Source of the DNA: Deltaproteobacteria bacterium
Lineage (GTDB): Bacteria; Desulfobacterota; Desulfuromonadia; Desulfuromonadales; JAAYDE01
Direction: 5' to 3'
NCBI GenBank assembly: GCA_012729375.1
Contig: JAAYDE010000035.1
Span: 3,222 to 67,221, forward strand
Length of the DNA stretch: 64,000 bases
The translations under genes and the position numbers were made by a program. This document shows, piece by piece, positions 1 through 64,000 of the stretch (positions are counted from its first letter, which is position 1; every line of letters begins with the position of its first letter). The notes below the pieces were generated by a model that was given only the letters and a program-made list of their open reading frames with translations, did not search any database and was not told the DNA's origin.

Positions 1-707
1 ATGGCGCGGATGTTGCGCCCTTCGCGGCCGATGATCCGCCCCTTCATTTCATCGGAAGGAAGCGGCACCACGCTGACCGTCCTTTCCGCCACATAATCGC
101 CGGCGTAACGTTGGATGGCCAGCGAAATGACCTCCTTGGCCTTCTTGTCGGCGGTCTCCCGGGCTTCGTCTTCCATCTGCTTGATCCGCTTGGCGCAGTC
201 CAGCCGGGCGGCGCCGACCATCTCCTCCATGAGCTGTCTTTTGGCTTCGTCGGCGCTGATGCCGGAGATCGATTCCAGCCTTTCCCGCTGTTGCCGCAGG
301 ACCTCGTCGATTTCCTTTTCGCGGCTGTGAGCCTGGTCCTCCCGCTCGACGAGGGTTTTTTCCTTCTTCCCAAGCTCGGCTTCCCGCCCGTCGAGCTGAC
401 CCGATCTGCGGTCAAGGTATTCCTCTTTCTGCACCAGGCGCTTTTCCATGGCCTGAACTTCCCGGCGCTGTTCCTTGACCTCGTTTTCCCAGTCCATCTT
501 GGCCTGGAAAACAGCGTCCTTGGCTTGGACCTTGGCCTCCTTGCGGATGGTTTCGGCCTCCATTTTGGCGGCCTCGATAATCTGGTCGGCGGCCATTTTG
601 GCATCGGCCATGCGCGACTCGGTCAGTTTGTGGCGCAGTAAAAATCCCAAAGCTCCGCCGCCGGCGAGAGCCAAAACAGCAAGGATAATGACGAATTCAA
701 GTTCCAA
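1..707 (-). CDS. rny: Ribonuclease Y, N-terminal part (gene continues beyond the left window edge)
   Basis: Absent from the ORF track because it has no stop inside the window. My translation of the minus strand starts at TTG 707 (AGGAGG 7 nt upstream). It gives [24 protein letters not shown] (TM anchor), then a Lys/Glu/Ala coiled coil ([14 protein letters not shown]...), then [42 protein letters not shown], the start of the KH domain. The listed ORFs 44..604(-) and 111..641(+) are off-frame artefacts. Confidence 0.9.
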
Positions 708-719
708 GGGTTTTCCTCC

Positions 720-1295
720 TCAAAGAACCGCTGCCGGCTCTTTCGTAAATAGTGTGCGTTGTTCGGTTACGATGACATCCATGAGAACATCGTGGCTTTC
801 CCTGGGAAGAAAAGCCAGCAGCTGCATCTCGTAACAGAGCCCGACCAACCGGCCGTGAAAGGTTTCCGCGGCAAGCGCCCGGTCGTAATAACCTTTCCCG
901 TAACCCAGGCGTCCCCCGCTCAGATCGAAGGCAACGCCCGGCACGATCAACAGATCGATCGCGGCGATGGCGACGGCATGATCGCCCTTCGGCTCCGGAA
1001 TGCCGAAAGCCCCCTTCTCAAAAGCGCCGGGATCGGCGACGGCGATAAATTCCAGAGAAGCGTCCCGCACCCGGGGATAGGCGATTGTTTTTCCCGAAAG
1101 CGCCGCCGCCTGAAAGATATCCTGTGTCGGCACCTCGTTGCGAATGGGACTGTAAAGCCCCAAAGTCCGGCATTGGCGGAACATGCTGCCGGCCAGCAAA
1201 CGACCCTGGATGGCCTCGCCGAGGAGACGGCGCTCCGCCGGGCAAAGGGCATGGCGCTGGGCCAGAAGTTCTTTTCGAATCAGGCTTTTGGGCAT
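720..1295 (-). CDS. ygfA: 5-formyltetrahydrofolate cyclo-ligase
   Basis: ORF 720..1376 trimmed to ATG 1295 (MPKSLIRKELLAQR). Family motifs present: LYSPIRNEV and LLIVPGVAFDLSGGRLGYGKGYYDR. Confidence 0.85.
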   Translation of the reverse strand: MPKSLIRKELLAQRHALCPAERRLLGEAIQGRLLAGSMFRQCRTLGLYSPIRNEVPTQDIFQAAALSGKTIAYPRVRDASLEFIAVADPGAFEKGAFGIPEPKGDHAVAIAAIDLLIVPGVAFDLSGGRLGYGKGYYDRALAAETFHGRLVGLCYEMQLLAFLPRESHDVLMDVIVTEQRTLFTKEPAAVL

Positions 1296-1464
1296 GCAGA
1301 GGCAGTTGTAAGGTGTTGCCTGACCTCTGGGAGGGAAGGATGAAACGACCGGCGGGAGCGGGAAAACGGCCGCCAACGGCGGGTTTTCCCCGGCAAAACG
1401 GATGTCGGAGGCAAGATCCCCGGATCTTCAGCTACTTATATCTTCCACCCCTGGTTATGATACA

Positions 1465-1680
1465 ACCAAACCGGAAATACCGTTGCTTTGTATGAACCCG
1501 CTGGAAAGCGGCCACGGGAAGACAGATATATGCAAAAATCTTTTACTCCGCGAAATCATGGCGGCGAAGTAATCACATCGGTTTTGGCCATTCCACTGAT
1601 CTGCCGATCCTTACCGTTCACACGGTCAGGTGCACAAGTTCAGGAGACGACACGGCATCTCCCGGATTTCCCCGGCCACG
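1465..1680 (-). ncRNA. ssrS: Candidate 6S RNA (ssrS); boundaries approximate
   Basis: 310-nt non-coding gap exactly in the zapA-[ssrS]-ygfA position known from E. coli. Read on the minus strand, 5' CCGGGGAAAUCC (1674-1663) can pair with GGUAUUUCCGG (1481-1471), and UGAAC (1642-1638) with GUUCA (1497-1493). Small hairpins ACCGU-GUGA-ACGGU and CCGC-UUUCCA-GCGG sit on opposite sides of a central unpaired region, and there is an apical stem ACUUCGC/GCGGAGU. Folded by eye only. Confidence 0.4.
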
Positions 1681-1686
1681 GGGAGG

Positions 1687-1953
1687 TCAGCTGGCGACAT
1701 CCATTCTCGTCAGTAGTTTGGCGAGCTGCGCCTCGTTGCGCTTTTGACTTTCCTGCAGCCGCAGGTATTCTCCGGCCAGGTTGAGGAAGGCCAGAACCAT
1801 GGCCTGCAGGGAGTCAACCGTATTGGTCGCGGTGGTGACTTCCCTGATCTTTTCATTGACAAAAGCCGCCACCGCATCCACTTCTTCCGAGGGACCGTCA
1901 CTCTTTATGGCGTACTTCTGACCGAGGATGGTGACCTGAACGACATTTTTCAA
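1687..1953 (-). CDS. zapA: Cell division protein ZapA
   Basis: 88 aa: MKNVVQVTILGQKYAIKSDGPSEEVDAVAAFVNEKI... Typical ZapA size and N-terminal pattern. ATGA overlap with the upstream zapB-like gene. Confidence 0.85.
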   Translation of the reverse strand: MKNVVQVTILGQKYAIKSDGPSEEVDAVAAFVNEKIREVTTATNTVDSLQAMVLAFLNLAGEYLRLQESQKRNEAQLAKLLTRMDVAS

Positions 1954-2141
1954 GGCGTTTCCCGATCCAAATAAGCCAGTTTGCCCAGAATCCTCTCAAC
2001 TTCAGCGGCAATAAGCGCCTTTTCATCCGTCAGAGCACTTTTTTCCTGAAGAAGCTCCCGGCACTTTTCCTCAAGGGCGCAATTCTTCTCCAGAAGTTGA
2101 TCGATCTTACTTTCCAGTTTTTCAAAAACGTTCAGATCCAT
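1950..2141 (-). CDS. zapB: ZapB-like coiled-coil cell division protein
   Basis: 63 aa. MDLNVFEKLESKIDQLLEKNCALEEKCRELLQEK closely parallels the E. coli ZapB N-terminus (MSLEVFEKLEAKVQQAID...). Heptad coiled coil throughout. Confidence 0.75.
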   Translation of the reverse strand: MDLNVFEKLESKIDQLLEKNCALEEKCRELLQEKSALTDEKALIAAEVERILGKLAYLDRETP

Positions 2142-2176
2142 GGCAGAGACTCCAATCTATTGCAAATATAAATAAA

Positions 2177-2205
2177 ATAGTAAAATTCCCCCGGGGCAAA
2201 GTCAA
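2177..2205 (-). promoter_or_regulatory. Putative sigma70 promoter for zapB-zapA
   Basis: Minus strand reads TTGACT (2205-2200), a 17-nt spacer, then TACTAT (2182-2177). It lies about 35 nt upstream of the zapB ATG and directly after the ftsY stop. Confidence 0.45.
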
Positions 2206-2211
2206 CCGCTT

Positions 2212-3399
2212 TCACGGATTTTCAAACAAAGCCTGGACAAAAGCATGGGGATCGAAGGCACGCAGATCCTCGATTTTCTCCCCCACCCCGACATAGCGGA
2301 CCGGTATCCCCAGTTCCCCGCCGACGGCCACGATCATGCCCCCGCGGGCGGTGCCATCCAGTTTCGTCAGAACCAGGCCGGAGACATCCACCGCCTCGTT
2401 GAAAAGACGGGCCTGAATCAGGGAATTCTGGCCGAGGGTGGCGTCCAGCACCAGCAGGGTTTCGTGGGGGGCGCCGGGGACCTCCCGGCCGACGACACGG
2501 CGGATCTTCTTGACCTCTTCCATGAGATTGACCTTGGTGTGGAGACGTCCCGCCGTATCTAGAATGACCACGTCCGTGCGCCGGGCCAAGGCCGCCTTGA
2601 GCGTGTCAAAGGCGACACCGGCCGGATCGGCGCCGGGGCCGTGACTGACGATGCCGGCGCCGGAACGCTCGGCCCAGATAGCCAACTGCTCCGCCGCCGC
2701 CGCCCGAAAGGTGTCACAGGCGCCGAGCAGTACTTTCTTCCCCTGCTGGTGGGTCAACTGCCAGGCCAGCTTACCGATGGTTGTCGTCTTGCCGACGCCG
2801 TTGACTCCGATCACCATGATCACAAAGGGGGCGGCGGCACTGAAATCAAGGGGGGCCTCACAACAACTCAGGCGCCTCTCGATCTCTTCCATCAACGCCT
2901 TCCGCAAGCCCGCCGGATCCCGTATTTCTCCTTGCGCCGAGCGCCCCTGCAACACCTCCCGCAGTTCCAGGGAGGTTTTCATGCCGATGTCGGAGCCAAT
3001 CAGGATCTCTTCCAATTCCTCCCAGAGGGCATCGCCGATTCCGCCTCCGCCCCGCAACAGGTCATCGAGGCGGCCGACGAAAATGCCGCGGGTCTTGGCC
3101 AGACCGGCGCGCATCCGGTCGATCATCGACGAAGGCGGTTCTGGAACAACCAACGGAGCGCCTTCCCCCGGCGGAGCCGGCTCTTCTGCGGGCGGCAGCG
3201 CCGTTTCCCTAGCCTTCCTTCTTTTGCGTCCGGCGATGGCTCGGACCAGAACCACGACCAGGATCATCAGAATCAGGACAGCCAGGGCGGGAAGACCATA
3301 ATATAGGTAAGGGAGCACCAGGGGACGTTGCCCTTCGGCAATCCCCAGCAGGGAAACCACGAAGGCGATCACTTCGTCATAACGGGCCAACCACTCCAT
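2212..3399 (-). CDS. ftsY: Signal recognition particle receptor FtsY (membrane-anchored N-terminus)
   Basis: SRP-GTPase motifs GVNGVGKTTTIGKLA, DTAGRLH and TKLDGTARGG. Start set to ATG 3399 (MEWLARYDEV), which overlaps the upstream gene stop as TGATG. The track ORF extends to 3432. Confidence 0.93.
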   Translation of the reverse strand: MEWLARYDEVIAFVVSLLGIAEGQRPLVLPYLYYGLPALAVLILMILVVVLVRAIAGRKRRKARETALPPAEEPAPPGEGAPLVVPEPPSSMIDRMRAGLAKTRGIFVGRLDDLLRGGGGIGDALWEELEEILIGSDIGMKTSLELREVLQGRSAQGEIRDPAGLRKALMEEIERRLSCCEAPLDFSAAAPFVIMVIGVNGVGKTTTIGKLAWQLTHQQGKKVLLGACDTFRAAAAEQLAIWAERSGAGIVSHGPGADPAGVAFDTLKAALARRTDVVILDTAGRLHTKVNLMEEVKKIRRVVGREVPGAPHETLLVLDATLGQNSLIQARLFNEAVDVSGLVLTKLDGTARGGMIVAVGGELGIPVRYVGVGEKIEDLRAFDPHAFVQALFENP

Positions 3400-3761
3400 C
3401 AATAAAGCTCCTTCTTCAGCGCCAAAGCGCAACGTATCGCCGCGGATCGAGCTCGATCCGCGTTAAGCAGATCCCGGCCATGTAAAAAAACCAGGTAATA
3501 ATCCTCATCCACAGGAACGACCAAAACCTGGCAACCCTCGCTGTCGATCTTCATTTCGCGAAGAGATTCCCCTTCCAGGCCGAGAAACAGCCGTTGGAAA
3601 TGCTGATAGAGGATGACGGCGTGGGCGCCAATGACCTGAAGCCGGTAGGATTCCATCCGCCCCGCCATGTCGACGACCTCGCCTTCGCCATCGACCAGCA
3701 GCGCCCCACACTCCCCGCTGACCAGTTCGGTCAGGGGAAAAAGTAATTTTTTGAAAGGCAT
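3399..3761 (-). CDS. Roadblock/LC7 (MglB-like) domain protein, putative
   Basis: ORF 3399..3842 trimmed to ATG 3761 (MPFKKLLFPL), 4 nt after the smc stop with AGGTGA upstream. The 120-aa sequence ...LVSGECGALLVDGEGEVVDMAGRMES...VIGAHAVILYQ...CQVLVVPVDEDYYLVFLHG... has the size and alternating pattern of Roadblock/LC7 proteins. Family call made by eye. Confidence 0.65.
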   Translation of the reverse strand: MPFKKLLFPLTELVSGECGALLVDGEGEVVDMAGRMESYRLQVIGAHAVILYQHFQRLFLGLEGESLREMKIDSEGCQVLVVPVDEDYYLVFLHGRDLLNADRARSAAIRCALALKKELY

Positions 3762-3765
3762 TCGC

Positions 3766-6700
3766 TCACCTGAAATCGTTGATACGCACCGAGACCACTT
3801 TGGAGACACCCTGTTCTTCCATGGTGATGCCGTACAAGGCATCGCCGGTCCCCATCGTCCTTTTGTTGTGGGTGATGATAATAAACTGGGATTTTTTTGC
3901 CAATTCCTGAATCAGATCGTTGTAACGATCGGTGTTGGCGTCATCGAGGGGGGCATCCACCTCATCGAGAAGACAGAACGGGGACGGGCGGACCATAAAG
4001 GTGGCAAACACCAGGGCGATAGCGGTCAGCGCCTTCTCCCCCCCCGACAGCAACCCGAGTTCCTGAAGACGTTTTCCCGGGGGTTGGGCAATGATCTCAA
4101 CTCCGGTCTCGAGCAGATTGCCTTCGTCGGTCAGATGTAGTTCCGCCCTGCCGCCCGCGAAAAGACGCGGAAAAACCTGCTGAAAACGGCCGTTGATCTG
4201 CTCGAAGGCGTCCCGGAAGCGGCGGCAGGTGGTACTGTTGATGCGCTGGATGGTGGTTTCCAGGTCGGCTACCGAGGCAATGAGATCGTTCTGCTGGGCG
4301 ACCAGGAAAGTGAGCCTTTCCTCCAGGACCTGAAATTCCTCCAGGGCCGTCAGGTTGACCTCGCCGATACTGTCCAGCTGCCGCTGCAGTTCGACACGCC
4401 GTAGTTCCTGACGCTGGTCGTCCCAGTCCCCTTCCCCCTGCTGCTGCTCCAGGTCACAGCGGAAACGGTCCAGAATGGCCTGGCGCAGATGCCCCTTTTC
4501 CAGACTCTTCTCTTGGCGCTCCAGGCGCAGGCCATTGATGACCTCCCGCTCTCCGGCAACGCGGACGGCCAGGGAGCGGAGCTGCTCTTCAGTCACCCCC
4601 AGCGACCGCTTGCCGTCCATGGCGGCGGCTTCCAGGGCGGCCAGTTTGGCTTTCTCTTTTTCGCGCAGGGGAAGCATCTCCCGGTCACGATCCTCGAGAA
4701 CCTGCCGTTCCTCGGCCAGCCGTTTTCGTTCCCTTTCGTTTTCCGCCACACGTTCACCAAGGCGTTCCAGGCGCCCGCCAAGGTCGTCTGCCGTCTCGCG
4801 GCAGGTCTCCAGACGCTTGCCGAGGGAGCGGCGGCGCTCCACCCGGCCCGCCTGGCGCACCTTGTTGCCCGTTTCGGCCTCCCGCAGGCGTGCCACTTCG
4901 CGGCGGAAATCGTCGAAGTCTTCCTGGGCCGCCTGCAACTCCTTCTGCAGCCGGTCCTTTTCCCCCTCCCGAGCGGTGCTTTCCTGAAGGCTGTGCAAGG
5001 ACTCCTCCCGCAACCGCAGGCACTCCTCCTCCAGCTGTTGGTGTTCCAGAGCGAGCACCTCCAGGCGGTCGCGAACCCGCTTCCCGGCGTTGTCGAGGTC
5101 GGCCAGCAGCCGCTCGGCACGGGTTCCGGACTCCGTTTCACTGCGCAGGGCAGCAGCCACATCGCGGCTGCTTTTTTCCAGCGCACCGGCCTCCTCGTTT
5201 ACAACCTGGCGCTGGTGCTCCAGGCGGGTGCGCTTCAGTTCACACTCACGCAGCAGCGCCTCCAACTCGCGCCGCATCCTTTTTCGCGTCAGTACGCCGT
5301 TTCCCCGGGCGCCGGCGCCGACGACCAGTTCCCCCCGCCAGGAGAGCATTTCCCCCCGGCGATTGACCAGGGTCACGCCCTCGGGAATGCGGCCGTTCAG
5401 GAAGGGTTCCAGGCTCTCCACCCGATAGGCCCCCGCCACAAGGTTTTTCAGCAAGGGCCGGTCCTGGTCGGCGGCGGTCAGTAGTTCCGCTAAAGGAACG
5501 CCGCCTTCCCAGAAAGGAGACCGGCGCGGGACATCGAAAAAGAAACAAAAACGGTTTCTTACGTTCTGTTTCCGGAGCCAGGCAAGGATCAGCTCCGGCG
5601 CCGTTTCCTTCTCCACAACCCGGGCTTGGAGCCGTTCTCCCAGAAAGGTTTCGAAGAGCTGTTCCTCATCCCGGTCCACGGTGAGGCAGTCGACCACCCT
5701 TCTCGCCGCCCCGTCGGGAGGGTTTTCGCTCCCCCCGTTGCCGAACCCGGCCGTCGCGTCGATCTCGGCCAGGGCTTCCAGGCGGGAGCGCCCTGCCGCG
5801 TATTCCTCGCGGAGGGCGGCCAGCGCTTCCCGGTTGGTCGAAATAAGGGCATCCAGTTCCTTGCGCCGCTCGTGTATGGCGGATTCCTGCTTGGCCAGGC
5901 CCTCACGCCGGGACTGGGCCGCGGCCAGCGATGCCTCCGCCGCCGCCCTTTCACCCTCCAAATCCGCGCCCTTTTTCCTTTCCAGGACGGCATCTTCGCG
6001 GCTACGCCGCAGGCGTCCCTCGAGGTTGTCCAGACGCCGCTCGGCGTCTTCCCGTCGATTGGCGAAACGGGATATCTCGCTCAGGCAAGAAAACAGCTTC
6101 TCTCTGAGGGCGGTCACCGACCGCGATTGCCGTTCCTCGGCCTCCTGGAGATAGACTAGCTTTTCGGCGCCGGCCTGCAGTTCCCCCTCGGCGCCGATGA
6201 TCTCGGCGTCGAGGGTAGCCAGATCGGCGGTCAGGGCTTCGCGCTCTCGATGGAGTTCTTCCCGCCGCCTCTCAAGCTCCTTCCGTTCCTGGTCAAAGCG
6301 CTCACGGTCGAGGCCAAGACGTTCCGCCTCACGGCGGTTGAAGTCCAACCGCTGGGATCCCCGGTCGATATCGCCGGCCAGGCGGAGCAAGGCGCCGCGA
6401 GTCCGCTCAATCTCTTTCTCCCTTGCCGCCTGGACGGTTTTCAAGGCGACCAGCCCCTCTTCCCCACCGGCGATCTGCCCTTCCAATTCCTCCACAGCCT
6501 CGCGATGCTGCCCCTCGGCGACGGCAAGCTCATCCTCCTGCCCCTTGAGCAGCCGGTAGCGACGCTGGGCGAAACCGATGTCGATCGCTTTCAGCTCCCG
6601 TCGGCACTCGCGGAAACGTTCCGCTTTCTGGGCCTGGCGCTTGAGGATGGAGGCCTGGCGCCGCACCTCGGCGATCACATCCTCCAGGCGGCTGAGATTG

Positions 6701-7263
6701 AGCCGGGCCGCCTCGATCTTGCGCAATGCCGCTTTTTTGCGGACTTTGAATTTCATCACCCCGGCGGCATCTTCGATCAGGCTGCGGCGCTCCTCCGGCC
6801 TGTCGCGGAGGATCGTCTCGATATTCCCCTGCTCGATAATGGCATAGGATTTGGCGCCCACCCCCGTATCGAGAAAAAGTTCCTGGATGTCGAGACGCCG
6901 GCAGCGGCTTTTGTTGATGTAGTATTCGCTCTCCCCATCCCGAAAGAGCCGGCGCGTGACCATGATCTCGCTGCAATCCTGATAGGGCTCCGGCGCGATC
7001 CCGTCCTCGGCGGAGAGAATCAGGGAAACCTCGGCCATACCCAATCCCTTGCGGGCGGCGCTGCCCTTGAAGATGACATCCTCCATGGAGGAACCGCGCA
7101 GGTTTTTGGCGCTCTGCTCTCCCATAGCCCAGCGGATGGCGTCAAGAATGTTGCTCTTGCCGCAGCCGTTTGGCCCGACGACGACATTGATCCCCTCCTG
7201 AAAAGGCAGAGATACCTTGTCAACGAAGGATTTAAAGCCGATAATATCTACCTGTTTGATGCG
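3766..7263 (-). CDS. smc: Chromosome partition protein Smc
   Basis: Start trimmed to MRIKQVDIIGFKSF (ATG 7263). Walker A GPNGCGKSN, long coiled coils with a central hinge, signature LSGGEKALTAIAL, Walker B FCLLDEVDAPLD. Confidence 0.95.
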   Translation of the reverse strand, partial: RIKQVDIIGFKSFVDKVSLPFQEGINVVVGPNGCGKSNILDAIRWAMGEQSAKNLRGSSMEDVIFKGSAARKGLGMAEVSLILSAEDGIAPEPYQDCSEIMVTRRLFRDGESEYYINKSRCRRLDIQELFLDTGVGAKSYAIIEQGNIETILRDRPEERRSLIEDAAGVMKFKVRKKAALRKIEAARLNLSRLEDVIAEVRRQASILKRQAQKAERFRECRRELKAIDIGFAQRRYRLLKGQEDELAVAEGQHREAVEELEGQIAGGEEGLVALKTVQAAREKEIERTRGALLRLAGDIDRGSQRLDFNRREAERLGLDRERFDQERKELERRREELHREREALTADLATLDAEIIGAEGELQAGAEKLVYLQEAEERQSRSVTALREKLFSCLSEISRFANRREDAERRLDNLEGRLRRSREDAVLERKKGADLEGERAAAEASLAAAQSRREGLAKQESAIHERRKELDALISTNREALAALREEYAAGRSRLEALAEIDATAGFGNGGSENPPDGAARRVVDCLTVDRDEEQLFETFLGERLQARVVEKETAPELILAWLRKQNVRNRFCFFFDVPRRSPFWEGGVPLAELLTAADQDRPLLKNLVAGAYRVESLEPFLNGRIPEGVTLVNRRGEMLSWRGELVVGAGARGNGVLTRKRMRRELEALLRECELKRTRLEHQRQVVNEEAGALEKSSRDVAAALRSETESGTRAERLLADLDNAGKRVRDRLEVLALEHQQLEEECLRLREESLHSLQESTAREGEKDRLQKELQAAQEDFDDFRREVARLREAETGNKVRQAGRVERRRSLGKRLETCRETADDLGGRLERLGERVAENERERKRLAEERQVLEDRDREMLPLREKEKAKLAALEAAAMDGKRSLGVTEEQLRSLAVRVAGEREVINGLRLERQEKSLEKGHLRQAILDRFRCDLEQQQGEGDWDDQRQELRRVELQRQLDSIGEVNLTALEEFQVLEERLTFLVAQQNDLIASVADLETTIQRINSTTCRRFRDAFEQINGRFQQVFPRLFAGGRAELHLTDEGNLLETGVEIIAQPPGKRLQELGLLSGGEKALTAIALVFATFMVRPSPFCLLDEVDAPLDDANTDRYNDLIQELAKKSQFIIITHNKRTMGTGDALYGITMEEQGVSKVVSVRINDFR

Positions 7264-7400
7264 CATCCGCGTCAGTCCGGCAGGCTCCCCGCCACCGTTG
7301 ATGGACCCGTACCATCCCCTGAAAAAAACCACACATGGAGAGGACCGCCTGCTTCAGGCTATAATAGATAAACTTTCCCGCGTACCAATAATAAAAAAAG

Positions 7401-10400
7401 ATGGCGTGCCGTTTTATGAGCAAAAGGCTTCCCTGGATTCGGCTCCTGCTCCTGGTACTGGTACTGACCTGCGCCGGCGGCGCGGCCGCATTCCTCTGTG
7501 TGTCGAGAGCCGACCTGCAGCCCTTCTTGCAAAGGGAGTTGAGCAAGGCGCTGGGCCGTCCGCTGGCCGTCGGTGAGGTGCGCCTGCGTTTTTTCCCCAC
7601 CCCGGCCCTGGACTTCAAGGATATCGCCATCGAGTCCCCGGGGGAAGTCATCGCCGCCGCCCATATCCCCCATCTTCATGTGCAGCCGGAGTTCCTCCCC
7701 CTGCTTCAAGGAAAGCTTCTGTTCAATAAAATCACCCTGCAATCCCCGTTATTGAAGATCGATCTCGCCCATCTCGGCAACGGGGATGCGGCAGCCGGTC
7801 CCGAGCGGAAAAACATCTCCGGGCCCATCAAACTGAAAACCCTCCGTCTCCGTCAGGGCAACCTCACTCTGATCCACAGCACCGACAGCCGCTTCCCCTC
7901 CCCGCTGCTCATCCCCAATGTCAACGGACGCCTGGTCATGAAAGCGGATCATCCGCTGATATTGATGGTCGATGGAGAACTCTCCATGGATGGAGTGCCG
8001 GCGCCCTTTTCCGGCGACTTTTCCTGGGCCGGCGGCGATGCCTGGCGGCGGGAGACGCTGTCCGGGAAACTTCAGCTCACCCGTCTGCCCCTGCCTTTCC
8101 TCGTCCGGAGAATTCCCGGCTGGGCCGCCGTTCAGGCCGCCGGCAATCTGGATATCGCCCTCCGCGTCCAGGGCACACCCGCCGCCGGAGCCGTCATCGA
8201 TTTGGCCGTGACCGGGGACAATGCGGCCGTCTCCGCCCCTGGTCTGGCGCCCAACCCGCTGCCTGTAAAAAAGGCCACTTTGCACGCCATATGGCACAGC
8301 GACAGAGAAAGGGAGCTGTTCTCCCACCTCGCCCTTGACCTTGGCGGCCCGCAAGTGACCGGCATGGCGGCCCTGGAAAAACGCCCCGAGGGGTTGTGGC
8401 TGAAAACGGAACTCGCCTCCCCGCCGCTGACCACGGCCGACCTGCCCTTGGCGGCGGCGCAGTCCGCCCCCCTGCAGGGCAAGGTGGCGGTGAAGTCCTG
8501 CGTCTACGACGGGCCGGTCGCGGCGATGGCCAGGTTTCCCCAGGATCTTGCCCCGTTGCGGGCCGAATTGCGGTTGACCGAAATCGCTACGAAGACGCCG
8601 GCGACCACCAAACTGGAAAAAGGGGAAGGAACCCTTTTTTGGGAAGGAAACCGCCTGCGTCTCGATAACGGCCGATTTGTCCTGGGGAACTCCGCCGGCG
8701 AACTCTCTGTCATCGTCGACGATCTCTTCAACAAAAGCATCCCCACAAAACTTCAAGCCACAGGCTCCCTCCCTCTCGGCGCCCTGGCAGTCGCCATCCC
8801 AGAGAAAAACAGAAATGGGCTGCCGGTGGAGGGCCTGCTCCCCTTCCGCGCCCAAGGAAGCGAAATGGAAGGGGCCTTCCGAATCGATCTGGAAGCCGAC
8901 CTCGCCAGCCTGGTCAAAAACCTCTCCGGCCGGGGAGTCCTGGCCGCGGATACCCCCGCCGCCCTGGCCCTGAGCCTGGACCTGAACCGGGAAACCTGGC
9001 GCCTGCAAAAAGGTTCCCTGACCTGCGGACCCGTTGCTCTTAAGGCCAGTGGCGACGGCAGGTTCCAAAACCTACGGGATTTCCGCCTGCGCCTGGACAG
9101 CGACGCACTGCTCCTCGCAAAAATCGGTGCCGCATTCCCTCAACTGCACCGCTGGAAACTGCGCGGTCAGGCCGCCCTGAACGCCACCTTAAGTGGAACC
9201 AGGGAAGGCCCTCCCCGCATCGACGGTGAATTGCGCCTGGCCGGGGCCGGCATGCGCACCACGCCGATGCTGGCCGACCTCAACGACATCAACGGGCGGT
9301 TCCTTTTCAGCCCCGAGGGAATCAAGGCCGACCAGGTGACCGGCCTCCTCGGCACTTCGCCGCTGCGCATCGTCACCACGGCGCTGAGCGATTTTTCCAA
9401 TCCCGTGCTGACCCTCCATGTCCAGGGACCACAGATCCGCGCCGAGGAACTGATTTTCCCTTCCGACCAGGCCTACCTGTACGATGTGGACGGTAGGCTG
9501 AGAATCGACGCCAAAGAACTGCGCTTCGAAAAGGTCGACGTCACTCTCGGCCAGGGGACCAAGGCCACGGTGCGCGGCCACGTGCGCAATTTCAAGGAAC
9601 CGGAAACCTGGCTTCACATCACTTCCCGGGAAGCGATCATTGACGAGGTCATCGCCCTCTGGCAACGCTCCGTTCCCAAACCGAAGGAGCCGCCCCGCCG
9701 CAAGGAGGTGAAACTGCTCATCGACATGGCAGTGGCCAAGGGCTCCCTGGACGGCTTCCATTTCACCCAGGCGGTGGGACAGCTGCGCCTCAAGGAAGGG
9801 AAAATCGTCATCCATCCCGTCGACTTTCGCGCCGGGCCCGGATTCGGACAGGGTCAGATCATTGTCGACCCGCGCCCGGCGGGACCTGCTCAATTGAGAA
9901 TTTCCGGCCATGTGGAAAACCTGGACGCCGCAACCATCAGCCGCCAGGTTCTCGAGGCGGAGAGCATCGCCACCGGCAGCCTGAGCGGTGATTTCTACCT
10001 GGAATGTCGGGCGGAAAAGGGTTTTCTCACCTCCTCCCAGGGAAAATTCAGCGCCGCGATCGGCAACGGCGTATTGAAGGAATTCAAGACGCTGGCCAAG
10101 GTTTTTTCACTGCTCAACGTTTCCCAGCTATTTTCCATGAAGCTTCCCGACATGTCCCGGGAAGGGATGCCTTTCGACCGGATCACCGCCACCGGCGATC
10201 TCAACCAGGGGATCCTGGCCTCGGAGAATTTGCTGGTGGACAGTACCTCGATGAAGCTCTCACTGGTGGGCAATCTTGATCTGAAAAACGACCGGATCGA
10301 CGCCGTCATGGGGGTCCGGCCGTTGGGCACCGTCGACACAGTGATGAGCCGCATTCCCATCGCCGGCTGGGTTCTAGGCGGCGAGGAGAAGGCCCTGATC

Positions 10401-10574
10401 ACCGCCCATTTCCGCCTCACCGGCCAACGCGCCGACCCGCAGGTCGAGGCGATTCCGGTTTCCTCCCTGTCGGACAAGGCGGTGGGGGTCTTCCGCCGCA
10501 TTCTGCAACTCCCCGGCAGGATCATCACCAACCCTCGGGAATTGATGGGCGGACCCGGAAAAACCGCGCCGTGA
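7401..10574 (+). CDS. AsmA/YhdP-like large envelope protein
   Basis: 1057 aa. N-terminal anchor KRLPWIRLLLLVLVLTCAGGAAAF followed by an AsmA-type beginning (LAVGEVRLRFFPTPALDFKDI). The C-terminus GMPFDRITATGDLNQGILASENLLVDSTSMKLSLVGNLDL...ITAHFRLTG is typical of the AsmA_2/YhdP end. The start could be ATG 7416. Confidence 0.85.
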   Translation: MACRFMSKRLPWIRLLLLVLVLTCAGGAAAFLCVSRADLQPFLQRELSKALGRPLAVGEVRLRFFPTPALDFKDIAIESPGEVIAAAHIPHLHVQPEFLPLLQGKLLFNKITLQSPLLKIDLAHLGNGDAAAGPERKNISGPIKLKTLRLRQGNLTLIHSTDSRFPSPLLIPNVNGRLVMKADHPLILMVDGELSMDGVPAPFSGDFSWAGGDAWRRETLSGKLQLTRLPLPFLVRRIPGWAAVQAAGNLDIALRVQGTPAAGAVIDLAVTGDNAAVSAPGLAPNPLPVKKATLHAIWHSDRERELFSHLALDLGGPQVTGMAALEKRPEGLWLKTELASPPLTTADLPLAAAQSAPLQGKVAVKSCVYDGPVAAMARFPQDLAPLRAELRLTEIATKTPATTKLEKGEGTLFWEGNRLRLDNGRFVLGNSAGELSVIVDDLFNKSIPTKLQATGSLPLGALAVAIPEKNRNGLPVEGLLPFRAQGSEMEGAFRIDLEADLASLVKNLSGRGVLAADTPAALALSLDLNRETWRLQKGSLTCGPVALKASGDGRFQNLRDFRLRLDSDALLLAKIGAAFPQLHRWKLRGQAALNATLSGTREGPPRIDGELRLAGAGMRTTPMLADLNDINGRFLFSPEGIKADQVTGLLGTSPLRIVTTALSDFSNPVLTLHVQGPQIRAEELIFPSDQAYLYDVDGRLRIDAKELRFEKVDVTLGQGTKATVRGHVRNFKEPETWLHITSREAIIDEVIALWQRSVPKPKEPPRRKEVKLLIDMAVAKGSLDGFHFTQAVGQLRLKEGKIVIHPVDFRAGPGFGQGQIIVDPRPAGPAQLRISGHVENLDAATISRQVLEAESIATGSLSGDFYLECRAEKGFLTSSQGKFSAAIGNGVLKEFKTLAKVFSLLNVSQLFSMKLPDMSREGMPFDRITATGDLNQGILASENLLVDSTSMKLSLVGNLDLKNDRIDAVMGVRPLGTVDTVMSRIPIAGWVLGGEEKALITAHFRLTGQRADPQVEAIPVSSLSDKAVGVFRRILQLPGRIITNPRELMGGPGKTAP

Positions 10575-10591
10575 CCGTACTTCTTCCCCTG

Positions 10592-11302
10592 TCACCCCTT
10601 ACGCACGGCGGCGTGGAGAGTGACGATGCCGAAAGTCATCGGCGTCTGGGCGACAATTTCAAAACCGGCCTCTTCCATAAGATGGCGGAACTGGTCACAG
10701 TCGGGGAAATCCGCCACCGAGCGGGGCAGATAGCGGTAGGCCTCCCGCCGGGAGAAAAACCCGGCCAGCCAGGGAAGAAGTTTCCGGAAGTAGAAATGGT
10801 AGAGGACGCGAACGGGCGGATTTGCCGGAGTCGACAGTTCCAGCACCAGCAGTTTGCCGCCGGGGCGGAGCACCCGGCGCAACTCCTGCAGCCCCCTGGA
10901 GCGGTCGGCGACATTACGGATGCCGAAGGCGATAACCGCCCCGTCGAAGGTCCCGTCGCCATGGGGAATCGCCTCGCAGCGGGCGGCCACCGGAAAGATC
11001 CGCTGCCCCAGCCCGGCACGGCGGATCTTGGCGTTAGCACGCTGAAGCATTCCCGCCGAGAAATCGGCGGCAACGATGAGATCCGCCTGGGGATAGCGGC
11101 GGGCGATCTCCAGAGCGACATCGCCGGTGCCGCTGGCCATGTCCAGAATCCGCTGGCTGGCCTTGACATTCAGGCAGAGAACCGCTTTTCTCCGCCACCG
11201 GCGGTCGATGCCGAGGGAGAGAAGATGATTGAGGAGATCGTAACGGCCGGCGATGCCGTCAAACATCTCCCGAATGTCGTGGCCCTTGTTTTTCTCCACC
11301 AC
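10592..11302 (-). CDS. ubiE: Demethylmenaquinone / ubiquinone C-methyltransferase
   Basis: MFDGIAGRYDLLNHLLSLGIDRRWRRKAV and the SAM motif ILDMASGTGDVA. Start placed at GTG 11302 (..VEKNKGHDIREMFD), giving a ~236-aa protein. The track ORF to 11482 would overlap the divergent NUDIX gene. Confidence 0.88.
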   Translation of the reverse strand: MVEKNKGHDIREMFDGIAGRYDLLNHLLSLGIDRRWRRKAVLCLNVKASQRILDMASGTGDVALEIARRYPQADLIVAADFSAGMLQRANAKIRRAGLGQRIFPVAARCEAIPHGDGTFDGAVIAFGIRNVADRSRGLQELRRVLRPGGKLLVLELSTPANPPVRVLYHFYFRKLLPWLAGFFSRREAYRYLPRSVADFPDCDQFRHLMEEAGFEIVAQTPMTFGIVTLHAAVRKG

Positions 11303-11369
11303 CAATCCACAATCGGACAAAATTCGGCCTGTTGCCCTCGGCGCCAGGAGAAAAGGAGCGACAATAGCG

Positions 11370-11753
11370 ATGCAGCCCCTGATCGTCACCGCCGCCGTTT
11401 TAAGAAAAGACGGCCGGATTCTCATCACCCGCCGGCCGCAAGGGAAACCCCATGGAGGGTTATGGGAATTTCCCGGCGGCAAACTGGAAGGATACGAATC
11501 CCCCGAGGAGTGCCTGCGCCGGGAAATCGATGAAGAACTGGCCCTGGAAATCGACGTCGAAGGGATTTTCGAGGTCGTTCACCACCGCTACGAATGGGGG
11601 CCGGTGCTGATTCTGGCCTACGACTGCCGCCCCCGCGGCGGCGCCATCCGCAACCTGGGGGTGACCGAACATCGCTGGGTCTTGCCCGGGGAGCTGGCCC
11701 GCTTCCCGCTCCTTCCCGCCGACGTGCCGATCGTCAGGAAGCTGAGCAGGTAA
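11370..11753 (+). CDS. NUDIX hydrolase, MutT/NudG-like
   Basis: Start trimmed to MQPLIVTAAVLRKDGRILI. NUDIX box present: GGLWEFPGGKLEGYESPEECLRREIDEELAL. Confidence 0.9.
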   Translation: MQPLIVTAAVLRKDGRILITRRPQGKPHGGLWEFPGGKLEGYESPEECLRREIDEELALEIDVEGIFEVVHHRYEWGPVLILAYDCRPRGGAIRNLGVTEHRWVLPGELARFPLLPADVPIVRKLSR

Positions 11754-11762
11754 GTTCCGGCC

Positions 11763-12425
11763 TCAATCCCCAGTACCGGCCAGGGTTCCCGGCGGCGCCA
11801 GAAAGGCCCGCGCCGGAGCCGCCTCGCAATCCCTTATCCGCAGTGGCAAGCAAATCAAATCGTAGTTTCCAGGCTGCACTTTGCGCAGATCGAGCCCCTC
11901 CAGAATCCACACCCCCGCCGCCAATAGCCGCGGGTGGACATCCTGTTCCGGCTGCATGGAACCGATGGAGAGGTAATCGATCCCGACCAGGGCCACCCCC
12001 TTGGCGATGAGGAAAGCAGCTCCGTCGAGGGCCACAAAAGCGTAATCCGAACGGAATCTTTCCTCCTTCCAGTAAGACGAGTTGGCGGTTTTAAACAGCA
12101 CCCGGCGGCATCCCGGCAGCAGGGTATTGCTGAGAATCTGCGCACCGATTGCAGAAGTCCCGAGGATTTCGACAACCTGTACCGGCCCGTTGACGGCGGA
12201 GCAGGAAAAGGATTCCATATCGCCGGCGCCGGCGATAAAATGGCTCGGGGCGTCGAGATGGGTGCCGCAATGGACGCCCAGGCTCAGGGCCGAAACCGTG
12301 GCCTCGTCGCCGCCGGCCACTTCAGCAAGGCGGCTGAGACAAAACGGCGGATCGCCGGGCCAGACGGGAAGCTCGGGCCGGAGCGCCACCGAGATGTCGA
12401 TCCAGGGAATGCCGTTTTTCGCCAT
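11763..12425 (-). CDS. Cyclase family protein (kynurenine formamidase-like)
   Basis: 220 aa with the motif HCGTHLDAPSHF, characteristic of the putative cyclase/arylformamidase family. Confidence 0.8.
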   Translation of the reverse strand: MAKNGIPWIDISVALRPELPVWPGDPPFCLSRLAEVAGGDEATVSALSLGVHCGTHLDAPSHFIAGAGDMESFSCSAVNGPVQVVEILGTSAIGAQILSNTLLPGCRRVLFKTANSSYWKEERFRSDYAFVALDGAAFLIAKGVALVGIDYLSIGSMQPEQDVHPRLLAAGVWILEGLDLRKVQPGNYDLICLPLRIRDCEAAPARAFLAPPGTLAGTGD

Positions 12426-12428
12426 GCT

Positions 12429-12634
12429 TCAAAACCCTATTCCAGCGCAAAACCGCCGGGAACGCTGAAAGGCTTCCTGGGCGGTTTTGCCTTTTCCGGG
12501 CCGTCCGCCAAATACGTTCAACGGCGCAAACCCCTCGCCAGCCACCCAATGCCGCCGGCACTTCCCCGGACGAAGGGCAGAATCTTTCTTCGCGCCTTTC
12601 TTGCCCCGCTTGGCATCCTTTTGCCGTGAAGACA

Positions 12635-12635
<1 letters not shown>
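12429..12635 (-). CDS. Hypothetical small basic protein (68 aa)
   Basis: Its ATG overlaps the glnS stop (TGATG) and its stop lies 3 nt before the cyclase ATG. Third-position GC looks coding-like. No recognisable family. Confidence 0.4.
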
Positions 12636-14347
<1,712 letters not shown>

Positions 14348-14686
14348 GTTCCTCAATTCCTCCTGGGCAACAGCCCCCTCGGTCCGGAAATAGACCGCCA
14401 AAAACATTCCGCCAAATATACAACCCTCTTCCCGCAAATACCAGGGATCCGCCCGTCGAGAAGGGGTTTACCCCTCTTCCCCGGTGACTGTCGGGAATTT
14501 TTACATCCCCGCCGGAACCGTGCCGCGACAGTCTCCGCTTTTCCCTGAAAAGAAATCATAAATGATTAATTTTAAAAGAATTTTTTGAGGTTCGTGGGCA
14601 TTTGATCGGTGTCGGAATTCTTTATAAATGGTCACCAATTCCCGGTCATCCCAAAATTTTATCAATAAATACAAGTGGTTATTTCT

Positions 14687-14702
14687 TGGCACGGCAAATG
14701 CT
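14687..14702 (+). promoter_or_regulatory. Putative sigma54 (-24/-12) promoter
   Basis: TGGCACG-GCAA-ATGCT compared with the consensus TGGCACG-N4-TTGCW. The GG and GC elements have exact spacing. It lies about 210 nt upstream of the PEP-CTERM gene in an AT-rich gap. Confidence 0.55.
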
Positions 14703-14910
14703 GAAGGTAATAGGTAAGCGCTTCACCATGTGCCGGAATAATTAAGAAGCAACCGCACCGCTTGAAAGCCGCCGCTCTGACATCCGTGGGGCATTTATAA
14801 AATACCGGATTCCTGTTTGGCGACGGCTCCCGGAAAGGTAGACGCTGCTCCCTTTAACAAAGAAAAAGATACGCTAACCGAAACGCAAAACCAAGGAAAG
14901 GATAAACAAA

Positions 14911-15606
14911 ATGATGAAGAAAATTAAATTGTTTTTGCTTCTTGCACCGTTATCATTGGTGTTTGCAGGCACCCTTTCCGCTTACCCCGTCAACGTGGGG
15001 GATACGCTCAACTTCAGCCTCGGCCAGGGCACCAGCCAATGGGTGAGCGCCAGCAACGGCTCGACTCTCTACGGTTGGGTGGGGGAATTATCCGTTTATC
15101 CCGCCGACAGTTCTGACCTGCTTTTCTCTACTTTCTGTCTGGAGATGGACGAAACCCTTGGAACAGGTCTGCCTTTCAGGGTTGGAAGCATCAACGACTA
15201 CGCCTCCCTTGGCGGAGCCAATACCAACGATAACGATCCCCTTTCCAAAGCCACAAAATGGCTTTACTGGAACTACGTGACCGGGAATCTCGATGATGCC
15301 GTTTCGGGCTATTCCTATGGCGCCAACAGCTCCGCCAATGCTCTTCAAAGAGCCGTCTGGTTCCTTGAAGAGGAAATCACCTCGGTGTCGGGACTGGCCG
15401 AATTACTTGCCAAGGCAGCTTTAGATGCCGAACTCGCTCAGGCCTACTCCGGCGATGTCGCCGTCATTAATCTTCTGTTCGCGGACGGAAGCAGGGCTCA
15501 GGACGTTCTGGTGGCCTCGGCTCCCGTACCCGAACCCTCCACCCTGTTGCTGCTGGGCGCCGGCATGGTCGGTGTTGCCCTGTCCCGCCGCCGGGCCAGA
15601 AAATAA
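14911..15606 (+). CDS. PEP-CTERM sorting-domain surface protein (thioester-domain-like motifs, see findings)
   Basis: Signal peptide MMKKIKLFLLLAPLSLVFAGTLSA. C-terminal VPEPSTLLLLGAGMVGVALSRRRARK is a PEP motif, TM helix and Arg-rich tail. AAGGAAAGG lies upstream of the ATG. Confidence 0.9.
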   Translation: MMKKIKLFLLLAPLSLVFAGTLSAYPVNVGDTLNFSLGQGTSQWVSASNGSTLYGWVGELSVYPADSSDLLFSTFCLEMDETLGTGLPFRVGSINDYASLGGANTNDNDPLSKATKWLYWNYVTGNLDDAVSGYSYGANSSANALQRAVWFLEEEITSVSGLAELLAKAALDAELAQAYSGDVAVINLLFADGSRAQDVLVASAPVPEPSTLLLLGAGMVGVALSRRRARK

Positions 15607-15634
15607 AGTTGCGTTGCCTCCGCCAAATCCATCC

Positions 15635-15662
15635 GGGAGATGCGCAGCATCTCCCTTTTTTT
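15635..15662 (+). terminator. Rho-independent terminator of the PEP-CTERM gene
   Basis: GGGAGATGC-GCA-GCATCTCCC followed by a T7 run, 29 nt after the stop codon. Confidence 0.8.
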
Positions 15663-15815
15663 GTCAAAGACAAAGCCGCGGATACATCGGACCGGGAACA
15701 ACCGCGCGGAACCTATTTTTCCCACAGCCCATTCCTCATATTGTTCCAATCCCGCCACCATGGTATTTTAGCCGATATCTGGCGACAAAATTCACCTGAT
15801 CGAAAAATTGACGAA

Positions 15816-17252
15816 ATGGCTGACGCCCAGATCCAATCCCTGCTGAAAAAAATTCCTGCCGTGGATCGTCTTCTCGATGAGCCGTCCATCATGGCCCTTC
15901 TTTCCCGCGCCCCTCGTGATCTGGTTACCGGTGCCGTTCGCGACGTTTTGGCCGAAATCCGTGAAAAAACAATTCATAACGGCCGTTCGCCGGAGGAAAA
16001 GCTGGATCCCCCCAACCTGGCGCTGAAAGCAGTACGTCTCGCCGAAAGCCGCCTGCGTCCCTCCCTGCGCCGGGTCGTCAACGCTACCGGCACCCTGATC
16101 CATACCAACTTGGGAAGAGCGCCATTGAGCGCCGCGGCACTCCGGGCCATCGCGGATATTGCCGTCTCCTATTCCAATTTGGAATACGATCTGCAATTGG
16201 GTCAAAGGGGAAAACGCCACACCCACGTGGAGGAACTGCTCTGCCGCCTGACCGGGGCCGAGGCGGCGACGGTGGTCAACAACAACGCCGGGGCCACACT
16301 GTTGGCGCTGGGCGCCCTGGCCGCCGGCAAAGAAGCCATCGTCTCGCGGGGGGAGCTGGTGGAAATCGGCGGCAGCTTCCGAATGCCGGAAGTGATGGCC
16401 ACCGGCGGTGTGGTCATGCGCGAGGTCGGCACCACCAACAAGACCCATCTGCGGGATTATTGCCAGGCCATCGGCCCGGAAACCGCCCTGCTCCTCAAGG
16501 TTCACACCAGCAATTACCGCATCGTCGGTTTCACCGAACAGGTTTCTTCCACGGACCTGGTCCGTTTGGGAAGACAAAAGGGGATTCCGGTGATGGAGGA
16601 CCTGGGAAGCGGCATGCTTCTCGATCTCTCATGCTACGGCCTGCCCAGGGAGCCGACGGTGCGGGAGACCGTCGAGGCGGGAATCGACATCCTTACCTTC
16701 AGCGGCGACAAACTGCTGGGCGGACCGCAGGCCGGGATCATCCTGGGGCGCAGGGAAGCCGTCGAACGTATCCGCCACCACCCTTTGGCCCGCGCCCTGC
16801 GTATCGACAAACTGACTCTGGCCGGTCTGGAAGCGACCTTGCGCCATTACCTCGATCGCGAGGAAGCGCTCCGGGAAATCCCGATTCTGCGCATGTTGGC
16901 CATGGCGCCGGAGAAAACCCGCGAGAAAAGCGAAAGGCTGCTCGCTCTGGTGCAAAAAAGGGGATGGGATTTCCAGGCGGAAGTCATCCCGGAAAGCTCG
17001 CGGGTCGGCGGCGGCGCCCTGCCACTCACCGAACTGCCCGGTTTCGCCGTGGCCGTCACCCCCCTGGGGATGAGCACCGCCCTTCTTGCCCAAAGACTCC
17101 GTGCCGCGGCGCCGCCGGTCATCGGCCGTATCCAGGAGAACCGTCTGCTGTTCAACCCGCGCACTCTGGCCGAAGGGGAAGAGGAACTGGTGGCTGCTTC
17201 CCTGAATCAGGTCCTGGGCCACAAATCCCCGGAAGAAAATCATCAGGACTGA
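15816..17252 (+). CDS. selA: L-seryl-tRNA(Sec) selenium transferase
   Basis: Start trimmed to MADAQIQSLLKKIPAVDRLL (ATG 15816). PLP-lysine region FSGDKLLGGPQAGII. Overall SelA pattern. Confidence 0.93.
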   Translation: MADAQIQSLLKKIPAVDRLLDEPSIMALLSRAPRDLVTGAVRDVLAEIREKTIHNGRSPEEKLDPPNLALKAVRLAESRLRPSLRRVVNATGTLIHTNLGRAPLSAAALRAIADIAVSYSNLEYDLQLGQRGKRHTHVEELLCRLTGAEAATVVNNNAGATLLALGALAAGKEAIVSRGELVEIGGSFRMPEVMATGGVVMREVGTTNKTHLRDYCQAIGPETALLLKVHTSNYRIVGFTEQVSSTDLVRLGRQKGIPVMEDLGSGMLLDLSCYGLPREPTVRETVEAGIDILTFSGDKLLGGPQAGIILGRREAVERIRHHPLARALRIDKLTLAGLEATLRHYLDREEALREIPILRMLAMAPEKTREKSERLLALVQKRGWDFQAEVIPESSRVGGGALPLTELPGFAVAVTPLGMSTALLAQRLRAAAPPVIGRIQENRLLFNPRTLAEGEEELVAASLNQVLGHKSPEENHQD

Positions 17253-17602
17253 ATATCTGACTGAGCCGGACGCACCTGACGCCGTTCGCCCGAAGCGCCG
17301 GCTGAGCGGCCAAACTGGACCATTTCTGAGGCTGTGCCGAAGAACCGGCCGGTGTGCGCCAGATCGGGCACGGGGCGCGGCCGGGGTGCTTGCAGCATGT
17401 CGCAGGACAAGGAGCGAGGACGGCTTAAAACGGCGCGCAATCGCTGCCTGCCGCAGAAGGCATCAGGAATGCTTCAGCCCAAACGAGGAAACCACCAGGG
17501 GCGAAAACGGGTAGACCTTCCACGGCTGATCGGATCGCTACCCTGGCGGCCCGATGGGTCAAGCCCGTTCCCTGAGCAAAGAAGCGGGCACACCTCGGCC
17601 GG

Positions 17603-17926
17603 CTAAAAAATCATTCCGCCAAGCCAATAAAGCAACATCCCCACCAGCACCGTCCCCCCCAGGCTGCGGGTCTTGAGAGACAACAGCAGGGTCGGAATCG
17701 CTACCAGCAGTTCCAGCTTGCCAAAGGAAAAACTGCGGGTTGCGCCATCTGCAAAAAGCGTCGGCGCCAGAAGAGCGCTGAGGATCGCCACCGGGATCAG
17801 CGCCAGCCAATCGATTAGCCATTGGGGCATCTGCCGGTGAGCGAAGTAGAGAAGGGGACAGGCACGGGGGAGGTAGGTTACCAGGCCCATGGCGCCGAAG
17901 AGGAAAAGATAGTCGTAAAAACTCAT
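17603..17926 (-). CDS. azlD: Branched-chain amino acid transport protein AzlD
   Basis: 107 aa and highly hydrophobic, with AzlD-like start MSFYDYLFLFGAMGLVTYLPRACPLL. 4-nt overlap with azlC. Confidence 0.8.
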   Translation of the reverse strand: MSFYDYLFLFGAMGLVTYLPRACPLLYFAHRQMPQWLIDWLALIPVAILSALLAPTLFADGATRSFSFGKLELLVAIPTLLLSLKTRSLGGTVLVGMLLYWLGGMIF

Positions 17927-18624
17927 CTTTCCCTCAGCCTCCGTCGCTGCAGCAGGTAACCCAAAGTGGCGGCGCTTATGGAGGCGCCGACGATATAGGA
18001 ATCACCGGGAATCAGCAGAAACCAGGCGGTGGAGACCAGGGCCGCCAGTAAACCGGTGATGACGTAAATGCGCCCCCGCAGCTGGAAAACCAAAAGGCAG
18101 ATGAACATCCCGGTGAGAGCGTAATCGATGCCGAGGGCCCCCGGGGGGACAAACTGGCCGACCAGGGCGCCGCCGATGGTGGCCAGAAGCCAGGTGCCAT
18201 TGGCCAGGTGGTTGACGGCCAGGGCCCGCCAGCGGTCCCAGTCCCCCTCCCGGAAACGGGTCAGGTTGACGGCGAAGCTTTCATCGGTGACGCCGTAGGA
18301 ATAGAGGGCCAGAAACCGCCGGCTCACCCCCGGCAGGTATACCGCCAGGGCGGAACTCATCAGCACATGGCGCAGGTTGACGACAAAGGTGGTGGCGATG
18401 ATGGCCGACAGCGACGCGCCGGCGGCGAGCATGGCGACACAGATGAACTGGGCGCTGCCGGCGAAAACCAGAATGGACATCATCGCCACCGCCCACCAGG
18501 GAAGCCCGGCCTTCTGGGCCAGCACACCCAGGGCCAGGCCGATCGGCATATAACCAAGACAGATCGGCCAGGCGGCATTCGCCCCCTGGCGCAACGTTTT
18601 CAGAATACCCTGGCGAAGGTTCAT
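17923..18624 (-). CDS. azlC: AzlC family branched-chain amino acid permease
   Basis: Start trimmed to MNLRQGILKTLRQGANAAWPICLGYMPIGLALG (ATG 18624). Multi-TM protein of the AzlC pattern. Confidence 0.82.
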   Translation of the reverse strand: MNLRQGILKTLRQGANAAWPICLGYMPIGLALGVLAQKAGLPWWAVAMMSILVFAGSAQFICVAMLAAGASLSAIIATTFVVNLRHVLMSSALAVYLPGVSRRFLALYSYGVTDESFAVNLTRFREGDWDRWRALAVNHLANGTWLLATIGGALVGQFVPPGALGIDYALTGMFICLLVFQLRGRIYVITGLLAALVSTAWFLLIPGDSYIVGASISAATLGYLLQRRRLRER

Positions 18625-19185
18625 GATCCGGTGGACAAAAGACAAATCAAGGCAAAGGGGATATTCCTCACTCCAACGATCTCGGGTATTGTTGCCATTC
18701 CTCCGTCGATTGTCCATAAAAAGGATATAAATGCCGGCCTGTTTTCCAAAAAAAACAGCTCTGGCCAAGACATGTCCCTGTCCTGCCGCTGTAGCCTCTT
18801 GTGGAGGGGAAAGCACCGAAAGCGATGGGCCGGCCGTGCTTCCAATCCGTCGTTCTCTTCAAAATCACGGCGTTTTTCAGGAAAGCAACGGATTTCGGCG
18901 GGGGTTGCCATCAGCGTGGCCAATTCGCTCACGGCAACTGGGAATGGCTGCAAAACCCTGGAAATATAGCTGAAAACAGCTGTCTCCACCGTGCCGGTTC
19001 AGTTTTCTTTGCGGCATTGCTCCCGCTGTTTTCAGTTCAGGTTTCGGGGAAAGAAAGGACTTGGGAAGGGATTGAAAAACATTTGTATTGTATGCTGGGA
19101 TGATTCCATGTTATGTTGTCATCACTAAAGCACGTTTGTGGAGATTTTTACTCGATGGGCTGGCGCGGTGTCAACCCTGAACAGA

Positions 19186-19216
19186 ACACGCAGACCGGTT
19201 TGGCTGTGTGTTTTTT
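19186..19216 (+). terminator. Terminator-like hairpin plus T6 in the csp upstream leader (attenuator or sRNA 3' end?)
   Basis: ACACGCAGACC-GGTTT-GGCTGTGTGT (one G-U pair, one bulged A) followed by TTTTTT. It ends 60 nt before the csp start codon. Confidence 0.4.
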
Positions 19217-19276
19217 CTTTATTTAAGAGTCATTAATCTTCACAAAAAATCTTTATCTGGAAACAAGGAGAAAAAA

Positions 19277-19477
19277 GTGGCAGAAGGAACAGTAAAATGG
19301 TTTAACGACAGCAAGGGTTTCGGTTTTATTCAGCAGGACAATGGACCGGATGTTTTTGTTCATTTTTCCGCAATTCAGGGAGATGGATTCAAATCTCTAT
19401 CCGAGGGAGATCGTGTGACTTTCGATGTCACCAACGGTCCCAAGGGCCCCCAATCCGCCAATGTACGCAAAATCTGA
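19277..19477 (+). CDS. cspA: Cold-shock protein (CspA family)
   Basis: GTG start 19277 with AAGGAG 6 nt upstream. RNP1 KGFGFI and RNP2 VFVHF. 66 aa. Confidence 0.95.
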
Positions 19478-19501
19478 TTTTGTAAATTAAGTGTCGATGT
19501 C

Positions 19502-19545
19502 GAAGAAGCCTTGCGATAATTCGTAAGGCTTCTTTATTTAGTTTT
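19502..19545 (+). terminator. Rho-independent terminator of csp
   Basis: GAAGAAGCCTTGCGA-TAAT-TCGTAAGGCTTCTTT (15-bp stem with one G-U pair), followed by a T-rich tract. Confidence 0.8.
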
Positions 19546-19820
19546 CACCCGAAAGCGGTTCTTTTTTGTAATCCCGGCGTCAATCTGTGTTCTTGCTTGG
19601 TTGACATACCGTTTGTGCGACTCCGCACCAGAGCCGGATTTCCTTGACCTGGCAAAAAACTTCTCGCTCCCGGTATGAAAACAGGACTCGCTCCCTCCTG
19701 CGTCTCCGGATGAAAACTATTTAAAAAAACAGTTTTTTCAGATTAAATCCTGGACACCGATAAAGTCTGACGTACTTTTTCCAGATGCAATCCAACGTTG
19801 CATGACGGGAGTATCAATAA

Positions 19821-20273
19821 ATGAAGAAGAAAGTCTTATCGGTTGGTGATCGGGTCGATGCCCGCTGCACAAAATGTCGCAAAGTCCTCAATCACACCAT
19901 TATCGCCATGGTTGAGGAGCGCCCCGCCCGTGTCCTGTGCAATACCTGCGGGGGAGAACACAATTACAAAGACCCCAGCCCCGTCACCCGCACTAAAACC
20001 AGCACGCCAGGCAGCAAAAAGGTTTCCAAAGCCAAAGCGGACATCAATAAAGCAGAACGGCAGTATTGGGAAAACATTCAATCCGACATGGACTCCTCCA
20101 AAGCCGTCAACTACGCCATGGACGGCCATTTCAACGTCGGCGTTCTGCTCAGCCATCCGGTTTTCGGCCTGGGCCTGGTACAGGAAACGATAGGAGTCAA
20201 CAAAATCCGCGTCCTGTTCCAGGAGGGCCAAAAGCTATTACGCTGCGCCACCGCCGGCCCTGACAGAAAATAA
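19821..20273 (+). CDS. Hypothetical protein: N-terminal C4 zinc ribbon plus C-terminal Tudor/DUF3553-like module
   Basis: 150 aa. C16-x2-C19-x20-C40-x2-C43, then a Lys/Ser/Thr-rich linker. The C-terminal FNVGVLLSHPVFGLGLVQETIGVNKIRVLFQEGQKLL resembles the F-x-V-G-x-x-V-x-H-x-x-F-G-x-G motif of PcrA/UvrD C-terminal Tudor and DUF3553 domains. GGGAG lies upstream of the ATG. Confidence 0.8.
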   Translation: MKKKVLSVGDRVDARCTKCRKVLNHTIIAMVEERPARVLCNTCGGEHNYKDPSPVTRTKTSTPGSKKVSKAKADINKAERQYWENIQSDMDSSKAVNYAMDGHFNVGVLLSHPVFGLGLVQETIGVNKIRVLFQEGQKLLRCATAGPDRK

Positions 20274-20443
20274 TTCACCATCTTTTGATTTCCGCCGGTT
20301 TTCTCCGTTACCCAGCCTCCCTGCAACCGCCGGCAGGGATCGTTAGGGGGTCTCCTGCCCGATCCCTGTCCTCCGCGCCGGGGGAAAATATCGATTTTTC
20401 CTGAATCCTCCCATTGACCGCGGGATTTCATTTTCAAGCCGGG

Positions 20444-23005
20444 TCAAACAATGGGCGGCTGGCTCGCCAATCCGCTTTCGTCCTTCTCAAAATACATATT
20501 GTTATCCGCTTCCTCCATCAGTTGTTCCAAAGTTTGCGGAGAAGAAGGATCGTAAACCGCACAACCGAAACACATCCCCTGAGGATACCGATATTCCGGA
20601 GAAAGATTGAGACGGGTTATTTTCTGCCGGATTTGATGAAGCCGTTCCTCGGCATGCCGTTTGTCGCAACCATAAAAAACAATCATGAATTCATCCCCGC
20701 CCATCCGGTAAATCTTGTCGGAAGAGCGAATCGCCTCGCGGATAAGATTGACCATGGTCACCAGATAATTGTCCCCTTCCTTGTGCCCGAAGGTGTCGTT
20801 GACATACTTGAGATCGTTGACGTCCCCGTAACACAGCACGAGAGGCTCCCCGGCGAGGCGCGCAGTTTCCATCATTTCTTCCACTTCGGGCTGAAAGTAT
20901 TTACGGACAATGGTTCCCGTCAGATGATCGATCCGGGCATCCTTCTGCATTTCGGCGACCCTTCTTTCATTGCGCCGGATACGGTGCTGCTGCAGGCAAA
21001 TCCCGCCGCAAAGCAGTAAAAAAACCGTCCCAAGGAAGACGGCCTTCCAGCGGTGTTCCCGCCAGAACCCTCTCGGAGCGTTGATGACGATACTTCCTTC
21101 CGGCAAGAGATGGGCGGCAATCCCAAAGCGCTCGAGGACCTCATGATCAAAAAAAGTGCGAAAAGGATGACTCCTGATCAGCGGGATCTGGGAAGCCTTT
21201 TCCCCATCCAATATTCGTGATCCCAGATGGGCGGCAAGGGTCCCCTGGTCATAACTGTAGGCCACGCTGCCCCCGACCACGCCCAGACCCAAGGTGTATT
21301 CGGAAAGGCTGAAGACCGGACGATTGCAGGCCGAAGTGATCGCCCGCAGGCTTTTTTCGATGCTGTAACGAACGTTGTTGCCATCCACATAATAGTTGAG
21401 AAAAAGGACGGCCGTTCGTCGATCAAGGGTGCTCAATTCCGCGAGCAATTCCTTCATCCCCATGGCGGGCACGAACCTGAAAGCGACAGGTTCTTTGATC
21501 CGGGGGAGCAGCTCTTCGATACGCCGCTGCATCTTAAGACCCGTTGTGGTGTGGTCGTTAATGAGCAGGATGGTATTTACCTGCGGATCAATCCTGAGAA
21601 TGGCGGCGACGGAACCCTGAAGATCGAAGGATTCAAGAACTCCGGTCATGTTCTCCTGATGGGGCGATTCCTGGTGGGACAGATGGTTGACACCGCAAAA
21701 GACAACGGGGGTGTCCTTGAACAGAATGGTGCGGAATTCGCGTAAAAAATCGAAGGCGTTGTCATCGGTGGAGATGACGAGGTCGAGGGTGCGATTGCCA
21801 TACTTGTAACGGAAAAGTTCAAACAATTGATGCACATACATCTTGTTGAAAAACCGCTTGGTGTCCATGTATTCAACAAAAATTTCGCCGATATCCCCAC
21901 GTTTCCGGAGAACCTCCTTCAACCCCCGGGCCATATTGATGGTCCAGCTGAACTCAGGATCATAGGAATGGAGGATCAGCACATCTTTTTGTCCACCCTC
22001 TTTATGATTCAGAATGATTGCGTCGCCAGGAAGGGAGGCGATGCTCAGTCCGAAACGCACCATTTGGCGGTAATCGAAAACCGGCTTCATCGGCCCGGGG
22101 ATGACGGGCATCGTGGCCGGGTCTTCACCGGCCAGCACTCTCAGGGCGATCTTTCCCGTCAGTGTGCCGTGAGCATAGCCTTCGTTGATGATGCCCCCCG
22201 TTACACCGTGATTGAGATAAAACTCGCTGAAACAGTAGACAGGAACCGTGCTGGCCTGGGAAATCCGGGGCATGACGGTTTCCGGGCTGTAGTAGTTCCC
22301 GGCGCAGTCCCGAAAGTAATTCAGCAAAAAAACCACTGTATCCCGGGGAAGGCGAGAAAGGTGAGATTCCAGTTCGGGAAGAGGCAATCCTTCCACAAAT
22401 TCGAACTCCAAATGCCCGGAAAAAACAGAGATGGCATCTTTTACTTCCTGCAGGCTGATCTGTCCGCTGACGGTGACATCGGTGACCACCGTCACTTTCT
22501 TCAATCCCGGATGAAGGCGTTGGATCAAGGCAAGGTTATCGGCGACGCGATGAACTTCCGTCACACCTGTGGCTTTTTTGAAGCCCTCCAGCATCTCCGG
22601 CTTGAAATTGTTGACACCGCAAAAAACCACCGGCGCGCCTCTGAAAAGCTGGTTTCGGAACCTTTTCAAAAAAGAAAAGGCGTTATCGTCCACTGCAACA
22701 ATCAGATCGAAATCCCACTTTTCATACTTGGCCCGGTAAAGAGAAAAGAGCGTTGAAAAGCTTGTTTCGGGAGGCACTCTCTTGGTGTCCATGTATTCAA
22801 CGACGACATAGGCGTCGGGGAGAGCTTTTTTTATTGTATTTTCGATACCATAGACTTCACCGTCGGACCACAGGTAGCCCATGTGGTAGGAGTTGATGAT
22901 CAAAACCTTCGCCCCGGCACTAACCGCAGCCTTTCCCGAGAGGGGAACGAAAAGCAGCAAAGCCAAAAACAATGCGGTCCTCAGCATTAAAAATCCCGTT
23001 TTCAT
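20444..23005 (-). CDS. Diguanylate cyclase with two tandem periplasmic ABC-substrate-binding-like sensor modules
   Basis: Signal/anchor sequence, then two ~300-aa repeats (VLIINSYHMGYLWSD...EYMDTKR and VLILHSYDPEFSWT...EYMDTKR). A TM helix follows (AVFLGTVFLLLCGGICL), then a GGDEF domain (RMGGDEFMIVF) with an RSSD I-site five residues upstream. Confidence 0.9.
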   Translation of the reverse strand: MKTGFLMLRTALFLALLLFVPLSGKAAVSAGAKVLIINSYHMGYLWSDGEVYGIENTIKKALPDAYVVVEYMDTKRVPPETSFSTLFSLYRAKYEKWDFDLIVAVDDNAFSFLKRFRNQLFRGAPVVFCGVNNFKPEMLEGFKKATGVTEVHRVADNLALIQRLHPGLKKVTVVTDVTVSGQISLQEVKDAISVFSGHLEFEFVEGLPLPELESHLSRLPRDTVVFLLNYFRDCAGNYYSPETVMPRISQASTVPVYCFSEFYLNHGVTGGIINEGYAHGTLTGKIALRVLAGEDPATMPVIPGPMKPVFDYRQMVRFGLSIASLPGDAIILNHKEGGQKDVLILHSYDPEFSWTINMARGLKEVLRKRGDIGEIFVEYMDTKRFFNKMYVHQLFELFRYKYGNRTLDLVISTDDNAFDFLREFRTILFKDTPVVFCGVNHLSHQESPHQENMTGVLESFDLQGSVAAILRIDPQVNTILLINDHTTTGLKMQRRIEELLPRIKEPVAFRFVPAMGMKELLAELSTLDRRTAVLFLNYYVDGNNVRYSIEKSLRAITSACNRPVFSLSEYTLGLGVVGGSVAYSYDQGTLAAHLGSRILDGEKASQIPLIRSHPFRTFFDHEVLERFGIAAHLLPEGSIVINAPRGFWREHRWKAVFLGTVFLLLCGGICLQQHRIRRNERRVAEMQKDARIDHLTGTIVRKYFQPEVEEMMETARLAGEPLVLCYGDVNDLKYVNDTFGHKEGDNYLVTMVNLIREAIRSSDKIYRMGGDEFMIVFYGCDKRHAEERLHQIRQKITRLNLSPEYRYPQGMCFGCAVYDPSSPQTLEQLMEEADNNMYFEKDESGLASQPPIV

Positions 23006-23649
23006 CTATAGGCGACAAAAAAAGTCAAAATTCAAATTTTTTAAAATCATTCTTAATCTTTTGCAAAAGATGGGCCCACGGCAAATGGTTTTCCGCCTTT
23101 TAGTTCACCTACCGAAACCCCAAAGCGACTCCCGGTCCAAAATCCTTTCAAATCCTCGGCGACTTTCTGCCTGACAAAACGCTTCAACAACGCCCTATCT
23201 CCCCAGAACCCAGGCCAACTCCTTGGTGCTGGCGAAGAAAAAGGAGTCTGCTGTTCCCTTCTGCGCCCATGGTGCCGGTTCACCACCGACACCACCATCA
23301 GCCATTGAATCAGGATTTCATCCTGAAGGATGGTCCGGGCATGGAAGCAATCTCCCCTCTGCCATCAACTGCCGACTCGGACAGGAAAATCATTGCCGGT
23401 CTGGGTCAAATCCCTTTCCGGATTTGAATAGAATGATCCGCCTTCCCACAAAACCCGGACCGCTAGCCTGTCCGGGGCAAGCCGCCGTCATCCGTTCTTG
23501 GGCACCCGCAACCTTACCAGGCGATTGCCGAAACAGGTCTCGGAAGGTATTTTCCCCAACATACTACTTCTTTTGTTTCTTTTCTTTACAAAACCCTGTT
23601 TAAAGTCACTTTTTGTGAAAATTGTCATTTATTTAAAGCAAATCTTCCG

Positions 23650-23677
23650 TTGACATTCCTCATCATTTCTTTATACT
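23650..23677 (+). promoter_or_regulatory. Putative sigma70 promoter of the ABC/CoA-ligase operon
   Basis: TTGACA (23650-23655), a 16-nt spacer, then TATACT (23672-23677), about 28 nt upstream of the first ATG. Confidence 0.55.
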
Positions 23678-23704
23678 CGGAAAAAAATCAAACAAGGTTT
23701 GTTT

Positions 23705-24484
23705 ATGAAAGATAAGCCTTTTTTAGAGGTCAGGAACATCTATCTCAGTTTCGGCGGCATCATGGCCATCGCCGGTGTGAGTTTCCATGTCAACAGGGGA
23801 GAAATCTTCTCCATCATCGGTCCCAACGGCGCCGGGAAAACCAGCATCCTCAACACCATATCGGGCATCTATCCTCCCGAAAAAGGGGCGATTTTCTACA
23901 ACGGCGAGGAGATAACCCGGCTCCCGGTTCACCAACGGCCCCAGCACGGGGTGGTGCGCACCTTCCAGAACCTGGAACTCTTCAAAGGAATGACGGTCCT
24001 CGACAACCTGATGCTCTCCCGCCACATCTACATGAAATACGGTCTGCCCTCCGCCATCCTTTGGTTCGGAAAGGCGCAACGGGAAGAAGTCGCCCACCGT
24101 CAGAGAGTGGAAGATGTGCTGGATTTTCTGCAGCTGACCCATATCCGCAAAAAACATGTCTTTGAACTTTCCTACGGCCTCCAGAAACGGGTTGAGCTGG
24201 CACGGGCACTGTGCCTGGAACCGAAGCTTCTGCTGCTGGACGAGCCGATGGCCGGCATGAACAGTGAGGAGACCGAGGACATGGCCCGCTACGTCATCGA
24301 CCTCAACGAGGAGATGGGGATCACGGTGATCCTTATCGAACATGACATGAAGGTGGTCATGGACCTCTCCAGCCGGGTGGTGGCCATCGACTTCGGTGAG
24401 AAGATCTGTGAAGGGTTGCCCAAAGAGGTGGCCGCTAATCCCCGGGTGCTCTCCGCCTATCTCGGCGAGGAAAAATGGCTATGA
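23705..24484 (+). CDS. HAAT-family ABC transporter ATP-binding protein (LivG-like)
   Basis: Walker A GPNGAGKTS, signature LSYGLQKRVELARAL, Walker B LLLLDEPMAG. LivG-type C-terminus NPRVLSAYLG. Confidence 0.9.
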   Translation: MKDKPFLEVRNIYLSFGGIMAIAGVSFHVNRGEIFSIIGPNGAGKTSILNTISGIYPPEKGAIFYNGEEITRLPVHQRPQHGVVRTFQNLELFKGMTVLDNLMLSRHIYMKYGLPSAILWFGKAQREEVAHRQRVEDVLDFLQLTHIRKKHVFELSYGLQKRVELARALCLEPKLLLLDEPMAGMNSEETEDMARYVIDLNEEMGITVILIEHDMKVVMDLSSRVVAIDFGEKICEGLPKEVAANPRVLSAYLGEEKWL

Positions 24485-26367
24485 CAGGGACCCTTCCGCA
24501 CTTTGTCCTGGAGAATATGCGCCGTCACCCGAACAAGGCCGCGCTACGGGAAAAAGACCATGGCATCTGGCAGGAACTGAACTGGCAGGCTTTTGCTGAA
24601 AAGATCGTGTGTCTGGCGCGCTACTTTGAAACCGCCGGTTTGCAGAGTGGCGAAAACATCGCCATCATCGGCGACAACAAGCCGGAATGGGTGATCGCCG
24701 AATTGGCCGCGCAACTGCTGGGGGCCATCCCGGTGGGAATCTATCAGGATTCGGTCAGCGCCGAAGTGCAATACCTGCTGGAGGCTTCCGATTCGGCCAT
24801 CGTCGTCGCCGAGGATCAAGAGCAGGTTGACAAGGCTCTCGACATCCACGACCAACTCCCGCGCCTGCGCAAAATCATTTATTACGATGACCGCGGCATG
24901 TACCAGTACCGTCATGAAATCCTGATCCATTTCGACCAGGCCCTGCAAGCCCACCCCCTTTGCGGAGAAAAGGTCGCGGCCTACCTGGCTGAGAAAACGG
25001 CGGCGCTTTCGGAAGACGATGTGGCGATCATGTGTACCACCTCGGGCACGACCGCCAAGCCCAAGCTTGCCATGCTCACCCACCGCAACCTGCTGTTCAT
25101 GGCCGAAAGCCTGGCGGAGGCCGACCCCAAGTTCGCCGAGGACGAGTTTGTCTCCTTTCTGCCACTCCCCTGGATCGGGGAACAGATGATGGGCGTGGTC
25201 AGCGCCCTGCGCTTCGGCTTCACCGTCAATTTTCCGGAAAGCGCCGAGACGATGCAGGCCGACATGAAAGAAATCGGGCCGCACTTCGTTTTCTCGCCGC
25301 CACGGGTCTGGGAAAACATGGCGTCGACGGTGCAGATGAAGATTATGGACGCCTCTTTCCTGAAACGCTTCGTTTACAACCTTTTGCTGCCCGTCGGCTA
25401 TAAGTACGCCGCATGCAAATTCACCCAAAGCGACCCGGGTTTGGCCCTGCGCCTGAGTTACCGTCTGGCTTATCTACTGCTGTTCCGAAAACTCAAAGAG
25501 CGACTCGGCTTCTCCTTTTTGCGCAGCGCCATGAGCGGCGGCGCCGCCCTCGGCCCCGACACCTTCAAGTTCTTTCACGCTCTCGGCATTAATCTGAAAC
25601 AGATCTACGGACAGACCGAGATCTCGGGGATCTCCTGCATCCACCGCAATGACGATATCGATTTCACCTCCGTGGGAAGGCCGATCCGCGGCACAGAAAT
25701 CCGCATCACCGCGGAAGGGGAGATCGTGTCCCGCAGCGATGCGGTATTCGTCGGCTACTACGGCAACCCCGAAGCGACGGCGGAAACCATTGTCGACGGC
25801 TGGCTTCACTCGGGCGACGCCGGCTACTTCGACGAGGCCGGCAAGCTGGTGGTCATCGACCGGCTCAAGGATCTGATGTACCTCAACAACAGCACCCGCT
25901 TTTCCCCCCAGTTCATCGAGAACAAGATCAAGTTCAGCCCCTACATCAAGGAGGCCGTGGCTCTCGGCGACAAGCGCGATTTCATCACCCTCATCCTCAA
26001 CATCGATATGGGCATCGTCGGCAAATGGGCGGAGAACAACCGCATCGCCTATACCACCTACACCGATCTGGCGGCCAAGGAAGAAGTCTACGGGCTTATA
26101 GCCGAAGAGGTCAGAAAGGTGAACACCCAGCTGCCGAAAGAAACCCCGGTGAAGAAATTTGTTTTGCTTTACAAGGAGCTGGACGCCGACGACGGCGAAT
26201 TGACCCGGACCCGCAAGGTGCGGCGCGGCTTCATCGAGGAAAAATACCGGGCAATCGTGGCCGGACTCTACAGCGATAGGAGCGAGATCAGCGTCCAGGC
26301 GACAATCCGCCTGCAGGACGGACGGGAGCGGACCCTGAATACGACGATGCGGCTCCATAGCCTGTGA
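24475..26367 (+). CDS. AMP-forming long-chain acyl-CoA synthetase-like enzyme
   Basis: 630 aa. Intact adenylate-forming P-loop TTSGTTAKPK, plus YGQTE, GWLHSGDAGYFDEAGKLVVIDRLKDLM and RKVRR. The start overlaps the LivG-like stop by 10 nt. Confidence 0.9.
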   Translation: MAMTGTLPHFVLENMRRHPNKAALREKDHGIWQELNWQAFAEKIVCLARYFETAGLQSGENIAIIGDNKPEWVIAELAAQLLGAIPVGIYQDSVSAEVQYLLEASDSAIVVAEDQEQVDKALDIHDQLPRLRKIIYYDDRGMYQYRHEILIHFDQALQAHPLCGEKVAAYLAEKTAALSEDDVAIMCTTSGTTAKPKLAMLTHRNLLFMAESLAEADPKFAEDEFVSFLPLPWIGEQMMGVVSALRFGFTVNFPESAETMQADMKEIGPHFVFSPPRVWENMASTVQMKIMDASFLKRFVYNLLLPVGYKYAACKFTQSDPGLALRLSYRLAYLLLFRKLKERLGFSFLRSAMSGGAALGPDTFKFFHALGINLKQIYGQTEISGISCIHRNDDIDFTSVGRPIRGTEIRITAEGEIVSRSDAVFVGYYGNPEATAETIVDGWLHSGDAGYFDEAGKLVVIDRLKDLMYLNNSTRFSPQFIENKIKFSPYIKEAVALGDKRDFITLILNIDMGIVGKWAENNRIAYTTYTDLAAKEEVYGLIAEEVRKVNTQLPKETPVKKFVLLYKELDADDGELTRTRKVRRGFIEEKYRAIVAGLYSDRSEISVQATIRLQDGRERTLNTTMRLHSL

Positions 26368-26556
26368 ACGGCTTCACCGGATATTCATCTGCCCCGATGG
26401 ATTGGAGATGACGCTTCACCTTACGCCACTGCGGCGCGCCATTGAAATGAGTGGTTCCGCGGAGCCGCTTTGATTGTTCCCCGCAGCGACGCAATCGGTA
26501 CGAGAGGGATATTTGAAAAAAAACAGCCAAACTTCACCCAAGCAGCGGGTAGCCCT

Positions 26557-27441
26557 ATGAACCTTTTTCTGCAACTTCTGGTCACCGGCATTGTTATCGG
26601 CAGCATCTACGCCCTTTTGGCCCTGGGCTTCACCCTCATCTACAAGGCCACCGACGTAGTCAACTTCGCCCAGGGGGAGTTGCTTTTGGTCGGCGCCTAT
26701 ATCTGTCTCCATACCACGGTCACCTACCGGGTTCCGTTCTTTGCCGCTTTTGCCCTGACCCTGGCCTTCACCTTCCTGATGGGTTTTCTTATCGAAAAAA
26801 TCTTTCTGCGGCGCATGATCGGGGAGCCGATCATCGCCATCATCATGCTGACCATCGGTCTTTCCTCGGTGATGCGCTCCCTCGTCATCATTGTCTGGGG
26901 AACCGACACCCGCACCTTCCCCGAGGTCTTCTCCCAGGTGCCGGTGGTGATCTTCGGCCTCAGCATCAGCCGGGTCTATCTCTATTCCATTTTTGCCGTT
27001 GCGATCTTTCTTGGACTCTTCTCCCTCTTTTTCAAGAAATCGAAAATCGGCGTGGCCATGCGGGCGGTGGCCTGCGACCAGCAGGCAGCCCTGTCCATGG
27101 GCATCGACGTCAAGCGGATCTTCGCTCTTTCGTGGGCAATCGCGGCGGTGGTCTCGGCGGTGGGAGGAATCTTCCTCGGCAACATCAATGGCATCAACAC
27201 CTCCCTGGCCCATTTCGGCCTCAAAGTCTTTCCGGTGGTGATCCTGGGAGGTCTTGACAGCATCGCCGGAGCCATCGTCGGCGGCCTGATCATCGGCATT
27301 CTGGAGAACCTGGCCGGAGGCTACCTTGATCCCCTCATCGGCGGCGGAGCCAAGGAACTGTTCCCGTTCATCATCATGGTGCTGGTACTCATGATCAAGC
27401 CGTATGGTTTATTCGGCACAGTGAAGGTTGAGAAGGTATGA
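26557..27441 (+). CDS. HAAT-family ABC permease (LivH-like)
   Basis: Start trimmed to MNLFLQLLVTGIVIGSIYALLALGFTLIYKA, a typical LivH N-terminus. Multi-TM protein. Confidence 0.9.
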   Translation: MNLFLQLLVTGIVIGSIYALLALGFTLIYKATDVVNFAQGELLLVGAYICLHTTVTYRVPFFAAFALTLAFTFLMGFLIEKIFLRRMIGEPIIAIIMLTIGLSSVMRSLVIIVWGTDTRTFPEVFSQVPVVIFGLSISRVYLYSIFAVAIFLGLFSLFFKKSKIGVAMRAVACDQQAALSMGIDVKRIFALSWAIAAVVSAVGGIFLGNINGINTSLAHFGLKVFPVVILGGLDSIAGAIVGGLIIGILENLAGGYLDPLIGGGAKELFPFIIMVLVLMIKPYGLFGTVKVEKV

Positions 27442-27519
27442 GCCGGCCTCGGCGCAGGCTGACCGCCAATTTTTGACGACAACATGGCGAATTGTTAAGG
27501 CATTGCGGAAACCATTGAC

Positions 27520-28572
27520 ATGAATTACACAAATTGCGGCAACTTCAAATGCAGTTACGAAAAGGACGCGGCCCTTTTCCAGACCCTTTTCTCCAGGATC
27601 TGCATCGGCGCATTTCTGCTGCTGCTGGTGATTGTACCGTTTCTGCTGGATCATTATTTCATCTATATCCTCAACATGATCCTGATCGCCGTTATCGGCG
27701 CGGCTGGACTCAACATTTTGACCGGCTTCACCGGCTTGATCTCCCTCGGTCAAGGAGCCTTCATGGCGGTAGGAGCCTTCGGCGCCGGTTGTCTCTCCAA
27801 CCGGTTCGGATTGCCCTTTTACCTCGCCATCCCGGCGGCAGGGGTCATTGCCGCCCTGGTCGGCGCATTCTTCGGCATCCCCTCGTTACGGCTCAAGGGA
27901 CTGTATCTCTCCATCGCCACCCTGGCGGCCCAGTTCATCATCGAATTCATCATTATCCGCGCCGAACCGATCACCGGCGGCGTACAGGGGCTCTCCATCG
28001 ATTACGCCAGCTTCTTCGGCGTCGCCATCAATGACGATTTCCGCTTCTATTGGTTGGCGTTGCCGCTGGCTGTCGCCATGACCCTGGCCGCCGCCAATAT
28101 CGTCCGCTCCAAGATCGGCCGCGCCTTCCTGTCGGTGCGGGACAACTACATCGCCGCCGAAGCGATGGGGATCAACCTGTTCCGCTGCAAGCTTACAGCC
28201 TTTGCCATCAGCTCTTTCTACGCCGGGGTGGCAGGTTCGCTGTGGGCCTATTACACCACCATCGTGACCGTGGAAAACTTCACCATCATGGTTTCCATCC
28301 AGTATCTGTCCATGATTATTATCGGCGGGCTCGGTTCCATCCTGGGAAGTATCTTCGGGGCGACCTTTCTGATCGTGCTGCCGGAAATTCTCCAGTCCCT
28401 CTCCAACATGGCGGCCGGGCAGTACCCGGCCATTTCCCAGATTGTGGGCGCCCTCAAGGAGATGGCCTTCGGCCTGGTTATCATCCTGTTCCTTCTTTTC
28501 GAGCCGGAAGGACTGGCGCGGCGCTGGCGACTTATCAAAGCCTATTGGAAACTCTGGCCTTTTTCCTATTGA
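27520..28572 (+). CDS. HAAT-family ABC permease (LivM-like)
   Basis: 350 aa. AAGLNILTGFTGLISLGQGAFMAVGAF is typical of LivM. Confidence 0.9.
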   Translation: MNYTNCGNFKCSYEKDAALFQTLFSRICIGAFLLLLVIVPFLLDHYFIYILNMILIAVIGAAGLNILTGFTGLISLGQGAFMAVGAFGAGCLSNRFGLPFYLAIPAAGVIAALVGAFFGIPSLRLKGLYLSIATLAAQFIIEFIIIRAEPITGGVQGLSIDYASFFGVAINDDFRFYWLALPLAVAMTLAAANIVRSKIGRAFLSVRDNYIAAEAMGINLFRCKLTAFAISSFYAGVAGSLWAYYTTIVTVENFTIMVSIQYLSMIIIGGLGSILGSIFGATFLIVLPEILQSLSNMAAGQYPAISQIVGALKEMAFGLVIILFLLFEPEGLARRWRLIKAYWKLWPFSY

Positions 28573-28618
28573 TCCGAACCAAAAACCAGGATCACCGACC
28601 TTTAAAAAGGAGGATGAG

Positions 28619-29761
28619 ATGAAAAAGCTTGTCGTTTTTGCATCAGCTCTGCTGCTGGTCTGGCAGACAGCCTGGGCCGCTTCGGTAAAAATCGGCGTCT
28701 TGATGGATGAATCAGGCGGCACCGGCGATGTCGGCAAGCCCTACGGGGAGGGGATCAAGGACGCCGTGCTCTGGTTCAACGACAACGGCGGCATTAACGG
28801 CGACAAAATCGACATGATCTATGTCGATTATGCCTACAAAATCCCCCAGGCGATCAGCGCCTACAAACAATTCAAACGTCAAAACGTGGTCGCCGTTCAC
28901 GGCTGGGGGACCGGTGACACGGAAGCGATGGTGAAGTTCGTCACCGAGGACAAGATTCCTTTCTTTTCCGCTTCCTACTCCCAGCACCTGACCGAGCCCG
29001 ACAAGGCGCCTTACAACTTTATCGTCGGCCCCACCTACGGTGACCAGACCACGGCAGCCCTGAAATACATCCTCGGACACAGCAAGGATAAGACCGTCGC
29101 TTTCCTCTACAATGATTCAGGTTTCGGCCGCGCTCCCTTTTTTCCCCACGGCCAAAACAAAACCGCGGAACTCGGCGTCAAACTGGTGGATACCCAGGTG
29201 ATCGGGCTCAAGGATCTCGACGCCACCAGCCAGCTGCTGAACATGAAAAAGGCCGATCCGGAATACGCCCTGATTCAGCAGACCTACATGGCGACCTCTA
29301 CCATCCTCAAGGATTCGGCCAAGCTCGGCTTGAGAACCCAATATATCGGTCTCAACTGGACCCTGGGGGAAAAGCTCATAGAACTGGTCGGCGACATTGC
29401 TGAAGGCTACATGGGAACCAGCGGTTTTGCCTTTTGGGACAACGAAGAGGTGGAGGGGATCCGCTTCCTCAGGGAGCTGAACAAAAAGTACCATCCGCAG
29501 ATAACCTTCCGTCCGGTCAATTACATTCAGGGGTTTTCCTCCATGTATGTCCTCCTCTCCGGCCTGAGGATGGCCGACAAAGACTACAGCGGTGAAAACC
29601 TCAAGAAAGTCTTCGAAAGCATGAAGAATTTCAATACTATGGGGCTGACCGCACCGGTGACCTTCAGCCCGGAAAGCCACGCCGGAGTCAACGCCATGAA
29701 GATCTACCGCATCGAACAGGGGAAAATCAAGCCGATCACAGATTATATCTACGCCGAGTAA
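28619..29761 (+). CDS. Periplasmic substrate-binding protein (LivK/Peripla_BP_6-like)
   Basis: Start trimmed to MKKLVVFASALLLVWQTAWA (signal peptide) with GGAGGA upstream. KIGVLMDESGGTGDVGKPYGEGIKDAV is typical of type-I Leu/Ile/Val-like binding proteins. Confidence 0.9.
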   Translation: MKKLVVFASALLLVWQTAWAASVKIGVLMDESGGTGDVGKPYGEGIKDAVLWFNDNGGINGDKIDMIYVDYAYKIPQAISAYKQFKRQNVVAVHGWGTGDTEAMVKFVTEDKIPFFSASYSQHLTEPDKAPYNFIVGPTYGDQTTAALKYILGHSKDKTVAFLYNDSGFGRAPFFPHGQNKTAELGVKLVDTQVIGLKDLDATSQLLNMKKADPEYALIQQTYMATSTILKDSAKLGLRTQYIGLNWTLGEKLIELVGDIAEGYMGTSGFAFWDNEEVEGIRFLRELNKKYHPQITFRPVNYIQGFSSMYVLLSGLRMADKDYSGENLKKVFESMKNFNTMGLTAPVTFSPESHAGVNAMKIYRIEQGKIKPITDYIYAE

Positions 29762-29782
29762 ATCTTTGCCGGGATTTGTCGA

Positions 29783-30565
29783 ATGCTTAAAGTCAACAAC
29801 ATCGAAGTGGTCTACAACGACGTCATCCTGGTGATCAAGGGTCTTTCCCTGCATGTCCCGGAAGGGCGCATCGTAGCCCTTCTGGGCTCCAACGGGGCCG
29901 GCAAATCGACCACCCTCAAGGCGATTTCCGGCTTGCTGCGCCCCGATAACGGCGAGATCACCGACGGCGATATCACTTTTCGGGGGCAAAGAATCGACCG
30001 CAAGGATGCCGCCGACATCGTCAAAAGCGGCCTCTTCCAGGTCATGGAGGGGCGCAGGGTATTCAAGGATTTGACGGTGGAGGAAAATTTGATCGCAGGC
30101 GGCTACACCCAGAAATCATCCGCCACCGCCGCCAATCTGGAACGGGTCTACCACTATTTCCCCCGCCTCAAGGAGCGCCGCCGTCAGGTTTCCGGTTACA
30201 TGAGCGGCGGGGAACAACAGATGCTGGCCATAGGCCGAGCCTTGATGGCCGGCCCTAAAATGGTCCTCCTCGACGAACCCTCCCTGGGCCTCTCCCCCCT
30301 CTTGGTCAAGGAGATATTCCATATCATCCGCATGCTTAACGAAAAAGAGCAGACCACCATCTTGCTGGTGGAGCAGAACGCCAACATGGCCCTGACCGCT
30401 TCCCACTACGGCTACATCATGGAAAACGGCCGCGTCGTTCTCGACGGCCCCAGCAAACAGTTGAAGGAAAATGATGACGTACGGGAGTTCTATCTGGGCA
30501 TGGCGGGACAAAAAAGCTTCCGCGAGGTGAAACATTACCGAAGGAGGAAAAGATGGCTTTCATAG
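29783..30565 (+). CDS. HAAT-family ABC transporter ATP-binding protein (LivF-like)
   Basis: Walker A GSNGAGKST, signature MSGGEQQMLAIGRAL, Walker B VLLDEPSLGL. Confidence 0.9.
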   Translation: MLKVNNIEVVYNDVILVIKGLSLHVPEGRIVALLGSNGAGKSTTLKAISGLLRPDNGEITDGDITFRGQRIDRKDAADIVKSGLFQVMEGRRVFKDLTVEENLIAGGYTQKSSATAANLERVYHYFPRLKERRRQVSGYMSGGEQQMLAIGRALMAGPKMVLLDEPSLGLSPLLVKEIFHIIRMLNEKEQTTILLVEQNANMALTASHYGYIMENGRVVLDGPSKQLKENDDVREFYLGMAGQKSFREVKHYRRRKRWLS

Positions 30566-31704
30566 GAGATTTCACCAGGCTGGCCGAAAGCCTGCGGGAA
30601 AACCGCGACCATCCCCTTCTGCGCTTCCTTCTGGGACGCTCCGGCATGGCTGCGGAAGATATCCAGAGCTACGAGGATTTCATCCGCATCACCCCTTTCA
30701 CCAAAGAGGAGCTGTCCCGGTTGCAGAGCGAAAACCCCCCCTTCGGCGGCCTTTTCGACACCGCGACGATCACCAAGGTCTTTCAGTCCCCCGGCCCCAT
30801 CTACAACGTCAAGGGTGCGCCCTGGGAACATTACCGCTTCAACAAAGCCCTGAGCATGGCGGGATTTGTCCGGGGCGATGTCGTCCTCAACACCTTTTCC
30901 TACCATCTTTCCCCGGCCGGAGAGATGTTCGACGAAGCCCTGCAAAAAATCGGTGCACTGGTCGTTCCCCTGGGACCGGCCGATTCGGAAAAAGCCGCCG
31001 CCATCGCCGCCGCCACCGGCGCCGACGGCTTCATCGGCACCCGCTCGTTCCTGCTGAAGGTACTGGAGAATCTCGGCGAAGGGGGGCATCTGCAAAAAGC
31101 CTACCTGATTGCCGAAAAGCTGACCGAGGCCGACCGCCTCCTGTTTGCCCAGAAATTCAACGTTGCTGCCTTTCAGGGATACGGGATCGCCGAAGTCGGC
31201 CTCATCGCCACCGAAGACTGCCGACGGGACGGCCTGCTCGTGGACACAGAAGCTCTGTTTGTGGAACTGTTGGAACCCGCTACCGGGAATCCCGCGGCTG
31301 AGGGCACCCTCGGCGAAGTGGTGGTCACCTTTTTCAGCCCTGCCACTCCTTTCCTGCGTCTCGCCACCGGAGACCTCGCTGCCATCCATTCCAGCCGCCC
31401 CGATTGCCTGGCAGGCATTTTCGGACGCGCCGACAGCTCCGTCAAAACAAAAGGGGTCTTTATTCACTTCTGGCAATTTGAAACGTTTTGCGGTCAACTG
31501 GAGACCAAAGCGAAACTTGTGGTGGCTAGCGACGGGCAGGGAATGGACAGGCTGGTTCTGAAAATTCCCCGGGCTTTGCATGAAAGGACCGTAGTTGCAT
31601 CCTTTAAAAAGATCTTTGGCCTCACTTTGAGCCAGGTGGACGTGGATGATAAAATTGACAGCAATGAGATTGAGGACCAACGGACCCATTTGAGCAAGCG
31701 GTGA
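30553..31704 (+). CDS. Phenylacetate-CoA ligase (PaaK/F390 synthetase)-like protein with degenerate P-loop
   Basis: 383 aa, colinear by eye with E. coli PaaK. Shared elements: ITPFTKEEL..PPFGGLF; FQGYGIAE matching YGLSE; GRADSSVKTKGV matching GRSDDMLIIRGV. At the SSGTTGKP position it reads FQSPGPIYN. Confidence 0.8.
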   Translation: MAFIGDFTRLAESLRENRDHPLLRFLLGRSGMAAEDIQSYEDFIRITPFTKEELSRLQSENPPFGGLFDTATITKVFQSPGPIYNVKGAPWEHYRFNKALSMAGFVRGDVVLNTFSYHLSPAGEMFDEALQKIGALVVPLGPADSEKAAAIAAATGADGFIGTRSFLLKVLENLGEGGHLQKAYLIAEKLTEADRLLFAQKFNVAAFQGYGIAEVGLIATEDCRRDGLLVDTEALFVELLEPATGNPAAEGTLGEVVVTFFSPATPFLRLATGDLAAIHSSRPDCLAGIFGRADSSVKTKGVFIHFWQFETFCGQLETKAKLVVASDGQGMDRLVLKIPRALHERTVVASFKKIFGLTLSQVDVDDKIDSNEIEDQRTHLSKR

Positions 31705-31713
31705 GGAGATGTC

Positions 31714-32397
31714 ATGTTTGTAAGGGACTGGATGAGCCGGGAAGTGATCACCGTGGAGGAGGATGCCCCTCTTCTCGACGCCGTACACATGATGAAGGAT
31801 CACCATATCCGCCAGCTGCCCGTCGTCAAAAAGGGCTGCCTAGCGGGAATCATTACCGAAAAGGACATCAAGGAATTCTCCCCCTCCAGGGCGAGCACCC
31901 TTGATATCTATGAAATGCACGCTGTGCTGGCCAGGACAACCATTCACGAGGTGATGTCCCCCAAGGTCGTCACCGTCTCTCTCGATGATCCGATCGAAAA
32001 AGCGGCCCTGATCCTCCGCGATCGACATTTCGGCGGTTTGCCGGTTGTCGACTCCCAGGGCCGCCTGGTGGGCATTATAACCACCATCGATATTTTTGAC
32101 GTCTTTGTCGAGGCCATGGGCATGCGCACCCCCGGGTCGCGGGTCAGTGTCGAAGTGGAAGACCGGCCCGGAGCCATTGCCGAAATGACCCAAGTTTTCA
32201 AAACCCACGGCATCAATATCGTCAGCCTGGCGACTTTTTTCCTAAAGGGGGAGGACCGCAGACTCCGCGAGGTCGTTTATCGGATCGCCTGTCCCGACCC
32301 CGCCCAAATCGACCATGCGGTGGCAGAGCTCAGACAAAGAAATTTCCGCATTACCAGTCTGCTCAACAGTGATCAGCTATTGCTGCTGGAGCGGTGA
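31714..32397 (+). CDS. CBS-pair plus ACT domain protein (AcuB-like)
   Basis: Two CBS repeats (VRDWMSREVITV..., IHEVMSPKVVTV...GGLPVVD..GRLVGIIT) followed by an ACT-like C-terminus (SRVSVEVEDRPGAIAEMTQVFKTHGINIVSL). Confidence 0.85.
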   Translation: MFVRDWMSREVITVEEDAPLLDAVHMMKDHHIRQLPVVKKGCLAGIITEKDIKEFSPSRASTLDIYEMHAVLARTTIHEVMSPKVVTVSLDDPIEKAALILRDRHFGGLPVVDSQGRLVGIITTIDIFDVFVEAMGMRTPGSRVSVEVEDRPGAIAEMTQVFKTHGINIVSLATFFLKGEDRRLREVVYRIACPDPAQIDHAVAELRQRNFRITSLLNSDQLLLLER

Positions 32398-32409
32398 TCT
32401 ACAAACAGA

Positions 32410-32440
32410 ATGGGCCGGAAGATCCAATCTCCCGGCCCAT
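32410..32440. terminator. GC-rich hairpin between convergent genes (possible bidirectional terminator)
   Basis: ATGGGCCGG-13 nt-CCGGCCCAT. On the minus strand it is followed by TCTGTTTGT. There is no clear U-tract on the plus strand. Confidence 0.45.
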
Positions 32441-32470
32441 AGCCTAATTCCAGGTTTAAATTTTTTCGAT

Positions 32471-32626
32471 CTAGGAAAGTGCGAGGTTGGGGTTCCTCGT
32501 CCGATTGGAAAGGATGGTTGGATCGATCAGTTCCCCGCACAGGCAACACTTCCAGGCATCAAAAGATCTTACAAAATCATAACATCTTTCCGAATGCATG
32601 CGACCTTTACATTTTGGGCACTTCAT
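32471..32626 (-). CDS. Small zinc-ribbon protein, 51 aa (not in the ORF track)
   Basis: My translation: MKCPKCKGRMHSERCYDFVRSFDAWKCCLCGELIDPTILSNRTRNPNLALS*. It has CPKC and C(C)LCG pairs about 20 residues apart. SD GGGGGAGAG ends 5 nt before the ATG, and the hairpin at 32410-32440 follows the stop. Confidence 0.55.
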   Translation of the reverse strand: MKCPKCKGRMHSERCYDFVRSFDAWKCCLCGELIDPTILSNRTRNPNLALS

Positions 32627-32797
32627 GCTCTCTCCCCCTTTCGCTTACGAACCGCTCACCAAAACCGCAATTACCAATAAATAAAGTAGTAATTTCAGTT
32701 TTACACAAGCCATGCCAGGTCCGGGGAAGTCCGAATAAATTTTTAAGAAATATTGATTCTCCTTTTTTTCTGCTTATTTTTCAGATAGTTGTAAATC

Positions 32798-33352
32798 TTA
32801 AAAATAAGGACTGAGACGATTTATAAGTTTTTCTCCAACACCTCTGACTCTACGTAAGGCCGCCAGAGAACCAAAATCGCCATTTTTTTGACGCTCCTCC
32901 TCTATGCGCCGGGCTATTTCCCTTCCGATACCGGGCAAAGCATCCCAATCCTCAGCATTCATGCGATCCGGATGCAAAGGAATAAAAAGCGCCATGCGCA
33001 TTGCTGCAGGCATCCAACTTCTTTTGATTTCAATGACTTGTCCCCCATTCCAAGCGATATCGAGAGTTTCTCCGGAAGTTAATGGGAGAGAGAGAAGGGA
33101 GGGGGGAAAAGAATCAAAGGAAACCCCAGGAAGCGTCATTTGGATGACGCTTCCTGGGGTGATACCGTCATAAAATTGATGAACCCCCGATTGCGGAAAA
33201 CCGGCACCGAGGTAAACAAAAACCACAGGAGCAGCGGTTGATGGCGAGGGGGGAGACCCGCCGCCGCTCAGGGGCCAAAGCTTGGTGGCCCGCCAGGCCC
33301 ATACCGCCAGCAGCAAAACGACCAGCAGGCGGATACCCCGGGGAAAGATCAC
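32798..33352 (-). CDS. comEA: ComEA family DNA-binding protein (membrane-anchored, helix-hairpin-helix)
   Basis: N-terminal TM helix [13 protein letters not shown]-terminal HhH pair [42 protein letters not shown]. The GTG start overlaps the cimA stop (GTGA). Confidence 0.85.
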
Positions 33353-34944
33353 TCGTTGCTATCCTCGTGTTTGGGCCGCTGATAGTCTTTGAGAAGTTTG
33401 TACTGGATGGCATCCACCAGAGCCTGGTAGGAAGCTTCGATGATGTTGTCGCTGACCCCCACCGTCCCCCACCGTGCGTCTTTGTCCCCCGATTCAATGA
33501 GTACCCTGGTGACCGACGCGGTTCCTTTTCCGGCCGGCAGAACCCGCACCTTGAAGTCGATGAGGCGCATCTCTTTAAGTTGGGGATAGAAGCGCTCCAA
33601 GGCCTTTCGCAAGGCGTTGTCGAGGGCGTTGACCGGACCGTTGCCTTCGGCGGCCGTATGTTCGATGTTTCCCCCCACCTTGACCTTGATGGTCGCCTCG
33701 GCCAAAGGAGGGTCTTCTCCGCTCGGCTTGGCATCGATGACCCGGAAACCCATGATGGTGAAAAAATTGCGCAGGGTGCCGAGGGCTTTGCGCATGAGGA
33801 TTTCGAAGGTGGCCTCGGCCCCTTCGAACTGGTAGCCGTAGTTCTCCAATTTCTTCAGGTTGTCCAGGATTTCCACGGTCACCGGATCCTTGCTGTCGAG
33901 ATCGATGTTGAATTCCCGTGCTTTAGCAAGGATGTTGGATCGGCCGGAAAGATCCGAGATCAGTACGCGGGTGCTGTTGCCGACCCTATCGGGGCGGATA
34001 TGTTCGTAGGTTTCGGGATGCCTCTGAATGGCCGAAACATGTACCCCGCCCTTATGGGCGAAGGCCGATGTGCCGACATAGGGTTGGTGCTTGTCGGGAA
34101 TCAGGTTGGCGATCTCATAAATATAATTGGAAATTTCCCGGAGTTTTGCCAATTGCTCGTCGGCGATGCAGTGCTTGCCCATTTTGAGTTGCAGGCTGGG
34201 AATGATGGAGCAGAGATTGGCGTTGCCGCAACGCTCTCCGAACCCGTTGATGGTACCCTGGACATGGACGATGCCGTTCTCCACCGCGACAATGGCATTG
34301 GCGACGGCACAACCGCTGTCGTTGTGGGTATGAATGCCCAGGGGCGTGGAGACAACCTCCCGGACCCGCTGGATAACAGGGGCCATCTGGTGGGGAAGAG
34401 TGCCGCCGTTGGTATCGCACAAAACAAGGCAGTCCGCGCCCGCCTCCTCGGCCGCCTGCAGGGTTTTCAGGGCGTATTCGGGATTGGCCCGGTAGCCGTC
34501 GAAGAAATGCTCGGCATCATAGATGACCTCGCCGACATTTTCCTTGAGAAACTTGAGGGAATCGAAAATGAGTTCAAGGTTCTCTTCGAGGCCGATCCGC
34601 AACGCCTCGCGCACGTGGAAATCCCAGGTTTTGCCGAAAATGGTGACGGCATCCGGCTCGGCCTGGATCAGGGTGCGCAGGTTGTGGTCCTTGTCGGGTG
34701 TTGTCTTGGCCCGCCGGGTAGCCCCAAAGGCGGCGATCTTGGCCTGTTTCAAAGGGATGTTTTTGATCTCTTTGAAGAAAGCGATGTCCTTGGGATTGGA
34801 ACCCGGCCAACCTCCTTCGATGTAATGTATTCCCAGTTCATCAAGTTTTTCGGCAATGCGAATTTTGTCGGTGACCAGGAAGGCGATATCCTCGGCCTGG
34901 GTCCCGTCGCGCAGGGTGGTGTCGTACATTTGAATCAAATCCAT
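33349..34944 (-). CDS. cimA: (R)-citramalate synthase (LeuA/CimA family)
   Basis: Start set to ATG 34944 ([20 protein letters not shown]) because AAAGGAG lies 7 nt upstream; the track ORF starts at 34974. It has HxH-type motifs (GIHTHNDSG) and the long C-terminal regulatory domain. Sits next to aspartate kinase, as I recall for Geobacter cimA. Confidence 0.88.
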
Positions 34945-34992
34945 GACGGCTCCTTTGTCCCGTTTTGTCGACATGCAGGGGTTGAAAAATGC

Positions 34993-36225
34993 CTATTCTT
35001 CCTTCACGTCTTTCTTGGCCAGGCCGAAGATGTCGTGAAGAACCCGCACCGCCAACTCGGTATATTTGTCGTTGATGATGCAGGAAACCTTTATCTCACT
35101 GGTGGAGATCATTAGAATGTTGATCCCTTCCGCAGCCAGGGCCTGAAACATCGTGCTGGCGACGCCGGAATGGGAACGCATGCCGACGCCGACAATGGAA
35201 ACCTTGGCTATGTTCTCATCGGTCTCCACGCCGTCGGCGCCGATTTCCTCGGCAGCCTTTTTAACCAGGGTCAGAGCCCGTTTGAAATCAGTGCGGGGGA
35301 CAGTGAAGGTCAGATCGGTGAAACCGCCACGGGAAACATTCTGAATGATCATGTCCACGGTGATGTTGGCCTGGGAAAGGGGGGAGAAGAGTTGCGAGGC
35401 CACCCCCGGCTGATCCGGCACATTGAAAACGGAAATCTTGGCCTCTCCCTTGTTGTATGTGATACCTGAAACCAGCACGGCTTCCATTTCATCATCCTCC
35501 TTCATGACCAGGGTTCCCGGATTGTCGTTAAAACTGGAGCGTACATGGATCACGACGCCGTACTTCTTGGCGAATTCAACGGAACGGATCTGCAGCACCT
35601 TGGCCCCCAGGGAGGCCATCTCCAGCATTTCATCATAGGATATTTTGTCGATTTTGGAGGCTTCCGGCACCAACCGCGGGTCGGTGGTGTAAACGCCGTC
35701 CACGTCGGTGAAGATATCGCAGACATCCGCCTTGAGAGCGGCCGCTATGGCCACCGCCGAGGTGTCGGAGCCACCCCTTCCCAAAGTAGTGATGTTGCCA
35801 TCCCGATCGACCCCCTGGAAACCGGCGATCACCGCGATATTCCCTTCATCGAGAGCTTCACGAATCTTGCGGTCACCAATCCTCTCGATGCGCGCCTTGG
35901 AGAAAGCATTGTCGGTAATGATGGGAACCTGGTGGCCGAGGAAGCTCCTCGCCTTGTAACCCATCCCCTGAAGACAGATCGACAGCAGGGAAATCGTCAC
36001 CTGCTCGCCCGTGGCGACCAGAACGTCATATTCCCTTTCGTTGGGAGAATCCTCCATTTCCCTGGCCATGGCCACCAGTTTATTGGTCTCCCCCGCCATG
36101 GCGGAAAGTACGACGATTACCTGGTTGCCATTATCGAAGGATTTGGCAACCCTTTTCGCCACATTGCGTATTCTGCACATGTCGCCGACCGATGTGCCGC
36201 CGAACTTCATGACTACAAGCGCCAT
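34993..36225 (-). CDS. lysC: Aspartate kinase
   Basis: Start trimmed to [15 protein letters not shown] (ATG 36225). Amino-acid kinase domain plus two C-terminal ACT domains. Confidence 0.95.
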
Positions 36226-36244
36226 TGCTCTTTTTCCCTCCCCA

Positions 36245-37675
36245 TTATCCCAGCGTTTCCCCGGAGGAACTCCCGGCGGAGCGGTTACGTCGCCCCACTT
36301 TGTGAACGGCCGCGCCGAGGACATCCGCCGCCGCTTCCTTGATGATCTCATTGAGAGTGGGATGGGCATGGATCAGACCGGCCAATTCCCCCACCGACAT
36401 CCCAGCCCGCATCGCCGTGGCTACTTCGGCAATCAAAGCAGAGGCCTCCGCCCCATAAACCAGTCCGCCGAGGATCCGGCCGTCCTCCGCGGCCGCCAGC
36501 AAGCGGGCCGCACCTTTCGTTTCACCGTCGCACTGCGCTTTGCCTGAAGCCTGATAGGCAAAACTACCCAGCCGGTAATTGCGCTTCTTCTCCCGGCACT
36601 CCTTTTCACTCAAGCCGACCTGGGCGATTTCCGGAAAGGTAAAAACGGTGGCCGGAACGATTCGGTAATCAGCCTCGGCTTTCCCCCCCAAGGCGTTTTC
36701 CACCGCCACCTCGCCCTGATAATCGGCGACATGGGCCAGTTGCAGAATATTGGTCACATCGCCGATGGCGTAGACATTGTCCACGGAGGTTCTCATGCCG
36801 GCATCGACAGCGACAGCCCCGTTTCTGAGGACCACCCCCGCCTCCTCCAGGCCCAGGTTGGCGCTGTTGGGCCGGCGGCCGACGGCGACCAGGACCTTAT
36901 CCACCTCCAGTTCTTTTTCTTGCCCCGCCAATTTCACCAGCACGGATGCCCCGCTCTTCACGACAGCTTGAACGGCGGTCCCTTTGAGAACCTCGACACC
37001 CAGTTCCTGAAAATTTTTCTCCATCTCCCTGACCGCCGGCCGATCGATGCCGGAAAGCAGTTCGGGAAGCTGTTCCACCAGCGTGACGCGGCCGCCGAAA
37101 AGAGCCGCAATCCCGGCCAGTTCACAGCCGATATAGCCGCCGCCGACAATCAGCAGCCGTTTGGGAAGGGCCTCCATGTTGAGGAATTCGTCGCTGGTCA
37201 GGACCGAATCTCCGCCTTGGGTCATGAACGGGGGAATGAAAGGGCGGGCGCCGCTGGCGATTATGATGGACCGGGCCTGAATACGCCCGATCACATTAGC
37301 GCAGCGGATGCGGACCTGTCCCGGTCCTTCCAGGGTCCCTTCACCGCGCAACAGTTCCACGCCATGGCTTTTCAGCAGGCCTTCAATCCCTTTTTCCAGG
37401 CCGGACACCACGGCGTCCTTGCGCCGCAAGGCGGTGCCTGAATCAAAACGGTAACCGTCAACCTGGATACCATGCTCGGCCAGATGCTTCATGGCAACCA
37501 GACGGCGGGCGGTGGCGTAAAGGGTCTTGACGGGGATACAGCCGCGGTGAAGGCAAGTGCCGCCGACGCGCCCCTTCTCCACCAGACAGACTTGCGCCCC
37601 TTTTTGTGCCGCCCGGATCGCTGCGGCGTATCCACCGGGCCCGCCGCCGATGATGGCAATATCAAACGGTGTCAT
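36245..37675 (-). CDS. lpdA: Dihydrolipoyl dehydrogenase family flavoprotein disulfide reductase
   Basis: Start trimmed to [16 protein letters not shown]. Redox-active [11 protein letters not shown], second dinucleotide fold [10 protein letters not shown]-terminal HAHPTLNE. No E1/E2 genes nearby. Confidence 0.88.
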
Positions 37676-38204
37676 CTTGCTCCTCGCAGACTGCGCCCGG
37701 AAAAACACCCGGCAAGGTTTCGACCCTTCCCTCAACCTCCCGGCAAAACCGGCGCAGCAACTTTTCCCCCGGCAAGCCCAAGGCGCTGAAAGTCAGCTTG
37801 CGGCGCGTTTCACTCAAATATTCGAAGTGGATGCAGAGGCCGTCATAGCCGCTGTATTCGATCCGGTCGGCCCATTCCACCACCACCACGCCATTCTTCC
37901 GAAGATATTCGGCGAAGCCGATGTCCTCCAGGTCCTCGCCGCCGCCCAATCGGAACAGGTCAAAATGATAGAGGTCGATGGGGCCGGGATAAAAATTCAT
38001 CAGCGTGTAGGAGGGGCTAGTGACCCGCAACCCGGCCGCGCCGCCAATGCCGGCGCCGATCCCCTGGGTGAAGCAGGTCTTGCCCCCGCCCATCTCCCCG
38101 ATGAGGAAGATCACCACAGGCTTCTCCAGCAGGCTGCCGAGAATTCTCCCCACCTCCCGCGTCTGTTCGGGAGAGACGCTGATCAGGCAGCACCCCTGGA
38201 TCAT
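37662..38204 (-). CDS. tsaE: tRNA t6A37 biosynthesis ATPase TsaE
   Basis: Start trimmed to MIQGCCLISV (ATG 38204). P-loop GEMGGGKT, then VTSPSYTLMNFY..LYHFDLFRL. The ~30-aa C-terminal extension overlaps the lpdA start by 14 nt. Confidence 0.85.
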   Translation of the reverse strand: MIQGCCLISVSPEQTREVGRILGSLLEKPVVIFLIGEMGGGKTCFTQGIGAGIGGAAGLRVTSPSYTLMNFYPGPIDLYHFDLFRLGGGEDLEDIGFAEYLRKNGVVVVEWADRIEYSGYDGLCIHFEYLSETRRKLTFSALGLPGEKLLRRFCREVEGRVETLPGVFPGAVCEEQDDTV

Positions 38205-38206
38205 GT

Positions 38207-38659
38207 TTAAAGTTCCAGGGAACGGATGACATCGAGGCGGGCCACCACGCCGACTACTTTTTTCTGTTCGTCGACCACCGGAATCAGATGAACATGACGG
38301 CTCACCATAAGTTGGGCGACCTCGGTCAACGGCGTTGCGGGGGAGCAGGTGACCACATTGCGGGTGCATAACTCACCGACCTTTTGGGCCGTGACCTTTT
38401 TGAGCTCCGTCTCGAACTTCTTGCTGCTCTCGAGATAGAGGACCCAGTCGAAAATGGAAATCACCGTGGGAATGTGCAGCGGCTTGTCCCGTTGCAGCAG
38501 GTCCCCTTCGGAGATTATCCCCACCAGGCGGCGGTCATCTCCGACCACCGGCACCGCACTGACCTTTTTTTCCACCAGCAACCGGGCCAGATCCTCGATG
38601 GCGGTATCCGCAGTCACCGAAACGACCTCGCGGGTCATGACATCCTGGGCTGTGAGCAT
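38207..38659 (-). CDS. CBS domain pair protein
   Basis: 150 aa with two CBS repeats (AQDVMTREVVSV...SAVPVVGDDRRLVGIISEGDLL and ...HLIPVVDEQKKVVGVVARLDVI). Confidence 0.85.
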   Translation of the reverse strand: MLTAQDVMTREVVSVTADTAIEDLARLLVEKKVSAVPVVGDDRRLVGIISEGDLLQRDKPLHIPTVISIFDWVLYLESSKKFETELKKVTAQKVGELCTRNVVTCSPATPLTEVAQLMVSRHVHLIPVVDEQKKVVGVVARLDVIRSLEL

Positions 38660-40221
38660 CGTTCCCCCTTCCCCTTTCTCAGATCATGCATAACCGCCGG
38701 CAGCGCGTCAGCCACCTCGCCGGCGCAAAGGCCGGCCACCCCTTTTTTCCCAGCGAGACGGTCCGCCGCGGCGCCATGGAGATAAACCCCCAAAACAGCC
38801 GCTTCGGCCACGCCCATCCCCTGCGCCACCAGACCACCGATCACGCCCGTGAGCACATCCCCCATGCCGCCGGTGGCCATCCCCGGATTGCCGCTGCCAT
38901 TGATGCGAACCCGCCCGTCGCCAAGGGCGATGATGGTAGCGGCCCCCTTAAGAACGACAGCCACCCCGAAACGGGCCGCGAAATCCCGCGCCACGCCGAT
39001 GCGGTCAGCCTCGATTTCGGTGGCACTCAGCCCACAGAGGCGGGCCATTTCCCCTGGATGGGGGGTCAAAACCACGGCCGCGGATTTTCGTTCCGCCAGC
39101 ACCTCGAGATGGCCCGCCAAGGCGTTGAGGGCATCGGCATCCACCACCAAAGGCACATCGCAATGGCGCACCAGGCGCCGCACCAGTGCCGTGGTCTCGG
39201 TGGCGGTGCCGAGGCCGGGCCCCAGGGCCAGGGCCTTTTTCCCCTCGGCCAAAGCGACGATCTGGTCAAAGGCCTGGAGACTCAGCGTTCCATCCCTGTC
39301 AGCCAGGGGAGAGGTCATCGCCTCGGTCAGCTGCGTTTCCAGAATGCCATGAACGGCCGCCGGGCAGGCGGCGGTCACCAGGCCCGCCCCGGACCTCAAC
39401 CCTCCCTTTGCAGCCAGCACGGCGGCGCCACTTTTGCCCGTGGCTCCGGCAACAATCAAAAGATGGCCAAAGGTTCCTTTGTGCCCGGCAAGGGGACGCT
39501 CCGGAAGAAGACTCGCGGCCACGTCGTCATCGACCAGTAGATGGCGGTCGGTAACCGTTTCCAGCAGCGCCCGCGGCATGCCGATATCTATTCTCCTGAT
39601 TTCCCCGACGTGGGATATTCCCGGCAGGATCATCTGCCCGACCTTGGGAAAGGCAAAGGCCGCCGTGCAGGTCGCCGTGACGGCACGGCCGAGAATCCGC
39701 CCGTAGCTGGCATCGACGCCGGAGGGGATGTCCACCGCCGCCACCGCAGCGCCGGAAGCGTTGATCCAATCGATGGCCGCGGCGCAATGCCCCTTCACCT
39801 CCGCGGCAAGTCCGGTACCGAAAATGGCATCGACGATGAGCCGCACCCCCGCCATCTTTGCCAGGATAGGGAGCAGAGATCCTTCATCGTCCGCATAACA
39901 CACCTGACCACCACTGCGGAGCAGTATTTCCAGGTTGACACGGGCATCCCCGGTGATGGCCGCCGGTTCCGCCAGGCACAGAACCTGTGCACGCCAGCCG
40001 AGGTTTTCCATGTGCCGGGCGATGACGTATCCATCACCGCCGTTGTTCCCCTTGCCACACACCACCAACATGGGACCGGGACGCAGGCAATGGAAAAACT
40101 CATCGAAATAAAGGGCCGCCCCGCGCCCGGCGTTTTCCATAAGAACCACGCCAGGGACCCCGTAGATTTCCATCGCCTGCCGATCCAGAAGGCGGACTTC
40201 ATCGGCGCTGACCAGTTTCAT
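38635..40221 (-). CDS. nnr: Bifunctional NAD(P)H-hydrate repair enzyme Nnr (epimerase/dehydratase)
   Basis: YjeF-N motif CGKGNNGGDGYV. The C-terminal carbohydrate-kinase part has GGMGDVLTGVIG. Confidence 0.9.
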   Translation of the reverse strand: MKLVSADEVRLLDRQAMEIYGVPGVVLMENAGRGAALYFDEFFHCLRPGPMLVVCGKGNNGGDGYVIARHMENLGWRAQVLCLAEPAAITGDARVNLEILLRSGGQVCYADDEGSLLPILAKMAGVRLIVDAIFGTGLAAEVKGHCAAAIDWINASGAAVAAVDIPSGVDASYGRILGRAVTATCTAAFAFPKVGQMILPGISHVGEIRRIDIGMPRALLETVTDRHLLVDDDVAASLLPERPLAGHKGTFGHLLIVAGATGKSGAAVLAAKGGLRSGAGLVTAACPAAVHGILETQLTEAMTSPLADRDGTLSLQAFDQIVALAEGKKALALGPGLGTATETTALVRRLVRHCDVPLVVDADALNALAGHLEVLAERKSAAVVLTPHPGEMARLCGLSATEIEADRIGVARDFAARFGVAVVLKGAATIIALGDGRVRINGSGNPGMATGGMGDVLTGVIGGLVAQGMGVAEAAVLGVYLHGAAADRLAGKKGVAGLCAGEVADALPAVMHDLRKGKGERCSQPRMS

Positions 40222-40619
40222 GGTTCCTTCTCCGCTACCACTACCGCCAGTGCATAATCGCCATCATGACTTAGGGAGAGAAAGAGGGAAGACAACCCGC
40301 GCTCCTGGCACATCGCGGCGGCCCGCCCCTTCAACACCAGTTCCGGCTTGCCCAGTGGATCATGTACCACCTCTATCTCCTGCCAGGAAAGACCATCCCG
40401 GAACCCGGTCCCCAAGGCCTTGGAAAAGCTCTCCTTGGCGGCGAACCGGGCGGCCAGATGAGGCGCCGGATCCCGTTTGGAAAAAGCGTAATCTCTCTCC
40501 GCCATCGTAAAAAGCCGCTCCAGCAAAGCGGTCTTTCCTTCTTCCAGAAAGCGGCGGAAACGGGCCACGCGAACCAGATCGGTTCCCAGGCCGCCGATCA
40601 CCTTGCCCCCCATCGCCAA
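40218..40619 (-). CDS. acpS: Holo-[acyl-carrier-protein] synthase
   Basis: GLGTDLVRVARF near the N-terminus, FAAKESFSKALG, and C-terminal SLSHDGDYALAVVV. The true start may be GTG 40601 (MIGGLGTDL). Confidence 0.85.
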   Translation of the reverse strand: MAMGGKVIGGLGTDLVRVARFRRFLEEGKTALLERLFTMAERDYAFSKRDPAPHLAARFAAKESFSKALGTGFRDGLSWQEIEVVHDPLGKPELVLKGRAAAMCQERGLSSLFLSLSHDGDYALAVVVAEKEP

Positions 40620-40774
40620 GCCCGCCGGACCATTCCAGCGATGCCATTGGCCCTGGCGCAGCTCTCCTTTTTGTGTTCACTCTTCAGCATCACTCTCAAC
40701 AGAGGATCGGTTCCCGAACAGCGGACCGGAACCTTCTCCTTCTCCCTCAACATGATAGGGTCAACCTTCGGTTT

Positions 40775-41512
40775 TCACTTTTTAGGCACGACAGACTTTT
40801 CCGTTTTCTCCACTTTCTCCGTTTCCTCGGATTTCTCTGATTGCTCGGGCTTCTCGGGTATAGGCTCCGGCAACTTCTCCACAACAACCCGCACCGCGAC
40901 CTCACGGCTATCCTTCAGAGAGGTATGCACCCCGGCAAGGTTGAGCCGCACCTTGGCGGAAAAGCTTTCCGTCGCGTCGCCGATGCTGATGGACTCGGTA
41001 ACGACCTCGCGAATCTTTCTGATTTCCGATTGCGCTCCCTGAACGGTCACCGCAGGGGGGTTGGCCTCCACCGAAACCAGCCGATACCCCTGGGGTGGCT
41101 TGCCGTTCACCGCCACCCGCACCGGCAACGTCGCTTCGGCGACGGTCTCCAGGCGGACATCGAGAATCGACGGGGAGAGCCGCGAAACCTTAAGGGCGCT
41201 GGGAACCTGAATGCGGTTTTCCAGACGGCCGAAGCTGGTCACCCCCGAATGGGCGCCCTTCAGGTCGACCGCCAGAGTGAAATCACTGGGACGCAGATTG
41301 GAAAGAATGGTCCTGGGGCCGCTGACCCGGACGTCGATCACACTGGGGACATCATTGACCACCATCAGCCCTTTGGGGATGTTTTTCAGTTCCAAAGGGA
41401 CGGAAAAACCGATCTCGGAGGTCTGCTCACCGGTGACAAAAAACCACAGGATCAGGGCCAGAAACAGAGAGAGCAGTTTGACCGACCAGTTTTGGGTAAT
41501 AAATTTAATCAT
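40775..41512 (-). CDS. cdaR: YbbR-domain protein (CdaR-like regulator of CdaA)
   Basis: N-terminus MIKFITQNWSVKLLSLFLALILWFFV, then repeated YbbR-like beta modules (VPLELKNIPKGL..., VRVAVNGKPPQGYRL...) and an acidic Glu/Lys tail. Confidence 0.8.
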   Translation of the reverse strand: MIKFITQNWSVKLLSLFLALILWFFVTGEQTSEIGFSVPLELKNIPKGLMVVNDVPSVIDVRVSGPRTILSNLRPSDFTLAVDLKGAHSGVTSFGRLENRIQVPSALKVSRLSPSILDVRLETVAEATLPVRVAVNGKPPQGYRLVSVEANPPAVTVQGAQSEIRKIREVVTESISIGDATESFSAKVRLNLAGVHTSLKDSREVAVRVVVEKLPEPIPEKPEQSEKSEETEKVEKTEKSVVPKK

Positions 41513-41570
41513 GTGCCCGCCATATCCCCATGATCCCCTGAAAATAGATTCGCAAGGACCGTCATAACGA

Positions 41571-42338
41571 TTATTTTTTCTGTTCCAGAAGCCGTTTGAG
41601 CAAGCGCCTCAGGGTGGAGGAATCAAGATCGCGGGTGATCTTGCCACCCACTACCACGGAGATCTTGCCGGTCTCTTCGGAAACCACCACGACGACGGCG
41701 TCGACCAGTTCGGTCAAACCGATGGCGGCCCGGTGCCGGGTGCCGAGGCTTTTGCTGATGTCGGGATTCTGGGAAAGGGGGAGGAAGCAGCCGGCCCGTT
41801 TGAGCCGTCCCTGCTGGATCACTACAGCCCCGTCATGGATGGGGGAATAGGGTAAAAAGATGGATGTGATCAGGTCGCCGGCCACCTTGGCGTCGATCTC
41901 GACGCCGATTTCGAGCATATCGCGCAACCCCGTTTCCCGTTCGATGACGATGAGCGCGCCTATCCTTCGGCTTGCCAGGGTGACACACCCCTTGACGATC
42001 TCTTCGATGATTTCCGTATCCTGGGGGTGGGCGGCGTCGGTGAAGAAAGGGTTTTTACCGACATGAATCAGGGCGCGGCGGATGTCGTTCTGGAAGAGCA
42101 CGACAATGACCAGCACCAGCGAGGAGAGAAAACCATCCAGCATCCACTGCAGGGTGAACAGACTGCTGACCTTGGAGCCGAGATAGACCAGAAAGATGAT
42201 GGCCAGGCCGAACAGCATCTGAACGGCCCGGGTTCCTTGGATGAGAAGGATGATCCGATAAATGAGGAAGGCGACCAGCAGGATGTCGACCACATCCAGC
42301 CATCGAAAATTCATGAACAGTTCCCAGATTTCGCTCAT
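41571..42338 (-). CDS. cdaA: Diadenylate cyclase CdaA
   Basis: Start trimmed to [11 protein letters not shown] (ATG 42338, ATGA overlap with the folP stop). Three N-terminal TM helices. DAC domain motifs GALIVIERETGL, HDGAVVI, GTRHRAA. Confidence 0.9.
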   Translation of the reverse strand: MSEIWELFMNFRWLDVVDILLVAFLIYRIILLIQGTRAVQMLFGLAIIFLVYLGSKVSSLFTLQWMLDGFLSSLVLVIVVLFQNDIRRALIHVGKNPFFTDAAHPQDTEIIEEIVKGCVTLASRRIGALIVIERETGLRDMLEIGVEIDAKVAGDLITSIFLPYSPIHDGAVVIQQGRLKRAGCFLPLSQNPDISKSLGTRHRAAIGLTELVDAVVVVVSEETGKISVVVGGKITRDLDSSTLRRLLKRLLEQKK

Positions 42339-43264
42339 GCTCTCCCGCTCGATGCCGCCCCTCCTCCGGCGCGGCGGCTGCATACGGCCCAGGCCGTCAG
42401 GGCGGCATCTCTGGCCGCACCGGCATCATGGACACGAAAGATTCTCACCCCCGCGGCGACCCCCAGGGCGATGGTCGCCAAGGTTCCAAAAAGGCGGTCC
42501 CCGGGATGGGGCCGCCCGAGGAGCGCGCCAAGGAAACTTTTGCGGGAGGTCCCTAATAAAACCGGCAACCCAAGTGATTGAAACTCTGCCAGCCGGCTCA
42601 GCAGTTCCAGATTGCCGTCCAAATCTTTGCCGAAACCGATACCGGGATCAACGGCCAGACGGCACCGGGGTATCCCGGACCGAACCGCCTTTTCTACTTG
42701 GGCCGTTAAAAAGGAGTAAACCTCGGAAAACAGATCCCGGTAACGGGTGTTCTCCTGCATCCCCCCAGGAGTACCCCGGGTGTGCATGAGGAACAGGCCG
42801 GCGCCCCCCTTGGCCACCACGGAGGCCATTTCCGGGTCAAACTGGAGTCCGCTGATGTCGTTAACGAAAGCGGCCCCGGCCGCTATCGCTTCGCGGGCCA
42901 CGACGCTTTTCCAGGTGTCCACGGAGAGGGGAACCGATACTTCGGAACGCAGGGCCTCGACAACCGGCACGATCCGCTCCAGTTCCAGATCCGCCGAAAC
43001 GGCCGCGGAACCAGGGCGAGTACTCTCCCCGCCGACATCGATGATATCCGCCCCTTGAGCAGCCAGGTGGCGCCCCTGGGAAAGGGCTGCCTCGACGGTT
43101 GCAAAACGTCCGCCGTCGTAAAATGAATCGGGAGTGACATTGAGAATGCCCATGATGCAGGGCCGGGCAAGATCGACGGAGCAACTCTTTCCTTCCAAAA
43201 GCAGAGCAGATCTTTGCCCCCCCGCCGCGGAGCGAACGGGCACCGGCCTTCCTTCCTGGTTCAT
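42335..43264 (-). CDS. folP: Dihydropteroate synthase
   Basis: [14 protein letters not shown] and [13 protein letters not shown]. 4-nt overlap with the ftsH stop. Confidence 0.9.
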
Positions 43265-45111
43265 TCTCCGCCACCAGCTGAAGAAGGCTCTTCCTCCTCT
43301 TTGGTGGGTGCTTCTTTCGTCTGACTGTCGCCGAACACCAGACGGCGGATTTCATCGCCGTCCACCGTTTCCCGCTCGAGGAGAGCCTCAGCGATCGCTT
43401 CCAGTTTGTCCTTGTTCTCTTCGATCAGCTTTTTGATCCGGTTGTAGTTGCGGGTCACTATGTCGCGGATTTCATTGTCGATGAGCACCGCCGTGTCTTC
43501 GCTGTAGTTTTTGGTATGACCGAAGTCCCGGCCGAGGAAGATCTCCCCCTCCTTGTCGCCGAAAGACAAGGGACCGATCTTGTCGCTCATCCCCCATTCG
43601 CAGACCATTTTGCGGGCGATGGCGGTGGCTCTTTCGATGTCGTTGGAAGCGCCGCTGGTGATACTGCCCAGAGCCACCTCCTCCGCCACCCGGCCGCTCA
43701 TCAGCGTACAGATGAGGGCCTCCAGACCCTCCTTGTTTTCGTTGTACTTGTCTTCCTGAGGGAGATACATGGTCACCCCGAGAGCACGGCCGCGGGGGAT
43801 GATGGACACCTTGTGAACCGGATCGACACCGGGAATGAGCAGCGCCGCCAGGGCATGGCCCGCTTCATGGACAGCGGTGATCCGTTTCTCTTTTTCGGTG
43901 ATGACCAGGGAACGCCGCTCGGAACCCATGAGCACTTTGTCCTTGGCCTGTTCGAAATCGTCCTTGTCGACCAGGTTCTTGTTGGCGCGAGCGGCCAGCA
44001 AGGCCGCCTCGTTGACCAGGTTGGCAAGGTCGGCGCCGGAAAAACCGGGGGTGCTCTTGGCCACGATATCGAGGTCAACATCGGGGGCCAGGGGAACGCG
44101 GCGGGAATGGACCTTAAGGATCATCTTGCGCCCCTTGACGTCGGGCCGGGGCACCACCACCTGACGGTCAAAGCGGCCGGGACGCAATAACGCCGGATCG
44201 AGAACATCGGGGCGGTTGGTAGCGGCGATCAGGATAACCCCCTCGTTGGATTCGAAGCCGTCCATCTCGACCAGCAGCTGATTGAGGGTCTGTTCCCGTT
44301 CGTCATGGCCGCCGCCGAGGCCGGCACCGCGGTGTCTTCCCACAGCGTCGATCTCGTCGATAAAGATGATACAGGGCGCGTTCTTCTTTCCCTGGACGAA
44401 CAGATCGCGCACCCGACTGGCGCCGACACCGACGAACATCTCCACGAAATCGGACCCGGATATGGAGAAAAAGGGAACCCCGGCTTCGCCGGCGATGGCC
44501 CGCGCCAACAGGGTCTTTCCTGTCCCGGGGGGACCAACCAGCAGCACCCCTTTGGGAATGCGTCCGCCGAGGCGGGAAAACTTCTTGGGATCCTTGAGAA
44601 AAGAGACGATCTCTTCCAATTCATCCTTGGCCTCGTCAATGCCCGCCACATCCTTGAAAGTGACCTGCCCCTGGCTTTCGGAGAGAAGCTTTGCCCGGCT
44701 TTTACCGAAACTCATCGCTTTTCCTCCCCCCGACTGCATCTGACGCATGAAAAAGACCCAGACGGCGATAAGCAGCAGGATGGGCCCCCAAGACGCCAGC
44801 ATGGTGATCCAGAAACCGCGGTCCTCCTCGGGTTTGACATCGATCAACACGCCTCTTTCGCGCAGTTCGCTGACCAGGCTGGGATCGTCGGGGACAAAGG
44901 TTTTGAACAGAGTGTTGTCTTTGAGTTTCCCCTTGATGTCGGAACCCTGAATGGTCACTTCCTGAACCTGGCCGTTTTCCAGCGCCGACAGGAAGTTGGA
45001 ATAGGAAATCTGCTGCTGCTCCGGACTTTTCTGGGTCATCATATTGAAAAGCAAAATCATGACCAAAGAGATGACCAGCCACAGAGCCAGGTTTTTGTAG
45101 AATTGATTCAC
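43261..45111 (-). CDS. ftsH: ATP-dependent zinc metalloprotease FtsH
   Basis: Walker [14 protein letters not shown], Walker [13 protein letters not shown] region, zinc motif HEAGHA. GTG start. Confidence 0.97.
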
Positions 45112-45346
45112 CTCGACACCTCGGAAAGGTAAACAATAGGGATTCCGGGCTGTTCAGGCGCCGGAGAATAATCCCGGGAAGCTGCGAACAAAGGAAAAAG
45201 CCGGCACGACAGGCGATAAAAACGATCTCGACCGAGATAGGGAAGCAATTAATTAAAGAAGGATTATCAGGGCCGCGTCACCAAGTGCCGCAATGCTTAA
45301 ACAACCTGCGAAATTGATTGAAAATTTAACACAACTATAAAAACTA

Positions 45347-46726
45347 TCACAAGGAAAGATTTGGCCAGAGCTCTCCCGGGGCAAAAGTCAGACGCAAAAC
45401 CCTTGAGGTTTTCGGGCCGACGGGATAAAGGGCACTGCGCCTCAGGCCCGCCACCCACAAAATCTCCCCGGTCGCCACCAAAGGAACTCGACGACGCTGA
45501 TGAAAAGGAATCTTCAGATCAATGAAAAGCTCCTTGATTTTTTTTCGCCCCTTGCCCCCCTCCGGCTGGAAACGATCTCCGTCCCTGTAGGAGCGTACGG
45601 TCAGGGGAAAGGGGAGCAAATCGGCATCGAACTCCACGCTCCAGCGATCCTCTCCCCGACAATCCTCCGTCAACGAGGCGGCAAGTCTCCCCGCACCTGG
45701 AAGCAACAGTTCTCCGGGACCATGCAGGGGCAGGGAAAACGGTTCCGGGAAATCGGGCCGTTTTTCAAATAGCCACAACCGGTCATAATCCCTCCCCCCC
45801 CAACAACCGGGGAGAGCAACCTCGGCGTGGGGAGTGGATGAATCGAGGATCTTTTCCAGAGCCTGGAACTGGCGCCAGGAAAGGCCCGGCCGCGTTCCCC
45901 GAAGTCTTTCCAGAAAACCCCGCAGAAGCCTTCTCTGGACCGCCACGGGAAGCTCCCGAAGCCGGGGCAGGTGAATACTCCAGCCACCCGCCACCGATGC
46001 GCCGACCTGCGGCGACAGCCTGTCGATTTCGCCGCCCCAGTAATCCTCATCGGCGGCAAAAAATTCCGCCAGACGGCCGAGTTGTTCCTCGATGACAGGG
46101 TTGAACTCCCGCAGCAAGGGGAGCAGTTGGTGGCGAATCCGATTGCGGGTATAACGGCAATCCCGATTGCTGACGTCCTCGACGAAGACGATACTCTTTT
46201 TCTGCAGATAATCAAGAATCTGCCAGCGGGAAAACGGCAGAAGGGGACGAATAAAGCGGCCCGAGCGCGGACGCATGGCCGCCAGGCCGGTCGGTCCGCT
46301 GCCCCGCAGCAGACGATGAAGAACCGTTTCGGCCTGGTCGTCCAGGTGATGGCCGAGGGCGATCAGGTCACATCCTTTCTCATCGGCCACACGGAGCAGA
46401 TAGGAGCGCCGCAAATCCCTTGCGGCTTCTTCAATCCCTTGGCGCCGTTGCCGTGCCATGCGGGGAACATCGATGCGCTCGACATCCAGGGGAACGCCCC
46501 ATAAGCCACAAAGTTCCTCGACAAACTCCCTGTCTTTGGCCGCCTCGGAACGAATGCCATGGTCGAGATGGGCGGCCCGTAGGCGCAGGCCGAAGGCTCC
46601 AGCAACAGCCCGCAGCAGACCCAGCAGAGCGACGGAATCAGGCCCGCCGGAGAGAGCCGTCAGCACCGTCTCCCCTCCCAAAAACAGGCGCTGTTGCTTT
46701 ACTGAATGAAGAAATCTCCGCTCCAT
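45347..46726 (-). CDS. tilS: tRNA(Ile)-lysidine synthase
   Basis: Start trimmed to MERRFLHSVKQQ (ATG 46726); the track ORF runs into the upstream tRNA. PP-loop SGGPDSVAL. Confidence 0.9.
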   Translation of the reverse strand: MERRFLHSVKQQRLFLGGETVLTALSGGPDSVALLGLLRAVAGAFGLRLRAAHLDHGIRSEAAKDREFVEELCGLWGVPLDVERIDVPRMARQRRQGIEEAARDLRRSYLLRVADEKGCDLIALGHHLDDQAETVLHRLLRGSGPTGLAAMRPRSGRFIRPLLPFSRWQILDYLQKKSIVFVEDVSNRDCRYTRNRIRHQLLPLLREFNPVIEEQLGRLAEFFAADEDYWGGEIDRLSPQVGASVAGGWSIHLPRLRELPVAVQRRLLRGFLERLRGTRPGLSWRQFQALEKILDSSTPHAEVALPGCWGGRDYDRLWLFEKRPDFPEPFSLPLHGPGELLLPGAGRLAASLTEDCRGEDRWSVEFDADLLPFPLTVRSYRDGDRFQPEGGKGRKKIKELFIDLKIPFHQRRRVPLVATGEILWVAGLRRSALYPVGPKTSRVLRLTFAPGELWPNLSL

Positions 46727-46796
46727 GCCGTGGACTCCGGTCGGCAGCGCGCAAAAAGCAAAACCCCTCCTGGATTCAGGAAGGGTTCGCACATCT

Positions 46797-46873
46797 TGGT
46801 GGCGGTGCAGAGATTCGAACTCCGGACACTGCGGATATGAGCCGCATGCTCTAACCAACTGAGCTACACCGCC
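46797..46873 (-). tRNA. tRNA with CAU anticodon: elongator tRNA-Met or tRNA-Ile2 (lysidine substrate); cannot be distinguished by eye
   Basis: Reverse complement: GGCGGTG-TA-GCTC-AGTTGGTTA-GAGC-A-TGCGG-CTCATAT-CCGCA-GTGTC-CGGAG-TTCGAAT-CTCTG-CACCGCC-ACCA. Full 77-nt cloverleaf with encoded CCA. Confidence 0.9.
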
Positions 46874-46984
46874 TAAACGTTTTCAAAGGTTCGGCGACCG
46901 CATTAAATACAGACCGAAAAAGGCCGAAACGCGGTAACTCAATTCCTCCAGAACGACAAACCTCCCCTGGGGAGGCTTGAAAAT

Positions 46985-47061
<77 letters not shown>

Positions 47062-47165
47062 TCATCGTCCTTGCCAACGGTTTATTGAACCTGGTTAATA
47101 TAGCTAATAACCGTGACAAGAGTCAAGATGTTTTTCCTGAATCCGACGGATCGACCTCCGCCCGT

Positions 47166-47888
47166 TTACAACTGCTTGACGAGAACCGCCATTTTCTCTT
47201 CGCTGCGCAGGCGCTGGGCAACCGGCTCCGCCGCTCTGCGATCGGCATAGGGGCCCACCATGGCACGATACCAGGTTCCCGAGCCGGGCAAAGCCACTTC
47301 CTGCACCATGCCCGGATAGCCTTTTTTACGCAACCGCTGGATCAGCCCCTCAGCGTCCTGCTGTTTGCGGAAGGAGCCGACCTGAACGGCAACACCGCCT
47401 CTTCTGGCCGAAGTGGTCACTGCGGTGGCAACAACGGCCGCGGGCTGAGAAGAAGACATAGCCGGAGCAGCCGCGGGCACCGGCGGAGTCCTGGGCGCAG
47501 GCGCGGGAGCCGGTGCCGAAGATGGCGCCGGCACAGGTTTTTCGGGAGAAGGCGCCGGACGGGCGGGGGGGGCGTTGATGCCCGTACCCAAAGGTTGGCC
47601 TTGAGAGCGGGGCAATGTTTCGTAAAAGGTCAACTGCTTCATTTCCCGCTCTTCCTTGGCCGCCGGTGCCGGCGGCGTCGGTGCCGCAACCGGTTTGTCA
47701 ACAGGGACCGGAATGCGGGGGACGGCCTGCACCTGGGCTGGGGAATCCGCCACGGGAACGACCCTTTTCCCCATCAGAATCCCAAGGAAGAAACTGGCCA
47801 TGGACACGAAAAGAACCAACCCCATCAGCCACAGGGCCTGCTTCTTACCCCAGTTTTTCCGGTTCCGGGTCGGTATCTGGTTGGTCAT
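47166..47888 (-). CDS. SPOR domain protein (FtsN/DedD-like)
   Basis: N-terminal TM helix WLMGLVLFVSMASFFLGILMG, a Pro/Ala-rich linker, and a C-terminal SPOR domain VAVQVGSFRKQQDAEGLIQRLRKKGYPGMV...YRAMVGPYADRRAAE. Confidence 0.85.
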   Translation of the reverse strand: MTNQIPTRNRKNWGKKQALWLMGLVLFVSMASFFLGILMGKRVVPVADSPAQVQAVPRIPVPVDKPVAAPTPPAPAAKEEREMKQLTFYETLPRSQGQPLGTGINAPPARPAPSPEKPVPAPSSAPAPAPAPRTPPVPAAAPAMSSSQPAAVVATAVTTSARRGGVAVQVGSFRKQQDAEGLIQRLRKKGYPGMVQEVALPGSGTWYRAMVGPYADRRAAEPVAQRLRSEEKMAVLVKQL

Positions 47889-47905
47889 AAAAAACCTTCC
47901 TTTCC

Positions 47906-49573
47906 TTACATCCTTTCGGGAGCCGAAATCCCCAGTAGCGAGAGGGCATTGGCAATTACCGTCTGAATGCAGTTTACCAGATAAAGGCGGGCGGAGGTAG
48001 TTTTGGCGTCTTCGCCAACGACGCGATGGCGGTTGTAATAAGCATGAAACTGGGTGGCCAACTCCTGCAGATAGGCTGTCAGCCGATGGGGTTCAAAAGC
48101 ACGCCCGGCCGCCGCAACCACCTCTGGGAACTGGGCCAGAAACTTGGTCAGGGTCAGTTCCTCCGGCAGGTCCAGAACGGAAAAATCGATCGTTCCCCGC
48201 GCCGGCAACCCGATACCCTCTTCTGCGGCTTTGCGCTGGATACTGCAGATACGGGCATGGGCGTACTGGATATAATAAACGGGATTGTCGGCGCTCTGTT
48301 CCTTGGCCAGTTCCAGGTCAAAATCGAGTTTGCTGTCGGAGTGCCGGCTCAGAAAATAATAACGGCAGGCATCGGTGCCCACCTCATCCATTACCTCGCG
48401 GAGGGTGACAAACTCGCCGGAGCGGGTACTCATGGCGGCCGGAACGCCGCCGCGAAGGAGATTGACCAACTGGACCAGAATGACCTGAAGCGCTTCCCGG
48501 TCATGTCCCAGGGCGGCGACGGCAGCTTTCATGCGGGGGATATAACCGTGATGGTCGGCCCCCCAGATATCGATCACCAGGTCGAAGCCACGTTCGAATT
48601 TTTCCTTGTGATAGGCGACATCAGAGGCAAAATAGGTGGTCATGCCGTTGCTCCGCAGCATGACCCGGTCCTTGTCATCGCCAAAACGGGTGGACGCGAA
48701 CCAGAGCGCCTCATCCTTCTCGTAAGCAAACCCTTTTTCCCGCAAATAGTCCAGCCCTTTCTGGATCTCACCCCGTTCCCAGAGGGTCCGTTCGCTGTAC
48801 CAGTTGTCAAAACGGACTCCGAAGTCCGCAAGGTCGGTGGTGATGCCGGCGAGGATCCTGCTGCCGCCGAAATCAGTGAGAATGCGAACGGCCTCCTCTT
48901 CCGGGTGGTGCAGCAGTTGCTCGCCTTTTTCCGCCAGCGCCTGCCGCGCCAGGTCGCGGATATATTCCCCCTGATAGCAGTCACCTGGGAACGTCACCGC
49001 TTCTCCCAGCAATTGCCGGCAGCGCAACAGAATGGAACGACCCAAAGTCTGCATCTGGTTGCCGGCGTCGTTGATATAATACTCCCGCTGCACTTCATAA
49101 CCGCAGGCAGCTAAAAGAGCGGCCAGAGCATCCCCTGTCGCGGCACCCCGACCGTGACCGATATGCAAGGGTCCGGTAGGATTGGCGCTGACAAATTCCA
49201 CCTGGACCCGTTTTCCGGCGCCGAAATCCTGCCATCCGAAACACTTTTGCTGCTCGATTATCTCATCCAGGACACGAGCCCAGCATTCCGCGGTCAGGAA
49301 AAAATTGACGAAACCGGGGCCGGCAATTTCTACACGGGAAAAAATCTCCTCTTTGCCAGTCAGTTCCCGAATTATCACCTCCGCCACCTTCCTTGGCGGG
49401 GCTTTCTCTTTCTTGGCCAAAATCATCGCCACATTGGTCGCGAAATCACCATGGCCGGGATTGGCAGGCACTTCCACCAAGATGTCAACGGGGATCTCGC
49501 CGGAAACCAGGGAACCGCTTTCGTAGCAACGGGCGAGGGCTTCCCGCAGCAACTGCTTAAGCACATCCTTCAT
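47906..49573 (-). CDS. argS: Arginine--tRNA ligase
   Basis: Start set to ATG 49573 (MKDVLKQLL). HIGH region ANPTGPLHIGHGRGA and a C-terminal DALR anticodon-binding domain. Confidence 0.95.
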   Translation of the reverse strand: MKDVLKQLLREALARCYESGSLVSGEIPVDILVEVPANPGHGDFATNVAMILAKKEKAPPRKVAEVIIRELTGKEEIFSRVEIAGPGFVNFFLTAECWARVLDEIIEQQKCFGWQDFGAGKRVQVEFVSANPTGPLHIGHGRGAATGDALAALLAACGYEVQREYYINDAGNQMQTLGRSILLRCRQLLGEAVTFPGDCYQGEYIRDLARQALAEKGEQLLHHPEEEAVRILTDFGGSRILAGITTDLADFGVRFDNWYSERTLWERGEIQKGLDYLREKGFAYEKDEALWFASTRFGDDKDRVMLRSNGMTTYFASDVAYHKEKFERGFDLVIDIWGADHHGYIPRMKAAVAALGHDREALQVILVQLVNLLRGGVPAAMSTRSGEFVTLREVMDEVGTDACRYYFLSRHSDSKLDFDLELAKEQSADNPVYYIQYAHARICSIQRKAAEEGIGLPARGTIDFSVLDLPEELTLTKFLAQFPEVVAAAGRAFEPHRLTAYLQELATQFHAYYNRHRVVGEDAKTTSARLYLVNCIQTVIANALSLLGISAPERM

Positions 49574-49865
49574 CTTCACCACCACTTTCCATTAACAGCC
49601 AGGAAAACTTCCGGGCACCAGCACCAAGGAAAATCACCACATTTCCAACCAATTTGCCAACAGGCTGAAGACACATTTTTTTGGGGAACCAATCAAATCC
49701 GTTTATGCTATCTATGCCACCACTTGCTGTCAATATCGAGCCTGGGCCATTAAAATCCGCCTGGGCAATCTCTTCCAAAAACGGAAAATCGGTAATTCTT
49801 TTTTTCCCCCCGGTCTTCTTTGAGACCGCTGTCTAACCGGGAAATCAAACAAAAAAGCACAAACC

Positions 49866-49901
49866 AGACAAAAAGATAGCCCCGGCACTGCAGACCGGGG
49901 C
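49866..49901 (-). terminator. Rho-independent terminator after ftsB
   Basis: Minus strand: GCCCCGG-9 nt-CCGGGGC followed by TATCTTTTTG, 27 nt after the ftsB stop. Confidence 0.6.
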
Positions 49902-49927
49902 CTCAAATCTCAAAAATCCTCCCAAAA

Positions 49928-50287
49928 TTAACGGGATTGATCAGCAGGGGTGGGGAAGTGACTGTCTTTTGGACCAGCTTGCCCCTTGGCCGGAAACACA
50001 TAAATGATTTCGTTTTCTCTGACCATCTTCAGATCGCGGCGGGCGATGTCCTCGATGAAGCGCCGATCGGAACGCAATCCACGGATTTCCGTAGTCAGCC
50101 GGTCATTCTTTTCCGTCAGCTTCTCAATCTCCTGTTGCAGTATGTCCCTCTGCCTGGAGACATCCACAACCCGCAGCACTCCCCGTTCTCCGAAAAGCGC
50201 CATGGCCAAAAAAGCAGCGACAACCAGAATCGCCCACCAAGGCAATTTCCACCAAACCGACTGAGAAAGTTCGGAAGGCTGGGTCAT
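49928..50287 (-). CDS. ftsB: Septum formation initiator FtsB/DivIC family
   Basis: TM helix WWAILVVAAFLAMALF followed by a leucine-zipper coiled coil (RQRDILQQEIEKLTEKNDRLTTEIRGL) and RFIEDIARRDLKMV. Confidence 0.85.
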   Translation of the reverse strand: MTQPSELSQSVWWKLPWWAILVVAAFLAMALFGERGVLRVVDVSRQRDILQQEIEKLTEKNDRLTTEIRGLRSDRRFIEDIARRDLKMVRENEIIYVFPAKGQAGPKDSHFPTPADQSR

Positions 50288-50334
50288 TTGTCACTCCACA
50301 ACAGGTGAGATGGACGCTTCCAAAAGAACACAAA

Positions 50335-50670
50335 CTACTCAAAGCTAATCAAATCTGCAAATTTCTTCAAGTTCTTTTCCCCGATTCCTTTGACTTTCAG
50401 CAAATCTTCGGGGGATTTAAAAAGACCTGCGGACTGCCGATGGGTAACGATATTTTCAGCGGTTTTACGGCCTATGCCCGGCAAAGATGTCAATTTATCG
50501 ATGTCGGCCGTGTTGACGTTGACCTTTTCAGTCACTTTCCTGACCACTGCCCCGTCATTTTTGGGGGTGCTAGGCGCAGCCCAGGAAACCACTGCACAAG
50601 TGAATAAAAGAAGGGCAAGCAGGGATCCCAACAGTGCCGCTCTCTTAAAGAAATATCTCGTTGTTCTCAT
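50335..50670 (-). CDS. Small periplasmic ComEA-like helix-hairpin-helix protein
   Basis: Signal peptide, then VNVNTADIDKLTSLPGIGRKTAENIVTHRQSAGLFKSPEDLLKVKGIGEKNLKK. Confidence 0.85.
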   Translation of the reverse strand: MRTTRYFFKRAALLGSLLALLLFTCAVVSWAAPSTPKNDGAVVRKVTEKVNVNTADIDKLTSLPGIGRKTAENIVTHRQSAGLFKSPEDLLKVKGIGEKNLKKFADLISFE

Positions 50671-50850
50671 TATTTATTTCTCCTTTCTAACTTTTGTCGG
50701 TCCCCTCGCCGCAACCAAAAGCGGAAGCAGAGAGTTTTCCAGGATTTTCAACAATGCCGAAAGCCATCCATCTCACCACAAACTAATTAAGCAAAATTAA
50801 TGCCTAATCGATGGGAATTTTCGGCATGCGCCGACCAGAAAGGAGATTCA

Positions 50851-52938
50851 TTAAAAACCGAACATATTGCCAAGCCCTTTCAGGGCGAAGCTGATCATCA
50901 CCTCCCTTTCCCTGCTGTTGCCGTCATTGTCATCGTTCCGGTCTCGGAAGGTCACGAAAATACTCCAGCACTGGAAACGCCATTCGGCATTGAGAACATG
51001 CTCGAGATCGTTGCCCCTGTCGCGGAGGTCATAGCGGCCACGATAGCCGACAAAAAGCGGGTCGAACACGGCAAGGGAGACATTGCCGCTGAGATACTCA
51101 TACTCGTCATCACGAAAGCTGTAACCGACACCGATGCGGTTGCCGCGCTGGTCATTCACCCCCGTGCCGATGCGGACAACATCAAAAGCCTTCCGCTCGG
51201 GATTCATATCGTAGGTCGCATCCACATCCACATAACTCCATGTGGTGGGACGGAGGATCATCTCGGCGCGGATGGCCGAAAAGGGACGCAAAGGATCATC
51301 CCCGGCATCCCGGTCGCGCCGAGATTCGCGGATATCAAAGTCCTGCCCGATGCGGAAATAGAGGAATTCATGATAAAAAGGTTCGCGCCCCTCCTTTTCG
51401 ACGCGAGCCGTCAGGCGGTTGATCAAAGCATAGGAAAGACGGTTCTGCGGTTCGATAGCGTCCAGATGGTCAAACTGGGGAAGGTCATCCTGGTTTTCCG
51501 GGGGAATATAGGAATAGCGGATTTCCGGCTGGAGAACATGGCGGATCCTTTTGATCGATTTTCCGCCGGCATCGTAGACCCGGGAAAACCGGTTGGAAAG
51601 GGCCACGCTGAAATCAACCAGTGCTTCGTCGTCGTCCTGCTCGGAAGTCCAGTAGAGACGCTGGGTCAGGCCGAGTTCCGCCTGCAATTCAGCGAGTCCG
51701 GCGGGTTTGAGAGCCACCGCCAAATAGGGGCGCAGCATCAGGCGATCGCCGGTCTCCCCTTCACGGCGCCAGAAATGGTTGTAGGAACTGTCGAAACCGT
51801 AAAAAAGAGGGGTTCGGGCAAACCGCTTGCGAATCAGGGAGAAACGCGCCTCGGGCAGCCTCTGAACGATGTCATCACTGCTTTTCTGAAGATCCTTGAT
51901 ATATTTTACCTGCGCTCCGAGGTTCAGCTTTTCCCAGTTGCGGTGGGCGAAGATCACCGATTCCACGGTTGTCCGGTTGTATTCCTCGGCCTCCTGACCG
52001 AAATCCTCGAAAAAGTCCTTCTCATCCACGTATTCGACATCGGCGACCAATCTCACCTGCCCGGGCAGGAAACCCTCATGTTCCCAGAAAAACTTGGAGC
52101 GGTCTCCGCCCTCGTCCACACCGGTGACATGGTAGAGGTCAAACTTGCCCCGATTGTCGTTGGGTGCGATATAGCGATACTCGACCCCCTTGCCGAGGCC
52201 GAGGCGGGACAGGTAGTCGAGATGGAAGGTGGCGTCGGTGCTGCGGGAGATGGCCCAATAAAAGGGTTGGAAGATCTGCACGCCGCGATTCCCGGAATAA
52301 CCGTAGCGGGGAATGAGAAATCCGCTCTTGCGATCGCTTACCGGGTAAAAAAAGTAGGGGAAATAGAGGACCGGGGTATCTTTGATATAAAAGAAAATAT
52401 GTTTGGCGCGGGCATAATCTTCGAGAGTGACGTTGACATTGCGGGCCTGGAAGCGCCATGCCGGGTTGTCGCCGTCGCAGGTAGTGAAACTGGCTTCCTT
52501 GGCGAGAAAATTCTTTTCGTCGAGGCGGTGCAGTTCCTGGGCTTCCAGATGAAAATTGCTCTCCTTGAAAAAAGCCCGCCCCTGGTGCAGGCGTCCTTCT
52601 CCGCTCGCCATGTTTAATTCGAAACGCTCCGCCCACAGGGTATTTCCCTCTTCATCGACGAGCCGCACCTTGCCTTCCCCGGAAGCCTCGTCGCGCTCGG
52701 GGTTCCACTGCAGATGGTCGGAAAAAAGACTCCACGCCCCCCTTTTCAGGAAAACATCGCCATCCGCCAGATAGTTGCCGGTTTCGGGATCAAAGCTGAG
52801 TTTGTCCGCTTCCACGGTCACCGGTAAAGGATCGCTTTTTTTCAAGGGGCTTATGGCCGCCGCCTCGTCGGGGAAAAAAGAATTGAGAAGGGCGACCCAC
52901 AACAGCCCCCAAAAAAGGCAAACCAGACGAACACTCAT
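50851..52938 (-). CDS. lptD: LPS-assembly outer membrane protein LptD
   Basis: 695 aa. Signal peptide, an OstA-type N-terminal jellyroll (VTVEADKLSFDPETGNYLADGDVFLKRG...), a large beta-barrel rich in aromatic-x-aromatic strands, and a terminal F. Confidence 0.88.
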   Translation of the reverse strand: MSVRLVCLFWGLLWVALLNSFFPDEAAAISPLKKSDPLPVTVEADKLSFDPETGNYLADGDVFLKRGAWSLFSDHLQWNPERDEASGEGKVRLVDEEGNTLWAERFELNMASGEGRLHQGRAFFKESNFHLEAQELHRLDEKNFLAKEASFTTCDGDNPAWRFQARNVNVTLEDYARAKHIFFYIKDTPVLYFPYFFYPVSDRKSGFLIPRYGYSGNRGVQIFQPFYWAISRSTDATFHLDYLSRLGLGKGVEYRYIAPNDNRGKFDLYHVTGVDEGGDRSKFFWEHEGFLPGQVRLVADVEYVDEKDFFEDFGQEAEEYNRTTVESVIFAHRNWEKLNLGAQVKYIKDLQKSSDDIVQRLPEARFSLIRKRFARTPLFYGFDSSYNHFWRREGETGDRLMLRPYLAVALKPAGLAELQAELGLTQRLYWTSEQDDDEALVDFSVALSNRFSRVYDAGGKSIKRIRHVLQPEIRYSYIPPENQDDLPQFDHLDAIEPQNRLSYALINRLTARVEKEGREPFYHEFLYFRIGQDFDIRESRRDRDAGDDPLRPFSAIRAEMILRPTTWSYVDVDATYDMNPERKAFDVVRIGTGVNDQRGNRIGVGYSFRDDEYEYLSGNVSLAVFDPLFVGYRGRYDLRDRGNDLEHVLNAEWRFQCWSIFVTFRDRNDDNDGNSREREVMISFALKGLGNMFGF

Positions 52939-54203
52939 GGCATCATCTCCATCTTTTCCAGACCATCACGAATCTCCCCGACAAGATAAAGAGAACCGGC
53001 GACCAGAATGATTTCTTTTGGGCCTCTCTTCGCCAATGCCGCCCGCAGAGCCGCCAGCGGCTCGGGAAAAACATCGGCAGGGACCCCGCTCTTTAACGCC
53101 TCTTCCGCCAGCTGGTGCGGCGCAATGAAGGCCTCTCCTGCGGCCACCGTGCAGTACAGGGCCTTACAGCGGGGGAGAATCGGGGCGAGGATGGCACTGC
53201 CGGCCTTGTCCCATTTGATCCCCACAACCCAATGGATGCCGTCGATCCCTTCTGCTTTCAGGTATTGAGCCAGGACTTGCGCCCCGGCGGGGTTATGGGC
53301 GCCATCGAGAAGAAGGCGGGGCGGGTTTGGCCACCACTCGAGACGGCCCGGCCAGTAAACCCCCGCTACCCCTTTTCTCATGGCCGTCTCGGCAATGGGA
53401 TAACCGGCCTTGCCGATCAACTCCGCGGCGCAAAGGCTCATGGCCAGGTTGACATGCTGGTGCTCACCCAAAAGAGAGGGATGCAATCCGTCGAGAGCCA
53501 TGTCACGACCCCGGTAGGAGAAGGTCTTTCCCTGGGAGACGACGCTGAAATCCCTCGCCCACAAGCGCACCGGAGAAGCGGTAGAGGAAGCCCGCTTCAA
53601 AAGAACGGTCAGCGCCTCATCCGGTTGCGCCCCAAGAACCACGGGTTTATCTTTTTTGATAATGAAGGCTTTTTCCGCGGCGATTGCTGCAAGCGTAGAG
53701 CCCAGGTGATAGGTGTGATCCATGGATATCGGCGTGATCAGGGATACCAGGGGGGAAACCAGAAGGGTGGCATCCAGCCTGCCCCCCATGCCGGTTTCGA
53801 TGACCGCGAAATCGACCTTGCGATGTTCGAAACAGAGGAAAGCCATCGCCGTGGTAAATTCGAAAAAAGTGGCACCGCTTTCTGGCGCCCTTTTTCGCAC
53901 CTCATCAATGAGTTCGGCGACCTCTGCGTCGGTGACCGTTTCACTGTCGATACGGATGCGCTCATTGAACCTTTGCAGATGGGGAGAAGTGTATAGACCG
54001 GTCCGATAGCCGGCGGCACTCAGGATCGCCGCCAGGCTGGCAGCCACCGAACCTTTGCCGTTGGTGCCGGCGACATGGAGGCTGACGAACCGTTTCTGCG
54101 GATGGCCGAGGGCGCTCAGCAGCCGAGCGATGTTCTTCAGGCCCAGCTTTATCCCCGCTCGCCGCAGCCCATAAAGAAATTCGATCCCTTCCCGGTAGTC
54201 CAC
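52935..54203 (-). CDS. folC: Bifunctional folylpolyglutamate synthase / dihydrofolate synthase
   Basis: P-loop HVAGTNGKGS in the Mur-ligase fold. 4-nt overlap with the lptD start. Confidence 0.9.
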   Translation of the reverse strand: MDYREGIEFLYGLRRAGIKLGLKNIARLLSALGHPQKRFVSLHVAGTNGKGSVAASLAAILSAAGYRTGLYTSPHLQRFNERIRIDSETVTDAEVAELIDEVRKRAPESGATFFEFTTAMAFLCFEHRKVDFAVIETGMGGRLDATLLVSPLVSLITPISMDHTYHLGSTLAAIAAEKAFIIKKDKPVVLGAQPDEALTVLLKRASSTASPVRLWARDFSVVSQGKTFSYRGRDMALDGLHPSLLGEHQHVNLAMSLCAAELIGKAGYPIAETAMRKGVAGVYWPGRLEWWPNPPRLLLDGAHNPAGAQVLAQYLKAEGIDGIHWVVGIKWDKAGSAILAPILPRCKALYCTVAAGEAFIAPHQLAEEALKSGVPADVFPEPLAALRAALAKRGPKEIILVAGSLYLVGEIRDGLEKMEMMP

Positions 54204-54205
54204 GG

Positions 54206-55054
54206 TCAGCTTTTGGTAAAAATCCGCAAAATCTGGGAAAGGCGGTCTTTCATCTCCTGGCGGCGGACGATCATGTCGATCATACCGTGGTTCAGGAGAT
54301 ATTCGGCGCGTTGAAACCCTTCGGGAAGCTCCTGGCGGATAGTCTGTTCAATGACCCGCGGACCGGCGAAGCCGATGAGGGCGCGCGGCTCGGCGATATT
54401 GACATCACCCAGCATGGCAAAGCTGGCCGTCACCCCCCCGGTCGTGGGATCGGTCAATACCGAAATGAAGGGGACACCGGCTTTTTTAAGGCGGCTCAGG
54501 GCGGCGCTGGTCTTGGCCATCTGCATCAAAGACATGATGCTCTCCTGCATGCGTGCGCCGCCAGAGGAGGAAAAAATCAGCAATGGCAACTTTCGCTCCA
54601 GGCTCTGCTCAATGGCGCGGGCAATCTTCTCCCCGACCACCGAGCCCATGCTTCCCCCCATGAAGGCGAATTCCAGCACGGCGACAATCACCGGCAGCCC
54701 ATGAATGGCCCCTTCGCCGCAGACTACGGCTTCGTTTTTACCGCTTTTTTTGATCGAGTTGCGGATCCGGTCGCGATACCTTTGGGAATCCTTGAAGTCG
54801 AGAAAATCCTCGGAGCGCAGGTCGGCATCCATTTCCAGGAAAGAGCCCTGATCCAGAACCAGCTTGATGCGTTCGGTCGCCGATATGCGGAAATGATAGT
54901 CGCATTTTGGACAGACGTTCAGGTTCCGCTCGATCTCTTTGGTGTAAATGATCTCCTGACAATTTTTACATTTCGTCCAGACCCCTTCCGGCATGTGGAC
55001 TTTTTTGGACGCCACCGGCGAAAGAGGAGCTTTCGCTTTTTTGAACCAAGACAT
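54206..55054 (-). CDS. accD: Acetyl-CoA carboxylase carboxyltransferase beta subunit
   Basis: N-terminal zinc ribbon [26 protein letters not shown], followed by the carboxyltransferase domain ([19 protein letters not shown]). Confidence 0.95.
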
Positions 55055-55098
55055 ATCAGAACCTCTCGCTCTTCAGAAGATAAATGGACCAACCCCGG

Positions 55099-55917
55099 TC
55101 ACTGGGACCGCAAACCCTCCGGCAAACGGGTCCCCTCCTTCAGTCCGTGGACAAACCGGCGCACCTCCCTGGTCAGATGGGGGGAGCTGCCATGACTGGC
55201 GATGATCTTGACCAAAGCGCTGCCGACGACCACGCCGTCGGCGAATCCGGCCACGGCGGCCACGTCCTCAGTGGTGACGATGCCGAAACCAACCGCCACC
55301 GGGACCGGACTCAGCCGGCGCAGCTCGCGGACCTGTTTCTCGATGGCGCCGGTATCGATCTCCCGGGAGCCAGTAACCCCGGTCATGGAGACAAAATAGA
55401 GGAAGCCCTCCCCTTTTGCCGCCAGTTCGGCCATTCTCTGAGGCGGAGTAGTCGGCGCCAGCAGGGTCACCAGATCCACCTGTTCCCTTTTCAACCAGAA
55501 GTGGAGATCGGCGGCCTCCTCCGGCGGCAGGTCGACAACCAACAGGCCATCGACACCGGCGCTGCGGGCATCCTGGGCAAACCGTTGCAGCCCATAGCGG
55601 AAAAGCGGATTGTAATAGCCCATCAACACGATAGGCACCGCAGTCCGCTGGCGGATCCGGCCGACGAGACCCAGAACATCGGCCAGGGTGGTCCCCCTCT
55701 TCAGCGCCCGTTCGGATGCCGCCTGAATGGTCGGCCCGTCGGCCATCGGATCGGAAAAAGGGAAGCCGAGCTCAATAATGTCGGCCCCCTCTTCGGCCAG
55801 GGCCACGACCAGATCCTCAGTGACGGCCAGATCGGGATCCCCGGCCGTCAGAAAAAGCACCAAGGCCTTTTCCCCCTTGTCGCGGAGAGACGCAAAGGTT
55901 TCGGAAATTCGACTCAT
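55099..55917 (-). CDS. trpA: Tryptophan synthase alpha chain
   Basis: 272 aa with [20 protein letters not shown] and VAVGFGI. 4-nt overlap with trpB. Confidence 0.95.
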
Positions 55918-57164
55918 CGATCATTCTTTCCTGGTGAATTGGCAGGTTTTTGAACTGGATCGGCTTCTGTCTGTTCGATCCAGGCCCGCACGGTATCCAT
56001 GTCCTTGTCTCCGCGCCCGGAAAGGCAAACGAGAATGATGGCATCGGCAGGCATGGCACCGGCGATCTTGACTACGTGGGCGATGGCATGGGCGCTCTCC
56101 AGAGCGGGGATGATTCCTTCAAGTTCCGTCAGCAGACGGAATGCCAACAGCGCCTCTTCATCGGTGACGGCGACATAGGCGACCCGTCGCACGTCATGCA
56201 GATAGGCATGTTCCGGTCCGACCCCGGGGTAGTCGAGGCCGGCGGAGACAGAATGAGCATTCTGTATCTGCCCCGCTCCATCCTGCAGGAGATAGGTTTT
56301 GTTGCCGTGAAGCACGCCGACCTGGCCGAGGCAGATACTGGCGGCGTGCTGCTGGCTCGCCAAACCGAGGCCTCCCGCCTCCACGCCGACCAGACCAACC
56401 TGCTCATCGGTGAGAAAGGGGTAAAACATTCCCATGGCGTTGGAGCCGCCGCCGATACAGGCCACGGCCAGATCGGGAAGACGCCCTGCCGCAGCCAGGA
56501 TCTGACGGCGCGCCTCGTTGCCGATCACCGCCTGAAAATCCCGCACCATCATCGGATAGGGGTGGGGGCCGGCGACGGTGCCGATGACATAGAAGGTATC
56601 GCGCACTTCGGTGACCCAGAAACGCAGGGCTTCGTTCATGGCGTCCTTGAGGGTACGAGTGCCGCACTGCACCTCATGGACCTTGGCCCCGAGCAGTTTC
56701 ATGCGGAACACGTTCAGCGCCTGGCGGCGGATATCCTCGGCACCCATGAAGATCTCGCATTTGAGACCGAACAGGGCGGCCACAGTGGCTGTCGCCACGC
56801 CGTGCTGGCCGGCACCGGTTTCGGCAATAAGACGGGGCTTGCCCATCTTGCGGGCCAGCAACGCCTGGCCGATGGTGTTGTTTACCTTGTGGGCGCCGGT
56901 GTGGTTGAGATCCTCCCTTTTCAGGTATATCTGCGCACCGCCACAGTATTCGCTCAAGCGGCGGGCGAAGTAGAGGGGGGAGGGGCGGCCCACGTAGTCC
57001 GTCAGATAGTAGTCGAATTCACGCTGGAAAGAAGGATCGCTCCGGGCCTGCCGATAAGCCGCTTCCAGTTCGATCAGGGCCGGCATCAGGGTTTCGGCCA
57101 CATAGCGCCCGCCGTATTCACCAAAATGCCCCTGTTCATCGGGCAGGTTCTTCAGGTCAAACAT
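55914..57164 (-). CDS. trpB: Tryptophan synthase beta chain
   Basis: Start trimmed to [26 protein letters not shown] (ATG 57164). PLP lysine motif [11 protein letters not shown]. Confidence 0.95.
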
Positions 57165-57792
57165 GCTGTTTTCCTTTGGCCGCTGCAATGAAGGCCGCCA
57201 CTTTGTTCTTGTCTTTGATGCCCGGCGACTGTTCCACGCCGCTGGCGACATCGACACCGTAGGGATTAACGGCGGCGACAGCCGCGGCGACGTTTTCCGG
57301 ATTAAGGCCGCCGGCCAGGATAATCCGGTATTTTTCGGACAGACGGGCGGCCAGTTTCCAATCAAAGGTCCGGCCGGTGCCGCCGACGCTTTGTTCCGAC
57401 CAGGCATCGAGAAGGAGCGGATAATCGTCCCAAAAACCAGGATCGGAAAGGCTTTCTTCCCCCTTCACCCGGAGCGCCTTGATCACCTGGCGGGCCGGCA
57501 GGTGGTAACGGCGCGGATCCTCGTTGCCGTGGAGTTGCACTCGATCCAAACGGCAGAAATCGACGACCTTCCGCACCCGTGCCGGGGATTCGTCGACAAA
57601 AAGACCAACCGCCAAAATCAAGGGGGGGAGCTGGGCTATAATCCTTTTGGCCGCCTCCGGCGTCACCTGGCGGGGACTTTGGGAATAAAAGATGAACCCC
57701 AAGGCATCGGCACCCGCCGCAGCGGCCTGCAATGCATCGTCCCTATTGGTGATACCGCAGATCTTGACCCGGATCAAAGTTCCTCGCCTCAA
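57157..57792 (-). CDS. trpF: Phosphoribosylanthranilate isomerase
   Basis: VKICGIT near the N-terminus and [14 protein letters not shown] start overlapping the trpC stop; the exact start is uncertain. Confidence 0.88.
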
Positions 57793-58571
57793 TCGTTCAA
57801 CAAAGCCGCCAGTTTTGCCTCGACATCCTCTTCTTTCATCAGGCTTTCCCCGATCAGGAAAGCCTGAGCGCCGGCGCGGCGCAGACGGCGGATATCGGCG
57901 CGGCAGTCAATGCCGCTCTCGCTGACCACCAACCGATCTTTGGGGAGTAGCGGAATGAGACCTTCGCTGACCGCCAGATCGGTGTGAAAAGTGGTCAGGT
58001 TACGGTTGTTGATGCCGATCACATCCGCTGAGGTTGTGAGGACCGCCGCCAATTCCTTTTGGTCATGCACCTCGGCAAGAACATCGAGCTCCAAACCATG
58101 GGCCGCCTCAATCAATTCCTTCATCGCCGCGGGCGCCAATGCGGCGGCGATCAACAGCACGGCATCGGCGCCATAGGCGCGCGCCTCAAAAAGCTGAAAG
58201 GAATCGATGATGAAATCCTTCCTTAACAAGGGAAGGGCAACAGCTTTCGCCACCCTGGACAAAAAATCGAGGCAGCCGAAAAAGAAACGCTCATCGGTAA
58301 GTATCGACAGAGCCGCCGCACCACCCCGTTCGTAGCAACGGGCAATAGCAACAGGATCGAAATCGGGGCGGATGATCCCCTTCGAGGGTGAACCCTTTTT
58401 GACCTCGGCTATAATGGCGGTGCCCTGCGCAGCCGCCCGGCGCAAAGCCTTGGCAAATCCCCGCGGCGGCGCCAGGGCGCCAATCCGCGCCTCAAGCTCG
58501 GCCAGCGAGGTGCTTCTTTGGGCCGCCGCCACCTCTTCCTTCTTATGGGCCAGAATCCGTTCCAGGATCAT
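57789..58571 (-). CDS. trpC: Indole-3-glycerol phosphate synthase
   Basis: [21 protein letters not shown] and IGINNRNL. Confidence 0.92.
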
Positions 58572-59617
58572 GCCGCCGTCATCTCCACCAGACCATCCAG
58601 TTTGTCCAGGGCCATCCTTTGGTCGAGGACGGCGGCGGCCTTGTCGATTCCCTGCCGGACACTCTGCACCTTTTCCGCTGCGAGCAGGGCGAAGGCGCTG
58701 TTCAGCAACACCACATCACGCCGCGGACCCTTTTCCCCCCCCAGGATGGCCCGCACTATCTGCGCGTTCTGCTCGGCGTCCCCTCCGCGTAACTCATCGA
58801 GGGTACAGGACCGCAAACCGAAATCTTCCGGTTTCACTTCATAGAAATCAAGCTTTTCATCGTCAATAGCGCCGACCCAGGTCGGCCCGGTCAAGGTCAC
58901 TTCGTCCATGCCGTCGCTGCCGTGGACCACAAAACCCCGGTGGCAACCGAGCTTCTGCAAAACGCAGGTGATCGGTTCCACAAGATCCCGGCGGTAGACA
59001 CCGAGCACCTGGCGATCAGCCCCGGCCGGATTGGTGAGGGGGCCGAGGATGTTGAAAATGGTGCGTATGCCGATCTCCTTACGAGGGCCGATGGCGTACT
59101 TCATCGCCCCGTGCAGAGCGGGGGCAAAAAGGAAACCGATCCCCAACTTGTTGATGCATTCGGTCACCCGTTCCGGGCCGATTTCCAGATTGACGCCGAG
59201 CTTTTCCAGAACATCTGCGCTGCCGCAGGCGGATGAGATGCAGCGGTTGCCATGTTTGGCGACTTTGACCCCGCTTGCCGCCAAAATGAAGGCAACCGTC
59301 GTGGAAATATTGAAACTTTTTGTGCCACTGCCGCCGGTGCCGCAGGTATCCAGAATCGACTCCCGCTCCACGTTGATCTCGTCCCGGTCGATACCGACAA
59401 TCCTGCCGACGCGAATTGGGGTTGCCCGCGCCCGCATCACCTTGGCGGCGCCGGCAATCTCATCGACCGTTTCCCCTTTCATGCGCAACGCGGTGATGAA
59501 AGAGGCAATCTGGCCGGAAGTCGCCTCCCCCCCCATGATCTCATCCATGACCGCTATCATTTCCGTTTCGGCAAGATCCTGCCGCTCAACGACCCGGGCA
59601 ATTGCCTCCTTGATCAT
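58568..59617 (-). CDS. trpD: Anthranilate phosphoribosyltransferase
   Basis: [23 protein letters not shown] and NPAG motifs. Confidence 0.95.
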
Positions 59618-59618
59618 T

Positions 59619-60209
59619 TCAGATCCCTCCCTCCTCTCGACAAGAAGAGATTTTCAAAAAATTCCGGAGGATGTTTTTCCCTGCGACCGTAAGAATCGAC
59701 TCCGGATGAAACTGCACCCCCCAGATCGGGAACTCCCGGTGGCTGACCCCCATGATCTCCCCTTCCTCGGTCCACGCCGTCACCCGCAGGCAATCGGGTG
59801 GCGAATCCTTTTCGATCACCAGAGAGTGATAACGGGTGGCCTCAAAAGGATTGGCAATGTCGGTAAAAATATCCGTACCGTCATGGTAAACCCGGCTAGT
59901 TTTGCCATGCATCAGCAACTCGGCGCGGACGATGGCCCCTCCAAATGCCTGGCCGATGGCCTGGTGGCCGAGGCAGACGCCAAGAATCGGAACCGTCCCC
60001 GCGAAACGCTTCACCACCTCCACGGAGATTCCAGCTTCTTTTGGGGTACATGGCCCCGGTGAGATCACGATCTGCCGCGGTCCTAGTTGGTGAATCTCGG
60101 CAATGGAAATCCTATCGTTGCGATATACCACCACCTCAGCCCCCAATTCCCGCAGATACTGAACCAGGTTATAGGTGAACGAATCGTAATTGTCGATCAT
60201 CAGCAGCAC
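59619..60209 (-). CDS. trpG: Anthranilate synthase component II (glutamine amidotransferase)
   Basis: Start set to GTG 60209, giving [15 protein letters not shown], 1 nt after the trpE stop. Catalytic [10 protein letters not shown] and the FHPES motif. Confidence 0.9.
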
Positions 60210-60210
60210 G

Positions 60211-61689
60211 TCACTCGATCCCTTCAGCTGCCCGTTCAATGGCCCTCATCACTCCGCGGGCCTTGTTCAGGGTTTCCCGATACTCCGCCTCTGGCTGAGA
60301 ATCGGCCACGATGCCCGCGCCGGCCTGGACATAGACGCGCCCGTCCCGGACCACCAGGGTACGGATGGCGATGGCCATATCCATATTGCCGGTGAAAGAG
60401 AAATAACCCACGGCGCCCCCATAGATTTCGCGCCGGCAGGGTTCGATTTCATCGATGATCTCCATGGCCCGTATTTTCGGCGCACCGGACAGGGTGCCGG
60501 CCGGAAAGACGGCGCGAAAGGCATCGAAGGCATCCAGCCCCTCTTCCAGAATCCCCTGCACGTTGGAAACAATGTGCATCACGTGGGAATAACGTTCCGT
60601 CACCATCAGATCGCTGACATGCACGCTGCCGGTGCGGCACACCCGCCCCAGGTCGTTTCTACCCAGATCGACCAGCATGATATGTTCCGCGCACTCTTTG
60701 GGGTCGGCGAGCAATTCCTCTTCATAGTGCTGATCTTCGGCCACTGTCGATCCGCGGGGCCGGGTGCCGGCGATGGGGCGCAACTCGATGCGATCCCCCT
60801 CTTTGCGTACCATGACTTCGGGAGAAGCACCGATTACAAAGGTATCCAACATCCTTAAAAAATAAAGATATGGGGAGGGATTGATGGTCCTCAGCAGGCG
60901 GTAGACATCGAAAGGAGAAGATTCAAAGGGGGCGGAAAAACGCTGGGAAATCACCACCTGGAAAACATCTCCCCGACGGACATATTCCTTGCAGCGTTCC
61001 ACGGCCGCCAGAAATTCCTCATGGGTAAAGTTGGAGGCCATCGCTCCGACAGTCTTATGGGCCGCGGAAGAAGGGGAGGGGACAGGTCCTTTGAGTTTGC
61101 GGATCAGTCCATCGATCTGTTCAAGGGCCTGAAAATAGAGGGTTTGCGGATCGTCTCCGGGGAGCCAATGGACATTGGCTACCACCTTGATGGTCTGCAG
61201 GACATTGTCGAATATCAACAGGTTTTCCGTCACCACAAAAAAAGCGTCGGGAGCGCCGATTTCCTTGGGGTTGCCATCGGGCAGCTTTTCGATGAACCGT
61301 ACCATGTCGTAGCCGAGACAGCCGACCAGACCGCCGAAAAAGCGGGGCAACCCTTCGACCTCCACCGGCCGGTAGCCGGACAGAAACTCCTTCAGCCTCT
61401 CCAGAGGGTCCCTGCACAACTCACTTTGGGCCAAAATTCCCTTTTCATAAACCTCGAACCGGTGGCCCCGGCAGGAAAGGGCTGTGCTGGAGTTGGTACC
61501 GATGAAAGAGTAGCGGGCCCATTTTTCACCGCCTTCGATGCTTTCCAGGAGAAAAGAGGTTTTCCCGTCATCCGTCTTTTTAAAAGCGGAAACCGGAGTG
61601 TCCATGTCGGCGAGGATTTCACGGTAAACGGGAATCAGATTCCCATGATCCAGAAGTTGCCGAAATTTTTCAAAAGTTGGGACATGCAT
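60211..61689 (-). CDS. trpE: Anthranilate synthase component I
   Basis: 492 aa with chorismate-binding motifs [20 protein letters not shown] and GAGIVADS. Confidence 0.95.
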
Positions 61690-61740
61690 GGAATGATCCT
61701 AGGTTGGCCCGGGGCTTTTTATCCCTTTAGTAAAAGGGAT

Positions 61741-61775
61741 AAAAATAAAAAAAGCAAGGCAAAAGCCTTGCTTTT
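61741..61775 (-). terminator. Rho-independent terminator after rplQ (palindromic, could act on both strands)
   Basis: Stem AGCAAGGC (61753-61760) pairs with GCCTTGCT (61765-61772), with loop AAAA. On the minus strand the hairpin is followed by TTTTTTATTTTT. Confidence 0.7.
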
Positions 61776-61828
61776 CATTGGTATCGACACCCCCTTGCGG
61801 TGAAGGGACGTGAAGGAGGGGTTTTTTT

Positions 61829-62314
61829 TCAGGATTGTTCCGTTGGCTTGGCTTCGGGTTCGCCATTGTCACCGACCGTCGCGGCGGCGGCAGGTTCAAG
61901 TACAGCTTTAGCGGTTGCCTCGGGTTTGGATCCTGGCGATTTGACTCTGGAGGCATCCATCTCTTCAACGAATTCGATCCGGCAGACAGGTGCGTTATCC
62001 CCCAGGCGATTGCCGATCTTGATGATGCGGGTATACCCCCCGGGCCGGTTCTGAAAACGGGGGCCGAGCAGATTGAACAACTTGGCGACCATCTTCGGGT
62101 CACGAACGATACGGAGCGCCTGGCGACGGGCGTGAAGATCGCTCCTTTTGCCAAGAGTGATCATTTTTTCCGCAATCTTGCGCAGTTCCTTAGCCTTGGT
62201 GTCGGTGGTGGTGATCTTTTCATGCTCGATGAGTGAAGTCACCATGTTCCGCATCATGGCTTGACGATGACTGGTGTTGCGCCCCAGTCGTTTTCCGGAG
62301 TTGTTGTGACGCAT
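61829..62314 (-). CDS. rplQ: 50S ribosomal protein L17 (with low-complexity C-terminal tail)
   Basis: [24 protein letters not shown]... is the canonical L17 N-terminus. About 35 extra Ala/Pro/Glu-rich residues at the C-terminus. Confidence 0.95.
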
Positions 62315-62359
62315 TTTCTACCGATCCTTTCCTCTGCAGCCTTGCTTTAAATCCTCACC

Positions 62360-63376
62360 TCAGGCCTCTTCTCTGCCCTTCTTGATCATTTCCAAATAGT
62401 CGGGATCAGGAAAGTTTTCCAGCTTCATCCCCAGAGAGAGCCCCATTTCGGCAAGAATATCCTTGATTTCATTAAGGGATTTGCGCCCGAAATTCTGTGT
62501 TTTAAGCATATCGGCTTCGGTCTTCTGAACCAGTTCGCCAATAAGGTGTATCTGAGCATTTTTAAGGCAGTTGGCGCTGCGCACCGACAGTTCCAGCTCC
62601 TCGACACTACGGTAGAGCCGTTCGTTGATTTTCTTGCTGTCGTCCGGTTGAACCTCTTCCACGACTTCCACTTCTTCATCGAAATTGATGAAAACCTGCA
62701 GTTGTTCTTTGAGGATTTTAGCCGCGAAAGCCACCGCATCGTCGGGAGTGATGCTGCCATCGGTAGTGACCTCGAGGATCAATTTGTCATAGTCTGTGAT
62801 CTGGCCGACCCTGGCGTTGGTTACAGTAACATTGACCTTGCGGATCGGGGCGAAGATGGCATCGATGAAAACGGTACCGACGGGAGCTTTCTCGTCACGG
62901 TTACGATCGGCGGGTACATATCCTTTGCCCATCGCCACGGTGAGGTCCATTTCCAGGTCGGCATCCTCTCCGCAGGTGGCGATATAGTGATCGGGATTCA
63001 AAACCTCAACATGCGAATCGGTTATGAGGTCTCCGGCCAGAACGGTTCCGGCCCCTTTCTGAACGATACGGACGGTGCGCGGTTCGTGGGAGTGAAGTTT
63101 AAGCAGCACCCCTTTAAGATTGAGCACGAAATCCGTTCCATCCTCGGTCACCCCCGGAATCGTTGAAAATTCGTGCTGAATCCCTTTGATGCGGACGGAA
63201 GTGATGGCCGCACCTTGTAAAGAAGAGAGCAACACGCGCCGCAAAGAATTCCCCAAAGTGGTACCGAACCCTCTTTCCAATGGCTCGGCGATGAACTTGC
63301 CATAGGTCTTGGAAAGGGTGCTCTGTTCCACCTGAAGGCGTTTCGGCTTGATGAGATCTCTCCAGTTTTTATACAT
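62360..63376 (-). CDS. rpoA: DNA-directed RNA polymerase alpha subunit
   Basis: Start trimmed to [17 protein letters not shown] (ATG 63376). [21 protein letters not shown] and [16 protein letters not shown]. Confidence 0.97.
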
Positions 63377-63421
63377 TACGTTCCCCCTCAAAGCGCCTGG
63401 CTGATGGGACATTAAAACCGT

Positions 63422-64000
63422 TTACTTGGAATAAAGTTCAACAACCAGCTGTTCCTGGAATGCGGGAGTGGTCATCTCGGCGCGAACCGGCAGGGTCTTG
63501 AGAGTGCCCTTGAATCCTTCGCGATCCAATTCGACCCAAGAAGCACTTTCGCGCCGCTGAGCACCATCGAGAGCCTCGTTGATACGAAGGATAGTGCGGC
63601 TTTTCTCGCGCAGACTGACCGTATCGCCGACCCGAACCAGATAGGAAGGGATATTGACCTTCCTGCCGTTCACCTGGAAATGGCTGTGGCGGATAAGGAT
63701 CCGCGCCTCTTTCCGGGAGGAGGCAAATCCCATGCGGTAGACCACGCTATCGAGACGCCGTTCCAAAAGAACGAGCAGGTTCTCCCCGGTGACCCCTTTC
63801 ATCCGCTCGGCCTTTACAAAAGTCGCCTTGAACTGCGATTCGAGCAAACAGTAAGTCCGTTTGATCTTCTGTTTTTCGCGAAGCTGAGTCCCGTAATCGG
63901 TAACCTTGGCCCTCCCGTGACCATGTTGGCCGGGAGCGTAATTTCTGCGTTCAAGAGCGCACTTGTCGGTGAAACAGCGATCACCTTTGAGGAAAAGTTT
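63422..64000 (-). CDS. rpsD: 30S ribosomal protein S4 (N-terminus beyond the right window edge)
   Basis: The track ORF 63422..63847 starts at an internal TTG. The same frame stays open to position 64000. My translation there is [50 protein letters not shown], which is the S4 N-terminal region. The S4 RNA-binding domain lies downstream. Confidence 0.95.

Follow-up and report, generated by a model that had tools for sequence, protein, structure and literature searches.

The open reading frame at positions 14911–15606 (+ strand) of the 64,000-nucleotide stretch of DNA analysed here, referred to throughout as the window, raises the question of whether a Cys-Gln thioester domain (TED) of the Gram-positive type can be carried by a PEP-CTERM protein and, if so, which of the available glutamine residues would furnish the bond. 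In the literature searched, which extended to a 2026 preprint, TEDs are reported only from Gram-positive Firmicutes and Actinobacteria, for the most part in connection with host adhesion. Examination of the 231-residue product of the gene confirmed the presence of each element of the layout originally proposed for it, namely an apparent signal peptide, a mature domain of approximately 180 residues and a PEP-CTERM tail.

The probable signal peptide, residues 1–24 (MMKKIKLFLLLAPLSLVFAGTLSA, then YP; 14911–14982, + strand), was called by reading the n-, h- and c-regions from the sequence, and consists of a basic N-terminus and a hydrophobic core followed by a cleavage-type site LSA/Y; the region forms a helix (residues 2–18) in the AlphaFold2 model, and A24-Y25-P26 proved to be invariant among close homologues. 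The mature thioester-domain-like module delineated by AlphaFold2, Foldseek and hhalign occupies residues 25–204 (14983–15522, + strand), and is followed by the PEP-CTERM sorting signal (PVPEPSTLLLLGAGMVGVALSRRRARK) and stop codon (15523–15606, + strand), with the VPEP motif beginning at residue 206. The assignment of this tail was secure by both curated models deployed, the scores being 33.4 bits with PF07589 (cut-off 20.7) and 28.1 bits with TIGR02595 (cut-off 16).

Whether the mature domain is an isolated curiosity or the representative of a family was readily settled. An initial search yielded five relatives and a subsequent profile search 284, and when 1.84 billion cluster representatives were then scanned exhaustively, 2,526 matches were recovered at E ≤ 1e-3 and, at the stricter limit of E ≤ 1e-10, 946, which are representatives of 50%-identity clusters; some of the weakest matches to the family are probably to the tail alone. 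The members are proteins of 200–250 residues in which the domain stands between a signal peptide and a sorting tail, and in the 253 sequences for which tails were classified these comprised 223 of the PEP type, 11 PEP variants, 11 VPDSG-like tails and 8 that were of another kind or had none. The family was found in the Desulfuromonadales, Syntrophales, Desulfobulbales, Planctomycetota and Acidobacteriota, the named sources including Desulfuromusa, Pelobacter propionicus, Syntrophotaleaceae, Syntrophales, Desulfobulbaceae and Desulfosediminicola, together with Vicinamibacterales, Planctomycetaceae, Pirellulales and Phycisphaerales. Tandem paralogues were recorded at two Phycisphaerales loci. 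Neither Pfam nor NCBIfam has a model for the mature domain, and the names borne by the members in their sources are confined to "PEP-CTERM sorting domain-containing protein", "Ice-binding protein" or "hypothetical protein".

Conservation was assessed over 253 aligned family sequences, most of them representatives of 50%-identity clusters. The only Cys in the protein is, as had been stated, Cys76 in the context STFCLE (codon 15136–15138): it lies in the segment F-C-L-E (15133–15144, + strand) that corresponds to the TED motif [YFL]-C-Phi-zeta, is the predicted thioester Cys, and was present in 253/253 sequences, preceded by Phe75 in 250 of them, with residues 72–76 forming a strand or bridge in the model. 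Gln146, situated 70 residues after Cys76 in the sequence ALQRAVWFLE exactly as described, belongs to the segment LQRAVWFLE (15343–15369, + strand), the counterpart of the helical TED motif TQxxPhiW, which falls within a predicted helix (residues 139–152) and is predicted to lie beside the thioester rather than to form it. This Gln was conserved in 252 of the sequences and Trp150 in all 253, while in most members Leu replaces Thr immediately before the Gln; the one exception at position 146 is a Lys in the member P0155, which keeps both Cys76 and Gln197. Both of the motifs on which the original prediction was built are accordingly present, and the two residues singled out in them are conserved; what that prediction missed was a third conserved motif, A-Q-D-V-L (15496–15510, + strand), which corresponds to the TED strand motif Phi-Q-zeta-Phi-Phi and contains the predicted thioester Gln, Gln197 (codon 15499–15501), within a predicted strand (residues 195–202). 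Gln197 was conserved in 251/251 sequences, the two remaining ones being fragments that end before it, and Asn187, ten residues upstream, was retained in 245. Conservation over 253 family sequences shows that these motifs are not due to chance.

The occurrence of one invariant Cys in an exported protein would also suit a secreted enzyme that works through a Cys, for instance a protease or amidase resembling papain or transglutaminase, in which Cys76 would act as the nucleophile. No His was conserved among the 253 sequences, the highest frequency in any column being 25%, and a Cys-His enzyme was rejected on that ground; moreover, no protease or transglutaminase match was obtained in Pfam, NCBIfam or the PDB, and the structural matches returned by Foldseek were to TEDs only, which together make such an enzyme the scarcely credible end of the range of explanations. 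A conserved second Cys was likewise absent from the 253 sequences, in 225 of which the mature protein had a single Cys.

The identity of the Gln that would pair with Cys76 was addressed by reference to characterised systems. In every TED so characterised the bond-forming Gln is that of the C-terminal strand, the bonding Cys and Gln being the only universally conserved residues, and TQxxPhiW, formerly written TQxA(I/V)W, is a third, helical motif, common but not universal, whose Gln and Trp are dispensable for the bond and only hydrogen-bond the backbone of the thioester Cys (Walden et al. 2015; Miller et al. 2018). In CpTIE, from C. perfringens, the thioester is formed between Cys138 and Gln267, a spacing of 129 residues (Walden et al. 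2015). A comparison by hhalign placed Cys76 on the Cys of AYCINE in a compact TED from Ligilactobacillus salivarius, and Gln197 on Gln187 of the same protein in the sequence TYQDLL; comparison of the family profile with the PDB placed the Gln146 motif on TQRAVW of 5A0G and TQLAIW of 5DCQ, and Gln197 on YYQNLL of 5A0G, in which the Gln is the bond-forming Gln267. The distances involved are also closely similar, Cys76 being 70 residues from the helix Gln and 121 from the strand Gln197, where the L. salivarius TED has 69 and 121, and the hairpin that runs from Asn187 to Gln197 (+10) is matched in length by that of CpTIE (LNLYLPDDSYYQ) and by that of the L. salivarius TED (LNIYVKDDSTYQ).

These sequence comparisons make Cys76-Gln197, rather than the Cys76-Gln146 originally proposed, the likeliest reactive pair. 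In favour of Cys76-Gln146, both residues are almost invariant, and in known TEDs the helix Gln does adjoin the thioester Cys; however, characterised TEDs bond through the C-terminal strand Gln with the helix Gln and Trp dispensable, Gln146 aligns with that helix Gln whereas Gln197 aligns with Gln267 of CpTIE, and the member with Lys146 has nonetheless held on to Cys76 and Gln197, so that a Cys76-Gln146 thioester must be regarded as highly improbable. The existence of one substitution at Gln146 and none at Gln197 fits the published result that only the strand Gln is essential. Two consequences follow. The proposal had carried the caveat that its Cys-Gln spacing was short, and this disappears once Gln197 is taken as the bonding residue, the spacing of 121 then equalling that of the L. 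salivarius TED and comparing with 129 in CpTIE. Secondly, the distance between Cys76 and Gln146 in a structural model would be a misleading test, because the helix Gln of a TED adjoins the thioester Cys without being bonded to it. A mean-field DCA of 252 sequences, undertaken as a proxy for pairing of the Cys76 and Gln197 strands, was dominated by indel artefacts, invariant residues giving no signal.

The relationship to TEDs was then judged against sequence models. The window protein gave no reportable match to PF08341, TIGR03934 or NF012162 even at E ≤ 10, with the consequence that formal membership by curated models fails; the significant TED/TQXA profile match on which the original prediction had staked itself is absent for this protein, a result which, read literally, tells against it. 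The relationship comes to light only with the profile of the family and in the structure. The positive control, the compact TED WP_250201141 coded for by an L. salivarius plasmid and annotated as a "Cys-Gln thioester bond-forming surface protein", scored 67.8, 59.5 and 51.5 bits with PF08341, NF012162 and TIGR03934 respectively. Among 116 family members, sub-threshold matches to PF08341 were obtained for 35, over the helical motif and with a best E-value of 4e-4, the scores in those members inspected being 10–16 bits relative to a cut-off of 22; TIGR03934 matched three of the 116 (E = 0.017). Searched alone against Pfam and NCBIfam the window protein revealed only its PEP-CTERM tail, and neither the single sequence nor a five-sequence profile found anything relevant in the PDB. 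A match to dihydrolipoyl dehydrogenase in a single-sequence search (E = 0.035) was dismissed as spurious.

When the profile of the 116-sequence family was searched against 177,635 PDB sequences, the top three matches were 5A0G and 5A0D, both CpTIE-TED, and 5DCQ (FNE), with an E-value of 0.03 and approximately 90 aligned residues in which the helix Gln and the strand Gln were both in register, ALQxAIW being paired with TQRAVW and Gln267 lying opposite the strand Gln. Comparison in local mode by hhalign of the family with a profile of four TED sequences (the L. salivarius TED, CpTIE, 4C0Z and SfbI) produced one colinear alignment of 140 columns that joined all three motifs (score 27.0, P = 0.0015, probability 16.7%); column-shuffled versions of the TED profile scored 11.5 ± 2.1 with a maximum of 22.9, none of the 200 reaching 27.0, and the reversed TED profile scored 10.8. 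With one TED sequence in place of the profile only the Cys motif was aligned (probability 1.8%), and hhalign in global mode gave a degenerate alignment of four columns. A protein search with a 92-residue CpTIE fragment had no matches, and tblastn of TED queries against plasmids reached L. salivarius as its only source. Each of these homology statistics, like the structural match described next, is of modest weight taken singly; when all are combined with the invariant residues, homology of the family to TEDs is very likely.

The predicted structure was of high confidence, AlphaFold2 returning a pLDDT of 91.2 for the full-length protein and, for the mature domain, a pLDDT of 94.6 and a pTM of 0.91. 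The model contains six strands, a three-helix bundle of long helices and one short helix. The published architecture of class I TEDs is a six-stranded antiparallel barrel plus a three-helix bundle, and on the evidence of the model the six strands and three-helix bundle of the window protein are those of the TED fold. With the mature model as query, the top seven Foldseek matches in the PDB were all to the CpTIE-TED structures 5A0G and 5A0D (probability 0.80–0.99; rmsd ~5 Å; 155–164 aligned columns of 180; identity ~15%), with TM values of 0.44–0.49 of which that of the best match, 0.48, lies just below the usual fold threshold of 0.5; the next match had a probability of 0.09. The helical subdomain of TEDs is mobile according to the published structure (Walden et al. 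2015). These TED matches appeared once the helices of the signal peptide and the PEP-CTERM tail had been removed; the full-length model matched no TED and returned only noise, with TM values of 0.1–0.17.

The structural result bears directly on whether the similarity might be convergent or fortuitous, the domain being in that event an unrelated PEP-CTERM module that happens to display short TED-like motifs. The individually marginal sequence statistics would permit this, but the three motifs follow one another in the TED order, at the right distances and in the right secondary structure, the complete PDB yielded the same TED whether it was searched with the sequence profile or, independently, with the structure, and no shuffled profile of the 200 equalled the true score; convergence or chance is consequently considered very unlikely. 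Taken overall, the proposal of a Gram-positive-type thioester domain on a PEP-CTERM protein was upheld by the family profile, the fold and the register of the motifs, and was not upheld in respect of the partner Gln or a match to a curated model. The best explanation, and a probable one, is that the gene codes for a minimal stalkless TED, homologous to the class I TEDs, which is exported and processed via Sec and the PEP-CTERM/exosortase system and forms a thioester between Cys76 and Gln197.

A further group of conserved residues has to be accommodated. Glu78 (247/253), Glu81 (238), Asp109 (246), Glu153 (251) and Glu155 (244, the last four likewise out of 253 aligned sequences) are specific to this family and are not found in Gram-positive TEDs. 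They could mean that the chemistry of the family differs from that of Gram-positive TEDs, and may form an acidic pocket by the warhead that is suited to a protonated amine. The same residues, along with the failure of curated TED models to recognise the window protein, would be compatible with a TED fold that lacks the thioester altogether, Cys76 being either a free thiol, engaged with the acidic cluster in a metal or redox function, or a residue involved in non-covalent binding. Against this, the Cys and Gln that are universally conserved in TEDs are here a never-substituted pair at equal spacing, and there is neither a conserved His nor a second Cys with which to complete a metal site; a TED fold devoid of the bond is accordingly judged unlikely, and the Cys76-Gln197 thioester is retained as the preferred interpretation.

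Of the known systems, the class I TED exemplified by CpTIE-TED (5A0G, Cys138-Gln267) is the closest, being the best match in the PDB both by sequence profile and by structure. It resembles the window protein in its size (~170–180 residues), its barrel and helix bundle, its three motifs in the same order and its Asn-to-Gln hairpin of equal length. The differences are that the model has no obvious alpha0 between the strand 89–95 and the helix 113–123, that Leu takes the place of Thr before the helix Gln, and that class I TED proteins have an isopeptide or ester stalk and LPXTG where the protein described here has no such stalk, a PEP-CTERM tail and outer-membrane hosts. For the same reasons it does not have the constitution of a TIE protein, in which a TED is mounted on an isopeptide/ester stalk with an LPXTG/sortase anchor, since it is single-domain. 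In the class II TEDs (BaTIE, SaTIE and EfmTIE86; 6FWV, 6FWY and 6FX6) the upper lobe has the same core fold, again lacking alpha0, but an inserted beta-sandwich supplies the bonding Gln by means of a slipknot hairpin, and no such insertion is accommodated in the 180-residue domain or seen in its model. The window protein therefore looks, as modelled, like a bare core TED with neither alpha0 nor beta-sandwich.

In its arrangement the L. salivarius protein WP_250201141 is comparable, with a single N-terminal TED directly after the signal peptide; it differs in its LPQTG anchor and its Ser-rich spacer of ~200 residues, the interval from the Gln to PEP in the window protein being only ~9 residues. 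Gram-positive TEDs are borne on long stalks or spacers and the present family is stalkless, the distance from Gln197 to the first Pro of PEP being 9 residues in the window protein with a family median of 8. Established PEP-CTERM substrates, such as the flocculation-associated PepA family (NF033554), are similar in their small domain of unknown function, their above-threshold tail and, on the reading of the N-terminus given above, their signal peptide, and also in having genes that are dispersed over the genome and lie apart from that of the exosortase; the matches of NF033554 and other NCBIfam PEP-CTERM families to the window protein covered the tail only and lay below their respective cut-offs. 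Covalent capture of nucleophiles by a Cys-Gln thioester is also practised by complement C3 and alpha-2-macroglobulin, including the alpha-2-macroglobulins of Gram-negative bacteria. These are very large proteins of unrelated fold, with the Cys and Gln three residues apart in CGEQ, and no sequence or structural match between them and the window protein was obtained in the PDB or with Foldseek.

The gene itself looks monocistronic. It is preceded by a Shine-Dalgarno sequence, AGGAAAGGA (14894–14902, + strand), located by direct reading 8 nt 5' of the ATG, and followed by an intrinsic terminator-like hairpin, GGGAGATGCGCAGCATCTCCC, then TTTTTTT (15635–15662, + strand), which was identified by a terminator scan and direct reading and starts 29 nt 3' of the stop codon; its 9-bp stem and T7 tract constitute a consensus match only, matches of this kind being no more numerous in the region than expected from shuffled sequence. 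No consensus match to a sigma-70-like promoter was found upstream of the gene, nor any Rfam riboswitch match at E ≤ 1 in the 470-nt upstream region. It stands as a singleton, flanked by selA and by a glutaminyl-tRNA synthetase gene that is transcribed divergently, an order that recurred in several metagenome assemblies. The neighbourhoods of the relatives in the cultured carriers Pelobacter propionicus DSM 2379 (CP000482, gene at about 2,755,786–2,756,463) and Desulfosediminicola flagellatus are unrelated, and no conserved gene neighbourhood emerged from comparison of these with the window, each gene being surrounded by different housekeeping genes.

The window is otherwise core chromosome, coding for SMC, FtsY, an AsmA/YhdP-like protein, LptD, FtsH, TilS and ArgRS, as well as RpoA, the trp genes and a Liv-type ABC transporter. 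The presence of genes for LptD and the AsmA/YhdP-like protein signifies that the host cell has an outer membrane. A scan of the 30 largest open reading frames of the 64-kb window revealed neither an exosortase, which bears out, as far as these frames go, the earlier remark that none was present, nor a second PEP-CTERM protein. In PEP-CTERM systems the exosortase is usually encoded well away from the majority of its substrates.

By analogy with known TEDs, the following sequence of events can be envisaged. After export and folding, the thiol of Cys76 would attack the side-chain amide of Gln197 with the loss of NH3 (−17 Da), the product being a thioester buried at the interface of the barrel and the helices, where Gln146 and Trp150 on the central helix would pack on the backbone of Cys76. 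Attack on the thioester by a primary amine of the target, for which a polyamine, the side chain of a Lys or a matrix amino sugar are candidates, would then join the target to Gln197 through an amide bond and set free the thiol of Cys76, so that the cell surface or matrix would be linked covalently to the target. Such a linkage may be reversible and pH-dependent, as is suggested by the behaviour of SfbI-TED. A role in flocs, biofilms or cell-cell aggregates would fit the lifestyles of the hosts, though this is speculative.

A considerably more ambitious interpretation, advanced only tentatively and thought less likely to hold than to fail, is that the protein is the first representative of a large and hitherto unrecognised outer-membrane branch of the TEDs, reduced to the minimal core, and that it functions as a two-ended covalent cross-linker: following exosortase processing its C-terminus would be fixed some 8 residues from the warhead, so that cell envelope or exopolysaccharide would be joined to amine-bearing partners in flocs, biofilms and syntrophic aggregates. 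Were the cross-linker interpretation true, it would provide the first defined chemistry for a PEP-CTERM cargo.

As regards precedent, nothing linking TEDs to the PEP-CTERM/exosortase system was encountered in the literature searched, and none of the PEP-CTERM families described in that literature has been tied to thioester chemistry, although an unpublished annotation in InterPro, ECOD or the AlphaFold-DB clusterings may exist. Judged by the modelled fold, the present family indicates that curated TED models overlook a whole branch of that fold. Should the predicted bond form, a very small (~170 residues) stalk-free TED scaffold would be at hand, a molecular function open to test could be assigned to a family of PEP-CTERM cargo proteins, and the chemistry of covalent adhesion would extend widely among free-living outer-membrane anaerobes, the groups concerned being the Desulfuromonadales, Syntrophales, Planctomycetota and Acidobacteriota.

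In the alignment of the family of PEP-CTERM proteins related to the 231-aa TED-like (thioester domain-like) window protein, five acidic residues (E78, within window positions 15133-15144; E81; D109; and E153 and E155, within 15343-15375) were found to be conserved at 94-99%, whereas in the solved TEDs of Gram-positive adhesins the corresponding positions are occupied by Asn, Ser or Thr. These five residues may together build an acidic pocket adjoining the predicted Cys76-Gln197 thioester. With respect to the second glutamine, Gln146 of the helical TED motif, a single family member, P0155, was distinguished by a Lys at the equivalent position. Both Cys76 and Gln197 are retained in P0155, and this natural variant thereby fits the view that the helix Gln is dispensable.

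The NCBIfam model NF038129 ('NF038129 family PEP-CTERM protein') aligned with residues 161-229 of the window protein at 32.5 bits against a cut-off of 65; the alignment begins approximately 45 residues before the PEP tail, so that the hairpin bearing Gln197 falls within it, and the NF038129 family may be a sister of the window protein's own family, having the C-terminal half in common. Tandem paralogues of the family genes were recorded in two Phycisphaerales genomes (4255-5055 and 5526-6317 in locus L007; 4931-5827 and 6056-6973 in locus L009), and a single copy at each of the loci examined from the window, Pelobacter and Desulfosediminicola.

The TED-like gene is separated from glnS by a long intergenic region of ~470 nt (14438-14910), in which neither an Rfam match nor a sigma-70 consensus was found. 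Directly 3' of the gene, the selA ORF as listed (15609-17252) opens with a TTG start and spans the terminator located after the TED-like gene; the start chosen by gene callers in other assemblies yields a SelA of 478 aa, and the true start is likely the ATG near 15817 (MADAQIQ...). At E<=1e-5, Pfam yielded no match for four further sizeable ORFs, of 423 aa (30535-31806, minus strand), 625 aa (33238-35115, plus), 320 aa (10571-11533, plus) and 231 aa (11934-12629, plus); some of them overlap opposite-strand ORFs, and those may not be genes.

Some 5 kb from the surface-protein gene, the minus strand encodes an 853-aa protein (20444-23005) that has a GGDEF diguanylate cyclase domain at its C-terminus in addition to an ABC-type periplasmic substrate-binding domain (PF04392); the protein is possibly a ligand-sensing c-di-GMP synthase. 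Also on the minus strand, a CdaA-type diadenylate cyclase with a DAC domain (41571-42383) adjoins a YbbR-like protein (40775-41512); cdaA and cdaR customarily occur as a gene pair, and these two genes constitute such a pair, from whose presence the organism is predicted to make c-di-AMP.
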